Source of the DNA: a virus
Length of the DNA: 64,000 nucleotides
Virus record (IMG/VR): IMGVR_UViG_3300047548_000772
Span: 1-64,000 of that record
Strand: one strand, 5' to 3'
Made by a program: the position numbers and the translations under genes. Of this stretch, positions 1 through 64,000 are shown piece after piece (within the stretch, counting starts at the first letter, position 1; the number at the start of each line of letters is the position of its first letter). The notes beneath the pieces are model-generated. The model was not told the origin of the DNA. It searched no databases and saw only the letters and a program-made list of their open reading frames with translations.

Positions 1-42
1 GGGTGTGGTGTTGCTCTCAAAGAGCATTTTAATATCAAGTAA

Positions 43-585
43 ATGAGCAGAAAATACGACATATTTGATGACGTCCCATTGCCAGCAAAATTGCTGCTTA
101 TGGTTCTTTGCGGCATTATATGTTGTTGGGGATTTGTTACCAATGCAATCTTATTAGTGTTTGGTAGCAAAATTGGGTTTCCAATTCCTGTGGCATTATG
201 TGCAATTTCCAATAACAAAAAACAAATATTCTATGTAACTGCTTATACCATTGGACTGGTCCTGGTAGGCTTTGTATATTTTTCTGTGCAAGGCGGCGTA
301 ATCGATCCAGGCACAATTGCCCGTTACGGCCCAAGCATAACTGATTTTATTATTGCCCTGGGCATAGGCTTAACTCTAAGTTATTTTTGGAATCATTTGC
401 TTAGAACCAATTCTATTGTTATGTGCGCTGGTGTTGCTAGTTTGTTACCTGCTTGTATAATGACAGGATATCATTTGCACACAGGTAATGTGCTTGGTGC
501 CATTGACAGCATTATGTTGTACTTTGAGTATGTCGTTGGTATTTCCTTGGGTGTTGTTATACTAGAAAAACTTGGAATTAAATAA
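43..585 (+). CDS. membrane protein, possibly DUF389-like
   Basis: several hydrophobic helices; DFIIALGIG and VASLLP segments resemble DUF389. Confidence 0.45.
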   Translation: MSRKYDIFDDVPLPAKLLLMVLCGIICCWGFVTNAILLVFGSKIGFPIPVALCAISNNKKQIFYVTAYTIGLVLVGFVYFSVQGGVIDPGTIARYGPSITDFIIALGIGLTLSYFWNHLLRTNSIVMCAGVASLLPACIMTGYHLHTGNVLGAIDSIMLYFEYVVGISLGVVILEKLGIK

Positions 586-821
586 TGAGGCATGATTACT
601 GGTACTACGAGCCCGACGAAGGTTACTTTATGCGTCGAGCAAATATGCAACTTTTATGGTCGATTTGGCCACGGCGTTGTTATGCATCCAAAAAATGGTT
701 ATGCTTTTGTTTGGCATACCGCGCTAGACGCATAATTACTGGACCCGGGGAGCCTGTAATCGAAGATCGCTGGTTCGGCCAAGTCGAAGGGTTAATGCAG
801 TTAATTAAGGTAAATTCATAA
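585..821 (+). CDS. hypothetical protein
   Basis: TAATG coupling to upstream ORF. Confidence 0.6.
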   Translation: MRHDYWYYEPDEGYFMRRANMQLLWSIWPRRCYASKKWLCFCLAYRARRIITGPGEPVIEDRWFGQVEGLMQLIKVNS

Positions 822-1175
822 ATGACGTTTGAACAAATACTATTCGCTAGTGCTGCATGGGCAACACTTATTGCAATCGCATATAATCACTCAGGATTGA
901 AAAAGATCCGGGATTGTTATAAAATGTGGTTTACACGTGCGTATTGGACCGACTACAACATTGTAGAATTTGCATCCTGGGGTGCCAAGGCTGTTATTAT
1001 TGTGCCCGGTCTGATTTTTGGCATACAGTTGTGGTGGTTGTACTTTTTTACACTATGCACTAGCTTGTCGTTAATATGGGCTAGTAATAAAAAACTACTA
1101 CCAACTCTTGTGGGTTTTAACACGCTTTGGGTTTGGATTAGTTGTATGGTATTATCACAGCACCTTATTAAGTAG
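822..1175 (+). CDS. hypothetical membrane protein
   Basis: Trp-rich hydrophobic ORF in operon. Confidence 0.7.
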   Translation: MTFEQILFASAAWATLIAIAYNHSGLKKIRDCYKMWFTRAYWTDYNIVEFASWGAKAVIIVPGLIFGIQLWWLYFFTLCTSLSLIWASNKKLLPTLVGFNTLWVWISCMVLSQHLIK

Positions 1176-1183
1176 GAACTATT

Positions 1184-2290
1184 ATGAGTTATTTGTTTAC
1201 ATCAGAAAGCGTGTCAGAAGGACACCCAGATAAAGTAGCCGACGCTATTTCGGACGCAGTATTAGACTTGGTAATGGCGCACCAAGATCCTGCTATGCGC
1301 TGCGCATGCGAAACCATGGTTACCACAGACAACGTAATTGTTGCCGGCGAATACAAGGGCTTAGTGCTGCACCCAGAAGAAATTGAGTCGGCTGTGCGCA
1401 AAACAGTCAAACACATCGGCTACGAGCAAGATGGGTTTAACTGGCATACGCTTAGAGTTACTAACTTGTTGCACAGTCAATCCGCAGATATTGCGCTAGG
1501 TACAGACAACTTTGGTGCAGGTGATCAAGGACTTATGTTTGGTTATGCTACCAACGAAACAGAACACTACATGCCCGCAGCATTATACTGGAGCCATAGA
1601 ATACTACAAAAACTCGCAGAACTACGCCACACAGTAGATTTTGCTTGGTTAGGCCCAGATGCCAAAGCACAAGTAACATTTGAATATGATGAAGCAAATC
1701 GCCCAGTGAGTATTCGCAAAATTGTATGTTCAACACAACATCGCGACCATGTGCCCATTAATATTGTACGTGCAGTAGTAGAAGATATTATCACAGAATT
1801 ACTGCCCGCAGAATATATTATTCCGGGATTGACTGAGTTTTACATTAACCCAACTGGACGCTTTGTCATTGGCGGACCAGACGGTGACTGCGGACTTACA
1901 GGACGCAAAATCATTGTTGATACATATGGTGGATATGCTCCACACGGTGGTGGTGCGTTCTCTGGCAAGGATCCCACAAAGGTTGATCGTTCCGCAGCAT
2001 ACATGATGCGTTATATTGCTAAAAACATTGTGGCGTCAGGTCGGGCGCCATGGGCTACTTGCCAGGTCAGTTATGCCATTGGCGTCGCAGATCCTATGAG
2101 TTTTTACGTTGAAACCGAAGATAGTGATTTATCGCGTGAGTTAACCAATTGGGTTGCACAGCATGTAGATCTGACACCCAAGGGCATCATTGATCGTTTT
2201 AATCTTTTCCGCCCAATTTATTCATTAACTACTAATTACGGACACTTTGGTAAACCCGATTTACCATGGGAAAAGGTAGATTTATTCTAA
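1184..2290 (+). CDS. metK: S-adenosylmethionine synthetase
   Basis: FTSESVSEGHPDK, GAGDQGLMFGYA, GGGAFSGKDPTKVDRSAAY motifs. Confidence 0.98.
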   Translation: MSYLFTSESVSEGHPDKVADAISDAVLDLVMAHQDPAMRCACETMVTTDNVIVAGEYKGLVLHPEEIESAVRKTVKHIGYEQDGFNWHTLRVTNLLHSQSADIALGTDNFGAGDQGLMFGYATNETEHYMPAALYWSHRILQKLAELRHTVDFAWLGPDAKAQVTFEYDEANRPVSIRKIVCSTQHRDHVPINIVRAVVEDIITELLPAEYIIPGLTEFYINPTGRFVIGGPDGDCGLTGRKIIVDTYGGYAPHGGGAFSGKDPTKVDRSAAYMMRYIAKNIVASGRAPWATCQVSYAIGVADPMSFYVETEDSDLSRELTNWVAQHVDLTPKGIIDRFNLFRPIYSLTTNYGHFGKPDLPWEKVDLF

Positions 2291-2299
2291 GGAAGAATT

Positions 2300-2695
2300 A
2301 TGTTTGATTGGTTTAAAAAGAAACAGCCCGAGCCTGTAAAAGTAGAGCAGCCTAAAGAAGAACGCCGGCCAAAAAAGACTGCCAAAGAAATTGCCACCGA
2401 AAAGGGCGAACCCTACGTGGCTATACTAAGTTTGGATGTTGACCCTGATAATTTAAATGCTGGTGCATTTGAATTAGATTGGAACGATAAATTCGTAATG
2501 AATTTAATTCGTGCAGGTTATCAAGGCAGTCCCGATGATAAAGATTCTGACATTGTAGATCGTTGGTTTCAAAACGTGTGCCGTAATGTAGTCTTAGAAA
2601 CTTGGGAACAAGAGCAAGCAATAAATCCTGACCCAAATAGCCCACGTTATACACAATCACGTGATCTAGGCAACGGACGCAGAGAAGTAAGTTAA
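2300..2695 (+). CDS. hypothetical phage protein
   Basis: AAGGAAG RBS, operon context. Confidence 0.8.
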   Translation: MFDWFKKKQPEPVKVEQPKEERRPKKTAKEIATEKGEPYVAILSLDVDPDNLNAGAFELDWNDKFVMNLIRAGYQGSPDDKDSDIVDRWFQNVCRNVVLETWEQEQAINPDPNSPRYTQSRDLGNGRREVS

Positions 2696-3291
2696 TGCGC
2701 ATATTGGTTGCTGGCGACAGTTTTGCTGCTCAGTGGCCCGGTGAATATCTTGGGTGGAGCACGTTACTCAGTAATGACTATCAAGTAACAAATCGTGCAC
2801 AAGCAGGAGTAGGTGAATACAAGGTTTGGTTGCAATTAGCACAAGAAAACTTAAACAACTACGATTTAACCATTGTGTGTCACACTAGTGCATATCGTGT
2901 ATATGTACCCGAGCATCCTTTTCACAAACAAGGGCTACATAAAAACGCTGATTTAATCTACAGTGATGTTATGGCACGCCAGGATCACCCGGATCATCGG
3001 CATTTAGAATATTATTTCGAATCGATATTTGATTTAGACTATGCAGTAGACGTGCATAATCTAATCAAAGAGCGCATAATGTACTATACCATTGACAACC
3101 TAGTAATTCATTTAAGTTTTTTTCCTATACTTGACAATGAATTTGTTATTCGAAATGAATTAAATTTTCACGATATTTGGAAGCAACATCCCGGCGTAGT
3201 TAACCATTTAAGTGCAACGGGCAACGAATTAGTGTATAATAAACTCAAGGATCTAATCAATGAAACCCGAATTTCCACCCAAAACAATTAA
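2695..3291 (+). CDS. SGNH/GDSL-like hypothetical protein
   Basis: N-terminal ILVAGDSF, C-terminal NHLSATGN. Confidence 0.55.
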   Translation: MRILVAGDSFAAQWPGEYLGWSTLLSNDYQVTNRAQAGVGEYKVWLQLAQENLNNYDLTIVCHTSAYRVYVPEHPFHKQGLHKNADLIYSDVMARQDHPDHRHLEYYFESIFDLDYAVDVHNLIKERIMYYTIDNLVIHLSFFPILDNEFVIRNELNFHDIWKQHPGVVNHLSATGNELVYNKLKDLINETRISTQNN

Positions 3292-3496
3292 AATATACCA
3301 GTTAATCAGACGTAATGCTGATCAACTGTACTTTACAGCCGCAGGAACAATGCCCGTAAACAACAGCATCGGCGGGGGCTTTTATCTCACACGTGAAGAA
3401 GCCGAGCACCAGCGCACCTTAGAAGTTTTAAAGTCAAAAACAGCCGACGAGTATTACTTGTTTGAATTAGAAATTCCCAATCCAATTTTAAAATGA
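3260..3496 (+). CDS. hypothetical protein
   Basis: ORF overlapping upstream gene end. Confidence 0.65.
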   Translation: MKPEFPPKTIKIYQLIRRNADQLYFTAAGTMPVNNSIGGGFYLTREEAEHQRTLEVLKSKTADEYYLFELEIPNPILK

Positions 3497-3548
3497 TTCG
3501 AGCCCAACATAAATTATGTCAAACGTTGAGAATGTAATAAATACTTGT

Positions 3549-4223
3549 ATGAGTATAATTTACAAAACAACAAACACCAGTAATGGCAAAATTTATGTTG
3601 GCAAGGCAAAAATAAACGATCCAATGTACTTAGGATCTGGCATTATTCTTGCTCAAGCAATAAAAAAATATGGTCAGCAATCTTTTAAAAAAGAAGTACT
3701 AGAAGAATGTAACGATCATAATGTCGATGAGAGAGAAATATACTGGATTTCGAGACTCGACTCGACCAATCGCAAAATTGGATACAACATTGCATCTGGT
3801 GGCACCGGCGGAGACACTACTACACACCACCCCGATAAAAGTAGCATTATTAGTAAACGTGCACATGGCATAACATATTGGCATCAGACTCTGAGCGACG
3901 ACGAAAAAGAAAGAAGAAGTAAAAAAATTAGCAGTAGCAAAAAAGGAAAAAGCAACGGGCATGTTGGTTTTAAACACTCGGACCGAACTAAAGAGTTAAT
4001 AAGAAAAAATCAACCTAAAAAAACAGAAGTATGGCGGCAATCTCATGCTAGAGCAATGGCTAAACGAAGAGGGAAGCCATTTACACAGAAGTATAAACCT
4101 GTTATAATAAACGAAATCGAATATCCGTCAGTTAAACATGCTATGGAAGCATTAGGAATTCTGCACAGGGCAACTTTTTACAATCGTGTAAAAAAAGGAA
4201 TTATAACACTGGAATACAAATGA
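3549..4223 (+). CDS. GIY-YIG homing endonuclease (Seg-like, NUMOD3-type repeats)
   Basis: IIYKTTN...KIYVGK, catalytic E in DEREIYWI, GYNIASGG, KHSDRTKELI; ATAAATA at 3537. Confidence 0.9.
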   Translation: MSIIYKTTNTSNGKIYVGKAKINDPMYLGSGIILAQAIKKYGQQSFKKEVLEECNDHNVDEREIYWISRLDSTNRKIGYNIASGGTGGDTTTHHPDKSSIISKRAHGITYWHQTLSDDEKERRSKKISSSKKGKSNGHVGFKHSDRTKELIRKNQPKKTEVWRQSHARAMAKRRGKPFTQKYKPVIINEIEYPSVKHAMEALGILHRATFYNRVKKGIITLEYK

Positions 4224-4696
4224 ATATTTTTAGTAAAGTTAAAGATCTTAAAGTCGAAGGCAAGAAAATTGGCATCGTATTTTCGGCGTTTGATATGTTT
4301 CACGCTGGACATATTGCCATGCTCAGCGAAGCAAAGAACCACTGCGATTATCTTATCTGTGGCTTACAAACAGATCCCACAATTGATCGTCCAGAAACTA
4401 AAAACAAACCTGTTCAAAGTATTGTAGAACGTCAAATACAACTAGCAGCATGTCGCTATGTTGACGAAATTGTGGTATATCAAACCGAACAAGATCTACG
4501 CGACTTGCTGTTAATATTACCTGTGGATGTGCGCATCTTGGGTGTAGAATATGCCGACAAGCATTTTTCAGGGCTCGACGAGTGTTATCAACGTAACATC
4601 GAGTTGATATTTAATAGCCGCGATCACAGTTTTAGTTCTAGTAGCCTACGTAAACGTGTGGCCGAAGCAGAAACCCTAAAAGCACTAAAACAATGA
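4220..4696 (+). CDS. cytidylyltransferase (TagD-like)
   Basis: FDMFHAGH HIGH-type motif, RDHSFSSSSLR. Confidence 0.9.
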   Translation: MNIFSKVKDLKVEGKKIGIVFSAFDMFHAGHIAMLSEAKNHCDYLICGLQTDPTIDRPETKNKPVQSIVERQIQLAACRYVDEIVVYQTEQDLRDLLLILPVDVRILGVEYADKHFSGLDECYQRNIELIFNSRDHSFSSSSLRKRVAEAETLKALKQ

Positions 4697-5388
4697 TTGT
4701 ATATGTAAATGGTGACAGCCATGCTGCGGCTGCAGAATGTGTAAACCCACATGCATTTGCCGAAGATGATGAATTTTTATGGGGGCTAGGTCGTCGACCG
4801 CATCCTGATAATTTACGTGCGAGCTTTGGCTGCGAATTAGCCAATCACTTATATGCGCTGCTAGACTGTGATGCAGAGAGTGCCAGTTCAAATGCTCGTA
4901 TTATGCGTACCACACGCGAGTACTTGGCCCGTGGTAACCAGCCTGATTTAATTGTCGTACAATGGTCCACATGGGAACGTGAAGAATGGGATATTGATGG
5001 CACAATGTATCAAATAAATGCATCAGGTGTAGATGATATACCCGATAGTCATAATGAACAATATAAAGAATTTGTTGTAAATGTCAATTGGGCTGCTAAA
5101 ACTCAACAAGCACATCAAGACATTTGGGAATTCCATAATGAAATTAAGGATATTCCACATGTGTTTTTTAATGGCAATAATCATTTTGAGAGTATTTTAG
5201 ACCGTAAAGATTGGGGTGCAAGTTATATTGGACCGTACGATAGTACATTAACATTTGATTTTATCCTTAAAAATCAAGGGTTTAAAACAGTAAACCCAAA
5301 TTCCTGGCATTTTGGTCCAGATGCCCATTGCTTTTGGGGCGAATATCTGTTACAATACTGTATTGATAACGAACTAGTAAAACAATGA
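4693..5388 (+). CDS. SGNH-like hypothetical protein
   Basis: YVNGDSH, C-terminal WHFGPDAH. Confidence 0.55.
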   Translation: MIVYVNGDSHAAAAECVNPHAFAEDDEFLWGLGRRPHPDNLRASFGCELANHLYALLDCDAESASSNARIMRTTREYLARGNQPDLIVVQWSTWEREEWDIDGTMYQINASGVDDIPDSHNEQYKEFVVNVNWAAKTQQAHQDIWEFHNEIKDIPHVFFNGNNHFESILDRKDWGASYIGPYDSTLTFDFILKNQGFKTVNPNSWHFGPDAHCFWGEYLLQYCIDNELVKQ

Positions 5389-6389
5389 AATATCTACTAA
5401 TCGATACTGCTAACATGTTTTTCCGCGCACGTCACGTGGCTTATCGTGCAACCGACCCTTGGGAAAAGGTCGGCTATGCACTACACATCACACTGAGTTC
5501 AATTAACAAAGTGCATCGTGACTTTAAAGCAGATCACGTGGTATTTTGCTTAGAAGGGCGTTCGTGGCGCAAAGATGTTTACAAACCTTACAAAGCTAAT
5601 CGCGCCGAGGCTCGTGCTGCACTTACAGAAGCACAGCAAGAAGAAGACAAGATGTTTTGGGAAACCTACGATGCGCTGGTAACATACCTTGCTGACAAGA
5701 CTAACTGTAGTGTTATTCGCGAACCCAATGCCGAAGCTGATGACATTATTGCACGTTGGATTCATTTACATCCCAATGATCATCATATTATTGTTAGCTC
5801 AGACACAGACTTTGATCAATTAATTGCTGAAAATGTCGAACGCTATAATGGTATTTCGGGCGAATTAATTAATTTAAAAGGATATTTCGATGATAAAGGT
5901 CGAGCCATTACAGATAAAAAGACCAATGAGTTTAAGAAACTTCCGGACCCGAAGTGGATTCTTTTTGAAAAATGTATGCGCGGCGATGCGTCGGATAATG
6001 TATTTTCGGCTTATCCTGGTGTCAGAGTTAAAGGCACTAAGAATAAAACTGGACTCACTGAGGCATTTGCTGATCGAGAACATAAGGGTTATGCGTGGAA
6101 TAACTTAATGCTACAACGCTGGACTGATCACAACGGTGAAGAACATCGTGTGTTAGATGACTACAATCGCAACGTAAGCATTATTGACCTAACTGCGCAG
6201 CCCGAAGAAGTAAAGAATCGTGTGGATGCAGCAATAAAAGCACAAGTTAGTCACAAAGACTGTGGTCAAGTTGGTGCATACTTCATGAAATTTTGTGGTA
6301 AATATGAGTTGAACCGCGCTAGTGAAAACGCTAGTCAATACTCACAGTGGTTAAATGAAACATACAAAGGCGTGTTAAATGATAGTTGA
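5385..6389 (+). CDS. 5'-3' exonuclease / T4 RNase H-like flap nuclease
   Basis: LLIDTAN, EADDII, SSDTDFDQL, RGDASDNV. Confidence 0.92.
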   Translation: MKYLLIDTANMFFRARHVAYRATDPWEKVGYALHITLSSINKVHRDFKADHVVFCLEGRSWRKDVYKPYKANRAEARAALTEAQQEEDKMFWETYDALVTYLADKTNCSVIREPNAEADDIIARWIHLHPNDHHIIVSSDTDFDQLIAENVERYNGISGELINLKGYFDDKGRAITDKKTNEFKKLPDPKWILFEKCMRGDASDNVFSAYPGVRVKGTKNKTGLTEAFADREHKGYAWNNLMLQRWTDHNGEEHRVLDDYNRNVSIIDLTAQPEEVKNRVDAAIKAQVSHKDCGQVGAYFMKFCGKYELNRASENASQYSQWLNETYKGVLNDS

Positions 6390-7377
6390 TCGTGCTAAAT
6401 TTCTAAATTTAGTTTGCCAAGAAAAAATTTCTTGCTCAACAAAGTCATACTCTGACACCCTTTTATTCTATTACCTAGGTTATCTAGCTGCACAGCAAGC
6501 AGGAGATCTATTGGAAATAGGTGTTGGCGGCAGCACTTATGCACTAACAGAACTGTCCGAGCTAACACAAAAAACATTTTATATAGTAGATCAATCAATT
6601 GAGCGTTCTGCCATTTACACAGCCAACGAACATTGGCCCAATTCTAAATTAACAACAATCCTTGACGACAGTAGAAATTTGCACCAACGCACTAATATCA
6701 GTGCACTAGCATATTGTCATATTGATGGGGGCAAAGACTACGAAATTACAAAGTCCGATTTGGAGTTTTGCTTAAATCATTTAGCAGTCAATGGCATTAT
6801 ATGTCAAGACGACTATGGCAACAACAAATGGCCCACAGTAACCGACGCAGTAAAAGAACTTGAATACAACGACAAAATAAAGTTTGTTTTAGTTGGAGAT
6901 TCTAGTATTTGGATTACTTGCCCTGAGTACTACGATTATTGGATGAATTTACTAAAAAACGATTATGAATTTTTACTGCTCAGTGCACTATGTAATGTTG
7001 CTAGCTCAACACATCTAAACAAATATCCCGAGTATTTGCTGTTGCAATCTGCATATAACAAAAGCATAATCACTGATTACAACATAGACGAGCAAGATTA
7101 TTTTGATAAGCTTCTAAGCTGGTCAAATAGCAATTATTTAAAACTGCCGTATCCAAAACAAAGTACCCCCGGTACTATGATGCAGTATAATATTCACAGT
7201 GGTTATAGACTAACTACAATATACAACGACATACGAGGACAAGCATGGCCCGAGCAAGTCCCAGTATCCAAAGAAGATATTGAGTTGTTGCCCGATTGGG
7301 TCAAAGATGAACTTAAAAATATACATAATATTGATATATTTGATCGCATGGTAACTGTACCAGAAGGAGTAAGATAA
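6379..7377 (+). CDS. class I SAM-dependent methyltransferase
   Basis: LLEIGVGGST, HIDGGKDY, ICQDDY. Confidence 0.75.
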   Translation: MIVDRAKFLNLVCQEKISCSTKSYSDTLLFYYLGYLAAQQAGDLLEIGVGGSTYALTELSELTQKTFYIVDQSIERSAIYTANEHWPNSKLTTILDDSRNLHQRTNISALAYCHIDGGKDYEITKSDLEFCLNHLAVNGIICQDDYGNNKWPTVTDAVKELEYNDKIKFVLVGDSSIWITCPEYYDYWMNLLKNDYEFLLLSALCNVASSTHLNKYPEYLLLQSAYNKSIITDYNIDEQDYFDKLLSWSNSNYLKLPYPKQSTPGTMMQYNIHSGYRLTTIYNDIRGQAWPEQVPVSKEDIELLPDWVKDELKNIHNIDIFDRMVTVPEGVR

Positions 7378-7824
7378 ATGACAATTCTAGCAAAACCAGT
7401 GGTAGCAAACAAGTATTGGATTCTCAAAGACGGCGACCAAAAGGTTGGTACAGTAGAGTCCAGTGCCAATGGATTTCGCGTAACAATTAAAAACGATAGT
7501 GCTGAATTTAAAACAATTAAAACACTGGCTAATAAGACCAATATTCGTTTTGAAGAAGCACCAGAGAAAAAGAAAGTCGACGCTACTTGGCAAGTCAATG
7601 GTTTTGCCACGGATTCGCAGCCATTTAATGCAGTTTACGATGTACAACGTAGACTACCAATGTACACTACCAAGCGCAAGTCTAAGTCATGGTACTGCGC
7701 TGGTTGGTATCAAATTTGCCTAGACGGGCAATGGGTTACCATGAACTGCCCTAAGTTAATTTTACTACAACGTTATGAATATCGCGGCCCTGCACACTCT
7801 GCAGAAGGCTTTAAGTATGAGTAA
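7378..7824 (+). CDS. hypothetical phage protein
   Basis: ORF track, operon context. Confidence 0.8.
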   Translation: MTILAKPVVANKYWILKDGDQKVGTVESSANGFRVTIKNDSAEFKTIKTLANKTNIRFEEAPEKKKVDATWQVNGFATDSQPFNAVYDVQRRLPMYTTKRKSKSWYCAGWYQICLDGQWVTMNCPKLILLQRYEYRGPAHSAEGFKYE

Positions 7825-8020
7825 TTTATACATTCGTAAGTTCATCGAGCGTCTTGAACACTTAGAAGCACGTGGTCAAAAAGACTTTAATTGTTCTATT
7901 CAAGACGCTCGCCGACTGCGCTCAGAATTAACCACGTTGTTGTTAGATCTCGAAGAACTGCGTCGTACAGCACCGCTCAACGAGATTATTCATGTCGATA
8001 TCGCTGGCAGCTCATTTTAA
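7817..8020 (+). CDS. hypothetical protein
   Basis: ATG overlaps upstream stop. Confidence 0.7.
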   Translation: MSNLYIRKFIERLEHLEARGQKDFNCSIQDARRLRSELTTLLLDLEELRRTAPLNEIIHVDIAGSSF

Positions 8021-8060
8021 TCTAGGTATATTATGGCATAAATAATCTTGAGAGATTATT

Positions 8061-8357
8061 ATGAGCCGACCTAAACCACAAGTGTTAGTTGAACTAACTA
8101 ACAAGACTACTTACAAAACTGAGCAAGTGCTACAGTCCGAAGGCATTTGGGCTGTGTACTTTGATGACCAACCTATTAACCTAAAGACCAGTAATTATCT
8201 AGTGCAGTATCCTGGTCCTAAGTATAAAAAAGTATCGTTTAGCAACAAGGGTCACGCAATTAACCTATGTAGAAAACTTAACGTCCAATTTAAAACCGAC
8301 AAATTCTCGGTTGTACTATTAAAAGCCGGGGAAAAGATATACCCCGATGCGAAATAA
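8061..8357 (+). CDS. hypothetical phage protein
   Basis: ATAAATA at 8038, GAGAG RBS. Confidence 0.8.
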   Translation: MSRPKPQVLVELTNKTTYKTEQVLQSEGIWAVYFDDQPINLKTSNYLVQYPGPKYKKVSFSNKGHAINLCRKLNVQFKTDKFSVVLLKAGEKIYPDAK

Positions 8358-8721
8358 AACAGAAATTACCGAAGCCATACTCGAGCAACTGCCCGAGGAA
8401 ATTCGTCTAGGATTTAAAGATCTCGACGATGCTATAATGTATTTCTGGATGAATATACGCAACGACGGCGGCCTGCGTTTAACTCTAAACGGTTATAATA
8501 TATTAACTAAAATATTAAAAATGACCGGGTACGAAGTTGATATTAATCCCGCACACATAACCAAACGAACTATATTACAATTGGATCGTCAATTGTCGGC
8601 ACCTTACTACATTTCTGTTAAAAAGGCTGGCGCACCCAAAGTGGTGTTCTTTTCGAGTCGCGAAGCAATGATGGCTAGTTTATATGGCGATATTCGCAGT
8701 TGGTTAGAGCGTGGCCAATAG
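8347..8721 (+). CDS. hypothetical protein
   Basis: overlaps upstream gene end. Confidence 0.75.
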   Translation: MRNKTEITEAILEQLPEEIRLGFKDLDDAIMYFWMNIRNDGGLRLTLNGYNILTKILKMTGYEVDINPAHITKRTILQLDRQLSAPYYISVKKAGAPKVVFFSSREAMMASLYGDIRSWLERGQ

Positions 8722-9678
8722 TTGTTGCTGCGCACGTTCACGTAGGCTGTCTGCATAGCCAGTCATTAACCAATCAAAGTTATGTTGAGTTTGCTCATGT
8801 ACAGCATCAACGTCAATGTTACCGGTTAACACACTTAAATTACGTTCAATGGCCGAATTCAATCGTGTGCCATTGGATTCCGAGTCGTAGCTCAAGTCAA
8901 ATAAGTTTTCAAACGTGCGAAATCCACGGTCACGAATTTGTTGATGGATTCCGCGGTGCCCTATACACATAAACGGATGTTGTGCTGCAATGGCAAATAG
9001 TGTTTTTTCTGTGATAATCCCGCCGACATCTTGATATAAACTTTCAGTTACTACGCTTACACGACAATTTTGATAAGCAGGCAGCAATCTAACAAAGTTA
9101 TCTATGTTATCGAAGTTATAATTATCGTAGGGATGCCAAGGTAAAGGACTGTGTATGTTATGCGTAAGTAATCCTTTGGGTGTGTCTTTTAATAAATCGT
9201 AGACTTGATTGCGATGCTCGCGAGGTCGTCCATTTAAACATAGCCAATTATAAAAATAATTCTTATTAATAACATGCTGCCAATTGCTGTATTGTTCTTT
9301 TAATCCGTGTGCTATTTCAAAACTATGACTGGCAAATTCTACACATTTAATTGGTCCCGAATATATTGAATTTAAATCATGGTCCCAATGTACGAATATA
9401 ACCTTAGGCAAATATTCTGGTTTTAAATTTTCTTCTAACCAATATAATTCAACACATAAATCACCGTGAAAATGAACAAAATCTTGTGCATGAACAACCA
9501 ATCTAAAATTAGGTTTATTCCAGGGCAATTGATCGATATTATCCGGTAATGTTATTGTCCAACGACTTTCTATTATAGGACGCTGTAATGCACAGGGCAT
9601 AATAAAGCAATCTAAACCTGCGCCTTTTAACATATAGTGCAGGGTTTTGTTAAAGTTAGTAACTACATGGGTTGACAT
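8704..9678 (-). CDS. hypothetical protein, possibly polysaccharide/glycosyl-related
   Basis: WLCLNGRPREHR and ITEKTLFAIAAQHPF; similar motifs in 39523..40848. Confidence 0.65.
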   Translation of the reverse strand: MSTHVVTNFNKTLHYMLKGAGLDCFIMPCALQRPIIESRWTITLPDNIDQLPWNKPNFRLVVHAQDFVHFHGDLCVELYWLEENLKPEYLPKVIFVHWDHDLNSIYSGPIKCVEFASHSFEIAHGLKEQYSNWQHVINKNYFYNWLCLNGRPREHRNQVYDLLKDTPKGLLTHNIHSPLPWHPYDNYNFDNIDNFVRLLPAYQNCRVSVVTESLYQDVGGIITEKTLFAIAAQHPFMCIGHRGIHQQIRDRGFRTFENLFDLSYDSESNGTRLNSAIERNLSVLTGNIDVDAVHEQTQHNFDWLMTGYADSLRERAQQQLLATL

Positions 9679-9682
9679 TAGG

Positions 9683-9711
9683 TTGACTAGAAATTGTGTT
9701 TTTTGTATAAT
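9683..9711 (+). promoter_or_regulatory. sigma70-type promoter
   Basis: TTGACT-N17-TATAAT. Confidence 0.85.
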
Positions 9712-9763
9712 GTATGTATTCTAAATAGGAATCTAACCTTAAATAATAGTCTAAGAGACCAAA

Positions 9764-10219
9764 ATGGACATGCAATTCTTAAAGCGTTTCCCTAAATCAA
9801 AGCAGGAACAAATCTGCCAACTCATGGGCTATATCAGCCTACTGGGTGTTTCAGGCAAGGATTTGATCAGCATTGGTGGATATATCGAACGCTCAAAGAA
9901 AAAGGAACAAGCAGAACACATGCGTGATATTGCCTTGGGTTACAAACCACAGCATATTCGTGGTGACGCCGAAAGCCGCACTAACTTGTGCCGCCGTTTT
10001 AAAATCGAATATCAAGGTCGTTGGTATGCATTTGAAATGCGATATCATCGCGAATGGCAAATCACCAGCCGCCAAACTGGTAAGCGCATTACCCATCATA
10101 CTGCCTGGCGTGACTGGGGCACCTGGGCGCAACGCCGTGGTTATACTGCTCGCCTAGAGTTAACCATGTATGATGTTTTGCTAGACATCCACGATGGTCG
10201 CTTACAACTTAACTTTTAA
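9764..10219 (+). CDS. hypothetical protein
   Basis: first ORF after promoter. Confidence 0.75.
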   Translation: MDMQFLKRFPKSKQEQICQLMGYISLLGVSGKDLISIGGYIERSKKKEQAEHMRDIALGYKPQHIRGDAESRTNLCRRFKIEYQGRWYAFEMRYHREWQITSRQTGKRITHHTAWRDWGTWAQRRGYTARLELTMYDVLLDIHDGRLQLNF

Positions 10220-10229
10220 GGAAAATAAA

Positions 10230-10400
10230 ATGGCTGATATTAAAGCAGAAGTAGCAACACTAATGACCGAGCAAGGACTTGATCCTAAGAGCATTCCTCT
10301 AGACACAATGACCACCGGTGCGTTAGAAAGTGTAAAAGAGCATTTGGAAACACACGACAACGTTACTAGTATCAAAGTTCAACCTGGCAAGCGTATCTAA
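10230..10400 (+). CDS. small hypothetical protein
   Basis: AAGGA RBS before ATG 10230. Confidence 0.65.
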   Translation: MADIKAEVATLMTEQGLDPKSIPLDTMTTGALESVKEHLETHDNVTSIKVQPGKRI

Positions 10401-10566
10401 GGAATTCAAATGTACAAACTTCTCTTTGATGGCATGGTATTTCCGTTTAAAACATTGGACGAGGCTTTGCTGGCTAGTAAAAACCTTGTGGTTGAATGGA
10501 CTATACTTGATCCTCAAGGAGAAGTTGCATTTGATTGGGTAGATCGCGTAGGCCCCTAAGGAGAGT

Positions 10567-10755
10567 ATGATGCGTGAAGATCTAATGGAAGCAGTATTGC
10601 AAGGCACAGCAAGTCCTAGATTGCTTACTGATGCTGAACTCGACGAACTTGTTCGTCGCTGCGACAAAATTGTATTTGATGCTGCTATAGAAACAGCATA
10701 CCAACATAACCCCGCACAAACATTCAGCGGAACCACTAACCCTACTATACACTAA
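10567..10755 (+). CDS. small hypothetical protein
   Basis: AAGGAG RBS. Confidence 0.65.
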   Translation: MMREDLMEAVLQGTASPRLLTDAELDELVRRCDKIVFDAAIETAYQHNPAQTFSGTTNPTIH

Positions 10756-10762
10756 CAAACCA

Positions 10763-10927
10763 GTGAAAACAGCACACGCTTGGCAATACAACGGTGTAGC
10801 CACTTGGACAGAACTGATTGAATGGTGTGGTGCTAACTTGTCGCCTCGCTGGCATACCAACTGCCGCGACACTTTTTACTTTTGCTGTGATGAGGACTAC
10901 GTTATATTTTTGTTGAGGTGGGCATGA
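10763..10927 (+). CDS. LRW-family short protein (not in ORF track)
   Basis: GTG start; IEWCGAN...FCCDEDYVIFLLRWA*. Confidence 0.75.
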   Translation: MKTAHAWQYNGVATWTELIEWCGANLSPRWHTNCRDTFYFCCDEDYVIFLLRWA

Positions 10928-11202
10928 AATTAATTAAACTAGACCGCAGACATCACGGCCACCGCACTTGGACTCATGCCTTGCAATTTACTCAGCAAGA
11001 ATGCCATGTTCGTCACCGCAAATTTGCTCCGTATGTACAAGCCTTTAGTGAAATATACGGTGACGAACACTGGTACGATCATGCTGCAAATTGGCGTGAG
11101 TCTCTTAAATGGAATGAACACTGGCGTTACGATCGGCATCGCCGCAGAATCTACTTTAAAGATCCCAGCATACTAACCTTTGTGGAGTTGAAAATATCAT
11201 GA
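10924..11202 (+). CDS. LRW-family short protein, divergent
   Basis: IYFKDPSILTFVELKIS*. Confidence 0.65.
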   Translation: MKLIKLDRRHHGHRTWTHALQFTQQECHVRHRKFAPYVQAFSEIYGDEHWYDHAANWRESLKWNEHWRYDRHRRRIYFKDPSILTFVELKIS

Positions 11203-11408
11203 CTATGAAATTACCTTGTGGTGGTGTTGCTTACTTTGATGAGGGTAGCGGAATTGGTTATCGTTGTGAGCATTGCATGGCTGTAGTAGGCAGCGTGGGT
11301 ATGCCCCGGTCATGTAAATCAGAAAAGGACAAGTATGACAAAGTGTTGCCTGCGTTAGGCAGCCGAGTTAAATGGAACTACGAAAAAGGATGTGAGGAAA
11401 CTGCATGA
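11199..11408 (+). CDS. small Cys-containing hypothetical protein
   Basis: CEHC plus two further Cys; ATGA coupled. Confidence 0.65.
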   Translation: MTMKLPCGGVAYFDEGSGIGYRCEHCMAVVGSVGMPRSCKSEKDKYDKVLPALGSRVKWNYEKGCEETA

Positions 11409-11590
11409 GATTCCGCTATAAGCTCGACCCCGAGTCGGATCCGCGAAACAATTTCTACAACATGTTTACATGGTGTCAGCAACGGTTTGGGCAGTCCGGG
11501 TTAAAGAATAGTGCATGGACCTATAAGTACGGAACTTGGCACTTTCGTCGGCGTGAAGATTACGTAATGTTTATCCTGAGGTGGATATGA
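11405..11590 (+). CDS. LRW-family short protein
   Basis: TWCQQRFG...HFRRREDYVMFILRWI*. Confidence 0.8.
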   Translation: MRFRYKLDPESDPRNNFYNMFTWCQQRFGQSGLKNSAWTYKYGTWHFRRREDYVMFILRWI

Positions 11591-11883
11591 AAATCGTAAA
11601 ATTAAATGGTAACTTTAACATTTACAAGACCCACGGGTTCGAAGTAGGTGTAAAGTTCGATCTTTGGGATACCAAAGCACGTAACTTTGAAGCAGTTGTA
11701 GCAGATTGCTTGGGCAAACGAGCCTGGGGCTGGAAATACTATCCTAGTCTGGAGGTCAGAGAAAACTGGGCCGGTGAGTTTGGCAAACGTGCTAGTGGAC
11801 AAACCACACCGTATTGGATTTACTTTCGCCGGGAAAGTATGCTAACATTAGTATTATTATCAATCAATCATCAAAAGGACTAA
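11587..11883 (+). CDS. LRW-family protein, divergent
   Basis: IYFRRESMLTLVLLS. Confidence 0.6.
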   Translation: MKIVKLNGNFNIYKTHGFEVGVKFDLWDTKARNFEAVVADCLGKRAWGWKYYPSLEVRENWAGEFGKRASGQTTPYWIYFRRESMLTLVLLSINHQKD

Positions 11884-11885
11884 AA

Positions 11886-12398
11886 ATGGTTACTATTAAA
11901 GACTTTATGGAATCGGTTAACTATCGCATTACCGAAGGCAGCGAATACTGCTGGTCGTGCTTTGGGCCATATGCTTACAGACTAGATTCTTGGAATGGCG
12001 AAACCGATGGCTATACTATTAGCCTACTATTTGATACACAATCGCAAGAAGTATATCAAGCCGAAGCATGGGATTATGCTCGTGAGCGTTACTATCGTTG
12101 GCAAAATCCTGCATACATTGATGCGCATGTTGCTGAAGCCAAGTCACGTGACATCGACCCCGACGAAGCCTGCGATGGTGCTAAGTTTATTGACTTGGAA
12201 GTCGCTGCTGACTTCTTAGACAAAGCACTTTCAATTGTACAAGGTGTAGACTACGATACTCGCGTACAAATTGAAGTTGAACTCGACGATGACGTTATCA
12301 ATGCTGCTATGCGTATTGCACACGAGCGTGATATTACTTTTAATCAACTTGTAGAACAAATTATTCAGGCTAAAATCAACGAATTAAAAGGTGTGTAG
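11886..12398 (+). CDS. hypothetical protein, possible C-terminal ribbon-helix-helix
   Basis: IEVELDDDVINAAMRIAHERDITFNQLVEQII. Confidence 0.65.
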   Translation: MVTIKDFMESVNYRITEGSEYCWSCFGPYAYRLDSWNGETDGYTISLLFDTQSQEVYQAEAWDYARERYYRWQNPAYIDAHVAEAKSRDIDPDEACDGAKFIDLEVAADFLDKALSIVQGVDYDTRVQIEVELDDDVINAAMRIAHERDITFNQLVEQIIQAKINELKGV

Positions 12399-12622
12399 TG
12401 TCATCTATCACCCAACAAGGTCCATTTTTCACTCCGTGGAAGCAGTGGTTTGCCTGGCGTCCTGTGCGCACACTTGGTGGTGAACTAGCGTGGATGCGTA
12501 AGATTTATCGTCGTGCTTACGAAAAGGACTATGTTACACACGACGACTGGACACGTTATCAATATGGTAGTTTGCTTGATGTAATCGCAAACCCAGATCG
12601 CCCACAGGCTTGGTGGTCATGA
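12398..12622 (+). CDS. hypothetical protein
   Basis: WKQWFAWRPV motif; coupled. Confidence 0.7.
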   Translation: MSSITQQGPFFTPWKQWFAWRPVRTLGGELAWMRKIYRRAYEKDYVTHDDWTRYQYGSLLDVIANPDRPQAWWS

Positions 12623-12936
12623 GCAAAACTGTACAAATACTGCAAGCAGCAAACCAAGCAGGCAAATCTTTTGGGTTCACTGCTGAACAACAGCAATATC
12701 TTAAAGATGCACTTGAACTGGCTACAATCAAAATGAATCAAAAATTCGAACTCATTGATCAGGGTCCTGTAGACGATGCTCCTTGGTACACAGTTAAAAT
12801 TCGCGACAAAGAAATTTGGTTTTGGCTTACACAGCAAGAAGGTCGGTGGCATCACTATATTTGTGAGCAAACCCGCATTCCACTAGTCGACATGGACGAG
12901 CCCACTTATCTAGCCTTGGTAATGCGTTGGTCATGA
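12619..12936 (+). CDS. LRW-family protein
   Basis: VDMDEPTYLALVMRWS*. Confidence 0.75.
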   Translation: MSKTVQILQAANQAGKSFGFTAEQQQYLKDALELATIKMNQKFELIDQGPVDDAPWYTVKIRDKEIWFWLTQQEGRWHHYICEQTRIPLVDMDEPTYLALVMRWS

Positions 12937-13124
12937 TTCAGAAAACTGCCCTAGCCATAGATCGGCCAACATTTTATATCGATCTGAAACCTGCCTACAG
13001 TATTACTGCGGATATGCAAAAATGGCTAGAGGAAGAAGAAGGTGCAGGCTATTCTTTGGGTGGATGGGGCATTTACTTCTACGATAGCAAAGATGCTACA
13101 ATGTTTGCGTTGAAATGGTTATGA
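12933..13124 (+). CDS. LRW-family short protein
   Basis: YFYDSKDATMFALKWL*. Confidence 0.82.
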   Translation: MIQKTALAIDRPTFYIDLKPAYSITADMQKWLEEEEGAGYSLGGWGIYFYDSKDATMFALKWL

Positions 13125-13390
13125 CAATTACTTATAAACGTCCTTTTAGTGATCGCAGTACTCGTGTGCCTATACATAAAGTTTACTACGGCGAGCCCGT
13201 GGTAGAAGCAGATCCATTCCTTGGAATTCCATTTAAACTCTACCCATCGCACGATGCAGCAGCGATCGAATGGTGTCAAGAAAACTGCAGGGCCGCTTGG
13301 TACAGAAGTCCCGGTTATTGTGATCAATGCTTTATTGAATTTGAAGACGATCAAGATGCTATGATGTTTTCTTTAAGGTGGAGCGAATGA
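13121..13390 (+). CDS. LRW-family short protein
   Basis: EWCQENC...EFEDDQDAMMFSLRWSE*. Confidence 0.82.
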   Translation: MTITYKRPFSDRSTRVPIHKVYYGEPVVEADPFLGIPFKLYPSHDAAAIEWCQENCRAAWYRSPGYCDQCFIEFEDDQDAMMFSLRWSE

Positions 13391-13596
13391 CTGGTTATAA
13401 CGAAGCGTTTCCTTATATTGTTGCTGATGACTCATGGCTTAGTTATGTAGATGTACAATGGCAAGATATGTGTAAATGGTGCGATACTAACCTGCCCGGT
13501 GAGTGGGAGTACTTCAATGGCGAGTATAGATTTGCTACAGAACGTGCTAAAATGTTATTTTTGTTGAGATGGAGCAATGGACAACTATCTTATTAA
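13387..13596 (+). CDS. LRW-family short protein
   Basis: KWCDTNL...RFATERAKMLFLLRWS. Confidence 0.8.
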   Translation: MTGYNEAFPYIVADDSWLSYVDVQWQDMCKWCDTNLPGEWEYFNGEYRFATERAKMLFLLRWSNGQLSY

Positions 13597-13819
13597 CTGT
13601 GTAAATGCAGTAGGCTGGACGAAATTCAGCCGGCATTGTGCTGACATTTACTCTAACAGCAAGATTGTATCAATTAATTCTGTTTACGATTATCAACTTG
13701 CACTACAGTTTGGCTTTGAATATCCCAGAGTGCGTGTTAAGAGTCCACGCACATATCCGCACTACCTACGGTTTCGTACAGAACAAGAATATCTAGCGTT
13801 TGCCTTGAGGTGGTCATGA
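13577..13819 (+). CDS. LRW-family short protein
   Basis: RFRTEQEYLAFALRWS*. Confidence 0.8.
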   Translation: MDNYLINCVNAVGWTKFSRHCADIYSNSKIVSINSVYDYQLALQFGFEYPRVRVKSPRTYPHYLRFRTEQEYLAFALRWS

Positions 13820-14031
13820 TCAAAGTTATTCTAAACGATTCAAAGATTCCCTACGCGAATGTCTATGCGCATTTTTCATGGATTGCTGGTTGGGCCAAAG
13901 CCAACTGCCCAAGTTATGTCACATACGAAACCATAGACGTTAGCGACTTTTCTGTGACCAATGATGTGTTAGCAGAATATACATTTGTTGATGAACGTGA
14001 TGCAACCTTGTTTAGGTTGAAATGGTCATGA
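13816..14031 (+). CDS. LRW-family short protein
   Basis: TFVDERDATLFRLKWS*. Confidence 0.82.
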   Translation: MIKVILNDSKIPYANVYAHFSWIAGWAKANCPSYVTYETIDVSDFSVTNDVLAEYTFVDERDATLFRLKWS

Positions 14032-14261
14032 TTACATTTAACGTTAGCGAGAACACAGCCTTTGATCGCATGTACCATCATTACTGGTTTGACTCTAAGT
14101 TCATTGAGCAGACTCCGCATTTGACTACGTCAGTGGTTGAAACCTGGATGGACTATACATTGGAAAACTATGGAATTCGCCCGCTGGGTCCAACGGGCAA
14201 TGGCATTTGGGAAGTTGTTGATGAACAAAAATACGCACTGATGCTACTAAAATGGACATAA
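14028..14261 (+). CDS. LRW-family short protein
   Basis: EVVDEQKYALMLLKWT*. Confidence 0.78.
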   Translation: MITFNVSENTAFDRMYHHYWFDSKFIEQTPHLTTSVVETWMDYTLENYGIRPLGPTGNGIWEVVDEQKYALMLLKWT

Positions 14262-14593
14262 AGATTCTATCACATAGAAAACCCAGCAATCGTTCAATGA
14301 TGATGTTTACCAACATCATTAGGTTCCAACCTCGGACCGACGACGATAAGTCTGATTACCCTTATGAGAATTCATTGAATCGTATTTGTTCGTGGATCTC
14401 ACTTAACTTCAAAGAAAACTTTGTTGTTTTAGAAAAAACCAGTAGTCGCATTGCTGGTGGTTGGGCTGACAATAAAAAAGGGTGGCAAGTTCAAAGGTAC
14501 GAAGTAGATCGACGAGAACACTCAACAACCGCAGTTTATGAACTACGCTGCATGGGGCCAGATGCTACACTATTCATGCTAAAGTGGGGCTAA
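14252..14593 (+). CDS. LRW-family protein
   Basis: GPDATLFMLKWG*; ATG formed by upstream K-W codons. Confidence 0.78.
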   Translation: MDIKILSHRKPSNRSMMMFTNIIRFQPRTDDDKSDYPYENSLNRICSWISLNFKENFVVLEKTSSRIAGGWADNKKGWQVQRYEVDRREHSTTAVYELRCMGPDATLFMLKWG

Positions 14594-15012
14594 TGAGTTT
14601 CAACGGAGCTGCATTTTTAAAGGATAAAGTAAGCATGGCCAAGTGGGAAATACATCGCCGATTCGGGACTGTTAAAGCCTTGTGGTGGAAGTTTATGCCC
14701 GGGGTAAAAATCACTGTTAAATGGCCCGCTGGGCTTGTAGAGATCGACGACTCTATGCCACAATGGGATTGGACTATTGGACCAGCGAAGTACGTAGTTG
14801 CCAGTGCCGACCCGAACGATCACTATAGGCCTTGGTTAGAGCAGAATGTAGGTCGTCAAGGTTGGGATTGGGACTGGCGATTAGGTCCAATCACTGGTGC
14901 ACAGGGTAGCGCAAACGGCCCGACTTATCTAACTGGAGACTATTTGGAGATCAAGTTTCGCAAAGCCAAGGCAGAATATGCTACAATGTTTAAACTAATA
15001 TGGCCCGACTAA
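14593..15012 (+). CDS. LRW-family protein
   Basis: WLEQNVG...EYATMFKLIWPD*. Confidence 0.75.
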   Translation: MSFNGAAFLKDKVSMAKWEIHRRFGTVKALWWKFMPGVKITVKWPAGLVEIDDSMPQWDWTIGPAKYVVASADPNDHYRPWLEQNVGRQGWDWDWRLGPITGAQGSANGPTYLTGDYLEIKFRKAKAEYATMFKLIWPD

Positions 15013-15013
15013 C

Positions 15014-15289
15014 ATGAATATACCTTTAGATGTTTTAGAATCCATGGAACAACAAGCAGCACAAAGTTTGCGTGAAAGCATTGACTTTGAAGTGTTGGCC
15101 GATGTGTTAGTTACTGGATGTGGATGGACCGATGTGGTCATTGATTTGATGTTTGCTGGCACAGATCGAGAAAAAGAAATAACACAATGGGCCGAGGATA
15201 ATTGTGCAGGACTACATAAACATCACTACGGACGTTGGGTATTTGAACTTGCCGCTGACGCTGTGCTGTTTAAACTAAAATGGGCTTAA
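15014..15289 (+). CDS. LRW-family protein
   Basis: VFELAADAVLFKLKWA*. Confidence 0.82.
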   Translation: MNIPLDVLESMEQQAAQSLRESIDFEVLADVLVTGCGWTDVVIDLMFAGTDREKEITQWAEDNCAGLHKHHYGRWVFELAADAVLFKLKWA

Positions 15290-15290
15290 T

Positions 15291-15590
15291 ATGCTGGTAT
15301 ATCGCAACGGACTACTACAATTACCTGATCACGAATATTCAGTATTTGATGGCGAAATTAGATTTAATCATGCCCTACAGTTAGGCGATCGCATACACGT
15401 TCAAGACGGCGTGTATCAACAAACGTTTTCCAGCGATGGACGAACTAATGTTTTTGTCGTTGACACCGAGGTTCAAGAAAACCTTGCTATTACCACGTTG
15501 TTAGAAAACTGTCTCAAGTACAAAGATAATCCTATGGTCATCGATGCACTAGAACGATTACAAGTAGCATTGTCATTGGTGCGAGAATGA
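15291..15590 (+). CDS. hypothetical protein
   Basis: ORF in array lacking the LRW motif. Confidence 0.7.
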   Translation: MLVYRNGLLQLPDHEYSVFDGEIRFNHALQLGDRIHVQDGVYQQTFSSDGRTNVFVVDTEVQENLAITTLLENCLKYKDNPMVIDALERLQVALSLVRE

Positions 15591-15799
15591 TCGAAATTAA
15601 GTTTGGCCGGGAGAGGTTTCACGAAGCCCAAGAAATGAGTCTGTGGCTCATTGATCATTATGGTCGTGGTATGTGGTATCGATATGCAATGGTCGAAAAT
15701 AACGATTGCCGGTGGGCACAGGAAAGCGCCTTTGGTATTACTTGGTTTTACTTTCGCAACCAAGAAGATGCTACAATGTTTGCATTGAAGTGGCAATGA
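15587..15799 (+). CDS. LRW-family short protein
   Basis: YFRNQEDATMFALKWQ*. Confidence 0.82.
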   Translation: MIEIKFGRERFHEAQEMSLWLIDHYGRGMWYRYAMVENNDCRWAQESAFGITWFYFRNQEDATMFALKWQ

Positions 15800-16194
15800 G
15801 CATTTGGGCAAAGATCAAAGATCGTTGGCTTACTTGGCGCACAGGCAAGGATGCTGAACAACGTGCATGGGACGCATGGTGCGATGTTAATGTGTGTCGC
15901 CGCGCCCATACAGTAGAAAATTACTACTACAAGTTTAAGCATATTATCGAAGTAGACCCAGCCAAAGTATTTGATACCACATGTCCATTTGGATGGACCT
16001 ATATCAAAGACTTTCAGCAATTTGCATTTCCAAACCGAGAACTAGGCAACAATACAATGTGCGAATGGTTTCGTTGTGTCAAGGACGACTACGATGGACA
16101 ATGGCATATCAATGAAATCGGCGGCTATGACCACCTTTTTGCTGCTACAAATTCCGACGCAGATGCCATAGTTATAGCGTTAAAATACACTTGA
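15796..16194 (+). CDS. LRW-family-like protein
   Basis: TNSDADAIVIALKYT*. Confidence 0.68.
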   Translation: MSIWAKIKDRWLTWRTGKDAEQRAWDAWCDVNVCRRAHTVENYYYKFKHIIEVDPAKVFDTTCPFGWTYIKDFQQFAFPNRELGNNTMCEWFRCVKDDYDGQWHINEIGGYDHLFAATNSDADAIVIALKYT

Positions 16195-16219
16195 CCAGAA
16201 ATACCTATTTTGCTATAAT
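16191..16219 (+). promoter_or_regulatory. sigma70-type promoter
   Basis: TTGACC-N17-TATAAT with extended -10 TG; -35 overlaps upstream TGA stop. Confidence 0.88.
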
Positions 16220-16225
16220 TATACT

Positions 16226-16453
16226 ATGGCTAAAATAGTACCCGTAAAAGAGTTAGAACCTGCATTTAGTAATGCCATGCGAGCGTTGATCGCCGAATGT
16301 GGTCCAGATATTATGACCATGGCTAATACAATGAACGCTTGGCAGAAACACTACGGGTCGTATATTTTACACGATGAAAATTTTGGTTGGGAAGTTGTAG
16401 CATTTAAATCAGAGCAAGATCAAGTTATGTTTATGTTAAAGTGGGGTAGTTAA
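16226..16453 (+). CDS. LRW-family short protein
   Basis: AFKSEQDQVMFMLKWGS*. Confidence 0.8.
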   Translation: MAKIVPVKELEPAFSNAMRALIAECGPDIMTMANTMNAWQKHYGSYILHDENFGWEVVAFKSEQDQVMFMLKWGS

Positions 16454-16843
16454 GTGAGCAAGGAAAAGAAACTACTGTTTAGCGTCACTGCTAAAGACTG
16501 CGAATGGTCCTATACCAAGGGCACAGGTGCAGGCGGGCAAAAGCGCAACAAAACCAGCTCGGCTGTTCACTGTATGCATCGCCCCAGTGGTGCTCGTGGC
16601 TATAGCGAAGCAAGCCGGAGCCAAGCAGACAACAAGCGTGATGCGTTTGTTAAGATGGCTAATACTGTGGAGTTTCGTCGCTGGAACCAACTCGAAGCTA
16701 TGAAGAAGATGGGGCAACTTGAAGAACTCGAGCGTAAGCTAGAGGAAGATATGAAGCCCTGGAACCTACGTTACGAAACTAAAGTAGATGGTGTTTGGAC
16801 AGAAACAGCACCCGAGGATATGAGCCGTGATGAAAGCAATTAA
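16454..16843 (+). CDS. class I release-factor-domain protein (GGQ peptidyl-tRNA hydrolase)
   Basis: GTGAGGQKRNKTSSAV...RSQADNK. Confidence 0.88.
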   Translation: MSKEKKLLFSVTAKDCEWSYTKGTGAGGQKRNKTSSAVHCMHRPSGARGYSEASRSQADNKRDAFVKMANTVEFRRWNQLEAMKKMGQLEELERKLEEDMKPWNLRYETKVDGVWTETAPEDMSRDESN

Positions 16844-17135
16844 AATTCGACCAAACGATCAACGAGCATTTACTCGCAAGGGTCGACTGACTCCGCAGTA
16901 TAACTTACCTTACCACGCTCGTGGACGGAGCACGTTTTACGATTCGTTGCCGGTTAATCAACGCACCTTGATTAAGATCTTCGGTTACCTACACGGTTAC
17001 GCAGGTCATGGTACTCGGGTTATGCGACAGCGTTGGCGACCAGCAGAACATCGATTCCAAATGCGCCATATGCCAGTTACCTCCCGAAGTACCAGTCAAT
17101 TTGTTAATGAATACACCGCACACAGATGGATGTAA
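16827..17135 (+). CDS. basic hypothetical protein
   Basis: Arg-rich ORF between coupled genes. Confidence 0.55.
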   Translation: MMKAIKIRPNDQRAFTRKGRLTPQYNLPYHARGRSTFYDSLPVNQRTLIKIFGYLHGYAGHGTRVMRQRWRPAEHRFQMRHMPVTSRSTSQFVNEYTAHRWM

Positions 17136-17136
17136 A

Positions 17137-17643
17137 ATGGACGCACTAAAAGATCCTAATTTGTCCGCAGACGAAATCAAACTGCTTAATGGATTACAAG
17201 GCATTCAACGCATTGTAATTAACTCGTGTCACGGCGGATTTGGTTTAAGTGAGGCCGCCGTTCGACGTTATTTAGAACTTCGAGGCATTGAAGTTTGGGT
17301 CGAACCACGCACAGAAACATATATGTCGTTGGGACCATTGTATTGGCTTGTGCCGCCGGGGCCGCACAGAGCAACATATGATCCAAGTCCCGAAGCATGG
17401 TCACGCATGACCATGGCCGAACGTCAAGCCAACAACAAAATACTAGACTCGCAGTTATTTTATGCACGTGATATTGCTCGCGACGATCCTTTGTTGGTGC
17501 GTGTCGTTGAAGAACTTGGTTCACAGTCTTATGGACGCCACGCTGAACTCAAAGTAGTAGATGTTCCGTCTGACGTTGAATGGACTATTGAAGAATACGA
17601 TGGCTCGGAGTGGGTGGCGGAGGTACACAGGACTTGGCAATGA
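17137..17643 (+). CDS. hypothetical phage protein
   Basis: IVINSCHGGFGLS...EYDGSEWV; start uncertain (17107 or 17137). Confidence 0.75.
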   Translation: MDALKDPNLSADEIKLLNGLQGIQRIVINSCHGGFGLSEAAVRRYLELRGIEVWVEPRTETYMSLGPLYWLVPPGPHRATYDPSPEAWSRMTMAERQANNKILDSQLFYARDIARDDPLLVRVVEELGSQSYGRHAELKVVDVPSDVEWTIEEYDGSEWVAEVHRTWQ

Positions 17644-17855
17644 TGGGAGAATTTTTCAAAATGGGCAATTATAGTTTTTGCAGCGACGAACGTGATATAC
17701 GCACTAGCAACAATTGGCTAGAAATTCGCAGTTGGTGCGCTGACAATCTCATTGCCGCAGAACAAATTATGACTGGACCGGGGATGCCTTTTAACGTTTG
17801 GCGGGTCAAAGACGAACATCAACGCACATGGTTTAAACTGCGATGGGAAATTTAG
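17640..17855 (+). CDS. LRW-family short protein
   Basis: SWCADN...RVKDEHQRTWFKLRWEI*. Confidence 0.78.
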   Translation: MMGEFFKMGNYSFCSDERDIRTSNNWLEIRSWCADNLIAAEQIMTGPGMPFNVWRVKDEHQRTWFKLRWEI

Positions 17856-18031
17856 ATTACCTTATTGAAAGTAGATACCGCTGTATCATTCCCACAGGGT
17901 TTGATGCTGCCGAAACACTAGGCAATTGGGCACATGGGTATCCGGAAATGTACACGGTTTACACAACGGGCACAATATCGTATAATAACGAACAAGCACT
18001 CAGTTGGTTTATTCTAAAATGGCCACAATAA
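17843..18031 (+). CDS. LRW-family short protein
   Basis: SYNNEQALSWFILKWPQ*. Confidence 0.75.
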   Translation: MGNLDYLIESRYRCIIPTGFDAAETLGNWAHGYPEMYTVYTTGTISYNNEQALSWFILKWPQ

Positions 18032-18249
18032 GCAATTACTATTCTGAAAATCTCAGTAATCATACTCGAGTAAAATTCCCAGAGTATAATCCAAGAAAGG
18101 TCTTGGAGTTTTTGCGTGAACACTTTGGCGATAACAATATCCATCAATCGGTTGAACAACGTCGTTGGGTTACTGTTGGGTATAGTGAATACATTTACTT
18201 TCGTGACGAGCGTGATGCTATGTGGTTTAAACTACGGTGGGACAAATGA
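18019..18249 (+). CDS. LRW-family short protein
   Basis: YFRDERDAMWFKLRWDK*. Confidence 0.82.
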   Translation: MATISNYYSENLSNHTRVKFPEYNPRKVLEFLREHFGDNNIHQSVEQRRWVTVGYSEYIYFRDERDAMWFKLRWDK

Positions 18250-18470
18250 TTGGCATTACTGTCCCGGAAAACATTGATATGTTTCGGCGTGCTTGGACCA
18301 CTGTGGCTGTGCCAAAGTATTGCCCAAACAGAGATACTAGTGTTGCAGAAAGCCAGCGCATATGGCTTGAGGAATTTGGGTGTAGAATGATCTTTGGCAA
18401 AACTGGCTTTTTAACAGCAGAGTTTGACAACGAAGCAGACTATACTGCATTTATATTGAGGTGGTCCTAG
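18246..18470 (+). CDS. LRW-family short protein
   Basis: EFDNEADYTAFILRWS*. Confidence 0.82.
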   Translation: MIGITVPENIDMFRRAWTTVAVPKYCPNRDTSVAESQRIWLEEFGCRMIFGKTGFLTAEFDNEADYTAFILRWS

Positions 18471-18727
18471 TGAGCGGAAACAGTCGACAACGTAGACGTA
18501 GTGCCCGTCACTGGCGGCATGTCTATCACATAGAAAATACCAGTCCGCTGGGTATCAAGGCTTGGGCCATTCGTCAGTGGTGTGAACAACAGTATGGTCA
18601 AAAGAATTTTGCTCGTACTTGGGCAATTCAAACACAGTCCGAAGAAAACTGGCCTACACAATTTTTTGTAGCATTTAACAAGGACAAAGATGCGGCTTGG
18701 TTCGTATCTAAATGGTTATCACAATGA
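18470..18727 (+). CDS. LRW-family short protein
   Basis: QWCEQQYG...AFNKDKDAAWFVSKWL. Confidence 0.75.
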   Translation: MSGNSRQRRRSARHWRHVYHIENTSPLGIKAWAIRQWCEQQYGQKNFARTWAIQTQSEENWPTQFFVAFNKDKDAAWFVSKWLSQ

Positions 18728-18981
18728 AACATCGCTCGCGCACAGTATTTAAAAGCACTAACTTTATTATCGACAAGCGCACAAATAGTAAGGGCAGAGT
18801 TTATTACGAGCTTAGTCTAAACTCCTACGGTAGCATTGCATGGGATCCCGAGCGGTTTGATCTAGTTCGTAATATCGTTGACCCCACACGCAACAGATCC
18901 GGGCACTTTGGCAGATCTTGGAAATATCCTAACCGTGCTGCTGCTGAACGAGACTTGATGTTATTGGAACTAATGTTATGA
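18724..18981 (+). CDS. hypothetical protein
   Basis: ATGA coupled in array. Confidence 0.65.
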   Translation: MKHRSRTVFKSTNFIIDKRTNSKGRVYYELSLNSYGSIAWDPERFDLVRNIVDPTRNRSGHFGRSWKYPNRAAAERDLMLLELML

Positions 18982-19217
18982 ACAACACGGTTAAGTTTAC
19001 TGCTATCCCTATCGATAAATGGTCATTGCAGGATCGTAAGGGGGCCATCACGTGGTTATTGGGATTATATGGGTTTGGTAACATCAAAACTTGGTACCTG
19101 GATACTCAACCAGCAGGGTGCGAAGATTTAATCATGCGCGACGATATCTATTTTATGTTTGCAGCAGCATTTGGAGAAGGTTATGGCACATCCAGAAAAT
19201 ACAATGAGAGCACTTAA
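18978..19217 (+). CDS. hypothetical protein, possibly a very divergent LRW-family member
   Basis: WLLGLYG...IMRDDIYFMFAAAF. Confidence 0.55.
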   Translation: MNNTVKFTAIPIDKWSLQDRKGAITWLLGLYGFGNIKTWYLDTQPAGCEDLIMRDDIYFMFAAAFGEGYGTSRKYNEST

Positions 19218-19392
19218 AGATCAGCCACTGTTTGTTGATCGCTGGCAATGTCGCTGGGGACTACACCGTTGGACTCGCTGGTCAGATGGTAAAAAGGATG
19301 CTAGTTCACTGCACTTTACACAGCACCGCACTTGTGTAGACTGTGGCCGTCAAGAAATAAAAAAACTACTAGGTGATTCGAGGCCATTTTAA
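19204..19392 (+). CDS. small Cys/His-containing protein
   Basis: CRWGLHRW...CVDCG. Confidence 0.6.
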   Translation: MRALKDQPLFVDRWQCRWGLHRWTRWSDGKKDASSLHFTQHRTCVDCGRQEIKKLLGDSRPF

Positions 19393-19393
19393 C

Positions 19394-19660
19394 ATGGGCT
19401 TACAAATTCCCCGTTATCCCGAGCCTATAGAGATGCGCACAGGCGAAGACTTTTTAAAGTCTTTTAGTTATTGGGCGCAACTTATTGGCGGACGTTTTAG
19501 CGATCGCACTGAACGCAATGAACTGGCCGGGCAGTGGTGTATGGAATACTTTGGCGTGCCCGATACCACTTGGGAAGGCGGCGTTTGGAACTTTAGCAAC
19601 GGTAAGTTTTATTTTAAAAACGAGTCAGACCGTAGCATGTTTGTGTTGAGGTGGTCGTGA
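19394..19660 (+). CDS. LRW-family short protein
   Basis: QWCMEYFG...YFKNESDRSMFVLRWS*. Confidence 0.82.
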   Translation: MGLQIPRYPEPIEMRTGEDFLKSFSYWAQLIGGRFSDRTERNELAGQWCMEYFGVPDTTWEGGVWNFSNGKFYFKNESDRSMFVLRWS

Positions 19661-19926
19661 TAATCGAAACAGATTCCGATCTATACTTTAACATACGCGG
19701 AAAATGGTTACGCGGAAACCCGCTACGTTGGCGCACTGAACTAACAGAGCAACGTGCCGCAGCATTTACCCAGTTTGTCAAAGATAACGGCGGTCAAATT
19801 AACGAGGACCGCATTGATAAAAATAAAATGTACGGCAGCGATTCTCTAGGAATAATCCCAGGCATTAGCACCATCGTGTTTAATGACGAAAAATTATACA
19901 CTATGTTTGTGTTGAGGTATGCATGA
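19657..19926 (+). CDS. LRW-family short protein
   Basis: VFNDEKLYTMFVLRYA*. Confidence 0.8.
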   Translation: MIIETDSDLYFNIRGKWLRGNPLRWRTELTEQRAAAFTQFVKDNGGQINEDRIDKNKMYGSDSLGIIPGISTIVFNDEKLYTMFVLRYA

Positions 19927-20132
19927 TAGACTTAGAATATAAGCGATTAGAAAAAGGTGGGGCCAACGGTGTTGACCTACAAGCACTAGGACTGTGGCTT
20001 GATGAAAATATGCCTAATCCTCCGTTGCCCGAAGAACAGCGTTGGACTATTGGTCGTAGTGCTGATGGACGTATTGGTATTAGGTTTGCCAATGATCACG
20101 ATGCAACGTTATTTTCATTGAGGTGGGGATGA
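19923..20132 (+). CDS. LRW-family short protein
   Basis: RFANDHDATLFSLRWG*. Confidence 0.82.
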   Translation: MIDLEYKRLEKGGANGVDLQALGLWLDENMPNPPLPEEQRWTIGRSADGRIGIRFANDHDATLFSLRWG

Positions 20133-20329
20133 TAGTTGATTTAAACAACTTACCTTATCGACAAGCCAGAGAACTAATCTTATGGTGCGTGGCCAACGAC
20201 ATTGACAAAGAACGTGCCGATAAACTATACTTTGCTTGGTACGAGCCTGCAGGTTCAAAGAAAGAATATACTTGGGAACTAGACATTCCCGAAGAATATC
20301 TAACTTACTTTATGTTGAAGTGGCAATGA
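20129..20329 (+). CDS. LRW-family short protein
   Basis: DIPEEYLTYFMLKWQ*. Confidence 0.78.
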   Translation: MIVDLNNLPYRQARELILWCVANDIDKERADKLYFAWYEPAGSKKEYTWELDIPEEYLTYFMLKWQ

Positions 20330-20580
20330 AACCTCCGTTTACAGCCGTTCGCAAAGTTTATCACGTTCCTACCAACGACTTCAACGACCTTGTCTGGGGG
20401 TTGTGGCACGAGGTTAAACGCATTTCTCATGGTAAAGTTGAAATATTAGGTGGCCCGGGCATGGACGAACTTGATTGGTTGTTCGAAAGTCAAGACGATG
20501 CCATATGGTTTATGTTAAAGTATGGTGGTAAGGATGTTACTAACGAATTTAGGGCATGGCAAAACAATGGGCTGGACTAA
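20326..20580 (+). CDS. LRW-family short protein
   Basis: LFESQDDAIWFMLKYG. Confidence 0.78.
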   Translation: MKPPFTAVRKVYHVPTNDFNDLVWGLWHEVKRISHGKVEILGGPGMDELDWLFESQDDAIWFMLKYGGKDVTNEFRAWQNNGLD

Positions 20581-20851
20581 CATACAATACGAAACAATTA
20601 ACTACGATCCAAACTTAAAGCCGACTCACAAAAGCATTTGGGACGGTGAGCAGTTTGTTACTCGCACAATTTATCACGTGCCTATTGTAATAGGCGATGC
20701 AAGCGAAAAAGCAAAGTGGCTAAACGAAACATTTGGACACGGACGTACCGGGCGTAACAGTTACGATGAAAATGGTTATTGGGCAGTTGGTCCTACCAGG
20801 ATCAGCATGGAAGAAAAAGTCTACATGATGTATCGACTGCGATGGGGCTAA
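20567..20851 (+). CDS. LRW-family short protein
   Basis: WLNETFG...SMEEKVYMMYRLRWG*. Confidence 0.78.
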   Translation: MGWTNIQYETINYDPNLKPTHKSIWDGEQFVTRTIYHVPIVIGDASEKAKWLNETFGHGRTGRNSYDENGYWAVGPTRISMEEKVYMMYRLRWG

Positions 20852-21117
20852 TTGAACTTCGTGAATGGCAATGGGAAATGATCCTTGCCCGGCTCAAAGA
20901 AGAATATGCTAGTACACCTAGTATGTTTTTAATGCGCGGCAAAATGCGCGACTGTTTGGGTTTTGTTCATCGCCATCATACACAATGGGTCAGCAAAGAA
21001 ACTCGAGGCTACTATCGCGAGTGTGTATGTATTGACTTTTATAACGCTGCTGCTGAATCAATGTTTCGACTAAAATATGCAGACATTCTTAACATGGAGA
21101 ACAAACACGGCTTATAG
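20842..21117 (+). CDS. LRW-family short protein
   Basis: DFYNAAAESMFRLKYA. Confidence 0.72.
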   Translation: MGLIELREWQWEMILARLKEEYASTPSMFLMRGKMRDCLGFVHRHHTQWVSKETRGYYRECVCIDFYNAAAESMFRLKYADILNMENKHGL

Positions 21118-21241
21118 TGTTGTAAGTTTACAACATAATACTAAAAATTTCACCGTTTTCGTCGCTAAACCACGACATTTCTTGTATCATGCAATGCAAT
21201 ACTAACTAAGTATTAACCTATAAACAACTAAGGAGAAGCAC

Positions 21242-22459
21242 ATGAAGAAGAGTCTAGTCGCTCTATCAATCGCAGCAATGTCAACTGCTGCTCTCGCTCA
21301 AAGCAACGTTACCATTTATGGTGTTGCAGACGTGTCAGCACAAGGCACCAACGTAACACAAGGTGTTGGCGCACCAGGCGGTACAGAAGGTGGCGCATTT
21401 AATCTAAAGTCAAACGACTCATTGCTTGGCTTCAAGGGCACCGAAGCTCTTGGCAACGGTAACAAGGCATTGTTCCAATTGGAATCGTATGTTAACGTTA
21501 CTGGCAACAACCAAGGTCCATCATATGGCAACGGCAACAACCTATTTGGTGGTATGCGTGATTCATTTGTTGGCTTCGGCAGCAAGTACGGTACAATCCA
21601 AGGTGGTTACTTCTCAACTCCATACCGTGCTAGCCTACTAACATTTGATGTATTCCCAGGCGACCGTAGTGACTCGGTACTAATCAACACTATGGGCAAG
21701 CAACGCATCGGTTATCGTGGTCTTACTGATCAAGCCAGCACTGGCTACGTCCAAGCCGACAACGCAGTTCGTGCAACTGGTCTACAATATGCTATGCCAA
21801 CTCTTTATGGCATCAATGGTTCGATCGCTTACACCGGTTCAAATAACAACGGCACAAGCAACCAAACCAATAACACAGTTGGTCTGAACACACAAACAAG
21901 CCTAGCAGGTCAAAACGCACTATCAATGAACTTGGGCTGGACTGGCTACGGTGTTAACATTGCTGGTGCTTTTCAACAAACCAAGCTAAACTCAACTGTC
22001 AATGCTGACAACGGCTTCACATCAACAACCCCATTTAGCGGTTACACCAGCTACATGGTCGGTGCACAGTACACAGGCCTACCGGGTCTAAAGGCAGCAG
22101 TTGCCTACAACCGCAACAGCCTTGGTACTAACAACTCATCAGACCTAGGCGCAAGCAAGGGCAGCAACAACCAAATCTACGTTGGTGCAAGCTATCGCTT
22201 TGGTAACAACGAGCCACGTGCTTCTTACATCAGCACCAGCGACACATCAGGCTTTAACGTTGGCCAAGATGGTGGTACACAGTGGAACCTAGGTTGGGCT
22301 TACTATCTAAGCAAGCGCACCAACGTTTACGGCATGGTCACCCAGTACAAGAACAACGCTAACGGCGTATGGGCACCATATCAAACTGGTACTAACCTAA
22401 TGCCAACTGGTGGTCAAATGCTAACCACATACGGTGTTGGTCTACGTACAAACTTCTAA
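21242..22459 (+). CDS. Gram-negative general porin (Betaproteobacteria-type)
   Basis: signal peptide, AQSNVTIYGVADV, GFKGTEALG, YYLSKRTNVY, C-terminal VGLRTNF. Confidence 0.93.
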   Translation: MKKSLVALSIAAMSTAALAQSNVTIYGVADVSAQGTNVTQGVGAPGGTEGGAFNLKSNDSLLGFKGTEALGNGNKALFQLESYVNVTGNNQGPSYGNGNNLFGGMRDSFVGFGSKYGTIQGGYFSTPYRASLLTFDVFPGDRSDSVLINTMGKQRIGYRGLTDQASTGYVQADNAVRATGLQYAMPTLYGINGSIAYTGSNNNGTSNQTNNTVGLNTQTSLAGQNALSMNLGWTGYGVNIAGAFQQTKLNSTVNADNGFTSTTPFSGYTSYMVGAQYTGLPGLKAAVAYNRNSLGTNNSSDLGASKGSNNQIYVGASYRFGNNEPRASYISTSDTSGFNVGQDGGTQWNLGWAYYLSKRTNVYGMVTQYKNNANGVWAPYQTGTNLMPTGGQMLTTYGVGLRTNF

Positions 22460-22469
22460 GGAGAACTAG

Positions 22470-23042
22470 ATGAAGCGATATCTACTAACGCTTCTTCTAG
22501 CAGTGACCACTGCGGCTTTTGCCCAACAAGGGCCGCAGGGTTATCTAACTGACACTAATGGTCAGGTCGTTAGAAGTGGCACAGGACTATGCTGGCACAC
22601 AGGTTATTGGACTCCGGCTAATGCAACTGTTGAAGGTTGCGACGGCTATGCCAAAGCTGCGCCAGCGGGTGCCAAAGTTACACTTCAGGCAGACACCTTG
22701 TTTGATTTTAACAAGGCAACACTAAAGCCCGAAGGTAAGACAGCACTTAATAATGTTATTAAGTCAGCACAAGGTACGAAGGTTGAAATCTTTGCAGTTG
22801 TTGGTTACACCGACCGCATCGGTTCAGACAAGTATAACCTTGCACTAAGTGAAAAGCGGGCTGCGGCTGTTAAGGCTTACTTTGTGAGTCAAGGCGTTCC
22901 AGCAGATGCTATTATCACCCAAGGTCGTGGCAAGGCTAACCCAGTTACAGGCGATTCCTGTAAGGGTCAAGTCAGTAGCAAACTAATTAGTTGCTTACAG
23001 CCAGACCGTCGTGCTGTTGTGGAAATCATCGGCACAAAGTAA
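22470..23042 (+). CDS. OmpA-family peptidoglycan-binding protein
   Basis: signal peptide, ADTLFDFNKA, GYTDRIGSDKYNLALSEKRA, DRRAVVEI. Confidence 0.93.
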   Translation: MKRYLLTLLLAVTTAAFAQQGPQGYLTDTNGQVVRSGTGLCWHTGYWTPANATVEGCDGYAKAAPAGAKVTLQADTLFDFNKATLKPEGKTALNNVIKSAQGTKVEIFAVVGYTDRIGSDKYNLALSEKRAAAVKAYFVSQGVPADAIITQGRGKANPVTGDSCKGQVSSKLISCLQPDRRAVVEIIGTK

Positions 23043-23060
23043 TTTAAACAATTACTAACA

Positions 23061-23087
23061 AAAAGGCACCTTTAAGGTGCCTTTTTT
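23061..23087 (+). terminator. intrinsic terminator
   Basis: AGGCACCT/AGGTGCCT stem plus U tract. Confidence 0.85.
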
Positions 23088-23098
23088 ATTGCAACGCA

Positions 23099-23174
23099 AT
23101 AGCATTGACTAATAGACCTTATTAAAAAATACAATGGAAAATACCTTGTTTTTAGGAATTTTCTATGCTAAATT
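23099..23174 (+). promoter_or_regulatory. putative OxyR box and promoter of the ahpC operon
   Basis: ATAG-N7-TAAT-N7-ATTA-N7-CAAT, then TTGTTT-N17-TAAATT with extended -10. Confidence 0.65.
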
Positions 23175-23233
23175 ATAGCATGTAGAACAAAACAAGTTCT
23201 ACGTCATTTTCGTTCATAACATAGGAGATTTAA

Positions 23234-23779
23234 ATGAAAACAGTAGGACAAAATCTAGATCCATTTGTAGTAACCGGAGTTAAGCCAGGCCAACCAGATG
23301 ATGCTTTCTTTGACATTACCGAAAAGTCATTTGAAGGCAAATGGAAAGTAATCGTTTACTATCCAAAAGACTTTACATTCGTATGCCCAACAGAAATTGT
23401 TGCCTACGATAAACTAACACAAGATTTTGAAGATCGCGATGCTGTACTTCTAACTGGTTCAACAGACAACGAGTTTTGTAAGGTCAGTTGGCAAACAGCC
23501 CATCCAGATCTAAAGAACATCAAGCACGTTCAGTTTGCTGACACCCAACGCGGCGAACTAAGCCTAATCAATCAACTAGGCGTGTTCTATGCGCCAGCAG
23601 GTGCTGCTCTACGTGCTACATTTATTGTTGATCCCGACAATGAAATTCAGCACGTTACTATTAACAACCTAAACGTTGGTCGTAGCCCCGACGAAACACT
23701 TCGTGTGCTTGATGCTCTACAAACTGGCGAACTATGTGCTTGCAACCGCAAGGTTGGCGGCGATACTTTAAAGGTGTAA
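23234..23779 (+). CDS. ahpC: peroxiredoxin (alkyl hydroperoxide reductase C)
   Basis: YPKDFTFVCPTEI, GELCACN. Confidence 0.96.
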   Translation: MKTVGQNLDPFVVTGVKPGQPDDAFFDITEKSFEGKWKVIVYYPKDFTFVCPTEIVAYDKLTQDFEDRDAVLLTGSTDNEFCKVSWQTAHPDLKNIKHVQFADTQRGELSLINQLGVFYAPAGAALRATFIVDPDNEIQHVTINNLNVGRSPDETLRVLDALQTGELCACNRKVGGDTLKV

Positions 23780-23781
23780 TC

Positions 23782-23937
23782 ATGAGTTGTGGATGCGGAC
23801 GTAGCCCAACTGGCGAATGTATTGGGTGGCATGGATTAACTGAAGAAATGTATCAGGAAGCCCTTGCTGAATACCAAGCCTCAGAGCGTATGCAACAGGT
23901 TAACGACTTGTTTTACGATCAAGGAGAAGACAAGTGA
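23782..23937 (+). CDS. small CDGSH-like Fe-S/Zn protein
   Basis: CGCGRSPTGECIGWH. Confidence 0.6.
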   Translation: MSCGCGRSPTGECIGWHGLTEEMYQEALAEYQASERMQQVNDLFYDQGEDK

Positions 23938-24443
23938 GTTGGGTACAAACACTCAAAGAAGCGTTACCAGATTACGCTAAAGATACTCGTTTAAATCTAG
24001 ACGGTGTTGTTAATCGAAGCACCTTAGACGCAGACGAAGCACAAGGTTGTGCTCTTGCTGCTGCTGTTGCTACAGGCAATGGTAAGATTGTTAGCATCAT
24101 TCTTGGCGGCATGGAAAATGCTGTCGAGCGCGATGCAGCAATGACTGCTGCTGCAACCATGGCCCAAAACAATACTTGGTATCCATATGTTGAAATGGTA
24201 GGCGGAGGCTTAGATGGTATTCCTCCGCAACTCAGAATGAACGCCATTGCCAGTCACGGTGGCACTACGAAGGCTCGATTCGAAGCATATAGTTTGGCGG
24301 CTTCGATCGTTGGTAAGTGCCACTTCTGTGTAAAGGCTCATTTTGATACATTGAAGGCAGAAGGATATACAACTGATCAACTACGCGACATTGGACGTAT
24401 TGCCGCAGTAATGACATCGGTGTGTAGAGTATTAGTGGGTTAA
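23934..24443 (+). CDS. ahpD: alkylhydroperoxidase AhpD
   Basis: LPDYAKDTRLNL, MAQNNTWY, GKCHFCVKAH. Confidence 0.92.
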   Translation: MSWVQTLKEALPDYAKDTRLNLDGVVNRSTLDADEAQGCALAAAVATGNGKIVSIILGGMENAVERDAAMTAAATMAQNNTWYPYVEMVGGGLDGIPPQLRMNAIASHGGTTKARFEAYSLAASIVGKCHFCVKAHFDTLKAEGYTTDQLRDIGRIAAVMTSVCRVLVG

Positions 24444-24445
24444 TC

Positions 24446-24469
24446 AAAAGCCCGCCGAAGCGGGCTTTT
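24446..24469. terminator. intrinsic terminator (bidirectional-type)
   Basis: AAAAGCCCGC-CGAA-GCGGGCTTTT. Confidence 0.85.
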
Positions 24470-24506
24470 GTACGACCATTTTTGCTGCTATGCAATAAAT
24501 ATTTTC

Positions 24507-24707
24507 ATGTTCGCAAAAGTGCACGAGTCTTATTACGGCCCTGTTCGCAACCACTGGGGCTATGTTATTGAGTTGGCTATCATTGACGATACAATGATAA
24601 CCCGTACTCGTACACCTTATTCAAAGCGTTTAGACATACGTTACTTCTTTGACGAAGCAGATTTGTACGAATACATCCAAATGATCAATCAAGATCGCCG
24701 TTTTTAA
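24507..24707 (+). CDS. small hypothetical protein
   Basis: ATAAATA just upstream. Confidence 0.5.
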   Translation: MFAKVHESYYGPVRNHWGYVIELAIIDDTMITRTRTPYSKRLDIRYFFDEADLYEYIQMINQDRRF

Positions 24708-24750
24708 CCGAAATACTTGCAGATAAGTTTTTTTCTGCTATACTTAAATT

Positions 24751-25278
24751 ATGGAATATAGCGGATACGTTTATCTAATTGGGTCTCCAGTATTTGGATG
24801 GTACAAGATCGGAAAATCAATTACACCCGAGGTACGAATTAAAGATCTGGGAATTCTATTACCATTTAAGATCCACGTAATCGGTGTTTGGGGTGCTAAA
24901 AACCATCATCAGTTAGAACGAGCACTACACGAGATTCATAAATCTCGGCGCATAAATGGTGAATGGTTTGAATTCTCTAAAAAGGAAGTATATGAAGAAG
25001 TATTTGGAAAAATACCAGAAGAAGTTAGAGTGTATCCGATTGAGAATGACGAACATTTTTTAGACAAATTTTCAAACATTGATGAAGATACTAAAGGTGT
25101 CCGAAAAGTCATTGGTGTTCGTACACAAAAACTTCGAGGTAATTTTACACCAGAAGAACGTGAGGCAAAACGTCTAGCAGCAATAGAAAAACAAAAAGAA
25201 AAGAAAAGACAACGTGATAACTTAAAAGAAATTAAGTCTAATATGGGTTTTAGTCGTATAGGGAGAAACAATATATAA
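24751..25278 (+). CDS. T5orf172/GIY-YIG-like nuclease domain protein
   Basis: GYVYLI...YKIGKS...RIKDL...ERALH...GEWF. Confidence 0.85.
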   Translation: MEYSGYVYLIGSPVFGWYKIGKSITPEVRIKDLGILLPFKIHVIGVWGAKNHHQLERALHEIHKSRRINGEWFEFSKKEVYEEVFGKIPEEVRVYPIENDEHFLDKFSNIDEDTKGVRKVIGVRTQKLRGNFTPEEREAKRLAAIEKQKEKKRQRDNLKEIKSNMGFSRIGRNNI

Positions 25279-25358
25279 ATACATTGTGTCAGGTGACACA
25301 CCAAACGGAGTTTAAATTTGGGCTCTTACTCTGTGAGCCGTTACAATTGGAGAAAAAT

Positions 25359-26198
25359 ATGATGTATCATTCGAAGTTCGCTGCGGCGATTAAAGTTAAT
25401 GGCAAGGTCTTACGTGAATTCAAGGACCAAGTATATGTTCCGTTTGCCTCGGAATACTCAGTACTATTAAAAAATCTAAACACTAAACGAGCCATTGTAA
25501 ATGTTTACATTGATGGTGAAAATCAGACGCCTGGCGGTTTAGTTATTGATGCAGGCCGTGAGTGCAATCTAGAGCGTAGCATTAAAAACAACAACCTCAA
25601 CGAAGGCAATAAGTTCAAGTTTATTGAACGTACCAGCAACATTGAAAACCATCGTGGCATTGGTGTAGAAGATGGTATTGTTCGCATCGAGTTTGAGTTT
25701 GAACGTGAACAACCACAGTGGTATATTAACAACTCTGTGACCAATGGGCTCGACCCAGGCCGTTATCCTTGGGATCAAACTAACACGCCATACTATGGAC
25801 CATACTATGGAGTAGCCCAGGGCGGGCTTGCTACAAATTCGGTGCTACGTGGCCGTGGCACTAGTGCTAGTTTAAACAATGTATCAATTGGTGCTCAAGG
25901 TGCGCCCATTGTTGATGTTACTAACGCTGTGGCACAGAATGTATCTTACAACGATGCTGGTATTACTGTAGCAGGCAGCAAGTCTGATCAAAAGTTTAGT
26001 ACTGTGTCAGGCGTTTATGGCGATGGCACCAAGCACAACATTGTGCTGAAGTTGCTAGGCGAAACGCCAAACAACAAACCTGTTATAAAGGAGGTTACAG
26101 TCAAAGCAAAGCAGAGATGTGATACTTGCGGGCGTCAGAACAAGCATACCGCCAAATTCTGCACCGAGTGCGGTACATCTTTGGAAATATTTGCTTGA
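25359..26198 (+). CDS. hypothetical phage protein with C-terminal zinc ribbon
   Basis: GGAG RBS; CDTCG...CTECG; TATAAATA at 25274. Confidence 0.8.
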   Translation: MMYHSKFAAAIKVNGKVLREFKDQVYVPFASEYSVLLKNLNTKRAIVNVYIDGENQTPGGLVIDAGRECNLERSIKNNNLNEGNKFKFIERTSNIENHRGIGVEDGIVRIEFEFEREQPQWYINNSVTNGLDPGRYPWDQTNTPYYGPYYGVAQGGLATNSVLRGRGTSASLNNVSIGAQGAPIVDVTNAVAQNVSYNDAGITVAGSKSDQKFSTVSGVYGDGTKHNIVLKLLGETPNNKPVIKEVTVKAKQRCDTCGRQNKHTAKFCTECGTSLEIFA

Positions 26199-26200
26199 TC

Positions 26201-26238
26201 CAAAGGGCCTTGACAGGCCCTTTGTTTTTGTGTATAAT
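26201..26238 (+). promoter_or_regulatory. terminator hairpin overlapping a sigma70 promoter
   Basis: CAAAGGGCCT-TGAC-AGGCCCTTTG; TTGACA(26210)-N17-TATAAT. Confidence 0.8.
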
Positions 26239-26250
26239 GTGTACTTGTTT

Positions 26251-26326
26251 AGGGTTGTAGCTTAAACAGTAAAGCAATCGACTCATAATCGATGGAGTGC
26301 GGGTGCAAGTCCTGCCAGCCCTACCA
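26251..26326 (+). tRNA. tRNA with CAU anticodon (Met or Ile2)
   Basis: cloverleaf, ATCGA-CT-CAT-AA-TCGAT, CCA; atypical T-loop TGCAAGT. Confidence 0.85.
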
Positions 26327-26344
26327 TTTAATTTAGGAACAACC

Positions 26345-26581
26345 ATGTCCGAAAAACCTTTGAAAGTTGTGTTTGAACCCGGATGTTTTGATAGTTTCGA
26401 AGGCACTCAGGAAGAACTTGACGAACTTATCAAACTAATCGAAACCCAAGTAGCATCGGGCGAATTCTTTGCTAACAGCACAGAAGTCACTGATGAAATG
26501 TTTGAAGAACTTGATCCTGCAGAGCAAGCAGCAATTTTACAGGCCTTAGAAAACAGTGAGCCAAAACGAAAACTCCAATAA
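26345..26581 (+). CDS. acidic hypothetical protein
   Basis: AGGA RBS, VVFEPGCFDSFEG. Confidence 0.75.
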   Translation: MSEKPLKVVFEPGCFDSFEGTQEELDELIKLIETQVASGEFFANSTEVTDEMFEELDPAEQAAILQALENSEPKRKLQ

Positions 26582-27101
26582 ACTAAGTTCTAGTCCGGAA
26601 CGGCATAGTTTCCAACGCCAAAGTAGGTTGGATCAACGCGAAGCCGTGGCTAAACAAGCACCCGAGGATCTTGATGTATGGGACCAAATTCGCATGGATG
26701 AGGAACTGCGAGAGCAAGATCCCGAATGGCAAAAGGACAACTTAGAGTACGATCTACGGTCAACTAATTGGATTTTACAAAAAGCACGTTTGAGCAGAAC
26801 TTACTCGCAAAACTTGTACGCTGCACTATGTAACAATGATTTTCAAAAGATCGACGTTATACCTATACTCAAGGATCAACGTTGGTCATGTTCTTGGCGT
26901 TATGCCGGCGGCATTGTTGCACACATGCGTCAAGAAGGCGATTACATTGATTGGTACTGTTCGGGTATCAACGGATCGTACGAAGACGAACCAGACACAC
27001 GCACACGAGGCGAAGTTGCCGAAGGTTATGTAACTGATGAGATACGCCAAGACCTCAAGGCACTAGGATGGATTGTCATAGATTATGACGCTAATAAATA
27101 G
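26556..27101 (+). CDS. hypothetical phage protein
   Basis: WSCSWRYAGGIVA...YIDWYCSG. Confidence 0.75.
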   Translation: MSQNENSNKLSSSPERHSFQRQSRLDQREAVAKQAPEDLDVWDQIRMDEELREQDPEWQKDNLEYDLRSTNWILQKARLSRTYSQNLYAALCNNDFQKIDVIPILKDQRWSCSWRYAGGIVAHMRQEGDYIDWYCSGINGSYEDEPDTRTRGEVAEGYVTDEIRQDLKALGWIVIDYDANK

Positions 27102-28173
27102 ATCTATGATATCAAGCACCAAAGTTATTATTCCTCAAGTTGATTTTAACATTACCAATCAGTGCAATTTAAACTGCAACGGCTGTTATTCTCTTTCGAA
27201 TTATGATTTAACCGGGCACCAATTGTGGAATGACTACAAGGATTCTTGCCAAGAATTAAGTACAAAAGTACACATCAACGAATGGACATTATACGGCGGA
27301 GAACCCACTCTTAACCCAACCTACTTGGATTGGTTAAAAGGTTTGTCGGAACTATGGCCCAACAGCAATGGATATCTACTGACCAATGGATTCACGCTCA
27401 ATGATCGAAGTACTAAAAGCAAAAAGTTGTACGAGTTTTTAGCAGAGCACGCCGATAAAGTAAGTGTTAGAATAAGTTTGCACGATGTTCGTAAACTCAA
27501 TGATATGATTGCAAATGTCAAATCTTGGCTAAAGGATATTGTTGACACTAGCAGATATCCAGATATCGAAAAGGTTTTTAACAGCAAACAAAACTGGGCA
27601 GAGTCTTATGCTCGCATCAAAGATGCTAGTTGGCCCGATTGTAAATCGTGGGACGATTTTAAGAATTTACCGCAATGGATTCAAGATGAATGTGATTCGC
27701 AATTTAACTTCTCGGATGTTAAATTCAAAGATAATTTGCAAGGATACAAGTTTATCGACGTAAACGGAGTAACTGTGCAGCTCGACAAGATCCATTGGCA
27801 TGTTAGCGGACCTTTGCTGCCGCAAGCCGATTTGAAAACGTTTAAACTACATTCTAGTGACCCAGTGAAAGCCCACGATGTTTGTAACATTAAAAACTGT
27901 ACAGAATTTTATCAAGGTAAGCTGCACAAGTGTAATGCTGCTTCTCATTTTGGCGAGTTTAACCGTCAATACTATATAGAACTAACCGAAGAAGAAGAAC
28001 GAATCCTAAATGCTTACACACCGTGTGATGCCAGTTCTAGCATTGAAGAGATCCGGGATTTCTTAGAAATGATCAAACACCCGATACCTCAATGCAGATT
28101 TTGCAACGATTCCCCTATCCCGATCGAAACACAAGCTACTGTAAAACCGATTAAGTTCCAAAAGCGTATTTGA
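27085..28173 (+). CDS. radical SAM protein
   Basis: CNLNCNGC, GGEPTL, C-terminal Cys cluster. Confidence 0.9.
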   Translation: MTLINRSMISSTKVIIPQVDFNITNQCNLNCNGCYSLSNYDLTGHQLWNDYKDSCQELSTKVHINEWTLYGGEPTLNPTYLDWLKGLSELWPNSNGYLLTNGFTLNDRSTKSKKLYEFLAEHADKVSVRISLHDVRKLNDMIANVKSWLKDIVDTSRYPDIEKVFNSKQNWAESYARIKDASWPDCKSWDDFKNLPQWIQDECDSQFNFSDVKFKDNLQGYKFIDVNGVTVQLDKIHWHVSGPLLPQADLKTFKLHSSDPVKAHDVCNIKNCTEFYQGKLHKCNAASHFGEFNRQYYIELTEEEERILNAYTPCDASSSIEEIRDFLEMIKHPIPQCRFCNDSPIPIETQATVKPIKFQKRI

Positions 28174-28203
28174 CAATATTTCGCCGATTTTAGTAGCTCT
28201 CGG

Positions 28204-28314
28204 TTGACAAGGTATAAATAAAATCGTACACTACATGTTGTAGTATAAGTAACAAGGTGTTAACGCAAGATGGATTCCGTCGAGGTTGACAACAAATAAA
28301 TAATTTCGTACAAT
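28204..28314 (+). promoter_or_regulatory. tandem promoters of the RNA region
   Basis: TTGACA(28204)-N17-TACACT with TATAAATA in its spacer; TTGACA(28286)-N17-TACAAT. Confidence 0.8.
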
Positions 28315-28351
28315 GCTTACATTGTATAATTTTAAGGAAGCAACAAAACAA

Positions 28352-28498
28352 ATGCAACTCTGTTCGTTACATACATCGTTTAGAAACATAGCCAAACAGG
28401 CTGGCACAATGCCGACCTATTGGTCAGTGTCTGGAAACGATCAAAGTAATGATCGCGGTCTAGAGATTAGCCTGGGTTCCACGGAGGAACAGAAGTAG
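28352..28498 (+). CDS. putative attenuator leader peptide (48 aa, all 20 amino acids)
   Basis: AAGGAAG RBS; stop 26 nt before terminator; contains antiterminator strand. Confidence 0.7.
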   Translation: MQLCSLHTSFRNIAKQAGTMPTYWSVSGNDQSNDRGLEISLGSTEEQK

Positions 28499-28523
28499 AG
28501 TAATACTTCTAACTTATCCAAGG

Positions 28524-28560
28524 AACCCTAGAATCGAAAGAGACTAGGGTTTTTTGTTTT
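28524..28560 (+). terminator. intrinsic terminator / attenuator
   Basis: AACCCTAG/CTAGGGTT stem followed by U-rich tract. Confidence 0.85.
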
Positions 28561-28833
28561 GTACTGTAGTAAAGTGTAATAGGCAACGCGAGCCTGCTGG
28601 CACTATAAACATCGGCTATAATGAGGGCGGCCTACCGGATGAGAAGGTTACGGCGGTAACGTAACTGGTAAAAAGGTAGCGTAGTAAAGCAGATTGTAGT
28701 CGGTTCAACTCCGGCAGCATCTAGGACGCTAGATGCATAGTCAGCAGTCTGTTTTACTACACACATTCTGGAACCAAATGGGAGTGAAAAGTCCGTGGCG
28801 GAGTGTGTTATAAATCAAGCAGTTACAACGTGG

Positions 28834-28895
28834 TTGACCAGAAATCACCATTTTGCTATAATGTAGTCATAGTAAGTAATAAACGTTCATTAACA
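28834..28895 (+). promoter_or_regulatory. sigma70 promoter plus boxA-like element
   Basis: TTGACC-N17-TATAAT; CGTTCATTAACA at 28884. Confidence 0.75.
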
Positions 28896-29636
28896 ATTTG
28901 GAGAGTGCTAGTTAGTTGTTTACAACCTAGCTGGCACCATAGTAAAGACTATTATAGATGGAGGGCGACCCGTCACTGGATAATCGACAGGAAGTCTATA
29001 GTGGTCTTCACTATGGTAACCTGAAACTTGATACAGAGTAAGTGGGGGAGTAAAGACCCCCGGGCTGATCTGAGTCAAGCGGATAAGAGTTTAAGGTATG
29101 TTGGGCGTCTTGCTCCGATATACTACTCAGGAAATCTGAAGTCATTGTATAGTGTCATGGTTGCATATACCTTGGCTGAACGGTGGAACTACTCGAATGT
29201 GTGCGCACACAAGCTGAGACTATCACTAAGTAGGTTAGGACAAGGTGGTCTAGGTTCGATTCCTAGTACAATGGCTATACTCAACATGAACGCAGACGTC
29301 TAATAGACTATCTGTAATTAGTGCAAACTAGTTTAGAGTTGGTCTAGCCAAAACCAACTCACCATATTAAAGCACATTGGTCCGGAACTTGGTGGTTGGT
29401 TGAAGTCCAACGACGAGGCATCATTGGCAGCATGGTAAGATCCTAGTGTGTTCTAATATGGTTTACGAGTAGACCCAGGACGGGGTGTGGTGATTACCAT
29501 CATTCTAGATTCCTTGAGGTTCGAGTCCTCTGCTACTCTCTGGGGCAAACAGCAGGGCCTGAGATGGCCAGCTCAACGGTTGTTAGTGACGATGGGTGGT
29601 ATCGGAACTATCAAGAACAATAAAGCCTAACCGGGC

Positions 29637-29702
29637 TTGACAACAAATAGCATTATTGCTATACTGTTGAAACTGTAGTAAAGCAATAACTGATCTTTAA
29701 CA
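29637..29702 (+). promoter_or_regulatory. sigma70 promoter plus boxA-like element
   Basis: TTGACA-N17-TATACT; TGATCTTTAACA at 29691. Confidence 0.75.
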
Positions 29703-29986
29703 ATTTAGTAGATATACACATGCACACAAATGCGTAGGCCACGCAGATATGGCGGGTACATAGCAAAGTTCCCTGTAACAGGGCTTTGTTGGCAGGTTCG
29801 AGTCCTGTGAGTGTGCAGTTGTATATCTATTAAACCATATTGAAGCATACTTTTGCCTAAATAGGGTGCCAACTTCACCCGAAGCACAAGGAAGTCTAGG
29901 AGTAGCTACCTAGCAGGATTGTGCGAAGTCACAGACGACATTGGCAATCGTTTGGGAGTGTGCTACAATATGGTTTAAAAGGATTT

Positions 29987-30845
29987 GGGGGCATAGCCTC
30001 GTTAGAATAACTGTCGCGAGACAGCCAAAGCAGAGTCGTCCTACACGCCTGCGCCAGCAATGGTTCATCTATGCAAGCCTGCTCACTATGGCGACATAGC
30101 GTTCACTGATAAGACCGGTGGATGTAACAGTGAAGCAAGTGTATGGGGAAGAACGTTTGCTCAAGCGCCAGCAATGGTAACGCAAGTAGACGAAAAGTAA
30201 CAGGTGGTGCTGACTTCCATACAAACCAACTTGTCAACTGGTATGAGAAAGGGTAGTGTTCGTGTCCGAGGTGTCGCAGCCAAGGGCTAGAACGCAATGT
30301 TAGTGGTTAGTGGCAACTGCTGTGAAGCGTTGACATCGATCGCAAAACATGACTGAGTAGACCGCGAGTCAAAAGGTACTTGGTGTGTTGTATTGGGTAT
30401 TCCAAAAGAGTATTCAGCAACTGAGGCAGCACATCATCGTAGGTTGCAACTAGCTCATTGGTAGAGCATCTCAATGTTAATGAGACGGCAGTTGGTTCAA
30501 ATCCAACGTTGTTTACAAAAATGCAAAGTCTGCCTCTCGTGGTAACGAAAATGGCCTAATACTTGACACGTAAGTGAATCAAGTTACCTAAATGCCGCAA
30601 GCAAATAGGTATCGGTTAGAATAATTTCGTAAGGGTTTAGCGACCTTGAACTGCTCGCAAGGCAGACGGAATTTGAATAGTCGAGTAGTTATCACGGTAA
30701 CGAGAAAAGCAACTCGTAAAAATGCGGCCATGGTATTGGACTTATCTACCGCAAGGGGGTAAGTGGATGAGAAAGGAAAGTTTCCCGCAAGGAGATCATA
30801 ATCTTTCGAGGCAATACTAGGATTCCGTATAATCTCAGCGGCTTC
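29987..30845 (+). ncRNA. probable GOLLD RNA
   Basis: ~860 nt, many GNRA hairpins, segments matching recalled GOLLD consensus (CAAACCAAC, AAAACATG..GAGTAG, GCAACTGAG..AGCACATC, GAATAGTCGAGTA, TAATCTCAGCG); beside tRNAs; ends approximate. Confidence 0.72.
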
Positions 30846-30897
30846 ACTTTAAAACAGCAGACTTTGCGTTTTGATAAATAAGTAGGCAGGAGAAATT

Positions 30898-31452
30898 ATG
30901 TTCTACTTATATCAGATCACAAACACTAAAAACGGTAAGATATACGTCGGAGTTCACAAGACAAGTAATCCAAACGATGATTATATGGGGTCAGGGCATT
31001 TAATAAAACGTGCAATTAACAAGTACGGTAAGGAAAACTTTACTAAGACTATACTTGCATCGTTTAAAAATAGAGAAGACGCATATAAAGCAGAGTCCGA
31101 AATAGTTACACCCGAATTCTTGTTACGCGAAGATGTGTATAACATTAATAAAGGCGGCGACGGTGGTTACTACCATGTAAACCAATCTAAAACCCCAGAA
31201 CAAAGAACAACTCATTCTCGTCTTGGTGCTGTAGCAATACACTCAAGAACTGAGGAAGAAAAACAAGCAACGTTTAGTAAAATCAGTGCAGCACTAACTG
31301 GTAAGAAATATAGAAAAGGTGTTATAACAACACCAGAAGAAACAAGTAGAAAACGTAAGGAAAAAATGGTAGGGAAGAAATTACACCCTATCACAAGAAA
31401 ATGGGTTAGTAGAGAAGAATATGATGCCTACATCAATTCAACAGCCTGCTAA
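30898..31452 (+). CDS. GIY-YIG homing endonuclease (Seg-like)
   Basis: YLYQITNTKNGKIYVGVH, YMGSG, VYNINKGG; ATAAATA at 30874. Confidence 0.9.
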   Translation: MFYLYQITNTKNGKIYVGVHKTSNPNDDYMGSGHLIKRAINKYGKENFTKTILASFKNREDAYKAESEIVTPEFLLREDVYNINKGGDGGYYHVNQSKTPEQRTTHSRLGAVAIHSRTEEEKQATFSKISAALTGKKYRKGVITTPEETSRKRKEKMVGKKLHPITRKWVSREEYDAYINSTAC

Positions 31453-31979
31453 CTTATGGTTCCGTAGCAATACGGGCCATATTGAAACACACTAAAGATA
31501 AGCCGGTACTGGTTCGAAACAGGACGCCTCGTTTAGTGTGTTTCGATATGGTAAAGAGGTGTACAACTCTTCCTTCCGGTGGTGGAAATTTACCTGTACA
31601 GGGAAAAACCGGTGCCATATTGAAACATACTGCATAAGTGACGGCGGGCAAACAGTTGAGTACGCAACTGTCGGCAAAGTGTGTTTCCATATGGTGAATA
31701 AACGGGGGATACGCTGACGATGTTTTGCGTATCTTAAACGACGGTAACATAACATCCGCGCCCCTTACGAGTTTTGCAAGTGTTAGCAAGAGAACGGCAC
31801 GTTAGCAAGGTGTTCGAAAACCGAGCTAATGTAAAGCAGTGGAGGGCGCGAATCCCTAGCAAAAAATAAGGGACACTGGCTTAGTACCCCAAGTAACGGA
31901 TCACCACCTGGCCCGGGCTTAATGCAATCAGGTGAATGGTAGAGATAAAGGTGACTCTACTACTTGCAAAATCTTTAAT

Positions 31980-32064
31980 GGGTAGGTGGGTGAGTGGTTA
32001 AAACCATCAGACTGTAAATCTGACGCCTCCGGCTACGCTGGTTCGAATCCAGCCCTGCCCACCA
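31980..32064 (+). tRNA. tRNA-Tyr(GUA)
   Basis: cloverleaf, variable arm, CCA. Confidence 0.96.
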
Positions 32065-32086
32065 CTTTGTAGCACAGCAAATTTTT

Positions 32087-32162
32087 GCTCCTATCGTCTA
32101 GAGGCCTAGGACACCACCCTTTCACGGTGGATACAGGGGTTCGAATCCCCTTGGGAGTGCCA
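32087..32162 (+). tRNA. tRNA-Glu(UUC)
   Basis: cloverleaf, CCA. Confidence 0.96.
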
Positions 32163-32282
32163 GTTCCGGTCTGAGGTCGCTCCTCAGCGCAAACGTCAGC
32201 GTAGGCGTGACAGCCGAGGGAGAGTCCACGGACATATTCAAAAATATCTCAGTGCGCAATAACTCCTATTAAATAGAAAGTT

Positions 32283-33248
32283 ATGAAAAAAATATTAATT
32301 CTAGGCGCAGGCGGATTTATTGGAACACACTTAACCAATGATCTAAAAAACAAAGGTCACTATGTTATTGGAGCAGACTTAAAGTATCCTAAGTTTTCCA
32401 AAACAACTGCAGATGAGTTTTATATTGCCGACCTGCGCGACACAATCGCAGTAGAAAAATTAATTACGTCTGACATTGACATGATTTATCAACTAGCAGC
32501 CGACATGGGCGGCGCTGGATATATCTTTGTTGGCAACAATGACGCCGATATAATGCATAATTCAGCAAAGATTAATATCAATGTTGTAGAAGCAATGGTC
32601 AAGTCAGGTGTAAAAAATGTATTATTCACGTCCAGTGCATGTGTTTACCCACAGGGCAACCAAGAAAATTTAGATACACTTTGTATTACAGAATCATCAG
32701 CATACCCGGCCGATCCAGACAGTGATTATGGCTGGGAAAAATTGTTTAGTGAAAGATTGTATCTAGCATTTGCTCGTAACTACAATCTTAATGTTCGTGT
32801 TGTTAGATTACATAACGTGTTTGGTCCACTTTGTAGTTGGAACGACGGGCGTGAAAAGTCCCCAGCAGCATTGTGCCGTAAAGTTGCAATGGCCAAAAAC
32901 AACGACACCATTGACGTATGGGGTGATGGCACTCAAGTTAGAAGCTTTTTGTTCATTGATCAATGTTTAGAAGGAATTCAACGCATAGTCGATGGCAATT
33001 ATTGTCAACCTCTGAACTTAGGCAGCGATAGAATGATTTCTATCAATGACCTTGCTAAACTAATATCAACTATAGCCGAGAAGCAAATAACTATTAACAA
33101 TATTCCTGGTCCAAAAGGCGTTAACTTTAGAACCAGCGACAATACATTAATTAATGAACAATTGGGTTGGTGCCCAAAAGACAATCTAGAATACGGATTA
33201 CAAAAAACGTATTTCTGGATATTAGATCAAATTAAGGATTCTCAATGA
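32283..33248 (+). CDS. NAD-dependent epimerase (GDP-mannose 3,5-epimerase-like)
   Basis: GAGGFIG, LAADMGGAGYI, YGWEK. Confidence 0.92.
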   Translation: MKKILILGAGGFIGTHLTNDLKNKGHYVIGADLKYPKFSKTTADEFYIADLRDTIAVEKLITSDIDMIYQLAADMGGAGYIFVGNNDADIMHNSAKININVVEAMVKSGVKNVLFTSSACVYPQGNQENLDTLCITESSAYPADPDSDYGWEKLFSERLYLAFARNYNLNVRVVRLHNVFGPLCSWNDGREKSPAALCRKVAMAKNNDTIDVWGDGTQVRSFLFIDQCLEGIQRIVDGNYCQPLNLGSDRMISINDLAKLISTIAEKQITINNIPGPKGVNFRTSDNTLINEQLGWCPKDNLEYGLQKTYFWILDQIKDSQ

Positions 33249-34387
33249 ACGTAGGTATTATTGGTGTAGGTAAGTTAGGTCTTGCTTATGCATTGGTTTT
33301 TGAACAACTAGGTCACAATGTTGTGGCTAGTAGCTATAAACAAGATTATGTTGATCAGTTATTAAAAAAACAAATCGACAGTCCTGAGCCCGGCATCGAA
33401 GAGTCTCTAAAAAAATCAAACATCGATTTTACCATTGACAACCATCATGTTATCAACTTGTGTGATATAATTTATGTTATGGTTGCTACTCCGAGTACAC
33501 CTGAAGGTGACTACGATGTTTCTGCTGTTGATTTAGTAGTGCAAGATTTTATTAACCACCAAGGTCCAGTCGCTGGTAAGATTCTAATTGTAGGTAGTAC
33601 TGTTAACCCAGGAAACTGCCAAAAGATTCAAGAATTACTAAATCCATTTGGTGTTAATGTCGTATATTGTCCTACATTTGCAGCACAAGGAACTGTAATG
33701 CGTAACATTCGAGATCCAAAAAGTTTACTTTTAGGCACAAACAATGTCGAAGTTGCAGAACAATGTAGGAAACTATTTATCGAAGTGTGTGGCGAAGATA
33801 CACCTGTGCACATTGTTGAACCAACAACTGCTGAGATTTTAAAACTAGCAGGAAATTGCAAAGCCACACTCGAAATTAGTTTCTTTAACATGATTTCACA
33901 AATCGTAATTAATGCTGGATTAAAACACAATTTAGATCAAGTTGATAGATACTTAAATCTTGTCAAAACCAAACAACAATGGGGCCACGGATTTGGATTC
34001 GGCGGACCTTGTTTTCCCCGAGACAATCGCTCAATGGTGCATTACGCAAACAAGTTAGGCATCGACTTTCGATTAGGCAATACCATTGATGAATTCAATC
34101 AACAACACGTTAAATTCTTGACTAATTATTTCCTACAAGACAACATCAATGACTTGCCTTACTACTTTGAGTATATTACCTACAAACCAGGTGTTAACAT
34201 TCTCGAAGAAAGTCATCAACTAAAAGTCTGTAAGAAGTTACTCGAGGCTGGCAAACAAGTCTATGTCGAAAATACAAAGTTCTTGTTACCGTTTATCATT
34301 GACGAATTATCGGCGCAATATCCAAACATCGAGTTCGTTACCCTAGCAGAAAAAAACATTCCTGTATATAACGTAACCGCATACTAA
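33245..34387 (+). CDS. UDP-glucose/GDP-mannose dehydrogenase family protein
   Basis: GVGKLG, VATPS, STVNPG, GFGGPCFPRD. Confidence 0.92.
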   Translation: MNVGIIGVGKLGLAYALVFEQLGHNVVASSYKQDYVDQLLKKQIDSPEPGIEESLKKSNIDFTIDNHHVINLCDIIYVMVATPSTPEGDYDVSAVDLVVQDFINHQGPVAGKILIVGSTVNPGNCQKIQELLNPFGVNVVYCPTFAAQGTVMRNIRDPKSLLLGTNNVEVAEQCRKLFIEVCGEDTPVHIVEPTTAEILKLAGNCKATLEISFFNMISQIVINAGLKHNLDQVDRYLNLVKTKQQWGHGFGFGGPCFPRDNRSMVHYANKLGIDFRLGNTIDEFNQQHVKFLTNYFLQDNINDLPYYFEYITYKPGVNILEESHQLKVCKKLLEAGKQVYVENTKFLLPFIIDELSAQYPNIEFVTLAEKNIPVYNVTAY

Positions 34388-34533
34388 AATGTTTAGCTGG
34401 CCAGACTGGTTATACAAACTGTGGGCACTATTTCTAAGATGTATCTTAGTGCCCCTTAGTTTACCCGTTCGTGCAGTCGAGCGGTTGACAGGAAATACGT
34501 TTCCGCGCAATAATATTGAAAAATACAGAACAA

Positions 34534-34610
34534 GCACCGTTAGATCAGTTGGTTAGATCGTCTGCCTGTCACGCAGAAGGCCAGGGGTTCGAGTCCCCTA
34601 CGGTGCGCCA
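34534..34610 (+). tRNA. tRNA-Asp(GUC)
   Basis: cloverleaf, CCA. Confidence 0.96.
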
Positions 34611-34798
34611 TAATTTAGTATAGACGCTGAGATCAGAAGGCAAACGAGTACCCAGGGCTCCGCAGTAATGGATCATGGTTTTAAGCCCGTAACGGTAGAA
34701 AACTCTCTCAAGCGAGACAATCCTGCAAGGGCTACCCAGGTAGCATAGCAGGGCGACTAAATCGCATTGGGGGGTGTGCGAAATCACCTCCCACCAAT

Positions 34799-34883
34799 TA
34801 CCGGTTCGCATAGCGGCGATTGCAGCGGTCTCCAAAACCGCCGACGGAAGTCCACGGGGGTTCGAGTCCCTCACCGGTAGCCA
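34799..34883 (+). tRNA. tRNA with CCA (Trp) anticodon and long variable arm
   Basis: GCGGT-CT-CCA-AA-ACCGC, GAC-GGAA-GTC variable stem, G73-CCA. Confidence 0.85.
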
Positions 34884-34919
34884 AACAACTGTAATTGTCA
34901 GATGTGAGAGAAAGGAAAA

Positions 34920-35123
34920 TTGACAATGTATCGAATAGTATATGATGATCAAGAAGAAGTTTTTGCTAGCCTTGGGTTAGCAATGGAACGGGCACAAGCC
35001 ATTCCACACTTTGTAACCATTTCAGGTAATGGTTATGATATAGTAGGGCGTTTTGGTGTAGATGCTGTTGTAGCAGGAGTACTGCCTAATGGCACAGACT
35101 ACACTTGGCGTAAACGTAGATAA
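34920..35123 (+). CDS. small hypothetical protein
   Basis: AAGGA RBS. Confidence 0.6.
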   Translation: MTMYRIVYDDQEEVFASLGLAMERAQAIPHFVTISGNGYDIVGRFGVDAVVAGVLPNGTDYTWRKRR

Positions 35124-35469
35124 AGGAGAGTATTGTGGCACACAAGCAACAAGGTATCCGTACTCCGAGCCCTCAATGGTGGAAACACTTGCGAGATTGG
35201 AAGCGTGTGTTTTGGAAGGCAGAACGCCAAGCGCACAAAAAGGAAATGAATAAACAAAAAGGAGAGTAGCATGAAGGCATGGTATCGCAAGTACAATGAT
35301 CGACAGTTAAACTCTAGTACATATCACAAAAAGGATGGCACAAATATTCGTGCTAAACTTAAACAATTTTATAAAAAGGAAATGACATGAAACGTGCGAA
35401 ACGTTAGTGTCGACTCTGGAACCCGTATGGTCCTTAGTCGGCACGTAAAATAAATTTACATACGACTAT

Positions 35470-35545
35470 CCCTTTCAGGTGTTGTTGGTAGCATACATGA
35501 CTCTTAATCATCGAGGGCAGAGTTCAAATCTCTGGGGAGGGACCA
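35470..35545 (+). tRNA. tRNA-Lys(CUU)
   Basis: cloverleaf with G-U pairs, CCA. Confidence 0.85.
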
Positions 35546-35548
35546 TAT

Positions 35549-35624
35549 GGGAGTATGGTGAAATGGTTATCACAGCAGACTTTTAATCTGCCAGTTCAGG
35601 GTTCGAGTCCCTGTGCTCCTACCA
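35549..35624 (+). tRNA. tRNA-Lys(UUU)
   Basis: cloverleaf, CCA. Confidence 0.95.
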
Positions 35625-35729
35625 TATAGAAACACATTAGTCCGGGTCATGTTGGTTGGTTGAAGTCCAACGAAAAGGCAGCATTGGCGACATGGTAAGA
35701 TCCTAGTGTGCTTCTATATGGTAAACAAT

Positions 35730-35804
35730 TCTCGTGTAGCTCAGTGGTAGAGCAGCGGCTTGATAAGCCGTTGGTCACAAGTTCAAATCTTGTCGCGAGA
35801 ACCA
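35730..35804 (+). tRNA. tRNA-Ile(GAU)
   Basis: cloverleaf, CCA. Confidence 0.95.
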
Positions 35805-35814
35805 TACAATTTGT

Positions 35815-35891
35815 TGGGGATTAGCCAAGTCTGGTAAGGCAGCGGATTTTGATTCCGCCATGCAGAGGTTCGAATCCTTTATCCCCAGCCA
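35815..35891 (+). tRNA. tRNA-Gln(UUG)
   Basis: cloverleaf, U1-A72, CCA. Confidence 0.95.
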
Positions 35892-36023
35892 AACAGTTAA
35901 GCCTGGCGGGGGTATATCACTTGCTCGTAGTACCGTAGTTATATGGTGAGCAACATCGGTAGGGTGCGAGGCCCTATGGGTTTGCCGTTAATCCCAACAC
36001 GCCCCGGAGGTAACGGCACTAAT

Positions 36024-36098
36024 GGTGTTGTTAGTGTAGTGGTAACACGACGGATTGTGATTCCGTTATCACGAGTTCGAACCTCGTACGACACCCCA
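36024..36098 (+). tRNA. tRNA-His(GUG)
   Basis: G-1/C73, cloverleaf. Confidence 0.95.
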
Positions 36099-36201
36099 AA
36101 ATTCGGATAAATGTATCCAAAACTTGTCAACGAAACATAGCTCTCCTGCGTTAATAGTAGTGTAAGCACAACGCTTACAGTTCATTCTAAAGGAGACTAA
36201 C

Positions 36202-36417
36202 ATGAACAAGTTTGCCGTTATTGTAGCATCACTATTTGCTGTAACCGCTTTTGCTGCCGAGCCAGCTAAAACCGAAACCAAGGTCGAAGCCAAACCCGCT
36301 GTAACTGCTCCTGCTAAGGAAGTTAAAAAGGACGCAACGCCTGCAAAAAGCGAAAAGCCTGCTGTCAAGAACGAAAAAGCGGCAACTAAGCCTGCTGCTG
36401 ATAAGCCAGCAAAGTAA
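36202..36417 (+). CDS. secreted low-complexity Ala/Lys/Pro-rich protein
   Basis: AAGGAG RBS, signal peptide ending AFA, KPA repeats. Confidence 0.75.
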   Translation: MNKFAVIVASLFAVTAFAAEPAKTETKVEAKPAVTAPAKEVKKDATPAKSEKPAVKNEKAATKPAADKPAK

Positions 36418-36633
36418 TCACGAGTTTGAACCTAGCAACGATGTTATACCTGATTCAGATGACTTAGATATACATCGTAGTTATAGTAGACCCAAACTTA
36501 TCACTGTTGATCCGGACGACAGTGATATTTCAGATCGCGTAAAACTCAGATTATTTCTTGCTCGACAAAAGGCTGTCGAAAAACACAGAGAGGTTTGGGG
36601 CACAACCGCCCTTTAACCTCTCTTCTATTTTAT

Positions 36634-36711
36634 GGTGCAGTGGCCGAGTGGACCAAGGCAACTGTCTGCAAAACAGTAAAACCACAAGTTCGAATCTTGT
36701 CTGCACCTCCA
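36634..36711 (+). tRNA. tRNA-Cys(GCA)
   Basis: cloverleaf, U73-CCA. Confidence 0.95.
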
Positions 36712-36714
36712 ACG

Positions 36715-36894
36715 CTAACGGTTGTGTCCTCGTATAAACCAGGATTCTTGATACAACTGTTTTCTAACTTCATCTTCGCTGTAATCAAACGTCTGGCTAC
36801 ACAGTGAAATAAATTTTTCGTGATCTTGCTCTATTTCGTGTAGACTTTGCCCTTGGCACCAACCGTGGTACAATGCTCTTGCATATTCTATCAT
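36715..36894 (-). CDS. small hypothetical protein
   Basis: minus-strand ORF MIEYARALY... Confidence 0.5.
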   Translation of the reverse strand: MIEYARALYHGWCQGQSLHEIEQDHEKFISLCSQTFDYSEDEVRKQLYQESWFIRGHNR

Positions 36895-37101
36895 AGTATA
36901 AATATTTATAGTGCAACGCAGCATTTAAAAGCCCAGTTAAAGGAACTAGTATGACTGATAAACAAAAGTTGTTAGCAGAAGTACTAAAACTCAAAATGTA
37001 CCTACTAGGTATATCAAATAAGCATCAACTCACTGTTTACACAGAAGATATGCTAGAGCGTGTCAACGACATAATTACAGCAGTAGAAGAATGTCGAGAC
37101 A

Positions 37102-39213
37102 ATGATTGATATACTATTTTGTGCAATACCTTACAGTAATTTAGACCACATCTATAGCGCACCGGCAATCCTTAAAGGGGTTGTAACTGAAAACGGATAT
37201 ACTGCTAAAACTGTGGAATTTGGGCATGAGCTTTTTAAACTATGCAACAATGACGTTGACTTGTTTACCAGCGTCCAGCAGTACTTTATTTCGAACAAAA
37301 ACGAAGATAAAGTAGTCCTAGATATCGTTGAAAACTTTTACAACAACACTATATCTTATTTTAAAAATAACCCATCTCTCTATATTGGCATCAGCGTATT
37401 TTCAGTATGGACTCACAAGACCACGTGGGAGTTGCTAACACGTATCAAACAAGAAAATATTTCTAGCAAAATAATTATCGGTGGTACCGGTGCAAACGTT
37501 GGCCCTTATAGAATGTTTAACGATTTGTTTCAATTGCGTGGACTAGAAAAAACATTAAAGTATGGTAAGTTGTTAGAAAAAAGAAACTTAGCCGACTATG
37601 TAGTTCTTGGCGACGGCGAAGATGCAATTCTTAACATACTACAAAACAACAATGGCTTTGATACCAACGTTATCGACACTCAACATCGTAGTGAGTTTTT
37701 TAGGTCACCGATTCCAGATTATAGCGACTACGACTTTAGCTTTTATCGCTTTGCCGATGGAGAAATACGTTGGCCAATTACCGGCAGCAAGGGCTGTGTA
37801 AGAGATTGCGATTTTTGCGACATTGCTAAACAATTTGGAAAGTATCGTTATCGCGGTGGAAAAGACATAGCCAATGAAATGATTGAGATCGCTAACACCA
37901 AAGGTGCGAGAAAATTTAACTTTTCAGACAGTTTGGTCAATGGCGGGCTTAAACCGTTTAAAGAATTTTTAGAAATTGTTGGTGACTACAACGATTCAAA
38001 TCCATCTAAGGCTATCACTTGGTCTGGACAATATATATGTAGACCCGACGTTCCTGATGAAATGTATGATCTAATAAAACGCAGCGGTGGTGAAGGCCTA
38101 ACCATCGGCGCTGAAAGCGGAAGCAACGCTGTACTTGCAGCAATGAACAAAAAGACCACAGTAGAGGCACTATATGCCGAGCTTGAAAAATTTAGTAAAC
38201 GCAAGATCACTTGTGTCTTACTGCTCATGGTTGGACACTGGTCGGAAACATGGGACGACTTTGTTGACCATTGCCGAATGATTGTAAACATTGCGCCTTA
38301 TGTGCGTTCAGGTTGTGTGTCAGGTGTTCGTGCAGGATTGCCAATGATCATGCACGATCAAACACCGGCGTGGGAAAACAAAGAACAAAATCAAATTATT
38401 ATCAGTGATTTCGATCCGAATAATATTTGGTACTGCGGTATCAATCCTTCTAACACGTACAAAGAACGTATTTTTAGAAAATTATTGGTAGTAGATCTTT
38501 GCAAGAAGATGCGCATACCTTTGTTGGGCGAAACTGAAGATTACCTACAATGCTCAGCAGTTATGGGATCAAACAAAGAAAAAATTGTCGAGTTTTATCA
38601 ACAGTTTGGCATAGACTTTGATGAACCAACAGAAGCAGAAAAACATTTAGCTAACTTTGATCAATTTGTCAATGAACTAACTCATAAGAATTCGCTGGAA
38701 TTAGACTTAACTGTCGTTGCCAGCGAGTGCAATGGCATGCCTAATTTACAAATTCTCAAGGATGGCAATTTGATTTATAACAAGTTGCTGAACAATGGAA
38801 CTCATATTATTAAATTACAGTTACCACAATGCGATACTAATAACCTTAGTTTCAAAATGAGCAACAAAGATGCAGCAGCCGATACCAAGGTAATCAACGG
38901 CAACGTAGTAGAAGATAAATTTATAGAAATAAAATCTTTAAAAATTGACAACTACGACTTATGCGCAGACCCAGATTTTTTCCGCGGTCAGATTGAATAC
39001 GTTGACGATCTTGCTGGTAAAGTTGATGTCAAATTTGGATTTTGGAATAACGGCACAATGTCCTTAAGCTATCCTAAAGAGTTTCAGCTTTGGTACCAGC
39101 ATCAAAGTAGTAAATATGCATCTCCAGAATCCGAGTCGGCGTATCGAGAATTCTTAAACACCGCATCAACTTCAACCAGAGAAAAGTTAGTAAAATTAGT
39201 AACATCAAAATAA
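37102..39213 (+). CDS. B12-binding-type (class B-like) radical SAM protein
   Basis: KGCVRDCDFC, FSDSLVNG, IGAESGS. Confidence 0.88.
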   Translation: MIDILFCAIPYSNLDHIYSAPAILKGVVTENGYTAKTVEFGHELFKLCNNDVDLFTSVQQYFISNKNEDKVVLDIVENFYNNTISYFKNNPSLYIGISVFSVWTHKTTWELLTRIKQENISSKIIIGGTGANVGPYRMFNDLFQLRGLEKTLKYGKLLEKRNLADYVVLGDGEDAILNILQNNNGFDTNVIDTQHRSEFFRSPIPDYSDYDFSFYRFADGEIRWPITGSKGCVRDCDFCDIAKQFGKYRYRGGKDIANEMIEIANTKGARKFNFSDSLVNGGLKPFKEFLEIVGDYNDSNPSKAITWSGQYICRPDVPDEMYDLIKRSGGEGLTIGAESGSNAVLAAMNKKTTVEALYAELEKFSKRKITCVLLLMVGHWSETWDDFVDHCRMIVNIAPYVRSGCVSGVRAGLPMIMHDQTPAWENKEQNQIIISDFDPNNIWYCGINPSNTYKERIFRKLLVVDLCKKMRIPLLGETEDYLQCSAVMGSNKEKIVEFYQQFGIDFDEPTEAEKHLANFDQFVNELTHKNSLELDLTVVASECNGMPNLQILKDGNLIYNKLLNNGTHIIKLQLPQCDTNNLSFKMSNKDAAADTKVINGNVVEDKFIEIKSLKIDNYDLCADPDFFRGQIEYVDDLAGKVDVKFGFWNNGTMSLSYPKEFQLWYQHQSSKYASPESESAYREFLNTASTSTREKLVKLVTSK

Positions 39214-39220
39214 GATTATA

Positions 39221-39310
39221 GGAAGTGTGGCAGAGTCCGGTTTATTGCAACAGTCTTGAAAACTGTCGATCAGAAATGGTCCGTGAGTTCGAATCTCACC
39301 GCTTCCGCCA
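39221..39310 (+). tRNA. tRNA-Ser(UGA)
   Basis: long variable arm, G73-CCA. Confidence 0.96.
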
Positions 39311-39522
39311 ATAAATAAGTTTATGACACAAGTTATTAACTTTCACCAAGCAAAATCACAGCGCCAACGTGAAGCTGTTGTTCGTAGTTTTTACGACATG
39401 TTTAACTACGCAATTGACTTTTTTATTCACTACTGGTTTTACCCATTGGTTGCTGCTGTAGAAACAGTACGCCGTAGACAACTAGTAGTGCTTTAACACT
39501 ATTTCGTCCCATCGACGTTGGT

Positions 39523-40848
39523 GTGATCAATAAATATCACACCATGAGTAGCTACGCACATATTGTACTAGACCGAAGTTGTTTAAACTTCCAAAGTATT
39601 AGTGCGAATCAAGTTGTAACCGATATTTGTGCAAAATATTGCAATCAAGATAATTTGGTGTTGATACTAAACATAATCTATGAGTGTGCGATTCATGAAA
39701 ACTTCTTAGACAAAGTCGCTGAGACAATCGAAAAATTAAAAAAAGCACAGCCGACATGGAAAGTTTTGTTGTTGTGTAATACTTGGCATCAATCACAGAA
39801 AAAAACTTTTCTTGCCGATGGTGTGTTGTACATAGATTTTTTTCTATACAGAATCTATAGAGAATCTATTGTTTTTCGACGCAATAGTCAACCAAGTCCT
39901 TGGAACCACAATGCATCAAAGTTTTTGTTTTTAACTGGCGTACCAACGTCGGAAAACAGAGTTAAGTTGTTGTACAAATTACAACAAGCAAATTTATTAA
40001 AAGATTGCAAATGGTCTTTGTTTGGTTTTGGACAGCACAGAGAAGAAAATATTGCTCATGTGTGCAATCAAATTCCAGAACTTAGCAGAGACGAGATTAT
40101 AAAATTTGTCGACGAGCATGAGCAAACACTCGATGATATAACAATACCTGCTATTGATGATTTAGCAGAACCCACGTACAATGGCATTATGTACGATGTG
40201 AACTTTTATGCTCAAACAAAGTTTTCAATAGTGCCAGAAACACTTTACTCAAATCCATGGAACAGTCAAACTATCGCTGATAATCCATGGCTTACTGAAA
40301 AAACGTGGAGAACAATCCTTAACAATCATCCTTTTATAATGGCGTCGACTCCAAACACATTAAAAAAGCTCAACTCAATGTCTTTTCAAACATACGAGCA
40401 CACGTTGCCGTTTCCTGATTACGACAGCACACAAGACAAAGAAGATCGACTTGCTAAGATTGTTGCAAATGCTGAATACTGGACACATAACATTGTATCT
40501 CATACTAACGATATCAACAACATGGTCAAATACAATGCTGACTTGGTTCGTACAATGTATTTTCAAAATTTAGATAAAATTAACAATTTTATCAAGCAAC
40601 ATAACTTATCAATGTCATGTGACGATCTTGTTAACACTGGGTCGGATCACCAACGTTTTTATACCGGCGATCAAATACGCCAATTTGAAGCTGACAATCA
40701 TTTTAAAAACTTTTATAATGACATACGCGATCCATCGTGGCCCGAGTGTGCCAAGGAATCGGATTTCTTTTTATTGCCAAAGCACGTTCAGCAAGAGTGC
40801 ACCGACACATTTGGTTATAAACCAAACACAAATGTAATTATGCCCTAG
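39523..40848 (+). CDS. hypothetical protein, possibly polysaccharide-related
   Basis: FSIVPET...LTEKTWRTILNNHPF; stop lies inside next tRNA. Confidence 0.7.
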   Translation: MINKYHTMSSYAHIVLDRSCLNFQSISANQVVTDICAKYCNQDNLVLILNIIYECAIHENFLDKVAETIEKLKKAQPTWKVLLLCNTWHQSQKKTFLADGVLYIDFFLYRIYRESIVFRRNSQPSPWNHNASKFLFLTGVPTSENRVKLLYKLQQANLLKDCKWSLFGFGQHREENIAHVCNQIPELSRDEIIKFVDEHEQTLDDITIPAIDDLAEPTYNGIMYDVNFYAQTKFSIVPETLYSNPWNSQTIADNPWLTEKTWRTILNNHPFIMASTPNTLKKLNSMSFQTYEHTLPFPDYDSTQDKEDRLAKIVANAEYWTHNIVSHTNDINNMVKYNADLVRTMYFQNLDKINNFIKQHNLSMSCDDLVNTGSDHQRFYTGDQIRQFEADNHFKNFYNDIRDPSWPECAKESDFFLLPKHVQQECTDTFGYKPNTNVIMP

Positions 40849-40921
40849 TGGCGGAACTGTGGAAGACGCATCTGCTTAAGAGGCAGACACATTGCGGGTT
40901 CGAATCCCGCCTAGGGTACCA
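40842..40921 (+). tRNA. tRNA-Leu(AAG), short variable loop
   Basis: TCTGC-TT-AAG-AG-GCAGA, A73-CCA. Confidence 0.75.
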
Positions 40922-40922
40922 T

Positions 40923-40996
40923 GCTCCTATAGTATAATGGCATTACACTACATTGGTAATGTAGCAACCCTGGATCGTAACCAGGTGGGAGCACCA
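40923..40996 (+). tRNA. tRNA-Thr(GGU)
   Basis: cloverleaf; atypical T-loop ATCGTAA. Confidence 0.85.
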
Positions 40997-40997
40997 A

Positions 40998-41236
40998 TTA
41001 CTTTTTGCTAAATTGTCGGCTAATAGTGTTACGACGATGTTTTAAGTAACTGTCAGTTGAGTTAACTCGACCGTCGTTATTGATATCCGAGTCTTCATGT
41101 CCAACTGGGTCTAAGTTTTCACCAACTTTGCCCCAACCAGATTTAGCACGAATAGCAAACGCAAGTTCACGCATACGCCTGACATCATGTGGTTTTCAAG
41201 CAAGATATTTTTAAATTTTCTAATTGGATCGTTCAT
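40998..41236 (-). pseudogene. frameshifted small protein with EF-hand-like DxNNDG repeat
   Basis: AAGGAG+ATG frame differs by 1 nt from the frame encoding [28 protein letters not shown]. Confidence 0.5.
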
Positions 41237-41302
41237 CTGTTACTCCTTTAAAAGTACTTAACGGTTGACAAGAAATACAGTACTGTACTAAAGTTATATG
41301 AT

Positions 41303-41380
41303 GCGCCCGTAGCTCAGTCGGATTAGAGTATCACGCTACGAACGTGAGGGTCGGAGGTTCAAGTCCTTCCGGGTGCGCCA
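41303..41380 (+). tRNA. tRNA-Arg(ACG)
   Basis: cloverleaf, CCA. Confidence 0.96.
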
Positions 41381-41389
41381 AAATAGAGG

Positions 41390-41450
41390 TTGACCACTAA
41401 TTAAATTGTTGCTATAATAGTGGCTTAATAAGTAGTACTGTTCATTAACA
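41390..41450 (+). promoter_or_regulatory. sigma70 promoter plus boxA-like element
   Basis: TTGACC-N17-TATAAT; TGTTCATTAACA at 41439. Confidence 0.78.
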
Positions 41451-41462
41451 ATTTAGAACAAT

Positions 41463-41547
41463 GCCCCGGTGGCGAAATTGGTAGACGCACCAGATTTAGG
41501 TTCTGGCGCAGAAATGTGTGTCGGTTCGAGTCCGACCTGGGGCACCA
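41463..41547 (+). tRNA. tRNA-Leu(UAG)
   Basis: cloverleaf, variable arm. Confidence 0.96.
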
Positions 41548-41805
41548 TATTGAAATACGTTTCGAGTCCATGTCTCCTCCGCCTAGGTAAGGAGGGTTAG
41601 CGTATTTCAATATGGTTGTAAACGCAGTTGGTACTAACCAAAGTTGCCTGTTGGCGCAAGCAGGTGGGATTCCTGCAACTGCTAGAACTTTATAACCATA
41701 TGACGTTGGAAAGACAACTATGGCTCATGATTAAATCTGTGAACGATATTGGGGTTGGGCCGTTCCCAATATGCCGGATGTTTACACGTAACCGGCACGA
41801 ATTAT

Positions 41806-41890
41806 GCGAGTGTGGTGAAATAGGTAAACACAGCAGACTTAAAATCTGCCGGCGAAGGCCTTGGCGGTTCGATTCCGCCCACTCGCACCA
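41806..41890 (+). tRNA. tRNA-Leu(UAA)
   Basis: cloverleaf, variable arm. Confidence 0.96.
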
Positions 41891-41910
41891 AATTTTGTAT
41901 TGGATTTAAA

Positions 41911-42594
41911 ATGTCTACAACCGTACAGACTAAAATATTGCACAATGTCTACAGCGAAGATACGCTAAACTATCTCAGATCAGAAGTGGATAAGCGTGGC
42001 GTCGAAACAAAAAGTTTTCACGAATGGGAAGGACCAAAGTTAGGTCAACTACTAAGTGTTCGTTATAGACTTGCTTTAGATGAGCATCAAGATCTAAGAA
42101 ACATGGTGCTGTCACCATTGCCCGGCGATATCTCAACTGATCTTATTACGCATAGCTTTTCTCATTTGCGTTCATTTTCGCCATATGAAATTCATTCTGA
42201 TTGTGGATGGATTGAATGCAACGATGACGAAAGCCCATTTTACGCATTTGTTATTCCTTTGGAAACATGTGTGGCAAAAACAATTCTACTAAACCAAATG
42301 CACGAAGGTTTACACTTTGTAGATTATAAAAAGTCATACGGTCCATTACCAAAAGATCAACAAATCTCAGACGAGGACTTTCAAAAGTATTTTAGTCATT
42401 GTTGGCCGCACGAACAAGAGTATATTTCTATTCAAAATGTGTTTGACTGGACTGCTGGTTCAGTCCTTATGTTTGATACTAGATTTTTACACGCTAGCGA
42501 CAATTACATTTTAAATGGACTGCAAGAAAAAAACGCTTTTATTTTGTTCAGCAAAGTAAAAACTAAAAATTTATCAAAGTACTACCAATATTAG
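41911..42594 (+). CDS. hypothetical protein, possible 2OG-Fe(II) dioxygenase fold
   Basis: IHSD ... FLHAS. Confidence 0.55.
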   Translation: MSTTVQTKILHNVYSEDTLNYLRSEVDKRGVETKSFHEWEGPKLGQLLSVRYRLALDEHQDLRNMVLSPLPGDISTDLITHSFSHLRSFSPYEIHSDCGWIECNDDESPFYAFVIPLETCVAKTILLNQMHEGLHFVDYKKSYGPLPKDQQISDEDFQKYFSHCWPHEQEYISIQNVFDWTAGSVLMFDTRFLHASDNYILNGLQEKNAFILFSKVKTKNLSKYYQY

Positions 42595-42603
42595 GAGATC
42601 ACC

Positions 42604-42801
42604 ATGGCATTAAAAATTCCTGTTCGAACAGACAGACTCGACGTTGAAAAGTGCGCAGTTAACGCCGGCGGACGATTTAATTTGGTATTACTTGCTGCGC
42701 ATCGCGCAAGACAAATTGCTCGTAACAATCGCGGCAGCGACAAGTTTGAACACATACATCCAGCGGTAACTGCATTGCTGGAGATCCAAGAAGGTAAGTA
42801 A
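42604..42801 (+). CDS. rpoZ: RNA polymerase omega subunit-like
   Basis: RFNLVLLAAHRARQI...VTALLEIQEGK. Confidence 0.85.
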   Translation: MALKIPVRTDRLDVEKCAVNAGGRFNLVLLAAHRARQIARNNRGSDKFEHIHPAVTALLEIQEGK

Positions 42802-42808
42802 GTTTTAA

Positions 42809-42847
42809 CGGAGTATAGCACAGTCTGGTAGTGCACCTGGTTTGGGA
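42809..42847 (+). pseudogene. 5' half of disrupted tRNA-Pro(UGG)
   Basis: CGGAGTA acceptor strand, D arm, ends at TT-TGG-GA. Confidence 0.85.
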
Positions 42848-42883
42848 AATTCTCGTTTTTAACACGCTAGCATAAATAATAGT

Positions 42884-43369
42884 ATGAAAAACAGAGTTAC
42901 ACGACCCGGACTTGTTGCAATGAATCGCAAGATTGCTTGCCAGTATTGCAGTAAGGAAACTACCTTAGGAAACATTAAAAAACATGAAGATTCGTGTTAC
43001 CTGAATCCTAAGAATATAGTAAGTTGTAAAAATTGTGGTAGCCCAATTAAAAACTATAAGTCATCAAAAGGCACTTGTAGTCGCAGTTGTGCTAACACCC
43101 ATTTTAAAAGCGGCGAGAATAATGGAAATTGGAAAGGCACACAATACCAAACACTTTGCTTCTCGCAGCACAAGAAAGAGTGCATAATTTGCGGCGAGGA
43201 TAAAATAGTTGCGGTCCATCATTTAAATGAAGACCACAACGATAACAGAATTGAAAATTTAGTTCCGTTATGTCCTACGCATCATCAATATATGCACAGC
43301 AGATATAAATCAGAAATTCAACACAAAGTTGATGAGTATGTTAAGCAGTTTATTCTCAGTGTCGCTTAG
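42884..43369 (+). CDS. HNH homing endonuclease
   Basis: CIICG...VHHLNEDHNDNRIENLVPLCPTHH; ATAAATA at 42872. Confidence 0.92.
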   Translation: MKNRVTRPGLVAMNRKIACQYCSKETTLGNIKKHEDSCYLNPKNIVSCKNCGSPIKNYKSSKGTCSRSCANTHFKSGENNGNWKGTQYQTLCFSQHKKECIICGEDKIVAVHHLNEDHNDNRIENLVPLCPTHHQYMHSRYKSEIQHKVDEYVKQFILSVA

Positions 43370-43435
43370 CCTGGCCGATAGCACCTGCTTTGGGAGCAGG
43401 AATCACCGTAGGTTCGAATCCTACCACTGAGACCA
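43355..43435 (+). tRNA. tRNA-Pro(UGG)
   Basis: CTCAGTG/CACTGAG, CCTGC-TT-TGG-GA-GCAGG, CCA. Confidence 0.92.
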
Positions 43436-43448
43436 ATTTGGAGCATAA

Positions 43449-43473
43449 GGTTCGAATCCTACTACTCCGACCA
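43449..43473 (+). pseudogene. 3' remnant of disrupted tRNA-Pro
   Basis: T-loop plus TACTCCG-A-CCA complementary to 42809-42815. Confidence 0.85.
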
Positions 43474-43485
43474 AGTTTAATTGTT

Positions 43486-44187
43486 ATGAACTATCATTAT
43501 AATCATGTTGTTATATTTTTTCTCCCCGGAGCAGCAGGGAACTTCATAGGTCGTTGTTTAAATTTACTAAACAACGTAAACTGTTTCGTCGACAGTAAGT
43601 TGTTAACTTTTCCAAAAACCATAGAAGAAAAGTTAGAACTTCTGTCCTATCGAGAAGTTGTAAATAGAACTTCCACAGAATCAAATTGGATCGATTTTGA
43701 ACGTAAGATTGGTTTATTTTATAATGTTAGCCAATGGCACGAGCAAATTAGTCATGGCCAATATGTAGTGCAACTTCGTCATCCTGACAGCAACAATCAC
43801 CATAACAACGTTCGTTCCAAAAATGACAGAAATTTTCTAGTTTACATTGATCCTACTGAGGTTTATGAGTGGCACTTTTTAAACTGTTTATATAAAAATA
43901 GTTTTCCAAATGTAAACTATTTTATCGGATCCAAAGAAATTATTCAGGACCCGGATGTGTTTCAACTTAAACTCAAAGGTATAATCACTAACATCGAAAC
44001 ATTTTGGTACGAATTTATTAGACTTTGCAATCACATTGAGTGCAAAGTTAGCCCAGAAGAAGAACAAGCAATTAGAACTTTATACAATCAATGGATCACA
44101 ACAACACTACCCGAAAATAAGTTCGAAGAATTTAAGAATCAAATCGGGTTAAATATACAATTCCCCAGTAGCTCAGCGGTAGAGTAG
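43486..44187 (+). CDS. hypothetical protein
   Basis: FFLPGAAGNFIGRCL; stop inside tRNA-Asn. Confidence 0.7.
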   Translation: MNYHYNHVVIFFLPGAAGNFIGRCLNLLNNVNCFVDSKLLTFPKTIEEKLELLSYREVVNRTSTESNWIDFERKIGLFYNVSQWHEQISHGQYVVQLRHPDSNNHHNNVRSKNDRNFLVYIDPTEVYEWHFLNCLYKNSFPNVNYFIGSKEIIQDPDVFQLKLKGIITNIETFWYEFIRLCNHIECKVSPEEEQAIRTLYNQWITTTLPENKFEEFKNQIGLNIQFPSSSAVE

Positions 44188-44236
44188 ATGACTGTTAATC
44201 ATTTGGTCCGTGGTTCGATCCCACGCTGGGGAGCCA
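44162..44236 (+). tRNA. tRNA-Asn(GUU)
   Basis: cloverleaf, G73-CCA. Confidence 0.96.
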
Positions 44237-44256
44237 AACATAAATAGTAGTTCAAT

Positions 44257-44332
44257 GGGGGTATAGCTCAGCTGGGAGAGCAGTAGCTTTGCAAGCTAAA
44301 GGTCATCGGTTCGATCCCGTTTACCTCCACCA
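44257..44332 (+). tRNA. tRNA-Ala(UGC)
   Basis: G3-U70, CCA. Confidence 0.96.
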
Positions 44333-44340
44333 AGTTTTTC

Positions 44341-44416
44341 GCTGCCTTAGCTCAGTTGGTAGAGCAACTGATTTGTAATCAGTAGGTCGTCAGTTCGAAT
44401 CCGACAGGCAGCGCCA
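44341..44416 (+). tRNA. tRNA-Thr(UGU) copy 1
   Basis: cloverleaf, CCA. Confidence 0.93.
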
Positions 44417-44422
44417 CAATTA

Positions 44423-44498
44423 GGGTCTTTAGCTCAGTTGGTAGAGCATCTGCCTTACAAGCAGAATGTCATCAGTTCGAACCTGGTAGGACCCACCA
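44423..44498 (+). tRNA. tRNA-Val(UAC)
   Basis: cloverleaf, CCA. Confidence 0.96.
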
Positions 44499-44572
44499 AG
44501 GTACTCCTTATTCGCGTCTTGCACAATAGCGGGTAAGGGAAAGGCGATGTGCAAGTCGCCTGAGAGTTTTAT

Positions 44573-44648
44573 GCGGCAGTAGCTCAGTTGGTAGAGCGAT
44601 ACCTTGCCAAGGTATAGGTCGAGAGTTCGAGACTCTTCTGCCGCTCCA
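44573..44648 (+). tRNA. tRNA-Gly(GCC)
   Basis: cloverleaf, U73-CCA. Confidence 0.96.
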
Positions 44649-44719
44649 GTAATATGTCCCAGTCCTCTGTAGTTTAAACCTCTTTGAATGTTTAGACGCA
44701 CGGCTGGGATCTCTTTTAA

Positions 44720-44795
44720 GGTTAGGTAGCTCAGTAGGTAGAGCAGCGGATTGAAAATCCGCGTGTCGACAGTTCGATTCTGTCCCTGACCACCA
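44720..44795 (+). tRNA. tRNA-Phe(GAA)
   Basis: cloverleaf, CCA. Confidence 0.96.
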
Positions 44796-44796
44796 A

Positions 44797-45585
44797 TTAA
44801 ACATAATTGTGTTTTTTTAAAAATTCATATAGTTTATAATGAGATAATTTGTTAGGATGGTTGCCGTCAGGCCAAAAATATATACCGCTAGCATGCACAA
44901 AGTCGTTTCTTTCGAAACCGCGCTCTATATTTTTTAATAATTGTTCCATTCCACTGATCGGCAATGTCTGCTTTAATTTTTCAATTAATCCTTCGATCTG
45001 AGACGTGTACCAACTATAAAGTGGGCGTTCGATATTAGGATTACCAGTGGTAACAAGCTGCAATAAACTTTGACAAGCAATGTTTACGCCCGGGTATTTA
45101 AAGTTTGTTGGATCTACAGTATCCGACACTCCCCCAATGATGTACACAGGAGAACGTATTTGTAATGCTATACGAGACAGCTCTCTATAAAAATGATCCA
45201 GCCAGCGGTTAATTAACTCATCTTCTGAATCAAGGTTGTAAAAATCTTCGTTGGTGCTATGTTTGTAATCTCGATTATATTCAGTCTGAAAAACAAATAT
45301 TTTGCTAGGCCTAATACCGGGATTGTGCGCTATCCAGCAGTTGATCTTAGCAATAATATCTTTGTTTGATGAGCCAAGAATTGATATATTGGCTGTTTCG
45401 TAACCGTCTTCATTTAAAAACTGAGCTAGGCCACCGTGAATTAGCACACCTCGGTCAAGTTCTTCTTTTACATAAGAAAATGAATCGAGTTTATCTCGAG
45501 AAGCAGAGTAAGGAAAAGGACGTTTTTCATGTTCTTCCCAAACACCGCAACCCCAACTACATCCTGCTATTAAAATCATAAACAT
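44797..45585 (-). CDS. SGNH-like hypothetical protein
   Basis: ILIAGCSWG, C-terminal NHPNKLSH. Confidence 0.65.
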   Translation of the reverse strand: MFMILIAGCSWGCGVWEEHEKRPFPYSASRDKLDSFSYVKEELDRGVLIHGGLAQFLNEDGYETANISILGSSNKDIIAKINCWIAHNPGIRPSKIFVFQTEYNRDYKHSTNEDFYNLDSEDELINRWLDHFYRELSRIALQIRSPVYIIGGVSDTVDPTNFKYPGVNIACQSLLQLVTTGNPNIERPLYSWYTSQIEGLIEKLKQTLPISGMEQLLKNIERGFERNDFVHASGIYFWPDGNHPNKLSHYKLYEFLKKHNYV

Positions 45586-45785
45586 ATTTATAGTTAAAGG
45601 TGTGAGCGAAAGACTGACTCTCGCCAAGTTAAATCCCAACTGCTAGGGAAGAACACCACCCACAGCCTCTGCCGCCGTTTGAGCGGGTCGTTGGCTACGA
45701 CTTTACACGTTGAATTGGGGAGTCGCGCAATGTGCAAGCATTGTACAGGACTCTTAAACATACAGCAGTACCTTTAACTATAATT

Positions 45786-45861
45786 CTGCTCGTAGCTCAA
45801 TGGATAGAGCAAGTGGCTTCTACCCACTAGGTTGGGAGTTCGACCCTCTCCGAGCAGGCCA
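45786..45861 (+). tRNA. tRNA-Arg(UCU)
   Basis: cloverleaf, CCA. Confidence 0.95.
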
Positions 45862-45865
45862 ATTC

Positions 45866-45940
45866 GGTAATGTAGGACAATGGTAGTCTACCACCCTCAT
45901 AAGGTGTCTGTTGCTGGTTCGAGTCCAGCCATTACCACCA
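45866..45940 (+). tRNA. tRNA-Met(CAU), elongator-type (Ile2 not excluded)
   Basis: cloverleaf, CCA. Confidence 0.88.
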
Positions 45941-45943
45941 ATT

Positions 45944-46020
45944 CGGCTCTTACGTCAACTGGATAGACTATCACGCTTCGAACGTGAAGGTTGTGGGTTC
46001 GAGTCCTGCAGAGCCGGCCA
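45944..46020 (+). tRNA. tRNA-Arg(UCG)
   Basis: TCACG-CT-TCG-AA-CGTGA, CCA. Confidence 0.93.
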
Positions 46021-46160
46021 GATAAATACCCAATTATCGGAGATTAACATGATGTATGGGGTATTTTTTCTAGTGCTAGCGGGCATAATATTGTACGCAC
46101 AAATAGCAGCGGAACGTGAGTTCCAAGAGCGTAACAAAAAGAAGTAAAGAATTGTTGTAA

Positions 46161-46446
46161 TTCCTTCGTAGTGAAGGCGTCGTGGACGGCGGTTCGATTC
46201 CGCCCTGCTCCACCAAAAGCATGATCGACCATACACTAGTAATGGTGACATATAACAGATTGTGCTTCTGATGGGGCAGACCTGGTTTCGACAGGGCGAG
46301 ATAGCGAAAGAGGCAACACGAGAGTTGACTGACGTAATCAGCAAACAAAAAGTAAACGCAAACGATGAAGTTTACGCACTAGCTGCCTAAGATTAGGTAA
46401 GCAGGAGTTTTCTGCCGCTTTTCTTGACAACAGAATAAAGCGGCAA
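46161..46446 (+). ncRNA. ssrA: circularly permuted (two-piece) tmRNA
   Basis: acceptor piece ending CTGCTCC-A-CCA (46215), 57-nt spacer, GGGGCAG 5' end (46273), tag ANDEVYALAA* at 46358-46390; outer ends approximate. Confidence 0.93.
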
Positions 46447-46448
46447 TT

Positions 46449-47282
46449 TTATCCGTAGACTCGATCTAAAATTTCTTGTGTTATTCCGTATTTTAATAAC
46501 ATAGATTTGGTAACATCTAAGCATCGGGGATCTTCGAGTTTACGACTGTGCTTCCAAACAATACGGTCTTCCCATTGATCAAATTCTTTAACCTGTTGAA
46601 GTATCCCTTCGTAGGTCTGGTGTGTCCATCCACCAGCAAACATCAATGGTGTTTCTTCCGGTCCTAAAAACTCAACCGACTGCATAGGGTCTTTAAGGGC
46701 GAAAAGATAATAAGAATAAATTTCACATAACCCTGGATATATTTTCCAAGTAGAACAATCACCAAATTTTGTATTCAAGTGTGTCCACAAACGGCTAAGA
46801 AGAGCAACGTTCCACAACCAAGGTCTAATGTTTGAAATAGCAGGGTAATGATCAATAGGGCCGTCGACTATCTCGTCGAGATCATAGCCCATCTTAGATA
46901 TTTTTTGATCTAACAACACATAGGTATGTCGATATTTGTTACCTTTTTTAAACGCAGATATATCGCAAGGACGCAGTAAAAAATCCTTGCAATCCCACAC
47001 AAGTATATCGTCGGCACCCGAGTTAACACTATAATGCAAGGTATTAACCTGTTGTTCAGTAGGACCGCACCCATAAGCATGTAGTGTAGGTTTAATTTCA
47101 ATTTTCCACGACGAGTCAAACACCTCATCGGTAATTTTCTTGAACGCCGATTCGTCGTCGTTTTTACCTAAGCATACAATTAAATCTTTGTTACCTTGCC
47201 AATTTTTTGCCAAGCAATAACAAAACATATGAAACTGTTTAATATCATCTTTAAAAGTGGTTACTAACATTCGATAGTTCAT
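46449..47282 (-). CDS. hypothetical protein, possibly glycosyltransferase-like
   Basis: ILVWDCKDFLLRP. Confidence 0.6.
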   Translation of the reverse strand: MNYRMLVTTFKDDIKQFHMFCYCLAKNWQGNKDLIVCLGKNDDESAFKKITDEVFDSSWKIEIKPTLHAYGCGPTEQQVNTLHYSVNSGADDILVWDCKDFLLRPCDISAFKKGNKYRHTYVLLDQKISKMGYDLDEIVDGPIDHYPAISNIRPWLWNVALLSRLWTHLNTKFGDCSTWKIYPGLCEIYSYYLFALKDPMQSVEFLGPEETPLMFAGGWTHQTYEGILQQVKEFDQWEDRIVWKHSRKLEDPRCLDVTKSMLLKYGITQEILDRVYG

Positions 47283-47299
47283 AACTACTACTTATAAGG

Positions 47300-47328
47300 T
47301 TGACAAAAAACTAAAAATAAACTATAAT
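47300..47328 (+). promoter_or_regulatory. sigma70-type promoter
   Basis: TTGACA-N17-TATAAT. Confidence 0.88.
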
Positions 47329-47340
47329 TACATTTTTAAT

Positions 47341-47416
47341 CGCGGGGTAGAGAAGTTGGTATCTCGTCAGGCTCATAACCTGAAGATCGGCGGTTCGAGT
47401 CCGTCCCCCGCAACCA
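47341..47416 (+). tRNA. initiator tRNA-fMet(CAU)
   Basis: C1:A72 mismatch, CGCGGGG start. Confidence 0.93.
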
Positions 47417-47421
47417 AACAC

Positions 47422-47495
47422 GCGGAGTTGGCATATTGGTTGTGTCCCAGCCTTCCAAGCTGGTCAAAGGAGTTCGATTCTCCTACTCCGCTCCA
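47422..47495 (+). tRNA. tRNA-Gly(UCC)
   Basis: cloverleaf, U73-CCA. Confidence 0.95.
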
Positions 47496-47561
47496 TTAAC
47501 CCTCCTGTAGTTTTCTAATGTTGAACCCACAACCATAAATAATTGTATATGGGGGTTCGAT

Positions 47562-48074
47562 ATGGGTAGAAAACATCAAACAAAGACATGTCCAAAATGT
47601 AAAAATAGTCATAACAAGTCTGGGGTATATTGCTCTAGGACATGTGCGAATAGTAGAATTTTTACAGAAGAATCGAGAAAAAAGAAAAGCAACGCCAATA
47701 AAACTTTTTGGAGTTCACTTAGCAACGACGAAAAGGAACACAAAAAACAACTTCTTAAAGAGATTTCTCCCAATTCTGTTAAAAATTATTTAGAATCGTT
47801 ATTGACCCAAGATTGGGATGTATTAGGAATTGCAGCAAAACGGTTGAGAGTTATCATAGAACAAAAAGGAAAATGTAACAAGTGCGGAATTTCTCACTGG
47901 AACGAGGAACGAATTACATTAGAATACGAACACATTGATGGCAACAACGGAAATAATTTAAGAGAGAATGTCGAAGTGCTTTGTCCAAATTGTCACAGCC
48001 AAACTAAAACTTGGCGCGGCAGAAAAAACAAGTCTCGACAAAAGAGGGTCGAAAACTTATTAGAGACACTCTAA
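47562..48074 (+). CDS. HNH homing endonuclease
   Basis: CNKCG...EHIDGNNGNNLRENVEVLCPNCH; ATAAATA at 47535. Confidence 0.92.
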   Translation: MGRKHQTKTCPKCKNSHNKSGVYCSRTCANSRIFTEESRKKKSNANKTFWSSLSNDEKEHKKQLLKEISPNSVKNYLESLLTQDWDVLGIAAKRLRVIIEQKGKCNKCGISHWNEERITLEYEHIDGNNGNNLRENVEVLCPNCHSQTKTWRGRKNKSRQKRVENLLETL

Positions 48075-48083
48075 CATATTTGC

Positions 48084-48178
48084 GGTAGATGGCGCTGGTG
48101 CGCGGCTGAGACTTATAAACTCGGGAGACTGGCTAGATGGGCTGGAACGGGAGGGATCGTAACCCTCGTCTACTACCA
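48084..48178 (+). tRNA. atypical 95-nt tRNA-like gene, UAU anticodon
   Basis: GGTAGAT/GTCTACT-A-CCA, GAGGG-ATCGTAA-CCCTC T arm, long variable arm. Confidence 0.65.
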
Positions 48179-48179
48179 T

Positions 48180-48208
48180 TTGACCAATAAATCACTATTT
48201 GTTATAAT
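48180..48208 (+). promoter_or_regulatory. sigma70-type promoter
   Basis: TTGACC-N17-TATAAT. Confidence 0.85.
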
Positions 48209-48230
48209 AGTACTTTACTAGGAGATTAGT

Positions 48231-48713
48231 ATGTGGATCCAAAACGTACCGTTAGCAGATATTCCAAAAGGCCATCACATCGATGTTGGCGCTAACGCCA
48301 TGCTGATCCAGATAGTTGATCCTGCAACAGAGTTTCCTGTGCCCAAGCACGAGTTTAAGGAAATTCATCAGTTTGAATTTCTAGATCTGGAAAACGAAGA
48401 CGACATGCCAGATGCAGTTGAGTTTATGGTCACTGACAAGCAAGCTGCGCAACTTGTGGCTCTGCTACAACGTGCTTTGGATAAACACATGAACGTCATT
48501 GTTCATTGCCACGCTGGCATTTGCCGTAGTGGTGCAGTAGCAGAAGTTGGTGTTATGATGGGGTTTGAAGATGCCAAGGCATTTCGTGCGCCTAACTTGC
48601 GTGTCAAACACAAGATGATGCAAGTCTTAGGGTGGACTTATGACGCCGATGAAAAACCACAAGACAACTGGATGGCCTATTATGACTATCTAGAATCCAA
48701 GGGCGATATTTAA
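48231..48713 (+). CDS. protein-tyrosine/dual-specificity phosphatase family protein
   Basis: VHCHAGICRSG P-loop. Confidence 0.88.
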   Translation: MWIQNVPLADIPKGHHIDVGANAMLIQIVDPATEFPVPKHEFKEIHQFEFLDLENEDDMPDAVEFMVTDKQAAQLVALLQRALDKHMNVIVHCHAGICRSGAVAEVGVMMGFEDAKAFRAPNLRVKHKMMQVLGWTYDADEKPQDNWMAYYDYLESKGDI

Positions 48714-48950
48714 ATGATGTTCAACATCCGAGGTGACTATACTTCCGATGAGTTAGTTAACTGGTTAGAAAAACATATTGGTTATCGAACATTTGAGAAG
48801 CACTCATTAATACAAGGTCCCGGATGGTCAATATCACCAGCAAGTCTTCCAATGGAAGGGTTTGTTAGTGGTATCCGTATTCAGCACGAGTGGGTGGTCA
48901 GGATCGACGACGAAAAAACTGCTGTAATGTTTAAACTAAAATGGATGTAA
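48714..48950 (+). CDS. LRW-family short protein
   Basis: WLEKHIG...RIDDEKTAVMFKLKWM*. Confidence 0.8.
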   Translation: MMFNIRGDYTSDELVNWLEKHIGYRTFEKHSLIQGPGWSISPASLPMEGFVSGIRIQHEWVVRIDDEKTAVMFKLKWM

Positions 48951-48969
48951 TTTAAAAAGGAGAACCGCA

Positions 48970-49149
48970 ATGAGCGAACGTGACGAAGTAAACAACTACT
49001 TCGACGGCGTCATTGAGGGCATGGCAAGATTTGCATGGTGGGCAGAAGGCACACAGTATGTTGGAACTTGCGGAAAGACCTTAAAGGACGCGATTCTAGA
49101 AGTAGAAAACGAGCGTAGCAAAGTGCTGCGCGATATAGCATTTAATTAA
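48970..49149 (+). CDS. small hypothetical protein
   Basis: AAGGAG RBS; not in ORF track. Confidence 0.55.
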   Translation: MSERDEVNNYFDGVIEGMARFAWWAEGTQYVGTCGKTLKDAILEVENERSKVLRDIAFN

Positions 49150-49163
49150 GAAAGGAGGCGACT

Positions 49164-49766
49164 ATGCCAGCAACTTGGTTAGTAAGTGACACACATTTTG
49201 GTCATGCCGGCGTGTGTCGCTTTATGGGTCCAGATGGTTTTACTAAGTTAAGACCCTGGGATGATCCCGACGAAATGGACGAATTTATGATTAAGGCGTG
49301 GAACGAACGTGTTCGTCCACAAGACAAGGTTTACCACTTAGGTGATGTTGTTATTAATCGTAGATGTCTAAAGACACTAGACCGTCTAAACGGCGATAAG
49401 GTGTTAATTCGTGGCAATCACGATATCTTTAGAGACGACGAATACCGTCGTTACTTTAGAGAACTACGTGCATACCACGTACTGAATGGAATGATTCTAA
49501 GTCATATTCCCATTCACGCAGATAGCCTAGGACGTTTTGGTGTTAACATTCACGGACACTTACATGCTCACCGTGTAAAGCGGGCACGTGGTGTTGATGC
49601 TAAAACAGGTACAATCTTATACAGTGATGAGATTGACTCGCGTTACCACTGTGTTTGCGTAGAGCACACAGACTTCGCTCCAATACTTCTTGAAGATGTT
49701 TACAAGCGTATCGAAGCAGAGGGCGGCAAGATGGGTTTCCGCAACGGTAACGGTCCTGCTATGTAA
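49164..49766 (+). CDS. calcineurin-like metallophosphoesterase
   Basis: SDTHFGH, LGD, GNHD, HGHLH. Confidence 0.92.
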   Translation: MPATWLVSDTHFGHAGVCRFMGPDGFTKLRPWDDPDEMDEFMIKAWNERVRPQDKVYHLGDVVINRRCLKTLDRLNGDKVLIRGNHDIFRDDEYRRYFRELRAYHVLNGMILSHIPIHADSLGRFGVNIHGHLHAHRVKRARGVDAKTGTILYSDEIDSRYHCVCVEHTDFAPILLEDVYKRIEAEGGKMGFRNGNGPAM

Positions 49767-49963
49767 TATAGGTGACCTACAGCCTAGACCGCTAAACCAT
49801 GTAGTTTAAGTAATTAGATAATTTATCGGTTTATGTCAACATGTCGGGGTGATTGGCAATATTATACTGTATTGTGGAGCCGTTGGAACCAAAGGTCAAC
49901 GCCAGATCCGGTAACTGGCACAATTTTTTAGCACAGGCAATAGTCAGTGCTATATAGATGTAC

Positions 49964-50039
49964 GCTGCTTTAGCTCAGTTGGTAGAGCAACTGATTTGTA
50001 ATCAGTAGGTCGTCAGTTCGAATCCGACAAGCAGCACCA
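49964..50039 (+). tRNA. tRNA-Thr(UGU) copy 2
   Basis: near-identical to 44341. Confidence 0.94.
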
Positions 50040-50226
50040 AATTCAAGAGGAAATATGGCTAGCCTTAAAGACTTAGTAAAAAAAGCACTAGACAAAAAGC
50101 AAGGAGTTAAGACCGACGACGGTCACGATGCAGTAGCACATGCCCAACAAACAGTTGGTTCAAATGCTCGTAGTGTTAAGGGAGGGGCAAAGCCTACTAC
50201 ACGAACCACTGGTCGTGGACGATAAT

Positions 50227-50805
50227 ATGATTTACTTCCGATACGCATTAATGGCAGTATTTTCATTGATTATTACTGCGATTGCATTTATTATTGCTCC
50301 TATGCTTCCTTTTTTTGCCGGTGTGCAAGATGGTCCTTTAAACAATGCAACAGCATACGGTGCCGGGCGAAGGCTGCCTAGTTGGTTAAACTGGTTTATG
50401 ACTCCAGACAATAGTCTCGAAGGCGATGGCGGATGGCAAACCGAACACTGGCAATGGCGTTTTAAATTTCCGTTACTGGTGGCTACCTATGTTGGTGAAG
50501 TTGGTTGGCTGTGGCGCAATCCAGCATATTCGTTTGGAATGGAGTACATTGATGGCAATGTTGAACCAACATACAGCGGCGACCCGGGTATCAAGGACAA
50601 TGCCAATGCCAAAGAAGGATATCTGCTAGTACACGAAGATCGCTTGTTTCAGTTTGTATATGTTAAACGTATATTCAACTCTCAAAAATGTTTATATGTT
50701 AACCTCGGATGGAACATACGTGCACTAATCGATGCAGGCAATCGACGAACCCCATACCGAGCAACATTTGTTTTTTCACCCAGAATTTCTGGTTTTAACA
50801 ACTAA
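50227..50805 (+). CDS. hypothetical phage protein
   Basis: WLNWFMTPDNSLEG...WLWRNPAYSF. Confidence 0.75.
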   Translation: MIYFRYALMAVFSLIITAIAFIIAPMLPFFAGVQDGPLNNATAYGAGRRLPSWLNWFMTPDNSLEGDGGWQTEHWQWRFKFPLLVATYVGEVGWLWRNPAYSFGMEYIDGNVEPTYSGDPGIKDNANAKEGYLLVHEDRLFQFVYVKRIFNSQKCLYVNLGWNIRALIDAGNRRTPYRATFVFSPRISGFNN

Positions 50806-50814
50806 GGACACACA

Positions 50815-51009
50815 ATGATAAGAGTAACTCGTAAAAAGACAGGACACTTGATTGAGATTACCCGCGACGACGGCACTAAAGATGTTAGTTGGGACTGGGA
50901 TCAATTGTTAGCAGATGTTCGAGCTGCCACCGACGGAAAGGTTGCTGTAGTAACTGAAAAAGCAGAAAAGAAACCTGCTGCTAAAAAGGCACCTGCTAAG
51001 AAAAAGTAA
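50815..51009 (+). CDS. small protein with Lys/Ala-rich tail
   Basis: AAGGA RBS, KKPAAKKAPAKKK. Confidence 0.65.
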   Translation: MIRVTRKKTGHLIEITRDDGTKDVSWDWDQLLADVRAATDGKVAVVTEKAEKKPAAKKAPAKKK

Positions 51010-51015
51010 CACAAC

Positions 51016-51106
51016 GGATAGTTGGCCGAGTGGTCGAAGGCACTCCCCTGCTAAGGGAGCATACCCCAAAAGGGTATCATTGGTTCGAATCCAATACTGT
51101 CCGCCA
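51016..51106 (+). tRNA. tRNA-Ser(GCU)
   Basis: long variable arm, G73-CCA. Confidence 0.96.
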
Positions 51107-51124
51107 AACATTTTAAGGAACATT

Positions 51125-51295
51125 ATGAAAACCCCAGCATCATTTAAACTATCAAAATCAACCAAACGTTTTTTAGCCTGCATCGACAATAAAGCAAGCC
51201 GCGCCGAAGTTCGTAAATTATTCATTGACGCAGAATACACCAAAGCAATCATGGCCAATCGTCGTGTTCGTGAAAAAACAGTTAATAACGATTAA
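51125..51295 (+). CDS. small basic hypothetical protein
   Basis: AAGGA RBS. Confidence 0.6.
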   Translation: MKTPASFKLSKSTKRFLACIDNKASRAEVRKLFIDAEYTKAIMANRRVREKTVNND

Positions 51296-51469
51296 TTAAT
51301 AAATATCAATGCAACGCCAGCAAGTGCTGACGTCGGATTAACAGTGACGCCTAGGGTGTTTGCCCTTTTACTGACACGTTATGCTCAGAACGCCGCTCCG
51401 TATGTAGACAATCTACTAGCTCTTAAAGTAAAATTGCAGTAACAACGATTAAATCTTTAGGAGAAAAAA

Positions 51470-51919
51470 TTGAAACTAATCGAAAAACATCCACGTACCT
51501 TGGTCAAGGTAGTTTCGTGGCGAGTATTATTGACCATTAGCCATTTTATCAATGGATTAATTGTAACAGGTAGCATTGCTATCGGTTTACAAATTGCCGG
51601 TTGGAGCGCATTAATTAACAGCGTTCTTTACTGGCTTCACGAACGTGCCTGGAACTGGCTACAATGGAATAAAAAACCCAAAGACGGATGGCTATTCCTA
51701 GACGGGCATCCAAGAACTACAACAAAAATGCTTACATGGCGAGCAATTGTAAATGGCAGCAACTTCCTCATTCCTTATTTCATGACAGGTTCATGGGGCC
51801 AAGCAACTGCATTCTTTACTATCGCAGTCTTTGTTAACATGTCACTATTTTATATCCACGAACGCTTGTGGAATCGCGTTAAATGGGGCAAGCAAGTTAA
51901 GGATGCGGTGCCTGCATAA
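51470..51919 (+). CDS. DUF2061-like membrane protein (tandem domain)
   Basis: RTLVKVVSWR...LYWLHERAW repeated twice. Confidence 0.8.
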   Translation: MKLIEKHPRTLVKVVSWRVLLTISHFINGLIVTGSIAIGLQIAGWSALINSVLYWLHERAWNWLQWNKKPKDGWLFLDGHPRTTTKMLTWRAIVNGSNFLIPYFMTGSWGQATAFFTIAVFVNMSLFYIHERLWNRVKWGKQVKDAVPA

Positions 51920-53055
51920 TGACACAATACATGTACCACAACAAGGGTGTCTATACCTGCAACGGTAAGCCATTCTTTAACAAACTCGAAGCGATCTTCG
52001 AAGCTAATCAAAGTGGAAAACATGTCGAATGGGATTACCACGATGCTGTGTTTAAGCAGCATCGTTGGGACCTCGAACCTTTAGTTGGGTTGGACGAACT
52101 GTACAAACAACGTGCATTACAACTACGCGAAGCCTATGATCACCTTGTGTTATTCTTTAGTGGCGGTGTTGATAGTTGGAATATCCTACATGCTTTTGTT
52201 AAAAACAACATTCGACTCGACGAAATTTATATGTTCGGCGCTTTTGAAGCTGAAGAAAACGCAGATCAAACCCTAGGACTCGATAGAGACCCAGGTTACT
52301 ATACTCGAGAACTCAAACAAGCACTACCTGTAGTTAAAAAACTTGTTCAAGACAAAAATGTCAAGGTTAATGTGTTTGACTGGACAAGACATATTATTAG
52401 TGCAGCAGATGACCGCGATTGGTTTTATACTGCTGGTGTTCGATTCGATCCTACTTGCATGGTTAGATCAAAGTTTCACAAGATTTTCAGAGAACACAAT
52501 GACTTATTACACAAAGGCAAGAAAGTAGGATTTGTTTACGGGGTAGATAAACCTAGACTGCTTCGCGACGACGATAACATTTACTTTGCATTCTTAGATG
52601 TTATTATGACCACAGGTACATTACCTAGCAACGACATATTAGGCGAGTACTGGGAAAACGACGAATACTTCTATTGGACTCCTAATATGCCCGAATTAGC
52701 AATTAAACAAAGTCATGTTGTGGTTAATTGGTTACGATCTAATAACAAACTTGATCTAATCAAACACATGTCTAATTTAAGTTCGTTCCACGATGAATTG
52801 TATTACAAAGAAGTAAACTTTAGTGTATATCCGGAGTGGGATCACACAACATGGCAAGTTAAAAAGCCAACTGGTGCAATTTACAACGAGTTAAGCAAAT
52901 GGTTTTTTGAAGGGCAGTTAGAAGCACGTATGAAGTGGGAATCTAGTCTCTGGGAACTAGAACGATTGTGTGGTAAGCAATGGTTCAATGAGAATACGGT
53001 TACCAAAGGTTTACGAGGACATTTGAGCCCGCTATATAAAGTAGCTTCGTACTAA
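51919..53055 (+). CDS. adenine nucleotide alpha-hydrolase (PP-loop)-like protein
   Basis: LFFSGGVDSWN. Confidence 0.65.
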   Translation: MTQYMYHNKGVYTCNGKPFFNKLEAIFEANQSGKHVEWDYHDAVFKQHRWDLEPLVGLDELYKQRALQLREAYDHLVLFFSGGVDSWNILHAFVKNNIRLDEIYMFGAFEAEENADQTLGLDRDPGYYTRELKQALPVVKKLVQDKNVKVNVFDWTRHIISAADDRDWFYTAGVRFDPTCMVRSKFHKIFREHNDLLHKGKKVGFVYGVDKPRLLRDDDNIYFAFLDVIMTTGTLPSNDILGEYWENDEYFYWTPNMPELAIKQSHVVVNWLRSNNKLDLIKHMSNLSSFHDELYYKEVNFSVYPEWDHTTWQVKKPTGAIYNELSKWFFEGQLEARMKWESSLWELERLCGKQWFNENTVTKGLRGHLSPLYKVASY

Positions 53056-53067
53056 CAAGGAAACAAT

Positions 53068-53832
53068 ATGCCAACAATTACCAAATCTGGAACTTATAGA
53101 TTAGAAGTTCACGACAACGAAATCGACACAGAGTTGCAAAAAGATGTGCTAAACTTTTTATTAGACAGCGAGTATTGTGTAAACTTCTACGATCAACCTT
53201 ATAGTTTATATAAGCCTAGGTTAGATACGTATATCACTCCTCGAGATTTTCCAGCACAGCCAAAATTACCAATAGCATGGGATGAGGAAAGTCTTGCAGA
53301 ACGTTCACCAGTTGTTTACAAACTATGGTCGGCTATTAACAATCAATTAGGTAATACTTTGGCAATCGACGGTGTTCCAGAAAGCATGAACTATATGCTT
53401 GGAATTAGTCCAGTCCAAGGAATTACTAAAAGCGATGGGTCTCCTGGTCGACCAAATAGTGGGTGGCGTGTATATGGTAACGGCAACGAACGAGAACCCG
53501 GTGCCCGCACTAAAGCAATTCATCGCGACAATCCGTTTATTGATGACGACACTTGTGTCAATATTGTTTATTTTGCTAACGATGAATGGCATCCTAGTTG
53601 GTATGGTGAAACCCTATTTCACGGTAACAACAATACCACCGGTGACGTAACTGGCAGGTTTCACCCCGATCAACCACGTAGTCAACCAATTGGTGATATT
53701 GAAAATGTTGTAGAAGTTCGCCCTGGGCGTTTTATGGTATTTGATGCAAGATACTTGCATCAATACAAACCAGTTTACGAACATTTAAATGTTCCTTTGT
53801 TAGGAATAGTTTTTAGATGTAGGCTAAAATAA
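53068..53832 (+). CDS. 2OG-Fe(II) oxygenase family protein
   Basis: IHRD, WHPSWYGETLF, PGRFMVFDARYLH. Confidence 0.8.
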   Translation: MPTITKSGTYRLEVHDNEIDTELQKDVLNFLLDSEYCVNFYDQPYSLYKPRLDTYITPRDFPAQPKLPIAWDEESLAERSPVVYKLWSAINNQLGNTLAIDGVPESMNYMLGISPVQGITKSDGSPGRPNSGWRVYGNGNEREPGARTKAIHRDNPFIDDDTCVNIVYFANDEWHPSWYGETLFHGNNNTTGDVTGRFHPDQPRSQPIGDIENVVEVRPGRFMVFDARYLHQYKPVYEHLNVPLLGIVFRCRLK

Positions 53833-53842
53833 CTACGCAAAG

Positions 53843-53898
53843 CCCGCTATATGCGGGATTTTTTTATGGTTGACCGGAAATTACCATTTTGCTATAAT
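53843..53898 (+). promoter_or_regulatory. terminator followed by sigma70 promoter
   Basis: CCCGC/GCGGG plus U tract; TTGACC(53870)-N17-TATAAT. Confidence 0.82.
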
Positions 53899-53928
53899 AT
53901 GGGTATAGTAAGTAAACAGGAGCAGCAA

Positions 53929-54315
53929 ATGGCATACGTTAGTCAAGAACTTAAAGCAAAGTTAGCCCCTAAAATCAAAGCAATTTGTAAGAAGTATGGC
54001 GTCAAGGCTAGCCTTGCAGTTCGTAACCACAGCGTTCTGTGCCTGAACATCAAGTCAGGCAAGATCGACTTTCTAGACAACTTTGCTCGCAACTTTAAAG
54101 AAGCCAATCCTCAGCGCACCTACCTTGACGTTAACCCTTACTGGTACCAGGACCACTTTGATGGTGTTGCACGTGACTTCTTGAGCGAAGTTATTCCTGC
54201 TATGAATGCAGGCAACCATGACCGCAGCGACATCCAAGCTGACTACGTTGACGTAGGCTGGTATATTGACGTCAATGTTGGACATTGGAACAAGCCTTAC
54301 ACGGTTGACCAGTAA
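53929..54315 (+). CDS. hypothetical phage protein
   Basis: CAGGAG RBS. Confidence 0.8.
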   Translation: MAYVSQELKAKLAPKIKAICKKYGVKASLAVRNHSVLCLNIKSGKIDFLDNFARNFKEANPQRTYLDVNPYWYQDHFDGVARDFLSEVIPAMNAGNHDRSDIQADYVDVGWYIDVNVGHWNKPYTVDQ

Positions 54316-54333
54316 TTCATTAATTCGTATAAT
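54305..54333 (+). promoter_or_regulatory. sigma70-type promoter
   Basis: TTGACC-N17-TATAAT. Confidence 0.85.
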
Positions 54334-54376
54334 ACAGTTTTAGTAGTAAACTTTAATCACATCTAAAGGAAGCCCT

Positions 54377-55471
54377 ATGTCAGTTGAACATCGTACAGTT
54401 ACCGCACCAGAAGCCAAGAAGGCAATTCTTAAATGCTTTAATAAGAAGCGTCCTCTGTTCTTGTGGGGTCCTCCAGGTATCGGCAAGTCAGAAGTCGTTG
54501 CTGGTATCACAGAAGAAATGCAAGGTCTAATGATCGACCTTCGTTTGGGCCAAATGGACCCAACCGATATCCGTGGTATCCCGTTTTATAACAAAGAAAA
54601 AGGCGTTATGGATTGGGCTCCCCCAATCGATCTACCAGACGCCGAAACTGCTAGCCAGTACCCAGTTGTTGTTTTGTTCATGGACGAAATGAACTCGGCT
54701 GCACCTGCTGTTCAAGCTGCTGCATATCAACTAGTTCTTAACCGTCGAATCGGTAAGTACATCCTGCCAGACAATGTTGTTATGATCGCTGCTGGTAACC
54801 GCGAGTCAGACAAGGGTGTTACATATCGTATGCCAACTCCGCTGGCAAACCGTTTTGTTCACTTGGAAATGCGTGTTGATTTCCCAGCATGGCAAGAGTG
54901 GGCAGTTGGCAGCGGCATTCACAAGGACGTTGTTGGTTATCTAACCTTTGCCAAGCAGGACCTGTATGACTTTGATGCTAAGTCTGCATCGCGTTCGTTT
55001 GCTACACCGCGTTCGTGGACCTTTGTTAGCGAACTGCTAGAAGATGAAGACATTGACGATCGTACAGCCACTGACTTGATTTCAGGTGCTATCGGCGAAG
55101 GTCTTGCTGTCAAGTTCATGCAACACCGCAAGGTTGCCGGTAAGATGCCTAAGCCCGAAGACATCTTGTCAGGTAAGGTCAAGGATCTTAACATCAAAGA
55201 AGTTTCAGCAATGTACTCGCTGGTTATTTCCATGTGCTACGAACTGCGTGAAGCAGTCGAAAAGAAGATTCCCGAAAAGGACTTCCATGCAATGGCAGAT
55301 AACTTCTTCCGTTACATGATGGATAACTTTGAAACCGAACTGGTTGTTATGGGTGCTCGTATTGCCCTTACCACATACAACCTGCCCTTCCAACCAACGA
55401 AGTTGAAGAACTTCGACGAGTTCCACCAACGTTACGCCAAGTACATTCTACAGGCTACGCAAAACTCGTAA
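54377..55471 (+). CDS. MoxR-like AAA+ ATPase
   Basis: GPPGIGKS, LFMDEMN, IAAGN, LANRF. Confidence 0.93.
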   Translation: MSVEHRTVTAPEAKKAILKCFNKKRPLFLWGPPGIGKSEVVAGITEEMQGLMIDLRLGQMDPTDIRGIPFYNKEKGVMDWAPPIDLPDAETASQYPVVVLFMDEMNSAAPAVQAAAYQLVLNRRIGKYILPDNVVMIAAGNRESDKGVTYRMPTPLANRFVHLEMRVDFPAWQEWAVGSGIHKDVVGYLTFAKQDLYDFDAKSASRSFATPRSWTFVSELLEDEDIDDRTATDLISGAIGEGLAVKFMQHRKVAGKMPKPEDILSGKVKDLNIKEVSAMYSLVISMCYELREAVEKKIPEKDFHAMADNFFRYMMDNFETELVVMGARIALTTYNLPFQPTKLKNFDEFHQRYAKYILQATQNS

Positions 55472-55500
55472 CAGGTTAGGGGCTGTGTTCCGTTAAGGAC

Positions 55501-55535
55501 ATAGGGCTATGTTTGGTGCATAGCCCCTATTTTTT
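55501..55535 (+). terminator. probable intrinsic terminator
   Basis: GGGCTATG/CATAGCCC stem plus U tract. Confidence 0.65.
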
Positions 55536-55766
55536 ATGTCAACTACAGTTACAAAAACATACGATCCATATGTTTGGAAGAATGTTGCTAAAATACACAG
55601 CGACATGACTAGGGACTTTGGAAAGATTGGTGTCAAATGGTCTTTAAAGATCTTAACTCCAACAAGTTTTACATCGTCAGATCTACCTAGAACTTATGAA
55701 TATACGTTTAATGACCCGCACGATGCTATGATCTACGCTATTAAATACGCAGAACGCCAAGGTTGA
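55536..55766 (+). CDS. LRW-family short protein
   Basis: YTFNDPHDAMIYAIKYA. Confidence 0.7.
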   Translation: MSTTVTKTYDPYVWKNVAKIHSDMTRDFGKIGVKWSLKILTPTSFTSSDLPRTYEYTFNDPHDAMIYAIKYAERQG

Positions 55767-55791
55767 CCGGTAATTCGATATTTGCTATAAT
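55763..55791 (+). promoter_or_regulatory. sigma70-type promoter
   Basis: TTGACC-N17-TATAAT, extended -10. Confidence 0.88.
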
Positions 55792-55820
55792 ATTACATAA
55801 AGTTAAGAAATGGAGCATTT

Positions 55821-57101
55821 ATGACTGCTGCAAATTCCGCTGTTGAGAACAAAGATGATGCCAAGCGTTTTGCTAATCTCCTTGGCCCAACAGACCCTAA
55901 ACTAGATCGCGAAGTTCGCGAAATTCTAATCACAGCCCGTGTTGGTCTGTTGCTTCGTGCAAGTTTCTTTGGTAACCTGGCAACTCGTCTTAAACTAATC
56001 AACGCCGACGAATGGTGTTCAACTGCTGCTACAGACGGTCGCAATTTTTACTATAACACTCGCTTTATCAAGATGCTCAAGCCCAAAGAGGTTGAGTTCT
56101 TGTTTGGCCACGAAGTTCTTCACTGTGTTTACGACCATATGGGTCGCCGCGGTGATCGCCATCCACAGATTTGGAACATTGCCAACGATTACTGCGTCAA
56201 CGCTGACCTTAAAAAGCATCGCGTTGGTGAGTTTATTACAAGTGTTCCGTGTTTATACGATCCCAAGTATGAAGGCAAGTCGTCAGAAGAAGTCTACGAA
56301 GATCTAATGGCTAATGCCCAAAAGATTAGCCTAGACGATCTTATCAACCAAGTTCTCGACGAACACTTGGATGGTAAAGGCGGTGACGGCGAAGACGGTC
56401 AAAACAACAAAGATGGCAAAGGCAGTGGTCGTCCACAGTTGACCGAAGAAGAAAAGCAACAAATCCGCGACGAAATCAAAGAAGCCATGATGGCTGCTGC
56501 ACAAGCATCGGACCCGGGTTCGGTTCCAGCAGGTGTTAAGCGTCTAATCCAAGATCTAACTGATCCTAAGATGAACTGGCGCGAACTGTTGCGTATGCAA
56601 TTGGAATCGACTATCAAGAGCGATTACACTTGGGCTCGTCCTAGCCGTCGTGCTTGGCACATGGATGCTGTTTTGCCTGGTATGAAGAACACCGATGCCA
56701 TTGACATTGCTGTCGCAATTGATATGTCAGGTTCTATCAGCGTCGAGCAAGGCAAGGACTTCTTAAGCGAAATCAAAGGCATTATGGAAACGTTTGATTC
56801 GTATCGTATCCATGTTTTCTGCTTTGATACAGACTACTACAATCCGCAGATCTATACCAGCGATAACCTAGAAACTATCGAGGACTATGAACTAGCAGGT
56901 GGTGGCGGTACTGATTTTGATGCTATCTTCCGTCATCTCAAAGACGAAGAAGTTGAGCCCAAGCGGTTAGTTGTTTTCACTGACGGTTATCCGTTTGGTT
57001 CGTGGGGTGATCCTAACTACTGCGATACTGTTTGGATTATCCATGGTGATCGTAATCCAAACCCACCGTTTGGTCAGTGGGCACTATACGAAGCAGAGTA
57101 A
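55821..57101 (+). CDS. metallopeptidase-VWA domain protein (DUF2201-like)
   Basis: TAATDG, HEVLH, IDMSGS, FTDG. Confidence 0.9.
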   Translation: MTAANSAVENKDDAKRFANLLGPTDPKLDREVREILITARVGLLLRASFFGNLATRLKLINADEWCSTAATDGRNFYYNTRFIKMLKPKEVEFLFGHEVLHCVYDHMGRRGDRHPQIWNIANDYCVNADLKKHRVGEFITSVPCLYDPKYEGKSSEEVYEDLMANAQKISLDDLINQVLDEHLDGKGGDGEDGQNNKDGKGSGRPQLTEEEKQQIRDEIKEAMMAAAQASDPGSVPAGVKRLIQDLTDPKMNWRELLRMQLESTIKSDYTWARPSRRAWHMDAVLPGMKNTDAIDIAVAIDMSGSISVEQGKDFLSEIKGIMETFDSYRIHVFCFDTDYYNPQIYTSDNLETIEDYELAGGGGTDFDAIFRHLKDEEVEPKRLVVFTDGYPFGSWGDPNYCDTVWIIHGDRNPNPPFGQWALYEAE

Positions 57102-57104
57102 TCG

Positions 57105-57263
57105 ATGTTGTACCGAGCAAAGATGCCCGAGGCTTGGGCACGTATGGAGTGGTGCAAAGCTCATTTTGGGCAGCAGAGTTTCAAACGCTGGTGGCGAGAC
57201 CGTGGGTATCTTTGCTTCGTCAACGAAAAGGATTACTTGTTTTACTTGCTGAGGTGGGCATAG
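57105..57263 (+). CDS. LRW-family short protein (not in ORF track)
   Basis: MEWCKAHFG...CFVNEKDYLFYLLRWA*. Confidence 0.78.
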   Translation: MLYRAKMPEAWARMEWCKAHFGQQSFKRWWRDRGYLCFVNEKDYLFYLLRWA

Positions 57264-57487
57264 TGACAGAACTAGAGATTCCAACATCTAACTGGGCTCA
57301 CGTAGATGCGCCACCAAGTTGGTGGGAAAACTTTTTCTATAGTTGCGGCGACTGGCAAGAAGTTCAACGTGTGTTAAAAGAAGATTGGAATGCTGAGGCA
57401 GTTCCTAGTTCTAGACTGGGAGAAGTTGGAACCATTGTATTCGAAAATGAGCAGGATGCTACTATGTTTATGTTGAGGTGGACATGA
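57263..57487 (+). CDS. LRW-family short protein
   Basis: GTG after GAGGTGG; VFENEQDATMFMLRWT*. Confidence 0.8.
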   Translation: MTELEIPTSNWAHVDAPPSWWENFFYSCGDWQEVQRVLKEDWNAEAVPSSRLGEVGTIVFENEQDATMFMLRWT

Positions 57488-57681
57488 TTACTGTGAACAC
57501 TTATCCAAAAATCCAAACGTCCCACGATATGATTCCAGTAAACGAATGGCTAAGACACAACGCTACCAGTAAGTGGAACTGGCGATCCTCAAAAGAGTGG
57601 TATCCTGGGTGGGGTCATCCTATGTTGTTAGATTTTGAGGACGAAAACGATGCAGTATTGTTTGCATTGAGGTGGTTGTGA
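57484..57681 (+). CDS. LRW-family short protein
   Basis: DFEDENDAVLFALRWL*. Confidence 0.82.
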   Translation: MITVNTYPKIQTSHDMIPVNEWLRHNATSKWNWRSSKEWYPGWGHPMLLDFEDENDAVLFALRWL

Positions 57682-57947
57682 TGATAGAAGCCTGGACATT
57701 TATTGACGGTATGAAGGTTAGTGTTCCGCTAGATCGTTGCGATGCTGTTAGGTATGGCTGGCATCTGGGCACAGAGTTTAGACGCTGGCACCCTTTAGTA
57801 GATGTGGCGGCAGAAATCCTTAGAGAAAATTCAATTCGTGATTGGTGCCGCAACACCGTTGGACAAAATTGCTACAAAACATTTCACGATAGCGTATATT
57901 TTTATCGTGAAGCAGATGCAGTACTTTGCAAGTTGAGGTGGTCATAA
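57681..57947 (+). CDS. LRW-family short protein
   Basis: DWCRNTVG...YFYREADAVLCKLRWS*. Confidence 0.8.
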   Translation: MIEAWTFIDGMKVSVPLDRCDAVRYGWHLGTEFRRWHPLVDVAAEILRENSIRDWCRNTVGQNCYKTFHDSVYFYREADAVLCKLRWS

Positions 57948-58249
57948 TGGAAATCAAACAAGTTTATATCTGTAGTGTATGTGAAACTATTCACGAAGAT
58001 GAATATGCAGCAGAAGAATGTTGCCCGCCAGAAGTATGGCACATGTGGCAATGTCCTGTCTGTGAGGAAACACACGACACAGAGCAAGAAGCCATTGAGT
58101 GTTACAATAAGTGCTGCAACGGCGAAGACGAAATTGATGTCGATGAAGGGTCTTATCGCAAGTATCCAGAGATATTCTGGAACAGAAGTCAACGGATTTA
58201 CATCGATGAATTCTGTCGACTCAATCATTTACATAAAGGTGAAGAATGA
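57947..58249 (+). CDS. acidic Cys-rich (zinc-binding) protein
   Basis: CSVCE and CPVCE repeats. Confidence 0.7.
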   Translation: MEIKQVYICSVCETIHEDEYAAEECCPPEVWHMWQCPVCEETHDTEQEAIECYNKCCNGEDEIDVDEGSYRKYPEIFWNRSQRIYIDEFCRLNHLHKGEE

Positions 58250-58572
58250 ATTGGTTGCGTAAAAAAGTAATTAAGTGGGTGCGTGAGGATTGGGAAAACG
58301 AAGGTTCTAAGAAACGTAGTCGCAGTAATCTAATTGGTTATCCCGACGAGCCTGAACCAGTACTCAGACGCGAGTACCAAACCCCCGAAGTACCCGGTAT
58401 GGATATCCGTGTACAAAATGTCACCGGTGGCATGATTGTTTCTATTACCAGATTCAATAACTATTCCGACAGAGTTGATTATCCACGTGCACAAGTGTAC
58501 CTACTTCGTGAAGAAGAAAATCTCGGCGAAGCATTGGCCAAGATTATCACACAAGAAAGCCTGCGTGGATGA
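58246..58572 (+). CDS. hypothetical protein
   Basis: ATGA coupled. Confidence 0.7.
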   Translation: MNWLRKKVIKWVREDWENEGSKKRSRSNLIGYPDEPEPVLRREYQTPEVPGMDIRVQNVTGGMIVSITRFNNYSDRVDYPRAQVYLLREEENLGEALAKIITQESLRG

Positions 58573-58919
58573 GCATTGTAAATATTACGTCTGGCAGTCC
58601 GTTTATTAGTGTAAATCAATACACAGGATCGTATGTTGGTAATAATGGTGCAAGTGCTGGCATGGTTAGATACAACACTGGTACACAATGCCTCGAAGCA
58701 TACGATGGCAGCACATGGGTCAACATTAGTCAAAACCTAAGCATTGAACTAAACTACGGTGCTATCGATACACTACATTGGGCAATGAAAAAGATGACCG
58801 AAGAAAAGCGCATACAGGAACTTGCTAGAGAACACCCAATGGTTGCTGACGCTGTTGCCTCGCTTAAAGATGCATCAGAAAGACTTGAAGTAGCACTAGC
58901 ATTAACTGAAAAAGGTTAA
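58569..58919 (+). CDS. hypothetical protein
   Basis: ATGA coupled. Confidence 0.7.
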   Translation: MSIVNITSGSPFISVNQYTGSYVGNNGASAGMVRYNTGTQCLEAYDGSTWVNISQNLSIELNYGAIDTLHWAMKKMTEEKRIQELAREHPMVADAVASLKDASERLEVALALTEKG

Positions 58920-58940
58920 ATTGATGCTAAACCTACAATT

Positions 58941-58965
58941 AAACCGCCGCTATGGCGGTTTTTTT
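58941..58965 (+). terminator. intrinsic terminator
   Basis: AAACCGCC/GGCGGTTT plus U tract. Confidence 0.85.
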
Positions 58966-59011
58966 GTGGCTATAAACTACGCCTATATCTTTTTATGCTG
59001 TAAATAACTGC

Positions 59012-59290
59012 ATGGAAAACACTAATCAAAACCCACCATCACTTACGCTCAACGACCTAGCGGTCTTGCGTAACGTTATCGAAGTTGCTATTAGCCGAGG
59101 CACATTCAAGGCCGACGAAATTACTGTTGTAGGACAAACCTATGACAAATTAAAGGCATGGCTGGATTCCGTTGCTGCACAACAAGCAGCAGAACAGCCA
59201 GCAGCAGAAGAAGTACCTGCTGAACAACCAAAGCCTGCTAAGAAAGCAGCAACCAAATCAACTGCTGTCAAGCAGAAAGGAAAGAAGTAA
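59012..59290 (+). CDS. hypothetical phage protein
   Basis: LTLNDL...RGTFKADE. Confidence 0.75.
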   Translation: MENTNQNPPSLTLNDLAVLRNVIEVAISRGTFKADEITVVGQTYDKLKAWLDSVAAQQAAEQPAAEEVPAEQPKPAKKAATKSTAVKQKGKK

Positions 59291-60003
59291 TGGCATTTCT
59301 AAAACACGTAGGCAAGCATGGCGACCGTCGAGTTGCAATCATCTTCCGCGAAATCCCAGGCGACGAGCACATGTGCTTAGTTGTTTACCCAGAGATCATG
59401 CAAACTGCTTGGCACGATGCGCTAATGAAGGCAATCGAATCGCCAGAAGCACAAACATCTGATCACCTTGGTGAAGCACTATCACGTGCGTTATTCCCCG
59501 ATGGTCGTGTAATGCTACAAGCAATGCACACCGAAGGATTACTAAAGAAGGTACAAACAGAAAACGTTATTGTTACTCCAACTCCAACTAGTAGTTGCAA
59601 ACTAGCAGAGATCAATAACATTCTTCGCGAAATGAAACTCGGCGAAGAAGCAATTAAAAAGATGGCCGAAGTCGACAAGAATTCGGGCATGACTGGCAAG
59701 GTTCGTCCACGTGATGACTTTGGTCGTGAAGTTGGTGGTCCACCACCTGCTGCTCGCGGACCACTTGCTGGATCAAACAATCCACCACAAGCAGGCATGA
59801 ACAACGCTCTAGGCGACGATGCTATTGCTAACAATCTTCGCCAACAAGCAGAACGCATGGCTGCAGAAGCCAAAGGTTTGCTTGCTGAAAGCGATCGCAT
59901 GATGAGAGAAGCCGCTTCGTTAATGGGTACAACAATCCCAGACCCTGCTGCTCCTAAGAAGCGTGGTCGTCCAGCCAAGGCGAAGGTGGGTAATGCTGCT
60001 TAA
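59290..60003 (+). CDS. hypothetical phage protein
   Basis: coupled; C-terminal AT-hook-like KKRGRP. Confidence 0.75.
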   Translation: MAFLKHVGKHGDRRVAIIFREIPGDEHMCLVVYPEIMQTAWHDALMKAIESPEAQTSDHLGEALSRALFPDGRVMLQAMHTEGLLKKVQTENVIVTPTPTSSCKLAEINNILREMKLGEEAIKKMAEVDKNSGMTGKVRPRDDFGREVGGPPPAARGPLAGSNNPPQAGMNNALGDDAIANNLRQQAERMAAEAKGLLAESDRMMREAASLMGTTIPDPAAPKKRGRPAKAKVGNAA

Positions 60004-60295
60004 AATTGATCGTATCAGTCAGTGGAATGAGGTACTCGAGTCCATCGAGAAAGATCACATTCCTATCGACTGTGTAAAGAAAGTTTTACTCAAACTAGAA
60101 GGCGGCCGGCAAAAAACAATCAATCTAGAAAACCTTCGCAAGAATGGTTTAGACTTAGAAGAAATTGAAACAGTAGTTAGCCGTCATATGCGCGAACTTG
60201 GTAGACAAATTGCCAACATTGAGTTTATAATTGATGTTAAAGCAGTCGAAAAACACGTTCAACCCATTACAGATAAATTTTTAAGCAACATATGA
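59993..60295 (+). CDS. hypothetical protein
   Basis: overlapping operon ORF. Confidence 0.7.
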   Translation: MLLKIDRISQWNEVLESIEKDHIPIDCVKKVLLKLEGGRQKTINLENLRKNGLDLEEIETVVSRHMRELGRQIANIEFIIDVKAVEKHVQPITDKFLSNI

Positions 60296-60978
60296 AAGTT
60301 AAACTAATCAACTCTTCGGCACCATCTGAAGAACTGCTAGCACAGGGCATTGACAATGCGCAAGAACTAATTGCGTTTTGTGCCCGTGTTAGCAATCCTA
60401 GCAATCAACTTAACACAGAAACCAGTGAAAAGTTAATTCGTTATCTAATCAAGCACAAGCACTGGAGTCCTTTAGAAATGGTTAGTGCTTGTTTAGAAAT
60501 CGAAACTACACGTGATATTGCTCGTCAAATTCTGCGCCATCGTAGTTTTAGTTTCCAAGAGTTTAGTCAGCGTTATGCCGACCCAACCAAGGATCTAAAC
60601 TTTGAAATTCGCGAAACACGACTACAGGATACTAAGAATCGTCAAAACTCAGTAGAGTTAGATGTTAGTGTTCCTGAAAATCGCGAACTTGTTCGTATTT
60701 GGGAAGAAAAGCAACATGCGGTTATCAAAGCCGCTCGCGATGCATATGAGTGGGCAGTAACAAATAGCATTGCCAAGGAACAAGCCCGTGCTGTATTGCC
60801 CGAAGGTTTAATGGGCAGTCGTTTGTATATGAATGGCACACTACGTTCGTGGATTCACTTTATCGAGTTACGTAGTGCCAACGGTACACAAAAAGAGCAT
60901 CAAGAAGTTGCTATTGCGTGTGCTCGTGCTATTGCTAACATCTTTCCAATGGCGGATGAGTTTGTAACCACAAACTAA
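60292..60978 (+). CDS. thyX: flavin-dependent thymidylate synthase
   Basis: HWSPLE, RHRSFSFQEFSQRY. Confidence 0.96.
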   Translation: MKVKLINSSAPSEELLAQGIDNAQELIAFCARVSNPSNQLNTETSEKLIRYLIKHKHWSPLEMVSACLEIETTRDIARQILRHRSFSFQEFSQRYADPTKDLNFEIRETRLQDTKNRQNSVELDVSVPENRELVRIWEEKQHAVIKAARDAYEWAVTNSIAKEQARAVLPEGLMGSRLYMNGTLRSWIHFIELRSANGTQKEHQEVAIACARAIANIFPMADEFVTTN

Positions 60979-61211
60979 TGCAACGCATCGTATTTGCTAC
61001 ATTTAATTTAGGCGACGTAGAGGATCCAGAAATCTACGCCGCCTTTCCTATTTACAAATTCAAAGAAACACCCAAAGGCCAGTGGATGATGGAAAACTGC
61101 AAGGATCCGGTTTATGATATTCACATGTGTTACGATACATACGGGTATCGTGTTGTTATCCACGGCAAAGTAGAAGATCAACTTGCTACAGAGTTTTACC
61201 TACGATGGTAG
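60978..61211 (+). CDS. LRW-family-like short protein
   Basis: QWMMENC...EDQLATEFYLRW*. Confidence 0.7.
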   Translation: MQRIVFATFNLGDVEDPEIYAAFPIYKFKETPKGQWMMENCKDPVYDIHMCYDTYGYRVVIHGKVEDQLATEFYLRW

Positions 61212-61486
61212 AACCACTTCAAGCCTTGGTTTGGCGACTACCCGGTGGTATGGCTGCTAACTTTTACGCACATAGGCTTAACCAAGAAGTAGGACAATGG
61301 GCCGAAACGCACCATGTTGATCCAAAATTGCTTAAATGGACTAACGTCAATTGGTATCGAGGCCAAAAAGCCCACTTTAGAATGTTGACTATGCCCAAGA
61401 AGTATGCTACAATATTTCTATTATCGTGGACTGGCAAGCCGCCAACTTACATAGACGAATACGTACATCCGGATGAACCAAATTAA
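61205..61486 (+). CDS. LRW-family-like short protein
   Basis: QWAETH...KKYATIFLLSW; ATG formed by upstream R-W codons. Confidence 0.62.
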   Translation: MVEPLQALVWRLPGGMAANFYAHRLNQEVGQWAETHHVDPKLLKWTNVNWYRGQKAHFRMLTMPKKYATIFLLSWTGKPPTYIDEYVHPDEPN

Positions 61487-62471
61487 TCTTTGCAATTTAA
61501 CTTTAGAACAAACATACATGTCGCATTTATCCAATCGACAATGGTATTTTGAACGATCGCTAAATCGAGACTCGCTGGTTATTTCAGTTGGGGATTCATG
61601 GAGTTGGGGAATGGGACTACAATCTGACAACAACAGCGATAACATAGAATATCGCACTAACCATTGTTATGGAAGTATTGTTGCAAAGAGCACAAACAGC
61701 GATTTTATTAATATTGGATTTCCCGGGTACAGCAATATGCTCCACATCAATTATGCATTTGATGTTTTAAACAGACTAGTGAAGCCTTATAAAAAAATTT
61801 TTGTACTTTTAACCCTTAGCGAGTCTGGCAGAGACATATCAGACGATTTTTATAAACGTCCCGAATACTACAACTTATTGCGCGGCGGCTCTTGGCCTAC
61901 ATTCAATGACATTGTAACCGGTAGTGTTAAGTTCAACGAATTAAGATTTGCACTCAAAGAATTAAAGAGCAATAACATATACTTTGAGTACCCTCTTAAA
62001 GCATTTCTAAGAGCTAAGAATTTTTTCAATACCTTCGACATTGTTAAGTCACTAGAAAAAACTAGTTTTAAAATGCTCGTTGACAAAATCAAACAACAAG
62101 GTAAAAATATTCACTACGTTGTTGGTCGAACTTATGTAGACACGTTCAAAGAAAATGTTAGCATACTGGATTCAAATTTTTGCCTTTTATCAAAAAAATG
62201 GGTCGATATATTGGCCGAGCACACCAACAATCTGTATCCAACAAACGTGTATAACGTCACTCAGATCGGCATTGACACTTTGTTTGACTTTGATAATTTT
62301 GTACATTCAACTGCGGACCTAAGATCAAGGACCGAACTAATCGAATCATCTTTATCTGCTATCCATTGGTTAGAATCGTGTTCGTTGACTCGTGGCGAAG
62401 TGCCGTATCCCACAGAGCAAGGGCATCAACTGTGGGCCAATTATATACTTGAGAATATTAAACATGTCTAA
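61473..62471 (+). CDS. SGNH-like hypothetical protein
   Basis: SVGDSWSWG, C-terminal YPTEQGHQLWA. Confidence 0.62.
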   Translation: MNQINLCNLTLEQTYMSHLSNRQWYFERSLNRDSLVISVGDSWSWGMGLQSDNNSDNIEYRTNHCYGSIVAKSTNSDFINIGFPGYSNMLHINYAFDVLNRLVKPYKKIFVLLTLSESGRDISDDFYKRPEYYNLLRGGSWPTFNDIVTGSVKFNELRFALKELKSNNIYFEYPLKAFLRAKNFFNTFDIVKSLEKTSFKMLVDKIKQQGKNIHYVVGRTYVDTFKENVSILDSNFCLLSKKWVDILAEHTNNLYPTNVYNVTQIGIDTLFDFDNFVHSTADLRSRTELIESSLSAIHWLESCSLTRGEVPYPTEQGHQLWANYILENIKHV

Positions 62472-63420
62472 CATACTTGTTACCGGTGGTCTAGGATTTA
62501 TTGGACACAATGTTGTCCAATTGCTCGAACAACAAGGACATAATGTGCTTGTTGTAGACAACGAAACTACCTATGGCGTTATTCCGCAAGACGAGTTATC
62601 CAAACTTATACTAGAACGTAAACAAAAAATAAAAACCAACTCACTCTACTTCTGTGACATTGCTGACCCGCTTGCTGCAAAAATATTTGAACAGTTTAAT
62701 CCAAATACAGTTATACATCTTGCTAGCTTTCCTCGACAAAAAGTAGTTAATAATGATCCTGTATTAGGAAGCGCAACAATGAGTACCGGATTGCTCAATT
62801 TGTTGGAAGCAAGTGTAAGGTATAATGTTAAAAAGTTTGTGTACATTAGTTCAAGCATGGTGTATGGTGAATTCTCAGATGGGGTGCGCGAAGATGCTGT
62901 GTGTAATCCACTGGGACAATATGGAATTTTAAAGTTAGCAGGCGAATGGTTAGTGCGCGACTATACACACCGCACAGGATTAACACATACCATCATTCGC
63001 CCGAGTGCAGTTTATGGTCCGCGTGATGTTGAGGATCGTGTGATTAGCAAGTTTTTTGCTGCGGCAATGCGCAACGAAACTATTCATGTCAAAGGTGCCG
63101 ATGAATGCTTAGACTTTACCTACGTAGAAGATATTGCACGTGGTATCGTCAAGGCTACACTCACAGATTCTACTAACAACAAAACATACAACGTCACACG
63201 TGGACGAGCGCACTCGCTATTAGACGCTGCCAAACTTGTACAAAAGATTGTAGGGCAAGGTACTATCGAAGTTGAAGAACGCGACACAAACTTTCCATCG
63301 CGTGGTGCATTAAATATAGAAGCGGCATGTAGAGATTTTCTTTACACGCCATTGGTTGATATCGAACAAGGTTTTAAATTGTATTATGACTGGCTTGACC
63401 ATACCTTTCACAGGTCTTAA
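62464..63420 (+). CDS. NAD-dependent epimerase/dehydratase
   Basis: TGGLGFIG, SSSMVYG, YGILK. Confidence 0.93.
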   Translation: MSNILVTGGLGFIGHNVVQLLEQQGHNVLVVDNETTYGVIPQDELSKLILERKQKIKTNSLYFCDIADPLAAKIFEQFNPNTVIHLASFPRQKVVNNDPVLGSATMSTGLLNLLEASVRYNVKKFVYISSSMVYGEFSDGVREDAVCNPLGQYGILKLAGEWLVRDYTHRTGLTHTIIRPSAVYGPRDVEDRVISKFFAAAMRNETIHVKGADECLDFTYVEDIARGIVKATLTDSTNNKTYNVTRGRAHSLLDAAKLVQKIVGQGTIEVEERDTNFPSRGALNIEAACRDFLYTPLVDIEQGFKLYYDWLDHTFHRS

Positions 63421-64000
63421 AAAGCAGTACAACAATCTACGTTCAGAAATCCTTGATGTTACAGACGAGGTTCTTCGCAGTGGCCAACTGATGAATGGCA
63501 ATTGGACTGCGGAGTTTGAAAACTGGCTGGCTAAAAAGAATCGCACAGCACATGCAGTTACTTGCCACTCTGGCACACAAGCACTAGAAATACTAGCAGC
63601 ATTTTACAAACATTTGTTGGCCATGGATAGTCCAACTGTTGTTATGCCTACGTTTACCTATGCGGCAACTGCCAATGCATTTATTCGCGCAGGATGGGAT
63701 GTGCACTTTGTTGACACAGATTATTACGGTGTACTAGATCCCAAACACATACCAAACATTGAGTACCAAGCAATTATCTTAGTAGGCTTATATGGTGCTG
63801 CTCTTTCACAACTAGAGCACACACATCACTGGTTGGATTGGTCATTAAACGACAAGTATCTTATTGAAGATGCAGCACAACATTGGTTAGCAGCGGCTAG
63901 TCGACGCATTGGACCTACTGCTATTAGTTTTGACCCAATGAAGAACTTACCTTGCTATGGCAATGGCGGTGCTATTGTCACCGATGCTGCGGATCTCGCA
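63386..64000 (+). CDS. DegT/DnrJ/EryC1/StrS aminotransferase (truncated by window)
   Basis: HSGTQALE, IEDAAQ, SFDPMKNLPCYGNGGAIVT; not in ORF track. Confidence 0.92.
   Translation, partial: MTGLTIPFTGLKKQYNNLRSEILDVTDEVLRSGQLMNGNWTAEFENWLAKKNRTAHAVTCHSGTQALEILAAFYKHLLAMDSPTVVMPTFTYAATANAFIRAGWDVHFVDTDYYGVLDPKHIPNIEYQAIILVGLYGAALSQLEHTHHWLDWSLNDKYLIEDAAQHWLAAASRRIGPTAISFDPMKNLPCYGNGGAIVTDAADLA

Follow-up and report, generated by a model that had tools for sequence, protein, structure and literature searches.

We describe a family of small genes in the 192-kb contig of an uncultured giant freshwater phage. The window, meaning the whole stretch of DNA that was analysed, covers 64,000 nucleotides of this contig, and most of the family lies in a single array. 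There, the genes are packed head to tail on one strand, near-gapless, and the encoded proteins share a C-terminal motif. The features are listed below with length and supporting E value.

9683-9711, +: sigma-70-like promoter candidate TTGACT-17-TATAAT, 11/12 consensus; in the gap before the gene block leading into the array
10763-10927, +: family member, 54 aa, near-minimal domain; HMM E 1e-12, outside-only HMM 5e-8
10918-11202, +: doubtful member, 94 aa; E 0.89 (outside-only HMM), 25% identity to 11581-11883 (E 2e-5)
11405-11590, +: family member, 61 aa; E 3.8e-15
11581-11883, +: doubtful member, 100 aa; E 0.55, related to 10918-11202
12610-12936, +: family member, 108 aa; E 4.8e-9
12927-13124, +: family member, 65 aa; E 2.7e-11
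13115-13390, +: family member, 91 aa, first structure model; E 5.3e-18
13378-13596, +: family member, 72 aa, 7-residue tail past LRW; E 7.1e-12
13577-13819, +: family member, 80 aa; E 7.1e-9
13810-14031, +: family member, 73 aa; HMM, L027 ortholog (46% over 81 aa)
14022-14261, +: family member, 79 aa; E 6.3e-9
14252-14593, +: family member, 113 aa; E 1.1e-9
14584-15012, +: member by orthology, 142 aa, end ...FKLIWPD; 46% over 153 aa to scored L039 10786-11268, A2 profile E 5.4e-4
15014-15289, +: family member, 91 aa; E 9.1e-11
15587-15799, +: family member, 70 aa, high-confidence structure model; E 8.3e-13, pLDDT 94
15796-16194, +: family member, 132 aa, end LKYT, long insert between helix 1 and strand 2; E 6.2e-8, alignment
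16191-16219, +: sigma-70-like promoter candidate TTGACC-17-TATAAT with TG, 11/12 consensus; in a 31-nt gap inside the array
16226-16453, +: family member, 75 aa; E 3.3e-12
17610-17855, +: family member, 81 aa; E 3.5e-12
17843-18031, +: family member, 62 aa; E 2.2e-8
18019-18249, +: family member, 76 aa, ATG within the K-W codons of the preceding gene; E 4.2e-14
18237-18470, +: family member, 77 aa; E 2.2e-11
18461-18727, +: family member, 88 aa, basic, pI 10.4; E 1.6e-13
19373-19660, +: family member, 95 aa; E 2.1e-15
19651-19926, +: family member, 91 aa, end LRYA; E 6.5e-8
19923-20132, +: family member, 69 aa; E 3.5e-13
20123-20329, +: family member, 68 aa; E 1.1e-10
20326-20580, +: weak member, 84 aa, 17-residue tail past MLKY; E 0.007-0.013
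20522-20851, +: family member, 109 aa; E 9.2e-11
20842-21117, +: member by orthology, 91 aa, ...FRLKY and a 12-residue tail; 30% over 109 aa to L027 5663-5980 (scored E 4e-7)
48714-48950, +: isolated family member, 78 aa; E 1.2e-7
55536-55766, +: doubtful member, 76 aa, between MoxR-type AAA and DUF2201/VWA genes; E 0.1-0.6
57105-57263, +: family member, 52 aa, minimal domain; E 4.1e-14
57263-57487, +: family member, 74 aa, GTG start overlapping the preceding TAG; E 3.8e-9, frame checked
57478-57681, +: family member, 67 aa; HMM, nearest paralog 13115 (37.5%)
57672-57947, +: family member, 91 aa; E 1e-11
60978-61211, +: doubtful member, 77 aa, end ...FYLRW-stop; E 0.45, hhalign probability 12%, ~40% identical orthologs in L026, L027, and L031
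61211-61486: doubtful member

Membership and counts

Membership is defined by six-frame profile searches of the 192-kb contig, which yield 27-29 members, all on the + strand. An iterated HMM, applied to every stop-to-stop frame of the contig, scores 29 frames at E <= 1.2e-7; the next best frame stands at 0.0068. These 29 all lie on the + strand inside the 64-kb window: 24 in 10763-20851 and five others at 48714, 57105, 57263, 57478, and 57672. The strict C-terminal pattern occurs in 29 ORFs on the + strand of the whole contig versus 5 on the - strand. An HMM made from other-sample proteins only recovers 24 members at E < 1e-3 and 30 at E < 1, and the genome profile search returns 29 matches with profile A1 and 27 with profile A2. 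Three further members rest on orthology or weak scores (14584-15012, 20842-21117, 20326-20580); the first two are included as full-length orthologs of proteins in other phages that are themselves scored. A further five or six candidates are doubtful (10918, 11581, 55536, 60978, 61211-61486); in G310, the closest relative, scored members occupy the place equivalent to 55536-55766. We put the array at 27 supported members and up to about 30, and the window at 32 to about 38. An earlier sequence-only reading had proposed ~29 and ~37, close to these profile-based figures, and the shared C-terminal motif it described is real by both HMM and strict-pattern counts, with every scored member on the + strand.

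A predicted fold with a constant core

The domain is a stand-alone mini-domain of ~50 residues. The AlphaFold model of 15587-15799 (pLDDT 94.0, pTM 0.82) has the order b1-a1-b2-b3-a2, and the first model (13115-13390) concurs with it across the domain. In the predicted layout, strand 1 is followed by a long helix with W-C...F-G. A variable loop then leads to a hairpin that begins with W and closes with F-x-F, and the last element is the helix E-x-D-A-x-x-F-x-L-[RK]-W. The stop usually comes one residue on; of 149 outside proteins, 99 have a single residue past W. The conserved columns are W20, C21, G26, W43, F56, E59, D61, A62, F65, L67, R/K68, and W69; the other columns vary. Nearly all of the conserved ones are core positions with aromatic or aliphatic side chains, alongside a helix cap, although the polar E59, D61, and R/K68 could form a shared site instead of the cap. 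Loops and surface positions differ between members, as do N-terminal extensions and charge (pI 4.4-10.4). Tryptophan makes up 5.2% of their residues versus 1.6% in long ORFs, and no membrane segments are found in them, as no 19-residue window exceeds 1.45 (Kyte-Doolittle). Much of the sequence-only reading is upheld here: a single fold with constant core and variable surface agrees with one confident predicted fold, conserved core columns, and varying loops and charge; the central W-[CLA]...G helix recurs (W 98%, C 84%, G 84% in 139 sequences); and N-terminal parts show no relationship between paralogs.

Neither sequence nor fold leads to a known family. Pfam-A, PHROGs v4, and NCBIfam hold no family match for the 26 members scanned, here and elsewhere, and none recurred; the best score, E 7.5e-4, is a Ty5 Gag match below its cut-off. 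A PDB sequence-profile search (hmmsearch, 139-sequence profile) found no match (best E 0.13, mTOR FRB, helix only), and the predicted fold has no specific match in the PDB. The Pfam and PDB searches, which cover some known anti-defence proteins, gave no match to these. The characterised domain that the sequence-only reading had considered as a contrary outcome did not emerge from Pfam-A, PHROGs, NCBIfam, or the PDB.

The gene joint as a translation signal

The end of one gene also serves the start of the next. The Leu-Arg-Trp codons read TTG-AGG-TGG, followed by xxA-TGA, so the preceding gene's end holds a Shine-Dalgarno sequence and the overlapping next start. This double use depends on the motif arginine being the rare codon AGG, found in 11 of 15 cases here versus 3.0% across the genome and 6.5% in the remainder of the same genes; in other phages it fills 17 of 25 motif arginine codons versus 23 of 234 in the comparison. 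The pattern TTGAGGTGGNNRTGA occurs 10 times versus 0.09 expected. R/K-W conservation may partly come from this nucleotide signal and not from the protein.

Such a joint suits the run to coupled polycistronic translation, and the array is arranged for it, from at most two or three promoters. The sequence-only reading placed sigma70 (early) promoters before the array, which the sequence bears out in part. In its favor, the two 11/12 sigma-70-like sites (9683-9711, 16191-16219) sit in the sole intergenic gaps; there is no overall enrichment, promoter-like sites being at chance (33 versus 29.4 +/- 5.2). Terminator-like sites are fewer than chance (8 versus 13.1 +/- 4.3).

Distribution and age of the paralogs

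The family comprises 2065 representative clusters at E <= 1e-3; of the 150 best representatives, 149 are 50-161 aa long. Its atlas neighbours are 96-100% viral and without names. Searches of 301 bacterial genomes of the likely host's order gave no matches, and no members were found in T4, KVP40, P-SSM2, Syn9, or XacN1. The family looks phage-only and has no name in any library searched.

Five relatives, 95-100% complete, have 3-7 copies versus 27 here in the same search, a difference that marks this array as a small-domain, lineage-specific expansion of the jumbo-phage kind. L039, another phage contig, has ~20 members within 15.7 kb, L027 and L031 have 5 each, and the syntenic interval of L032 has none. 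The array's content and order, whose invariance would have counted against the sequence-only reading, differ greatly among relatives.

The copies look old and individually kept. The closest paralog pair within the genome is 37.5% identical (57478 versus 13115), and several paralogs, N-terminal parts included, have full-length orthologs 30-46% identical in distant phages. The "strongly diversified" repertoire of the sequence-only reading stands insofar as the copies are divergent and share one fold; a recent or fast-diversifying swarm does not. An old set of specialised proteins fits better than a hypervariable arms-race repertoire. Many counter-defence genes typically turn over rapidly; these old and individually conserved paralogs do not show this, a point against the binding-module reading proposed below.

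Proposed role and alternatives

Our best guess is that the paralogs are soluble modules, expressed together, that bind targets in the host or the phage. We give slightly less than an even chance to this reading, in which an undescribed phage mini-protein family has expanded in one lineage to supply such modules. Each paralog would be cytoplasmic and soluble and would bind a target of its own, recognised by a variable face, loop, or N-terminal peptide, possibly via the edge left free in the three-stranded sheet. Targets would be host proteins, for takeover or counter-defence, or the machinery of the phage itself. Since the joint holds both stop and start signals, whole genes could be added, lost, or swapped without breaking expression, which would account for copy numbers from 0 to about 30 in related phages.

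Alternatively, the members may serve phage assembly or folding as adaptors, decoys, or chaperone-like partners, possibly pairing via the free sheet edge. We regard this as unlikely. Coupled translation gives fixed ratios, and a designed beta-sheet heterodimer tops the fold rows (Z 6.3). In L039 474-818, the domain is preceded by a 43-residue copy of the capsid protein's most conserved N-terminal stretch (PF07068 positions 2-44, E 6e-9; 48% identical to this genome's capsid protein). However, no member here has such a piece, the sole PF07068 match in this genome being the true capsid gene (136892-137914 of the contig). Moreover, the array's surroundings are variable and non-structural, relatives lack the genes that flank it, and they get by on 3-7 copies or fewer.

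It is improbable that the members are small nucleic-acid-binding regulators, with alpha/beta sandwiches of the KH, ACT, or RRM type that would act on RNA or DNA of phage or host, for example in the genome part rich in tRNA and ncRNA genes. The window does hold 33 tRNA and tmRNA genes, a glycine-rich turn follows helix 1, and the first model weakly resembles PCBP2 KH1 (Foldseek probability 0.82, E 0.25) and the FBP and KSRP KH domains (Z 5.8-5.9). With the better model, the top fold rows include no KH domain. However, every fold score is at background (Z <= 6.4). KH domains carry a conserved GXXG loop between two N-terminal helices; here GXXG is not conserved (G26 alone 84%, positions 28/29 Gly in 37%/28%) and is missing from most window members, which rejects a KH domain by motif. 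An ACT/ferredoxin-like beta-alpha-beta-beta-alpha-beta fold, whose four-stranded sheet includes a second beta-alpha-beta half, was also rejected (TyrA ACT Z 5.8 only): helix 2 is the last element of the model, a single residue separates it from the stop, and so there is no fourth strand. Finally, 20 of 28 members are acidic, and no surface position except R/K68 is conserved as basic.

Quite improbable, too, is that the array has mostly arisen as a side effect of cassettes that propagate themselves, with unequal or illegitimate recombination favored by the shared joint and with copies that have little individual function. A 15-nt joint kept across distant phages and a widely varying copy number and order are consistent with this, but each of the 29 scored copies has an unbroken frame and the complete core, and no fragments or frameshifted copies were seen among the copies. 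Paralogs this old (<= 37.5%), several with full-length orthologs in distant phages, indicate purifying selection on each.

T4 IPI is a packaged internal protein injected with DNA; members are likewise small and numerous and one outside subfamily carries the capsid-protein piece, but a role of this type is very improbable given array genes far from the head genes and unrelated N-termini, the shortest members starting straight at strand 1, that share no targeting sequence.

A broader form of the binding-module reading is possible but doubtful: the LRW domain would be among the largest uncharacterised phage-only families and a plug-and-play cassette system of modules hitting different host factors or defences. 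If so, a universal 15-nt joint would combine fold end, ribosome-binding site, and next start; giant phages would collect, stack, and exchange dozens of modules, each disabling or redirecting a different host factor or defence; and some would display short mimic peptides, such as the capsid-protein piece of L039.

Relation to known systems

Bacillus phage G carries ~35 zinc-ribbon copies, a lineage-specific expansion (Iyer et al. 2021, PMC7824862). As here, dozens of divergent copies of one small domain sit in a single giant genome and their function is guessed from context; unlike them, the array family is beta-alpha-beta-beta-alpha with no metal ligands, has no library name, and joins its genes by coding sequence that also holds the start signals of the gene that follows. 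The MoxR AAA and VWA pair assigned to jumbo-phage group 2.2 (PMC7824862) is also present in this phage.

PeSL (promoter-early stem-loop) cassettes bring about modular shuffling within the hyperplastic regions that T4-type phages carry (PMC2839356, PMC4122927). They resemble the joint as short conserved boundary sequences in variable regions, tied to gain, loss, or swap of small genes whose function is not known, and we infer recombination at the array joint. However, PeSLs are intergenic promoter-terminator motifs, whereas the array repeat lies within coding sequence, in the last fold codons, and gives translation instead of transcription signals. PeSL-type cassettes were rejected: the genes overlap without intergenic DNA, only two promoter-like sites occur in gaps, and terminator-like sites fall below chance as above. 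Known ATGA stop-start coupling uses a Shine-Dalgarno sequence within the preceding gene, and the junctions here likewise have ATGA or GTGA overlaps and GAGG five nucleotides upstream; in the array, the signal is fixed in the family's protein motif and kept by a rare codon across distant phages.

The KH, ACT, RRM, and secretin ring-building sandwiches resemble the array fold in general arrangement, with two helices packed against a sheet of three strands (Z 5-6.4; rmsd ~2 A across 51-58 residues), but at scores no higher than background for models without a true match; the KH GXXG and the fourth strand of ACT and RRM are absent from the array fold.

Weak members also occur in Agrobacterium phage Atu_ph07, with per-genome E values of 1e-4 to 6e-3: the hypothetical proteins AUZ95037.1 and AUZ95034.1, unannotated and unstudied, show the same pattern, ...EEYCENKY..GW...VAFEDSDDALQFVLRY, but differ in weak scores, four scattered copies, and longer C-terminal tails. 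One of the two is a BFVD fold match with probability 1.00.

Family membership and counts

Consecutive open frames of 54-140 aa in the run at 10763-21117 terminate in ...F-x-L-[KR]-W-x-stop. Across the whole contig, this strict end pattern closes 29 ORFs on the + strand versus 5 on the - strand. An array-seeded HMM, iterated on both strands across all stop-to-stop frames, converged on 29 frames at E <= 1.2e-7, with the next score at 0.0068; all 29 lie on the + strand and within the window. Because such an HMM is circular by construction, we rebuilt it using only proteins from other samples, minus four near-identical ones. At E < 1e-3 the outside-only HMM recovers 24 frames, a number that rises to 30 at E < 1, at unchanged positions, and an independent genome search gives 29 matches with A1 and 27 with A2, the two family profiles. 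The array of C-terminal-motif proteins described by the sequence-only reading is real: iterated HMM and genome search give 27-29 matches, and the outside-only HMM points to the same places. So is its central helix motif, in which W, C, and G are conserved in 98%, 84%, and 84% of 139 sequences.

The products of 14584-15012 and 20842-21117 are members through full-length orthology to scored members elsewhere. The remaining candidates are the following (single numbers are ORF starts):

20326-20580, weak member
10918, doubtful member
11581, doubtful member
55536, doubtful member
60978, doubtful member
61211-61486, doubtful member

Supported members in 10763-21117 number 27 (at most ~30), and the window total is 32 to ~38, so that the initial counts of 29 and 37 were fair. 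Positions 10763-11883 are likely an old duplication of a two-gene unit (10763 plus 10918, and 11405 plus 11581). The second genes of the two units are 25% identical (E 2e-5), and both end in ...IYF[KR]..S.LT.V.L.I, which may be a degenerate version of the family motif.

Predicted fold

The AlphaFold2 model of the 70-aa product of 15587-15799, built on an alignment of 139 family sequences, has a mean pLDDT of 94.0 and a pTM of 0.82. It runs from a strand (2-6) and a helix (8-25) through a variable loop to a hairpin (43-48/51-56) and a final helix (59-69); the same domain, at pLDDT 85-95, came out of a first model whose alignment contained paralogs alone. The two shortest members (52 and 54 aa) consist of the domain and nothing else. 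Conserved alignment columns are W20, C21, G26, W43, F56, E59, D61, A62, F65, L67, R/K68, and W69, together with alternating hydrophobic positions in strands 1 and 3; the remaining columns vary, as does the length of the loop between helix 1 and strand 2. Tryptophan makes up 5.2% of members versus 1.6% of long ORFs. Acidic members account for 20 of 28 (pI range of all members 4.4-10.4), and no member carries a membrane-like segment. Sequence analysis and the model together predict soluble proteins of one confident fold, with a conserved hydrophobic core and a variable exterior, in agreement with the single fold and constant scaffold first proposed. N-terminal extensions of 0 to ~90 residues resemble neither one another nor other ORFs of the contig, and the N-terminal parts are unrelated, as claimed.

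Window members and typical outside members have no match in Pfam, PHROGs, or NCBIfam. The PDB holds no sequence relative (best E 0.13), and Foldseek against the PDB gives no match below E 0.25. Top hits of an exhaustive structure aligner (a designed sheet heterodimer, Pol II N-domain, ACT, KH, RRM, and secretin ring domains) reach Z 6.3-6.4, which is background by the aligner's own calibration, and a PDB fold relative was rejected on this ground. KH domains differ further in their GXXG loop, which is not conserved in the family, and ACT and RRM domains in a fourth strand that is absent from the predicted fold. In BFVD, uncharacterised proteins assigned to "uncultured Caudovirales phage" and to Agrobacterium phage Atu_ph07 match the fold with probabilities up to 1.00. 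Structure prediction and Foldseek together give a common fold without a characterised-domain match.

A translation signal within the protein motif

Array genes abut or overlap, and their most frequent end is TTG AGG TGG xxA TGA, a joint that encodes the L-R-W of the motif and overlaps the next start. The motif arginine is encoded by AGG in 11 of 15 cases, compared with 3.0% of arginine codons within long ORFs and 6.5% in the rest of the same genes; in the arrays of other phages the figures are 17 of 25 versus 23 of 234 elsewhere. TTGAGGTGGNNRTGA occurs 10 times, always at + strand gene ends, against an expected 0.09. GAGG sits five nt upstream of the overlapping ATG or GTG. By sequence, then, the last turn of the predicted fold also provides the ribosome-binding site and the start of the gene that follows.

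The members were also said to follow sigma70 promoters. Just two strong sigma-70-like sites fall within the rare gaps (9683-9711 and 16191-16219), and over the region as a whole promoter-like sites are no more frequent than chance predicts, so that the claim is upheld only in part. Early expression is plausible.

Age of the copies

Within-genome BLASTP links no more than three pairs of paralogs at E < 1e-3, the best 37.5% identical and 44 kb apart, which rules out recent tandem duplication. Single paralogs have closer full-length partners across genomes than within their own. Among comparison contigs, the product of 14584 is 46% identical over 153 aa to a protein of L039, that of 13810 46% over 81 aa to one of L027, and that of 13115 34% over 108 aa to one of L039; 60978 has partners of ~40% identity in L026, L027, and L031, and 20842 and 15014 have partners in L027 (~30% over 90-109 aa). 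Paralog order differs among phages. With closer partners in other genomes, the paralogs look old and individually conserved, N-terminal parts included. Of the diversified repertoire first envisaged, divergence on a constant fold stands, and fast diversification is weakened by these old paralogs, which would also fit a group of specialised binding proteins.

Arrays in other phages

Using conserved neighbour genes as handles in IMG/VR and metagenome contigs, we located small clusters in L003 (3 plus 1 members), L016 (3), L026 (4), L027 (5), and L031 (5), and 19-20 members within 15.7 kb of the unrelated contig L039. In L032, whose porin is 77% identical to that of the window, the interval from the homolog of 17008-17643 to the porin holds quite different genes and no member. 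Five near-complete relatives (95-100%, 328-345 kb), located through the DUF2201 gene at 58-79% identity, have 3-7 scattered matches versus 27 here in the same search, the latter from a half-genome (contig 55% complete). The array-flanking genes have no homolog in three near-complete relatives, so the gene-by-gene comparison of the array covers L003, L027, L031, L032, L033, and L039. Given these counts and the absent flanking genes, the array is a lineage-specific expansion within a variable region. Array content is far from invariant among relatives, as the member-free L032 interval also illustrates. A rival explanation for the array is neutral amplification of the cassette.

Other genes lie within the array or near members:

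11199-11408, inside the array, small ORF with paired CxxC motifs, zinc-ribbon-like by eye
19159-19392, inside the array, small ORF of the same description
11883-12398, larger in-array gene
17152-17643, larger in-array gene, phrog_16527
54377-57101, MoxR-type AAA ATPase and DUF2201_N/VWA gene pair

The two small ORFs have no family match; that at 19159-19392 has a 40% identical homolog beside the L039 array. Searches with the two larger genes returned no informative family, only phrog_16527 and weak RHH-like matches; both genes recur beside family arrays in L027, L031, and L033, and also in the member-less L032. Relatives of the VWA protein occur on 174 IMG/VR stretches (the best 80 of the 174 are 51-79% identical), which makes it a good marker for relatives of this phage group. 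A member lies downstream of the DUF2201 gene in the window and in contig L023. A link between the family and this gene pair was rejected: among 72 IMG/VR relatives with sufficient flanking sequence, a member directly follows the DUF2201 gene in none and lies within 3 kb of it in just 9.

Family size and range

Counting across phages, the family HMM finds members in further contigs and, in an A1 HMMER pass over 1.84 billion representatives, 2065 proteins at E <= 1e-3. Among the best 150 of these, 149 are 50-161 aa long, and five of those inspected are tandem two-domain proteins. The sole long match, the top representative P0001 (a 1176-aa ResIII/DEAD helicase), is not a member, since it aligns with helix 1 of the family only, through a repeated WCNQNFG. 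The C-terminal half of P0001 consists of seven ~84-aa repeats, each beginning ...LEIQNWCNQNFGDKEIW, that resemble family helix 1 only. Fusion to known domains was set aside, none having been found among the longer proteins searched, which is weak evidence.

Atlas neighbours are unnamed clusters with a viral share of 96-100%, and A2 has no match in 301 bacterial genomes from the order to which the Rhodoferax MAG discussed below belongs; the family looks confined to phages. Nor does A2 match T4, P-SSM2, Syn9, KVP40, or XacN1. Atu_ph07 gives four weak A1 matches, two of them convincing on reading (AUZ95037.1 and AUZ95034.1, both annotated hypothetical). Since this phage of Agrobacterium tumefaciens C58 is cultured and bears distant members, experiments are possible. 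Word-based homolog searches with the short, divergent members returned almost nothing, and a tblastn search of 50,697 phage records with one member found no homolog.

Possible functions

Many host-takeover and counter-defence activities come from small phage proteins, yet most such proteins fall outside any family, which leaves no way to prioritise them. In this case a single scaffold with a confident fold prediction accounts for ~30 genes of one phage and >2000 public sequence clusters, so that one structure and a few binding screens could annotate much viral dark matter.

The locus combines coupled co-expression, a dynamic array, and old, conserved paralogs. We infer, at a little under even odds, that every copy acts as a small cytoplasmic binding module and has a separate target, either in the host or among the phage's own machinery. 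A portable joint would then let phages stack and exchange such modules. The rivals are that members bind nucleic acids, that they serve assembly or self-association, or that they are packaged internal proteins.

A lead for the idea of a displayed peptide on a constant scaffold comes from a 115-aa outside member (L039 474-818; JGI 3300044266, Ga0466938_000047). Its first 43 residues copy the most conserved N-terminal part of the T4-type major capsid protein (PF07068 positions 2-44, E 6e-9; 48% identical to the capsid protein of this contig). In an Atlas cluster of 113 members of ~114 aa, 13% bear a PF07068 match; no member in the present genome carries such a piece. According to a review (PMC3014915), conservation in T4 gp23 is highest in the Gol region, which binds EF-Tu; the L039 piece may correspond to that region.

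Jumbo phages are already known to carry many copies of one small domain, as with the zinc ribbons of phage G (PMC7824862); the array is a similar expansion of a different fold family. Likewise, the PeSL boundary motifs are known to promote shuffling within variable regions of T4-type phages (PMC2839356, PMC4122927), and the joint differs from these boundary signals in being written within a conserved protein motif. What is new is a fold family nameless in all searched libraries, its size, and a boundary signal inside a protein motif. The joint clearly exemplifies how a protein motif can become fixed along with a translation signal, and offers a testable route for the growth of giant-phage variable regions.

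The phage and its likely host

The contig, an IMG/VR virus record of 192,074 bp (GC 41%) whose first 64 kb form the window, is 55% complete by CheckV, which implies a genome of ~350 kb. A megablast comparison of the region with cultured phages returned no DNA-level match. Beyond the window it encodes a T4-type major capsid protein (PF07068, E 8e-101); other genes include SAM synthetase, radical SAM enzymes, the MoxR-type AAA and DUF2201/VWA pair, 32 tRNAs, and one tmRNA. Two further genes lie in or beside the array:

16454-16843, inside the array, 129-aa RF-1-domain protein of ArfB / peptidyl-tRNA hydrolase type (PF00472, E 2e-14)
21242-22459, immediately after the array, Porin_4 outer-membrane porin with signal peptide

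The RF-1-domain protein, with homologs 51-74% identical on 22 IMG/VR contigs, gives the phage, together with the tmRNA and 32 tRNAs, its own ribosome-rescue kit. Copies of the porin 68-77% identical occur on three phage contigs, and its bacterial relatives offer a clue to the host. Since the nearest of these (48-50% identity) are in a Rhodoferax MAG and an unclassified Pseudomonadota MAG, the host is likely a freshwater member of the Burkholderiales. Outside the window, contig positions 88825-102618 on the - strand hold a single open frame of 4598 aa.

Follow-up and report, generated by a model that had tools for sequence, protein, structure and literature searches.

The last codons of a family of small phage genes very probably double as the ribosome-binding site or start codon of the gene that follows, in an ordinary form of Shine-Dalgarno (SD)-assisted translational coupling that has become fixed in the tail of one protein family. 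It would be a tidy, family-wide case of a known phenomenon, argued here from sequence pattern, statistics and the fit to a canonical anti-SD. The 64,000-nt stretch analysed (the window) comes from an uncultured large freshwater phage. An HMM of the C-terminus, run over the entire 192-kb contig, together with the list of open reading frames (ORFs), identifies 34 small genes in the window whose products end F-x-L-[R/K]-[W/Y]. They are a real, uncharacterised phage protein family, which is also found in ~100 related phage contigs (>400 members, in arrays of up to ~30). The scan places family genes at 10763-21117, 48714-48950, 55536-55766, 57102-57947 and 60960-61211; the observation that a sequence-only reading had placed at 10911-20851 is confirmed, and the family reaches past that span, to 61211. 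The predicted fold is beta-beta-alpha-beta-beta-alpha, with the last helix ending in the motif. Within the window, paralogues share 16-41% identity, and the majority do not detect each other by BLASTP. The arrays and their surroundings are laid out as follows.

10763..21117, + strand: main array, ~27 recognisable family genes (54-142 aa), degenerate members and a few unrelated genes (ORF list, HMM scan and alignment)
16454..16843, + strand: RF-1-domain (ArfB-like) gene within the main array, the anchor for fetching related loci
57102..57947, + strand: second small array, four members right behind a VWA-like gene, AGG in 4/4
9683..9711, + strand: promoter-like site TTGACT-17-TATAAT upstream of the gene run into the main array, by consensus match only
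16191-16219, + strand: promoter-like site TTGACC-17-TATAAT in the 32-nt gap behind the member ending at 16194

Nearly all genes of the main array are joined through overlapping or abutting stop and start codons; the GTG start of the RF-1-domain gene, for example, abuts the stop of the preceding member (AAG TGG GGT AGT TAA GTG). Its genes follow one another head to tail with no spacers between them, and probably make up two polycistronic units. Promoter-like consensus matches in the region total what chance would give.

The Arg codon of the L/M-R-W/Y motif is AGG in 12 of 18 cases (CGA 3, AGA 1, CGT 1, CGG 1), exactly the count given by the sequence-only reading; the other members carry Lys (15; AAA 10, AAG 5) or Ile (1; ATA) at this position. 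Set against genome-wide Arg usage, a check which that reading had proposed, the excess is extreme: 128 long ORFs from the 192-kb contig spell Arg as AGG 2.1% of the time (P = 1.2e-16). It also holds within the same small genes, where AGG makes up 8.4% of the Arg codons elsewhere (P = 1.4e-9). CGA is not enriched at the motif (3/18 against a background of 13%), and CGG is rarely used in the phage (1.9% of Arg codons). Of the 12 AGG members, 11 also have a Leu codon with G in third position (background 21%, P = 3e-7). All ten copies of GAGGTGG on both strands of the 64-kb window lie at the motif; shuffles of the window give 3.4 copies. The codon bias at the motif is local: the codons of the conserved F, D and A are only mildly off background (P = 0.02-0.04), the E codon shows no deviation, and synonymous conservation is confined to ~7-9 nt plus ATGA.

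In all 12 AGG members a start codon (ATG 8, GTG 4, placed by ORF geometry only) lies 2-8 nt past the Trp/Tyr codon. The three strings quoted beforehand were found among them, at 13805-13819, 20118-20132 and 57473-57487, the last having been given one base off as 57474.

10913..10927, + strand: TTG AGG TGG GCA TGA, L-R-W-A-stop (TTGAGGTGGGCATGA); following ATG 10924
11576..11590, + strand: CTG AGG TGG ATA TGA; following ATG 11587
13373..13390, + strand: TTA AGG TGG AGC GAA TGA; following ATG 13387
13805..13819, + strand: TTG AGG TGG TCA TGA; following ATG 13816
18456..18472, + strand: TTG AGG TGG TCC TAG TG; following start GTG 18461 or GTG 18470
19646..19660, + strand: TTG AGG TGG TCG TGA; following start GTG 19651 or GTG 19657
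19912..19926, + strand: TTG AGG TAT GCA TGA (L-R-Y); following ATG 19923
20118..20132, + strand: TTG AGG TGG GGA TGA; following ATG 20129
57249..57265, + strand: CTG AGG TGG GCA TAG TG; following start GTG 57254 or GTG 57263
57473..57487, + strand: TTG AGG TGG ACA TGA; following ATG 57484
57667..57681, + strand: TTG AGG TGG TTG TGA; following start GTG 57672 or GTG 57678
57933..57948, + strand: TTG AGG TGG TCA TAA TG; following ATG 57946, TAATG overlap

With the next start so close behind the Trp codon, a ribosome-binding site must sit within the last three codons of the preceding gene. UUGAGGUGGUC is predicted to pair with the 16S tail at -14.1 kcal/mol, computed against GAUCACCUCCUUA, an assumed canonical tail that may not be the host's; the phage's SD consensus reaches -9.0 kcal/mol. 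Other codons at the position weaken the predicted duplex (AGA -7.4, CGG -6.5, AAA and AAG -4.1, CGT -3.5 kcal/mol). At 13805..13819, GAGGTGGTC is complementary over nine bases to the canonical 16S 3' tail; TCA, which lengthens the pairing to nine bases, is the commonest codon behind Trp, and the GAGGTGGTC duplex extends right up to the ATG, giving a short spacing. The SD typical of the phage is AAGGAG, whose GGAG lies 5-9 nt (mode 6) before the ATG, and GAGG stands in the same register, 5 nt ahead of ATGA-type starts. Codon counts, spacing and duplex thus agree with the original claims that the conserved L-R/K-W codons double as the next gene's initiation signal and that GAGGTG is complementary to the 16S anti-SD, the latter for a canonical tail. 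Many other overlapping gene pairs of the phage lack an SD altogether (such as those at starts 4220, 4693 and 5385), so an SD is not required for coupling in this phage.

Members with other codons include the following.

18232..18249, + strand: CTA CGG TGG GAC AAA TGA; CGG also yields GGTGG; following ATG 18246
17838..17855, + strand: CTG CGA TGG; the following family gene can start no earlier than at the A|TG-G junction (17843), which has no SD upstream of it
20837..20851, + strand: CTG CGA TGG GGC TAA; ATG 20842 opens the last main-array member
61200..61211, + strand: CTA CGA TGG TAG; ATG 61205 in frame with the next ORF (61127-61486)
14247..14261, + strand: CTA AAA TGG ACA TAA; ATG 14252 opens the following member
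18014..18031, + strand: CTA AAA TGG CCA CAA TAA; ATG 18019 opens the following member
16180..16219, + strand: TTA AAA TAC ACT TGA, no adjacent downstream start, then a 32-nt gap
21070..21117, + strand: array-terminal member, CTA AAA TAT plus a 12-residue tail, no SD-like codons; 125-nt gap, then a porin gene
48936..48950, + strand: solitary member, CTA AAA TGG ATG TAA; the spacer supplies a separate AAGGAG for the next gene

The cgA-TGg starts (17843, 20842, 61205) and aaA-TGg starts (14252, 18019) that had been pointed out are all present, and each opens the next ORF. An ATG within CGA-TGG is automatic. Lys AAA is used in all four members without a start near the stop (16194, 21117, 48950, 55766), which is the outcome that the suggested comparison with array-terminal members gives in the window; the association of G-ending versus other codons with coupling is borderline (Fisher P = 0.039).

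The pattern extends to 376 dereplicated members outside the window, from other phage contigs. Excluding search seeds, AGG accounts for 109 of their 176 Arg codons (62%; background 7.4%), and in loci fetched via unrelated protein anchors, with the motif not used, for 12 of 19 (background 6.2%). The dependence on a following start is borderline (68% AGG with a start 0-12 nt past Trp versus 41% without, P = 0.057), and members scored as uncoupled still use AGG far over background (7/17). This is partly misclassification, given that in some apparent exceptions ATGA opens an ORF of <40 codons; two apparently genuine terminal members (in L084 and L144) nevertheless carry TTA AGG TGG. Arg rather than Lys is also associated with coupling (odds ratio 2.5, P = 0.03). 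A natural synonymous swap occurs in a non-family 49-aa gene, which in the related locus L153 ends AGG GTA GGA CCA TGA, with an ATGA junction to the RF-1-like gene; its window counterpart encodes these residues as CGC GTA GGC CCC TAA, and the spacer behind it contains a GGAG of its own.

We propose that selection has satisfied both needs, protein tail and initiation signal, through codon choice and partly through residue choice. Where the next start falls 2-8 nt past the Trp codon (xxATGA, TAATG or xxGTGA), AGG for Arg, a G-ending Leu codon and TGG together spell GAGGTGG, often GAGGTGGTC, which strongly complements the 16S tail and keeps the spacing usual for the phage. If the next gene instead starts on the Trp codon, an A-ending one in front of it (AAA, CGA or AGA) provides the A of ATG, and where no gene follows the position relaxes to Lys AAA. 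Ribosomes ending one gene would then be held at the site and start the next (SD-assisted termination-reinitiation), so that each member would supply the start signal for whatever follows.

Intragenic SD motifs ahead of overlapped starts are common, and their removal lowered reinitiation in four of five E. coli gene pairs (Huber et al. 2019, PMC6728339). Such co-directional coupled pairs (PMC6728339; review PMC12548453) share with the phage genes the 4-nt or 1-nt stop/start overlaps (ATGA, TAATG or TGATG), an SD placed no more than 12 nt ahead of the start, inside the closing codons of the gene in front, and a preference for TGA stops. The difference is that the phage SD is encoded by the conserved C-terminal residues that an entire family shares, rather than being idiosyncratic to single pairs; the family carries a standard, unusually strong site (-14 kcal/mol, predicted), from which coupling is predicted. 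It is likewise known that the downstream gene influences codon and stop-codon use at gene ends (Eyre-Walker 1996, as cited in PMC8410138): its ribosome-binding site and start set the last synonymous codons (same citation; Palleja et al. 2009, PMC2784483). The phage family shows this in extreme form, with a 2% codon used at 67%, and here the effect reaches the amino acids, Arg being favoured over Lys if a gene follows.

The sequence-only reading had gone further, proposing that units could be shuffled by recombination at the shared 3' sequence. As plug-and-play cassettes, with the shared string (GAGGTGGnnATGA) as recombination substrate, the genes would be gained, lost and reordered and still be expressed; we consider this unlikely. 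Fast array turnover is well seen. One relative (L153, RF-1-like protein 92% identical) lacks the entire 5.9-kb first half of the array, another (L003) has three extra members flanked precisely by two ATGA junctions, at a place where L001 and L002 carry no members, and L080 differs from L039 by one additional 241-bp member, ATGA to ATGA. Almost every window member has its closest relative in another phage rather than in the same array, and orthologue pairs often differ in their downstream neighbour (7 of 12 pairs at 80-97% identity, 29 of 39 at 60-80%), although adjacency is sometimes kept (window 13390 and 13596 match L109 2701 and 2970). Breakpoint mapping, also proposed at the outset, covered 386 structural-variant breakpoints, of which 19% fall no further than 20 nt from a motif end (1.5% for random positions), with a sharp peak at zero. 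However, breakpoints fall on gene stops about as preferentially outside the arrays (55% versus 6% random) as inside (71% versus 15%), so the test does not single out the motif, and selection for intact genes accounts for the breakpoints without any role for it. Junction overlaps span only 4-32 nt, and the ~7-9 conserved nucleotides plus ATGA offer little homology for recombination, microhomology at best.

The suggestion of mobility from the member between the MoxR-like and VWA-like genes is borne out by half.

54377-55471: MoxR-like AAA gene
55536..55766, + strand: divergent member (…AIKYAERQG), AAA TAC, between the MoxR-like AAA and VWA-like DUF2201 genes
55821-57101: VWA-like DUF2201 gene

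The slot does vary among 80 relatives, from 11 nt to 2.8 kb and from 0 to about 5 genes, but more than 30 of them carry an orthologue of this member, itself uncoupled on either side, at the same position, so it is a long-standing resident, not a recent arrival.

A counterpart of integron cassettes or T4-type PeSL shuffling that works without a recombinase is just as doubtful. PeSLs (2010, PMC2839356; Comeau et al. 2014, PMC4122927) also mark hyperplastic regions of small non-essential phage genes, with a repeated short regulatory motif at gene borders that bounds insertion, deletion and replacement differences among relatives. They are, however, promoter-plus-terminator units located between genes, for which experiments support recombination and mini-circles, whereas the phage family's signal is translational and lies within coding sequence, at junctions without spacer, promoter or stem-loop. 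Integron arrays too are runs of small, mostly promoterless, varied genes expressed from upstream, but their cassettes are unrelated genes and the phage members are one protein family; the search of the junctions found no recombinase, attC-like repeat or stem-loop, no integrase was identified, and because the genes overlap there is no room for an attC-like element. The likeness to integrons is one of outcome only.

Two further explanations of the AGG excess compare poorly with SD-assisted coupling. That AGG was inherited or homogenised by recent duplication or 3'-end gene conversion, its SD likeness being incidental, is very improbable: an identical 15-mer (TTGAGGTGGTCATGA) does recur in unrelated contigs and AGG is kept in a few members without a following gene, but at 16-41% identity synonymous sites are saturated, conversion would keep all of them whereas F, D, A and E stay near genome usage and only G-AGG is extreme, and the codon follows the start position (AGG after Trp, A-ending at A|TG-G, AAA with no gene). 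We give as little credence to another nucleic-acid function unrelated to the start (a rare-codon ribosome pause before termination, or an RNA-processing or DNA-binding site), for which the rarity of AGG in the phage and the fixed motif-to-stop distance might speak, given that the constrained bases are exactly the anti-SD complement, that complementarity is lengthened by the wobble G of Leu and by TC in the codon after Trp, and the spacing to the start, not just to the stop, is kept in both ATGA and TAATG forms.

The window covers the opening 64 kb of a 192,074-bp virus record whose gene packing is phage-like, and relatives were found in IMG/VR contigs as long as 379 kb. From 10.7 to 21.1 kb stretches a run of co-directional small ORFs, the majority of which end in F-x-L-[R/K]-[W/Y] plus 0–2 residues. 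A profile was built from the C-terminal 24 residues of 29 clear members and used for a six-frame search of the whole contig; it recovered 34 members, every one on the + strand and inside the first 62 kb.

Family members found by the C-terminal profile
10763–21117, + strand, main array
48714–48950, + strand, family
55536–55766, + strand, family
57102–57947, + strand, family
60960–61211, + strand, family

Full-length alignment gives pairwise identities of 16–41% around a common core of W-[CL]-x-x-N, a second Trp, a beta strand and E-x-D-A-x-x-F-x-L-[RK]-W. An AlphaFold2 model from the family alignment (mean pLDDT 82.5) predicts a beta-beta-alpha-beta-beta-alpha fold with the motif at the end of the last helix. 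Pfam and PHROGs returned 0 matches for the 10 members tested, a profile search of 5.8 billion proteins gave only 12 matches, all without a name, and the Atlas neighbours were viral hypothetical proteins without exception. Foldseek searches of the PDB with the model yielded chance-level matches only (best E-value 0.38), and the I-DmoI half-domain match at that value was not treated as a lead. Among 50,697 cultured phage records, neither a megablast search with the array nor a tblastn search with one member found a match; a related-locus search with one member as query found distant relatives only, and the relatives P0007 and P0010 are 74–79% identical to one family member. The small genes make up a genuine, still uncharacterised family of phage proteins. 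Recent tandem duplication was ruled out as the origin of the array: divergence among the paralogues is too great, and the nearest relatives of these genes lie in other phages. Three ORFs in the array look degenerate, having lost the Trp and the Shine-Dalgarno (SD)-like codons (10918–11202, ending …FVELKIS; 11581–11883, ending …LTLVLLSINHQKD; 18712–18981, ending …LMLLELML). A relative ending …F-x-L/I-W-K-K, with no basic residue before the Trp, holds the same position in several phages (L003:15413–15616, L002:13301–13504 and L017:6243–6471 in our set of related loci) and may represent an older branch of the family that has become fixed.

The sequence-only reading had counted AGG in 12 of 18 Arg codons at the motif, and a recount in the window gave exactly that (AGG 12, CGA 3, AGA 1, CGT 1, CGG 1), the non-Arg residues being Lys (AAA 10, AAG 5) and one Ile (ATA). 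The excess holds against genome-wide usage, with AGG accounting for 2.1% of Arg codons across 128 long ORFs from this contig (P = 1.2e-16), and against the rest of the same small genes, at 8.4% (P = 1.4e-9). All 10 GAGGTGG heptamers in the window, both strands counted, are located at the motif. Two of the three 15-mers quoted as examples are present at 13805 and 20118, and the third lies at 57473, one base off its claimed coordinate. In 11 of 12 AGG members the Leu codon has G as its third base, against 21% background (P = 3e-7); of the other conserved codons, Phe, Asp and Ala deviate mildly (P = 0.02–0.04) and Glu not at all. Given that Leu G and AGG are extreme and the other motif codons near normal, the constraint is on G-AGG-TGG only and not on the whole motif, and this confinement argues for selection on the SD signal and against gene conversion. 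It had also been remarked that the CGA-TGG junction itself forms the next ATG; this is true at 17843, 20842 and 61205 but trivial, because CGA-TGG always contains ATG and CGA is not enriched (3/18 versus 13% background). These ATGs are plausibly real starts, that at 17843 being the earliest start codon in frame of the next member. Enrichment of CGA or AAA as start-forming codons was ruled out, as both are near background frequency in the window.

Five lines of evidence, namely geometry, register, strength, locality and internal controls, agree in predicting that the motif acts as a translation signal for the next gene. With gene starts taken from ORF geometry, the next start lies 2–8 nt 3′ of the Trp/Tyr codon in all 12 AGG members (ATG 8, GTG 4), mostly as W-x-stop with an xxATGA junction, and 30 of the 34 window members have a candidate start at −4 to +12 nt of the Trp codon. 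Family-wide, the junction forms are xxATGA (185), TAATG (27), xxGTGA (15) and TGATG (7). The GAGGTGG heptamer stands 3–5 nt from the ATG. The phage's own SD upstream of long ORFs is AAGGAG, its GGAG lying 5–9 nt (mode 6) from the start, and anti-SD alignment of the AAGGAG sites gives the same register as GAGG plus 5 nt, that is, TGGnn-ATG. The predicted duplex of UUGAGGUGGUC with the tail GAUCACCUCCUUA reaches −14.1 kcal/mol on a canonical 16S tail, which may not be that of the host; on this same tail the AGA form reaches −7.4, the CGT form −3.5 and the phage consensus −9.0 kcal/mol. TCA, the commonest codon after Trp, lengthens the pairing to nine bases.

Members lacking a following start served as internal controls: all four without a start near the stop (16194, 21117, 48950 and 55766) carry Lys AAA, and three of them have Tyr for Trp. 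Across the window, G-ending versus other codons differ by coupling (Fisher P = 0.039). Member 16194 has a promoter-like site behind it, in the array's only gap. Promoter-like sites number 24 in the region versus 26.6 expected by chance and terminator-like hairpins 7 versus 10.8 in shuffles, with no stem-loops at junctions; the absence of an excess in the array fits long polycistronic units in which coupling matters.

Promoter-like sites with 11/12 matches
9683–9711, in or beside an intergenic gap
16191–16219, in or beside an intergenic gap
17958–17986, within coding sequence
20202–20231, within coding sequence

Two further junctions in the array are of note. The gene at 12398–12622 is outside the family profile and ends …QAWWS (GCT TGG TGG TCA TGA), with the same GGTGGTCATGA junction ahead of the next member's ATG at 12619. 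At 14014–14031 a member ends F-R-L-K-W (TTT AGG TTG AAA TGG TCA TGA), with an earlier AGG 5 nt before an A|TG-G start at 14022; here an upstream shift may have fitted the SD to the first of two ATGs in the same frame.

The same codon preference was seen in other phages. The pattern TTTNNNTTGAGGTGGNNATGA matched at least 115 IMG/VR stretches, and, among the matches listed, 97 of these stretches contained 322 members by the protein-level profile. After members matching the search pattern were left out and the rest dereplicated at 90% identity, AGG made up 109/176 Arg codons versus 7.4% in long ORFs of the same loci (non-seed members, matches listed). Among the matches listed, AGG was used in 68% of cases with a start 0–12 nt after the Trp versus 41% of those without (P = 0.057), and several of the 'uncoupled' cases have an ATGA leading into an ORF below the 40-codon cut-off. 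AGA is the second commonest Arg codon, mostly as AGA|TGG, which supplies an ATG that shares its frame with a further ATG at xxATGA. Coupling is associated with Arg over Lys (odds ratio 2.5, P = 0.03), which suggests that the signal extends to the amino-acid level. Loci fetched blind to the motif, through the unrelated RF-1-domain and VWA-like proteins, gave AGG at 12/19 versus 6.2% background (P = 1e-10), and G004, a separate phage record, has its own array with TTGAGGTGGTCATGA three times.

In L153, a related locus whose RF-1-like protein is 92% identical to that of the window, a 49-aa gene abuts the RF gene via ATGA with the tail AGG GTA GGA CCA TGA (L153:9960–10010). Its window orthologue (10410–10559) encodes the same R-V-G-P as CGC GTA GGC CCC TAA (10515–10570), with no overlap and with a spacer carrying its own GGAG before the next gene. 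The pair is evidently a natural synonymous swap, and since the 49-aa gene is not a family member, the principle of an SD in the gene end appears to be general, the family being where it is fixed. For overlapped pairs in this phage an SD is apparently not obligatory, as the junctions at 4220, 4693 and 5385 have none.

On one reading, which we regard as doubtful, this widespread family of small jumbo-phage genes would have turned its C-terminal residues into a standard connector, a strong ribosome-binding site combined with an ATGA junction, so that any member could be placed before any gene and keep it translated. The connector would also offer microhomology where arrays expand, contract and exchange members between co-infecting phages, and so be a translational, recombinase-free counterpart of the integron attC or the T4 PeSLs, in which joints would fall inside GAGGTGGnnATGA. 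The arrays are evidently very fluid between relatives. The nearest relative of almost every window member is in another phage and not in the same array, and the downstream neighbour differs in 7 of 12 orthologue pairs at 80–97% identity. The 5.9 kb that separates the 49-aa gene from the RF gene is missing in L153, which carries two members at other places; L003 has an insertion of three members, running exactly from ATGA to ATGA, between genes joined directly in the related loci L001 and L002; and L080 has an extra 241-bp member relative to L039, again ATGA to ATGA. The gap between the MoxR and VWA genes ranges from 11–17 nt in distant relatives up to 2.8 kb, occupied by family-like genes. When all loci were compared with one another, 19% of the 386 breakpoints fell within 20 nt of the motif end versus 1.5% at random, with a sharp peak at zero. 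Non-family genes, however, also break at gene stops and the motif is not singled out: on crude gene models, breakpoints lie within 20 nt of a predicted stop in 71% of cases inside arrays (random 15%) and in 55% outside them (random 6%). Gene-end mosaicism is therefore general in these phages and may reflect the mere survival of intact genes, and the breakpoint test was discarded as decisive for cassettes. Members also share only about 9–15 nt of nucleotide identity. The member at 55536, previously taken as a sign of mobility, is matched by orthologues (…FGLKYQR) at the corresponding position in over 30 relatives and is therefore not a recent arrival. Motif-guided recombination is possible, though we consider it improbable.

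In prokaryotes broadly, intragenic SD sequences precede overlapped starts, with a variable share in termination-reinitiation (PMC6728339), and that a downstream gene shapes codon and stop-codon choice at the end of the gene before it is an accepted view (PMC8410138, citing Eyre-Walker 1996; PMC2784483). At the sequence level, the family shares with SD-assisted coupled gene pairs an overlapping or abutting stop-start and a motif complementary to the anti-SD within ~12 nt of the start. The nearest precedent is the PeSL of T4-type phages, with shuffling at a repeated regulatory motif in hyperplastic regions (PMC2839356, PMC4122927). PeSLs are intergenic, transcriptional and experimentally supported, whereas the signal in the window is translational and inside coding sequence, and the PeSL promoter and stem-loop terminator between shuffled ORFs are absent at the window junctions. 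The attC at the 3′ end of integron cassettes is likewise absent in the array, where genes overlap by 4 nt or abut and hence leave no non-coding segment for one, and no integrase was found among the flanking ORFs examined. A literature search for the motif's nucleotide string turned up primers only. What is apparently new is an SD signal that forms part of the conserved C-terminus of a single protein family, with an effect that is large, consistent and widespread.

This would be an unusually clean natural case of one short sequence with two readings, the conserved structural tail of a protein and the ribosome-binding site plus start context of the gene that follows. Measurable shifts occur in codons (a 2% codon used at 62–67%) and in residues (Arg over Lys), and the effect is repeated over hundreds of diverged genes. 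It offers an annotation rule for start placement in many tiny ORFs of uncultured large phages, and a caution that translational demands can account for the conservation of some of a 'protein motif'. Were the connector also to guide recombination, it would explain how small-gene hyperplastic regions are remodelled without loss of expression.

Several neighbouring genes deserve mention. An RF-1-domain gene (ArfB/peptidyl-tRNA-hydrolase-like, GGQ) lies mid-array at 16454–16843, with 51–92% identity in more than 80 phage or metagenome contigs (L001–L022, L153–L212); the presence of a phage ribosome-rescue or release factor beside dozens of tightly coupled tiny genes may be no coincidence. The slot between the MoxR-like AAA and VWA-like DUF2201 genes (window 54377–57101; L213–L292) holds 1–5 small genes, with a TAATG overlap in distant relatives and 2.8 kb in close ones; many of the slot genes end …LKYQR or …LKYPVDQ with an AGATGA or CGATGA junction. 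Directly behind the array, at 21242–23042, are a Porin_4 gene (405 aa, signal peptide) and an OmpA-like gene, and the likeness of the porin to betaproteobacterial porins may hint at the host.

Follow-up and report, generated by a model that had tools for sequence, protein, structure and literature searches.

What is a reading frame of 48 codons that uses all 20 amino acids doing in a phage genome, between a promoter of its own and an intrinsic terminator? The question is raised by a locus in the window, by which we mean the whole stretch of 64,000 nucleotides that was analysed (positions 1 to 64,000 of the IMG/VR virus record IMGVR_UViG_3300047548_000772). The reading towards which we lean, without being sure of it, is that this is a ribosome-mediated transcription attenuator with a leader ORF in which essentially all amino acids, and nearly all tRNA decoding classes, are sampled. 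That the leader is a '20-valent' attenuator, i.e. a pangram kept by selection, in which shortage or cleavage of any tRNA would delay the ribosome and open transcription of the phage tRNA array, is a further proposal whose chances we put at about even. The parts of the element are as follows.

28286..28314, + strand: sigma-70-type promoter of the leader, TTGACA (28286-91), 17-nt spacer, TACAAT (28309-14), with 11/12 matches
28335..28341, + strand: Shine-Dalgarno-like AAGGAAG, 10 nt 5' of the ATG, read from the sequence
28352..28498, + strand: putative leader ORF, 48 sense codons plus stop (28496-98), supported by the composition count and by the frames of homologues
28391..28424, + strand: irregular conserved hairpin within the leader ORF, codons 14-25, supported by the fold and by double-sided changes in the family
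28472..28480, + strand: region 2, antiterminator 5' strand, CTGGGTTCC, predicted to pair with 28522-28531; its core GGGTTCC (28474-80) is perfectly complementary to GGAACCC (28522-28)
28486..28490, + strand: region 2', the proximal partner GGAAC, forming a small hairpin GTTCC/GGAAC seen in the fold
28491..28510, + strand: hairpin AGAAGTA/TACTTCT around the stop codon 28496-98, seen in the fold
28520..28559, + strand: intrinsic terminator, consisting of region 3 (AAGGAACCCTAG, 28520-31), a 12-nt loop, region 4 (CTAGGGTTTTTT, 28544-55) and a U tract, supported by the fold and by family covariation
28560..28815, + strand: structured RNA of unknown class immediately 3' of the terminator, common to 13 other loci

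The promoter, Shine-Dalgarno sequence, 48-codon ORF, terminator and alternative pairings had all been described in the initial annotation, together with the competing hairpins GTTCC/GGAAC and AGAAGTA/TACTTCT, and each was found where it had been placed. The terminator had been missed by the automated scan because its loop is 12 nt long. In the homologues, the TTGACA and TACAAT boxes lie at the matching position (alignment A3), and AAGGA or AGGAA precedes the ATG in most clades. One clade has no Shine-Dalgarno sequence and has its -10 box 10 nt upstream of the ATG; initiation there would have to be of the leaderless type. In the window, a frame of 61 codons results if an in-frame ATG within the -10 box (28313) is taken as the start. 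The start of the putative leader is 28352, as fixed by the homologues, and not this upstream ATG.

The ORF at 28352-28498 contains 20 amino acids and 39 distinct codons in 48, with Ser encoded by all six of its codons and Leu by four different ones; C, F, H, P, V, W and Y are present in one copy each, and Glu appears at codon 38 at the earliest. Our recount of this composition agrees with the figures given previously. Chance was estimated from 71,492 stop-free 48-codon segments of this genome, in which at least 39 distinct codons occur in 0.038%, 20 amino acids in 1.3%, and both in 0.003%. The diversity of the window's ORF is real and far above chance expectation.

Two independent DNA-motif searches identified approximately 145 distinct homologous loci in freshwater phage contigs. 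A core DNA motif gave a first set of 83 loci, and an attenuator-only motif gave a second, independent set of 117 further stretches, none of which is an exact match to the core pattern. The phages that carry the family are a large group, uncultured and from freshwater. Small-ORF relatives were also detected by phmmer. The phmmer matches in giant proteins (P0020, P0021 and P0027) are repeated FN3-like units (T-V-P-x-x-W ... G-Y-E-V-S-x-G) whose likeness to the window's peptide is by chance, and are not homologues. No match was obtained by blastn of 27000-30500, or of one family member, against 50,697 phage records, nor by an exact 24-mer of the window against viral contigs. The upstream radical-SAM protein, used as query for related loci, yielded no relative, and radical-SAM homologues followed into their contigs showed neither conserved synteny nor leaders. 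The 48-aa product matches no family in Pfam-A or PHROGs at E up to 0.1-1; cmscan (Rfam 15) of 28150-28900 at E up to 10 returned two noise-level matches only and no T-box, and a 28-kb Rfam scan gave nothing in the leader region. No earlier description of such an element was found in Rfam, Pfam, PHROGs or a literature search.

An open frame of 42-53 codons, typically about 46, with a conserved ATG is present in ~145/145 loci. The ATG is invariant in alignment A3, indels in the N-terminal and central parts are frame-preserving, and the other five frames contain 1.5-4 stops each. All 20 amino acids are found in 113 of 127 unique homologous peptides (89%), with 56/61 sequences in the first set and 64/73 in the second, compared with 2.2% of 46-residue segments of long ORFs from the same loci and 1/285 among the other five frames. 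Column shuffles gave 22.3±2.9 all-20 peptides against 49 observed, and the resampling expectation of the property is 0.10; such shuffle-based counts overstate independence, because the family sequences are phylogenetically related. Most members have all 20 amino acids in 15 of 18 clusters separated at <40% non-core identity.

The residues that complete the set are kept while their positions are not. Trp occurs exactly once and Cys at least once in 73/73 second-set peptides, Cys is spread over 12 different columns among first-set peptides, and single-copy residues, Cys and His among them, shift position between peptides and are almost never lost. Between the window and its nearest relative (L007), C4G is offset by S32C; where a core residue has been lost, which is rare (R in L086, D in L012, N in L044, P in L037), another copy at a different place in that peptide compensates. 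Leaders have 36.6 distinct codons on average, versus 32.6 expected from genome usage and 34.8 from uniform usage, and cover 28.7 of 32 Y/R decoding groups, versus 26.5-27.0 expected; of 131 ORFs, 128 use both Ser codon families. There are no codon runs for any amino acid, rare residues being present once each, and roughly two thirds of members have Glu and/or Val only within the final ~10 codons. Comparison of the homologues shows a putative leader frame that is kept open and pangrammatic. The initial annotation had suggested checking whether relatives retain diverse amino acids and codons, along with the pairing, as the peptide drifts; these counts and the covariation of the antiterminator say that they do, and its attenuator interpretation is thereby supported.

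In alignment A3, columns 265-271 pair with columns 344-350 in >95% of cells (GC45/AU9/GU3 and CG53/UA3), so that region 2 covaries with the 5' arm of the terminator, and 0/500 shuffles reach the observed value of double changes in the antiterminator. The terminator is present in all members as a GC-rich stem of 12-13 bp followed by a U tract, and its stem also covaries in the family (e.g. CG48/UA10/UG3 at one pair). In every case, the stop codon is located between region 2, which it follows by 8-30 nt (mode 15), and region 3, which it precedes by 19-31 nt. Covariation across the family shows that the predicted 2:3 and 3:4 pairings are both maintained, and they are mutually exclusive. In the ensemble that exists before region 4 is made, 2:3 has a probability of 0.99 across 56 members and of 1.0 for the window. 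At equilibrium, the full-length RNA of the window strongly favours the terminator (P=0.99), and the switch must therefore be kinetic. The homologues also keep the 2:2' pairing through changes (GUCC/GGAC, GGUC/GACC, GGUCC/GGAUC), and the hairpin at the stop codon recurs with other sequences (GCGU/ACGC, GUGUA/UACAC, UAGUG/CACUA). RNAalifold on whole-element alignments recovered the terminator only, and a three-way junction of the window (CAGGCU/AGCCUG) is not conserved in relatives.

The genes that follow the terminator indicate what such a switch would control. At 68/68 loci of the independent set with at least 1.5 kb of downstream sequence, tRNAs are found within 3 kb, 855 of them on the same strand and 0 on the opposite one, with a median gap of 442 nt; first-set loci have the same tRNA-array pattern. 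In most relatives a small conserved protein is encoded 3' of the terminator, followed by the tRNA array. Of 126 distinct contexts, at least 71 have a small gene with a strong Shine-Dalgarno sequence that starts 15-19 nt past the U tract; this gene must be read through the terminator, since there is no room for a promoter of its own. The small protein of the relatives has no homologue in the 192-kb record. In the window, the RNA directly 3' of the terminator, into which a read-through transcript would first extend, is not a tRNA; it has conserved blocks and helices across the 13 other loci and no Rfam match, and the RNA-gene region comes next. The initial annotation had put the element at the head of the tRNA/ncRNA region. 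In every informative locus among the relatives, the unit does head a same-strand tRNA array; in the window itself, the first tRNA is at least 1.9 kb downstream and behind further promoters. Its caveat that promoters at 28834, 29637 and 41390 bypass the element was well placed: strong promoter-like sites that can bypass the attenuator are found at these positions and also at 29941.

We propose that transcription from the dedicated promoter would give a short mRNA, and that a ribosome would translate the ~46-codon frame as RNA polymerase advances, while the mid-frame hairpin may pause the polymerase and thereby keep the two in step. A ribosome reaching the last codons in time would sit on region 2 (GGGKTCC) or in the ~43-nt loop that separates it from region 3, whereupon 3:4 would pair, the terminator would form and transcription would end. 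If, instead, a lack of any one charged tRNA delayed the ribosome at a codon further upstream, 2:3 would pair once region 3 had been made, no terminator would form, and the polymerase would continue into the downstream genes. The outcome would be a negative-feedback governor that raises the phage tRNA output whenever part of the tRNA pool limits translation, with host tRNA turnover and cleavage by anticodon nucleases as possible triggers. In the absence of expression, ribosome-profiling or reporter data, it is an inference that the frame is translated, that the switch works in this direction and responds to stalling, and that the hairpin serves as a pause site; the physiological trigger is likewise inferred. 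A single codon is a weak place to stall in comparison with the codon runs of the trp and his leaders, and a ribosome stalled at the late Glu or Val codons would cover the antiterminator strand (region 2). Sequence alone does not give the sign of the switch.

The same architecture operating with the opposite sign seems unlikely to us and still has to be weighed. A ribosome at the stop codon would then cover region 2' and leave region 2 free, so that 2:3 would form and transcription would read through, while a delay upstream would lead to 2:2' and the terminator; the downstream genes would be on only when all 20 amino acids are decoded quickly. The commonest spacing between region 2 and the stop, 15 nt, is close to the 5' half of a ribosome footprint, and with this spacing 2' would be covered by a ribosome at termination while region 2 would be just clear of it. 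The 2:2' hairpin is, moreover, maintained via covarying changes, and the purine-rich, GGAGG-like stretch to which 2' (GGAAC) belongs, ~6 nt before the last sense codon, could hold a ribosome by anti-Shine-Dalgarno pairing, although this is an inference. However, several clades have a spacing of 8 nt, which puts region 2 inside the ribosome, and others have 27-30 nt, which leaves neither element covered. In the ensemble without a ribosome and before region 4, 2:3 is already at 0.99 and 2:2' near 0; thus, 2:2' would not be an effective default block. The 2:3 helix would also have to close around a ribosome-filled loop, and a positive feedback in which fewer tRNAs are made when tRNAs are short makes little biological sense.

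There is only a slim chance that the terminated ~230-nt leader transcript is itself the product, namely a stable small RNA with a 5' hairpin, the central conserved hairpin and the 3' terminator, acting in trans or binding a protein (e.g. the downstream small protein). Translation would be secondary in this case, and such an RNA could coexist with attenuation. The fold of 28321-28565 has a z of −5.4 (−3.9 to −5.3 in sliding windows), compared with ~0 for the flanking genes, which fits a structured product, and so does the conservation of the central hairpin. This hairpin (28391..28424) encodes A-K-Q-A-G-x-M-P-T-Y-W, with an invariant TGG in its closing stem; its 102 unique versions have a mean MFE of −13.1 kcal/mol and a mean z of −2.75, and double-sided changes were counted in 17 cells, versus 9.4±2.4 in shuffles (2/500 shuffles reach 17). 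Precedent exists in attenuator-derived small RNAs such as rnTrpL (PMC6614838). Nevertheless, a small RNA as the sole product would leave the universally open frame, the conserved ATG and the pangram property unexplained, and no target is known. Within the attenuator that we favour, the central hairpin is a possible RNA polymerase pause or synchronising hairpin, which is an inference.

A somewhat poorer chance attaches to a functional micropeptide, with the terminator as the mere end of a one-gene unit and the diversity arising incidentally from a conserved motif together with common residues. Conservation is indeed seen in the central peptide motif AKQAG.MPTYWS ... NDR and in NDR(T)P, and the unit has its own promoter and terminator. 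Yet only 8 alignment columns are ≥80% conserved in the diverse set, and the peptide sequence is not conserved outside the central hairpin. Over the three codon positions, the entropy amounts to 1.26/1.33/1.23 for the N-terminal part and 1.18/1.27/1.13 for the tail; codon periodicity is absent beyond the core and, judging from the alignments, the peptide is not under protein-type selection there. In the tail, the frame varies relative to the fixed RNA motifs, the region 2 motif GGGKTCC being read in frames 0, 1 and 2 in 37, 21 and 3 sequences, respectively. A micropeptide is also difficult to reconcile with single-copy residues that move and are almost never lost, with the absence of any match to Pfam or PHROGs families, with an antiterminator that covaries, and with a downstream small gene lacking room for a promoter.

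Slightly less credible again is an arrest peptide of the TnaC or SecM kind, in which W ... NDR-T-P in the exit tunnel would allow a ligand or condition to stall the ribosome near the stop and set the terminator decision. Such a peptide would account for the roughly fixed locations of the invariant single Trp, ~22 residues from the stop, and of NDR(T)P, 9-11 residues from it, and for the constrained position of the stop relative to the RNA switch. In the diverse set, however, the residues around Trp vary while the encoded hairpin is kept with compensatory changes, and the Lys, Gln, Gly, Thr and Tyr core codons are fixed at synonymous sites in stems and variable at junction sites. W and NDR are conserved, yet they coincide with conserved RNA elements, with no peptide-level signature elsewhere, and the all-20 composition is not explained. 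The pattern of substitutions shows that, in the diverse set, the predicted RNA hairpin is what is kept; a peptide-level role of the central motif is not excluded.

A chance open frame across a structured non-coding RNA, with diverse codons arising from balanced base composition, was our own first reading and now deserves next to no credence: the segments of this genome with at least 39 distinct codons do lie mostly within RNA genes (tmRNA antisense, tRNAs and the ncRNA region) the codon-usage score of the leader ORF is non-genic (−0.04 vs 0.34±0.19 for genes) and the strong fold (z −5.4) had pointed the same way, but the homologues contradict it, with ~145/145 frames intact, frame-preserving indels in the N-terminal and central parts, abundant stops in the other frames, and all 20 amino acids in 89% of peptides against 1/285 in other frames.

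Phage tRNA arrays are common. To our knowledge, the control of their expression is essentially unknown, and the leader-peptide attenuators that we know of each sense one or a few amino acids. If the attenuator reading is true, a sensor of the whole tRNA pool would represent a new regulatory logic on the old mechanism of leader-peptide attenuation, and would give large phages a universal, self-correcting gauge of translational capacity. It would be a built-in answer to host anticodon nucleases and other tRNA-depleting defences, directly tying phage tRNA genes to tRNA-targeting anti-phage defence. It would also be a rare case in which selection targets what a reading frame is composed of and not the sequence of the peptide made from it, which bears on small-ORF annotation. 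With its small size (~270 nt), sigma-70-type signals and intrinsic terminator, the element should lend itself to direct tests in E. coli, and it could act as a reporter of translational stress.

Several known systems share part of this design. In pyrBI-type coupling attenuators, the outcome is likewise set by the distance between the leading ribosome and the polymerase at the terminator, but a close ribosome prevents the hairpin directly, the signal is UTP-dependent polymerase pausing, and there is neither an antiterminator helix nor codon sampling. The toiL uORF of topAI in E. coli, PA5471.1, ermCL and bmrB sense ribosome-targeting drugs, several of them via Rho or translational unmasking. 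As proposed for the phage leader, they are general sensors of translation stress in which stalls at different positions have the same output, induction; they are short and not compositionally complete, whereas the phage leader has an intrinsic terminator and its composition itself is apparently selected. Regulation of the translation apparatus by tRNA charging is found in pheM/pheST, in other aminoacyl-tRNA synthetase attenuators and in T-box riboswitches. The difference is that pheM senses one amino acid, and that T-boxes need no translation, a single uncharged tRNA being bound directly by means of a specifier codon and the T-box sequence.

The likeness to trpL, hisL, thrL and the multivalent ilvL (ilvGMEDA) extends to a short ORF, translated in the known systems, followed by an intrinsic terminator, an upstream segment able to pair with the terminator 5' arm, a stop codon placed so that a finishing ribosome would block the antiterminator, and an in-leader hairpin that could synchronise polymerase and ribosome. 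The phage leader lacks a strong 1:2-type structure of the sort that enforces termination in those systems when the leader is untranslated, and its ORF is longer (42-53 codons, versus 14-32). In place of codon runs, it has about one codon per kind, with 20 amino acids and ~29 of 32 decoding groups. Finally, whereas trpL, hisL, thrL and ilvL control biosynthetic enzymes, the phage leader would control tRNA genes, small RNAs and a small protein.

The tRNA/ncRNA region of the window is headed by a short leader open reading frame that is followed at once by an intrinsic terminator:

28286, near-consensus leader promoter (TTGACA, 17 nt, TACAAT)
10 nt 5' of the ATG, Shine-Dalgarno-like AAGGAAG
28352-28498, leader ORF of 48 codons, with 20 amino acids and 39 distinct codons
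28520-28559, intrinsic terminator with a 12-nt loop

In this frame, Ser is encoded by all six of its codons and Leu by four different ones. GGGTTCC (28474-80) is exactly complementary to GGAACCC (28522-28) in the 5' arm of the terminator, and between these two strands lie the small hairpins GTTCC/GGAAC and AGAAGTA/TACTTCT, the latter enclosing the stop codon. The initial annotation had claimed the promoter, AAGGAAG, the 48-codon ORF, the terminator, the GGGTTCC pairing and both hairpins, and every one was found in the window. As far as can be read from sequence, the element is built like a leader-peptide attenuator. Two more TTGACA boxes (28170 and 28204, within 28170-28232) lie shortly 5' of the promoter, that at 28204 being followed by a 17-nt spacer and TACACT; therefore the leader may have tandem promoters.

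A full phmmer search with the leader frame returned small-ORF homologues with 50-89% identity, and conserved DNA blocks were visible in their loci. A degenerate pattern built from the core of this DNA matched 24 viral and 59 metagenome contigs, apparently all from freshwater samples (first set). A second pattern was drawn from the RNA switch alone (GGGGTCC ... GGACCCCAGG ... CCTGGGGTTTT), so that selection was independent of the reading frame; it recovered 117 additional stretches, the new ones all lacking a match to the core pattern. The element was absent from all isolate phages in a 50,697-record collection, and neither it nor its product matched a family in Rfam, Pfam or PHROGs. One clade of the family alignment A3 (L016, L018, L020, L024, L026, L030, L033-L035, L060, L072, L089, L095) has no Shine-Dalgarno sequence; its TACAAT box ends 10 nt 5' of the ATG, so that the mRNA would be almost leaderless, and tRNA-Met and tRNA-Leu are located about 215-780 nt 5' of the core motif.

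The RNA switch is maintained across the family. The terminator stem covaries, and pairing of the 5' antiterminator strand (region 2, GGGKTCC) with the 5' arm of the terminator (region 3) holds in >95% of cells. Two of the 2:3 pairs show compensatory changes (GC45/AU9/GU3 and CG53/UA3); double changes are present in 13 cells, compared with 3.4+-1.5 after shuffling, and none of 500 shuffles reached this number. GGGTTCC/GGAACCC of the window is one of the covarying variants. As long as the 3' arm of the terminator (region 4) has not been made, the 2:3 helix has an equilibrium probability of 0.99 across 56 members and 1.0 for the window, and the hairpin between region 2 and its proximal partner GGAAC (region 2') has one near 0. 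Once the whole terminator is included, 2:3 still averages 0.67 over the family, but in the window the terminator prevails (P=0.99). Regions 2 and 3 are 39-52 nt apart, and the stop codon falls between them, 8-30 nt (mode 15) downstream of region 2 and 19-31 nt upstream of region 3. Consequently, a ribosome finishing the frame would occupy either region 2 or the stretch that has to loop out when the antiterminator closes, leaving region 3 uncovered and able to pair with region 4.

We favour the canonical sign of the switch, without expression data. A ribosome that completed the frame in time would block the antiterminator, so that the terminator forms, and one held at any earlier codon would allow region 2 to capture region 3 and the polymerase to read through. 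This sign is favoured because 2:3 forms by default without a ribosome, because stop positions 8 to 30 nt past region 2 are tolerated, and because negative feedback on tRNA supply makes biological sense. The opposite sign, in which a ribosome on the stop codon covers region 2' and frees region 2, is suggested by the modal 15-nt spacing from region 2 to the stop and cannot be excluded. A hairpin in the centre of the leader is well placed as a pause and synchronising site for the polymerase; if it acts so, the ribosome would reach region 2 at about the time that region 3 emerges, an estimate based on standard textbook elongation rates and not on measurement. The most important weak points of the model with the canonical sign are the lack of expression data, the use of single rather than tandem codons, the frequent restriction of Glu and Val to the tail, and the promoters that bypass the attenuator in the window.

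The composition of the frame was assessed in 71 distinct loci of the first set (61 analysed at full length) and 74 of the second. An ATG-started frame of 42-53 codons is open in 71/71 and 74/74 loci, and always ends between the two antiterminator strands; the remaining five frames have 1.5-4 stops each. All 20 amino acids occur in 56/61 first-set and 64/73 second-set sequences, and in 113 of the 127 combined unique peptides, with 12 others having 19. The controls gave far lower values: 2.2% for 46-residue windows of long ORFs from the same loci, 1/285 for other frames, 22.3+-2.9 for alignment-column shuffles (49 observed), and 0.10 when the conserved columns of each peptide were kept and the rest redrawn from the residue pool of the family. 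When peptides were clustered at <40% identity outside the conserved columns, the majority of members had all 20 in 15 of 18 clusters. Every one of the 73 second-set peptides has exactly one Trp, at least one His and at least one Cys (exactly one in 57), and the rare residues shift position, Cys using 12 and His seven columns of the first-set alignment. Between the window and its closest relative, L007, C4G is accompanied by S32C, and core residues that were lost are present elsewhere in the same peptide (R in L086, D in L012, N in L044, P in L037).

Outside a central motif, the variation of the leader product is not that of a conserved protein. There, the three codon positions vary equally, both in the N-terminal part (1.26/1.33/1.23 bits) and in the tail (1.18/1.27/1.13 bits). 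The reading frame of the conserved GGGKTCC depends on the clade (frames 0, 1 and 2 in 37, 21 and 3 sequences), so that the tail peptide differs by frameshift with the frame still open. Only eight columns of the combined set are >=80% conserved. The initial annotation had proposed to test whether relatives keep the diversity and the pairing while the peptide drifts, and the outcome was positive. The central motif (AKQAG.MPTYWS in the clade of the window) coincides with the irregular central hairpin (28391-24), whose inner helices change in sequence and keep their pairing in the diverse set. Over 102 versions, the mean MFE is -13.1 kcal/mol and the mean z -2.75. Double-sided changes are seen in 17 cells; shuffles give 9.4+-2.4, and 2/500 of them reach 17. 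The invariant TGG sits in the closing stem, and synonymous-site variation inside the core is found only at predicted junction nucleotides.

At the codon level, the excess is modest and was obtained without phylogenetic correction. Leader frames have a mean of 36.6 distinct codons, compared with 32.6 expected from their peptides with the usage of this genome and 34.8 with uniform synonymous usage; for the leader of the window, 39 compare with 34.4 (p about 0.01). A frame covers a mean of 28.7 of the 32 Y/R decoding groups (26.5-27.0 expected), both codon families are present for Ser in 128, Leu in 111 and Arg in 105 of 131 frames, and AUA is present in 83%. When the 71,492 stop-free 48-codon windows of the genome were scored, 0.038% reached >=39 distinct codons, 1.3% contained the full set of 20 amino acids and 0.003% met both conditions. 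Extreme windows fall mostly within RNA genes, the most codon-diverse being at 30015, 35791 and 46276-46318 (tmRNA antisense, tRNA-Ile/Gln, ncRNA region), a useful warning for codon-diversity screens. For this reason, and given the strong fold of the leader region (z -5.4, adjoining genes near 0) and codon usage that is not gene-like, our first reading was a chance frame over a structured small RNA, which the comparative data contradicted.

The genes downstream include tRNAs. In each of the 68 independent-set loci for which >=1.5 kb downstream is available, tRNA genes are found within 3 kb (median gap 442 nt, mean 12.6 tRNAs), with 855 tRNAs on the strand of the leader and 0 on the opposite one; the first set agrees. 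Two classes of sequence follow the terminator, and the record carries other RNA genes and a porin gene:

L008:4224-4382 and L010:4248-4415, examples of a small gene found at >=71 other loci
28560-28815, conserved structured RNA, replacing the small protein gene of most relatives
30380-30841, GOLLD RNA (Rfam RF02032, 209 bits, full length)
46102-46481, tmRNA gene (betaproteobacterial and permuted models matched; tag peptide ANDEVYALAA)
21242-22459, porin gene

The small gene, which has a strong Shine-Dalgarno sequence, begins only 15-19 nt past the U tract; this arrangement is seen in >=71 of the 126 distinct contexts downstream. Since this gap leaves no room for a promoter, it must be transcribed through the terminator. 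Its product of 52-60 aa (LT.EQ..KLI.DKFERA), which precedes the tRNA array, belongs to no Pfam or PHROGs family, has no copy in the 192-kb record of the window, and may be a co-regulated factor or feedback regulator. In the second class, which includes the window, a structured RNA of ~250 nt lies directly 3' of the terminator; it also occurs in L011, L015, L025, L102, L105, L111, L118, L122, L129, L139, L153, L170 and L174, with conserved blocks AGGnAACGnG..CCUGC..GCAC..AAACAU, AAUGAGGGCGG, CCUACCGGAUGA and GGUAGCGUAGUAAAGCA, and that of the window has no Rfam match. L007:343-751 and window 28313-28620 encode leader peptides that are 89% identical, yet the two sequences diverge completely just past the terminator, into the small-protein gene and the structured RNA, respectively. 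This makes the attenuator look like a boundary at which modules recombine.

The record is a 192-kb genome fragment from an uncultured phage (estimated completeness 55%) and carries 32 tRNA genes, one tmRNA and one GOLLD RNA, in which a tRNA-Asn (30444-30516) is nested. The tmRNA and the porin gene hint at a Gram-negative, possibly betaproteobacterial, host. A radical-SAM gene (27085-28173) lies directly upstream of the leader, a B12-binding radical-SAM protein is encoded within the tRNA region (37102-39213), and four radical-SAM genes in a row adjoin the leader in L010:1-3800; despite this recurrence, the synteny is not general across loci.

In full-text literature searches, no description was found of a leader ORF selected for all amino acids, or of attenuation controlling phage tRNA arrays. 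Taken together, the class of mechanism is already known, and what is new is the proposed sensing logic, the genes regulated and the evidence of selection on composition.
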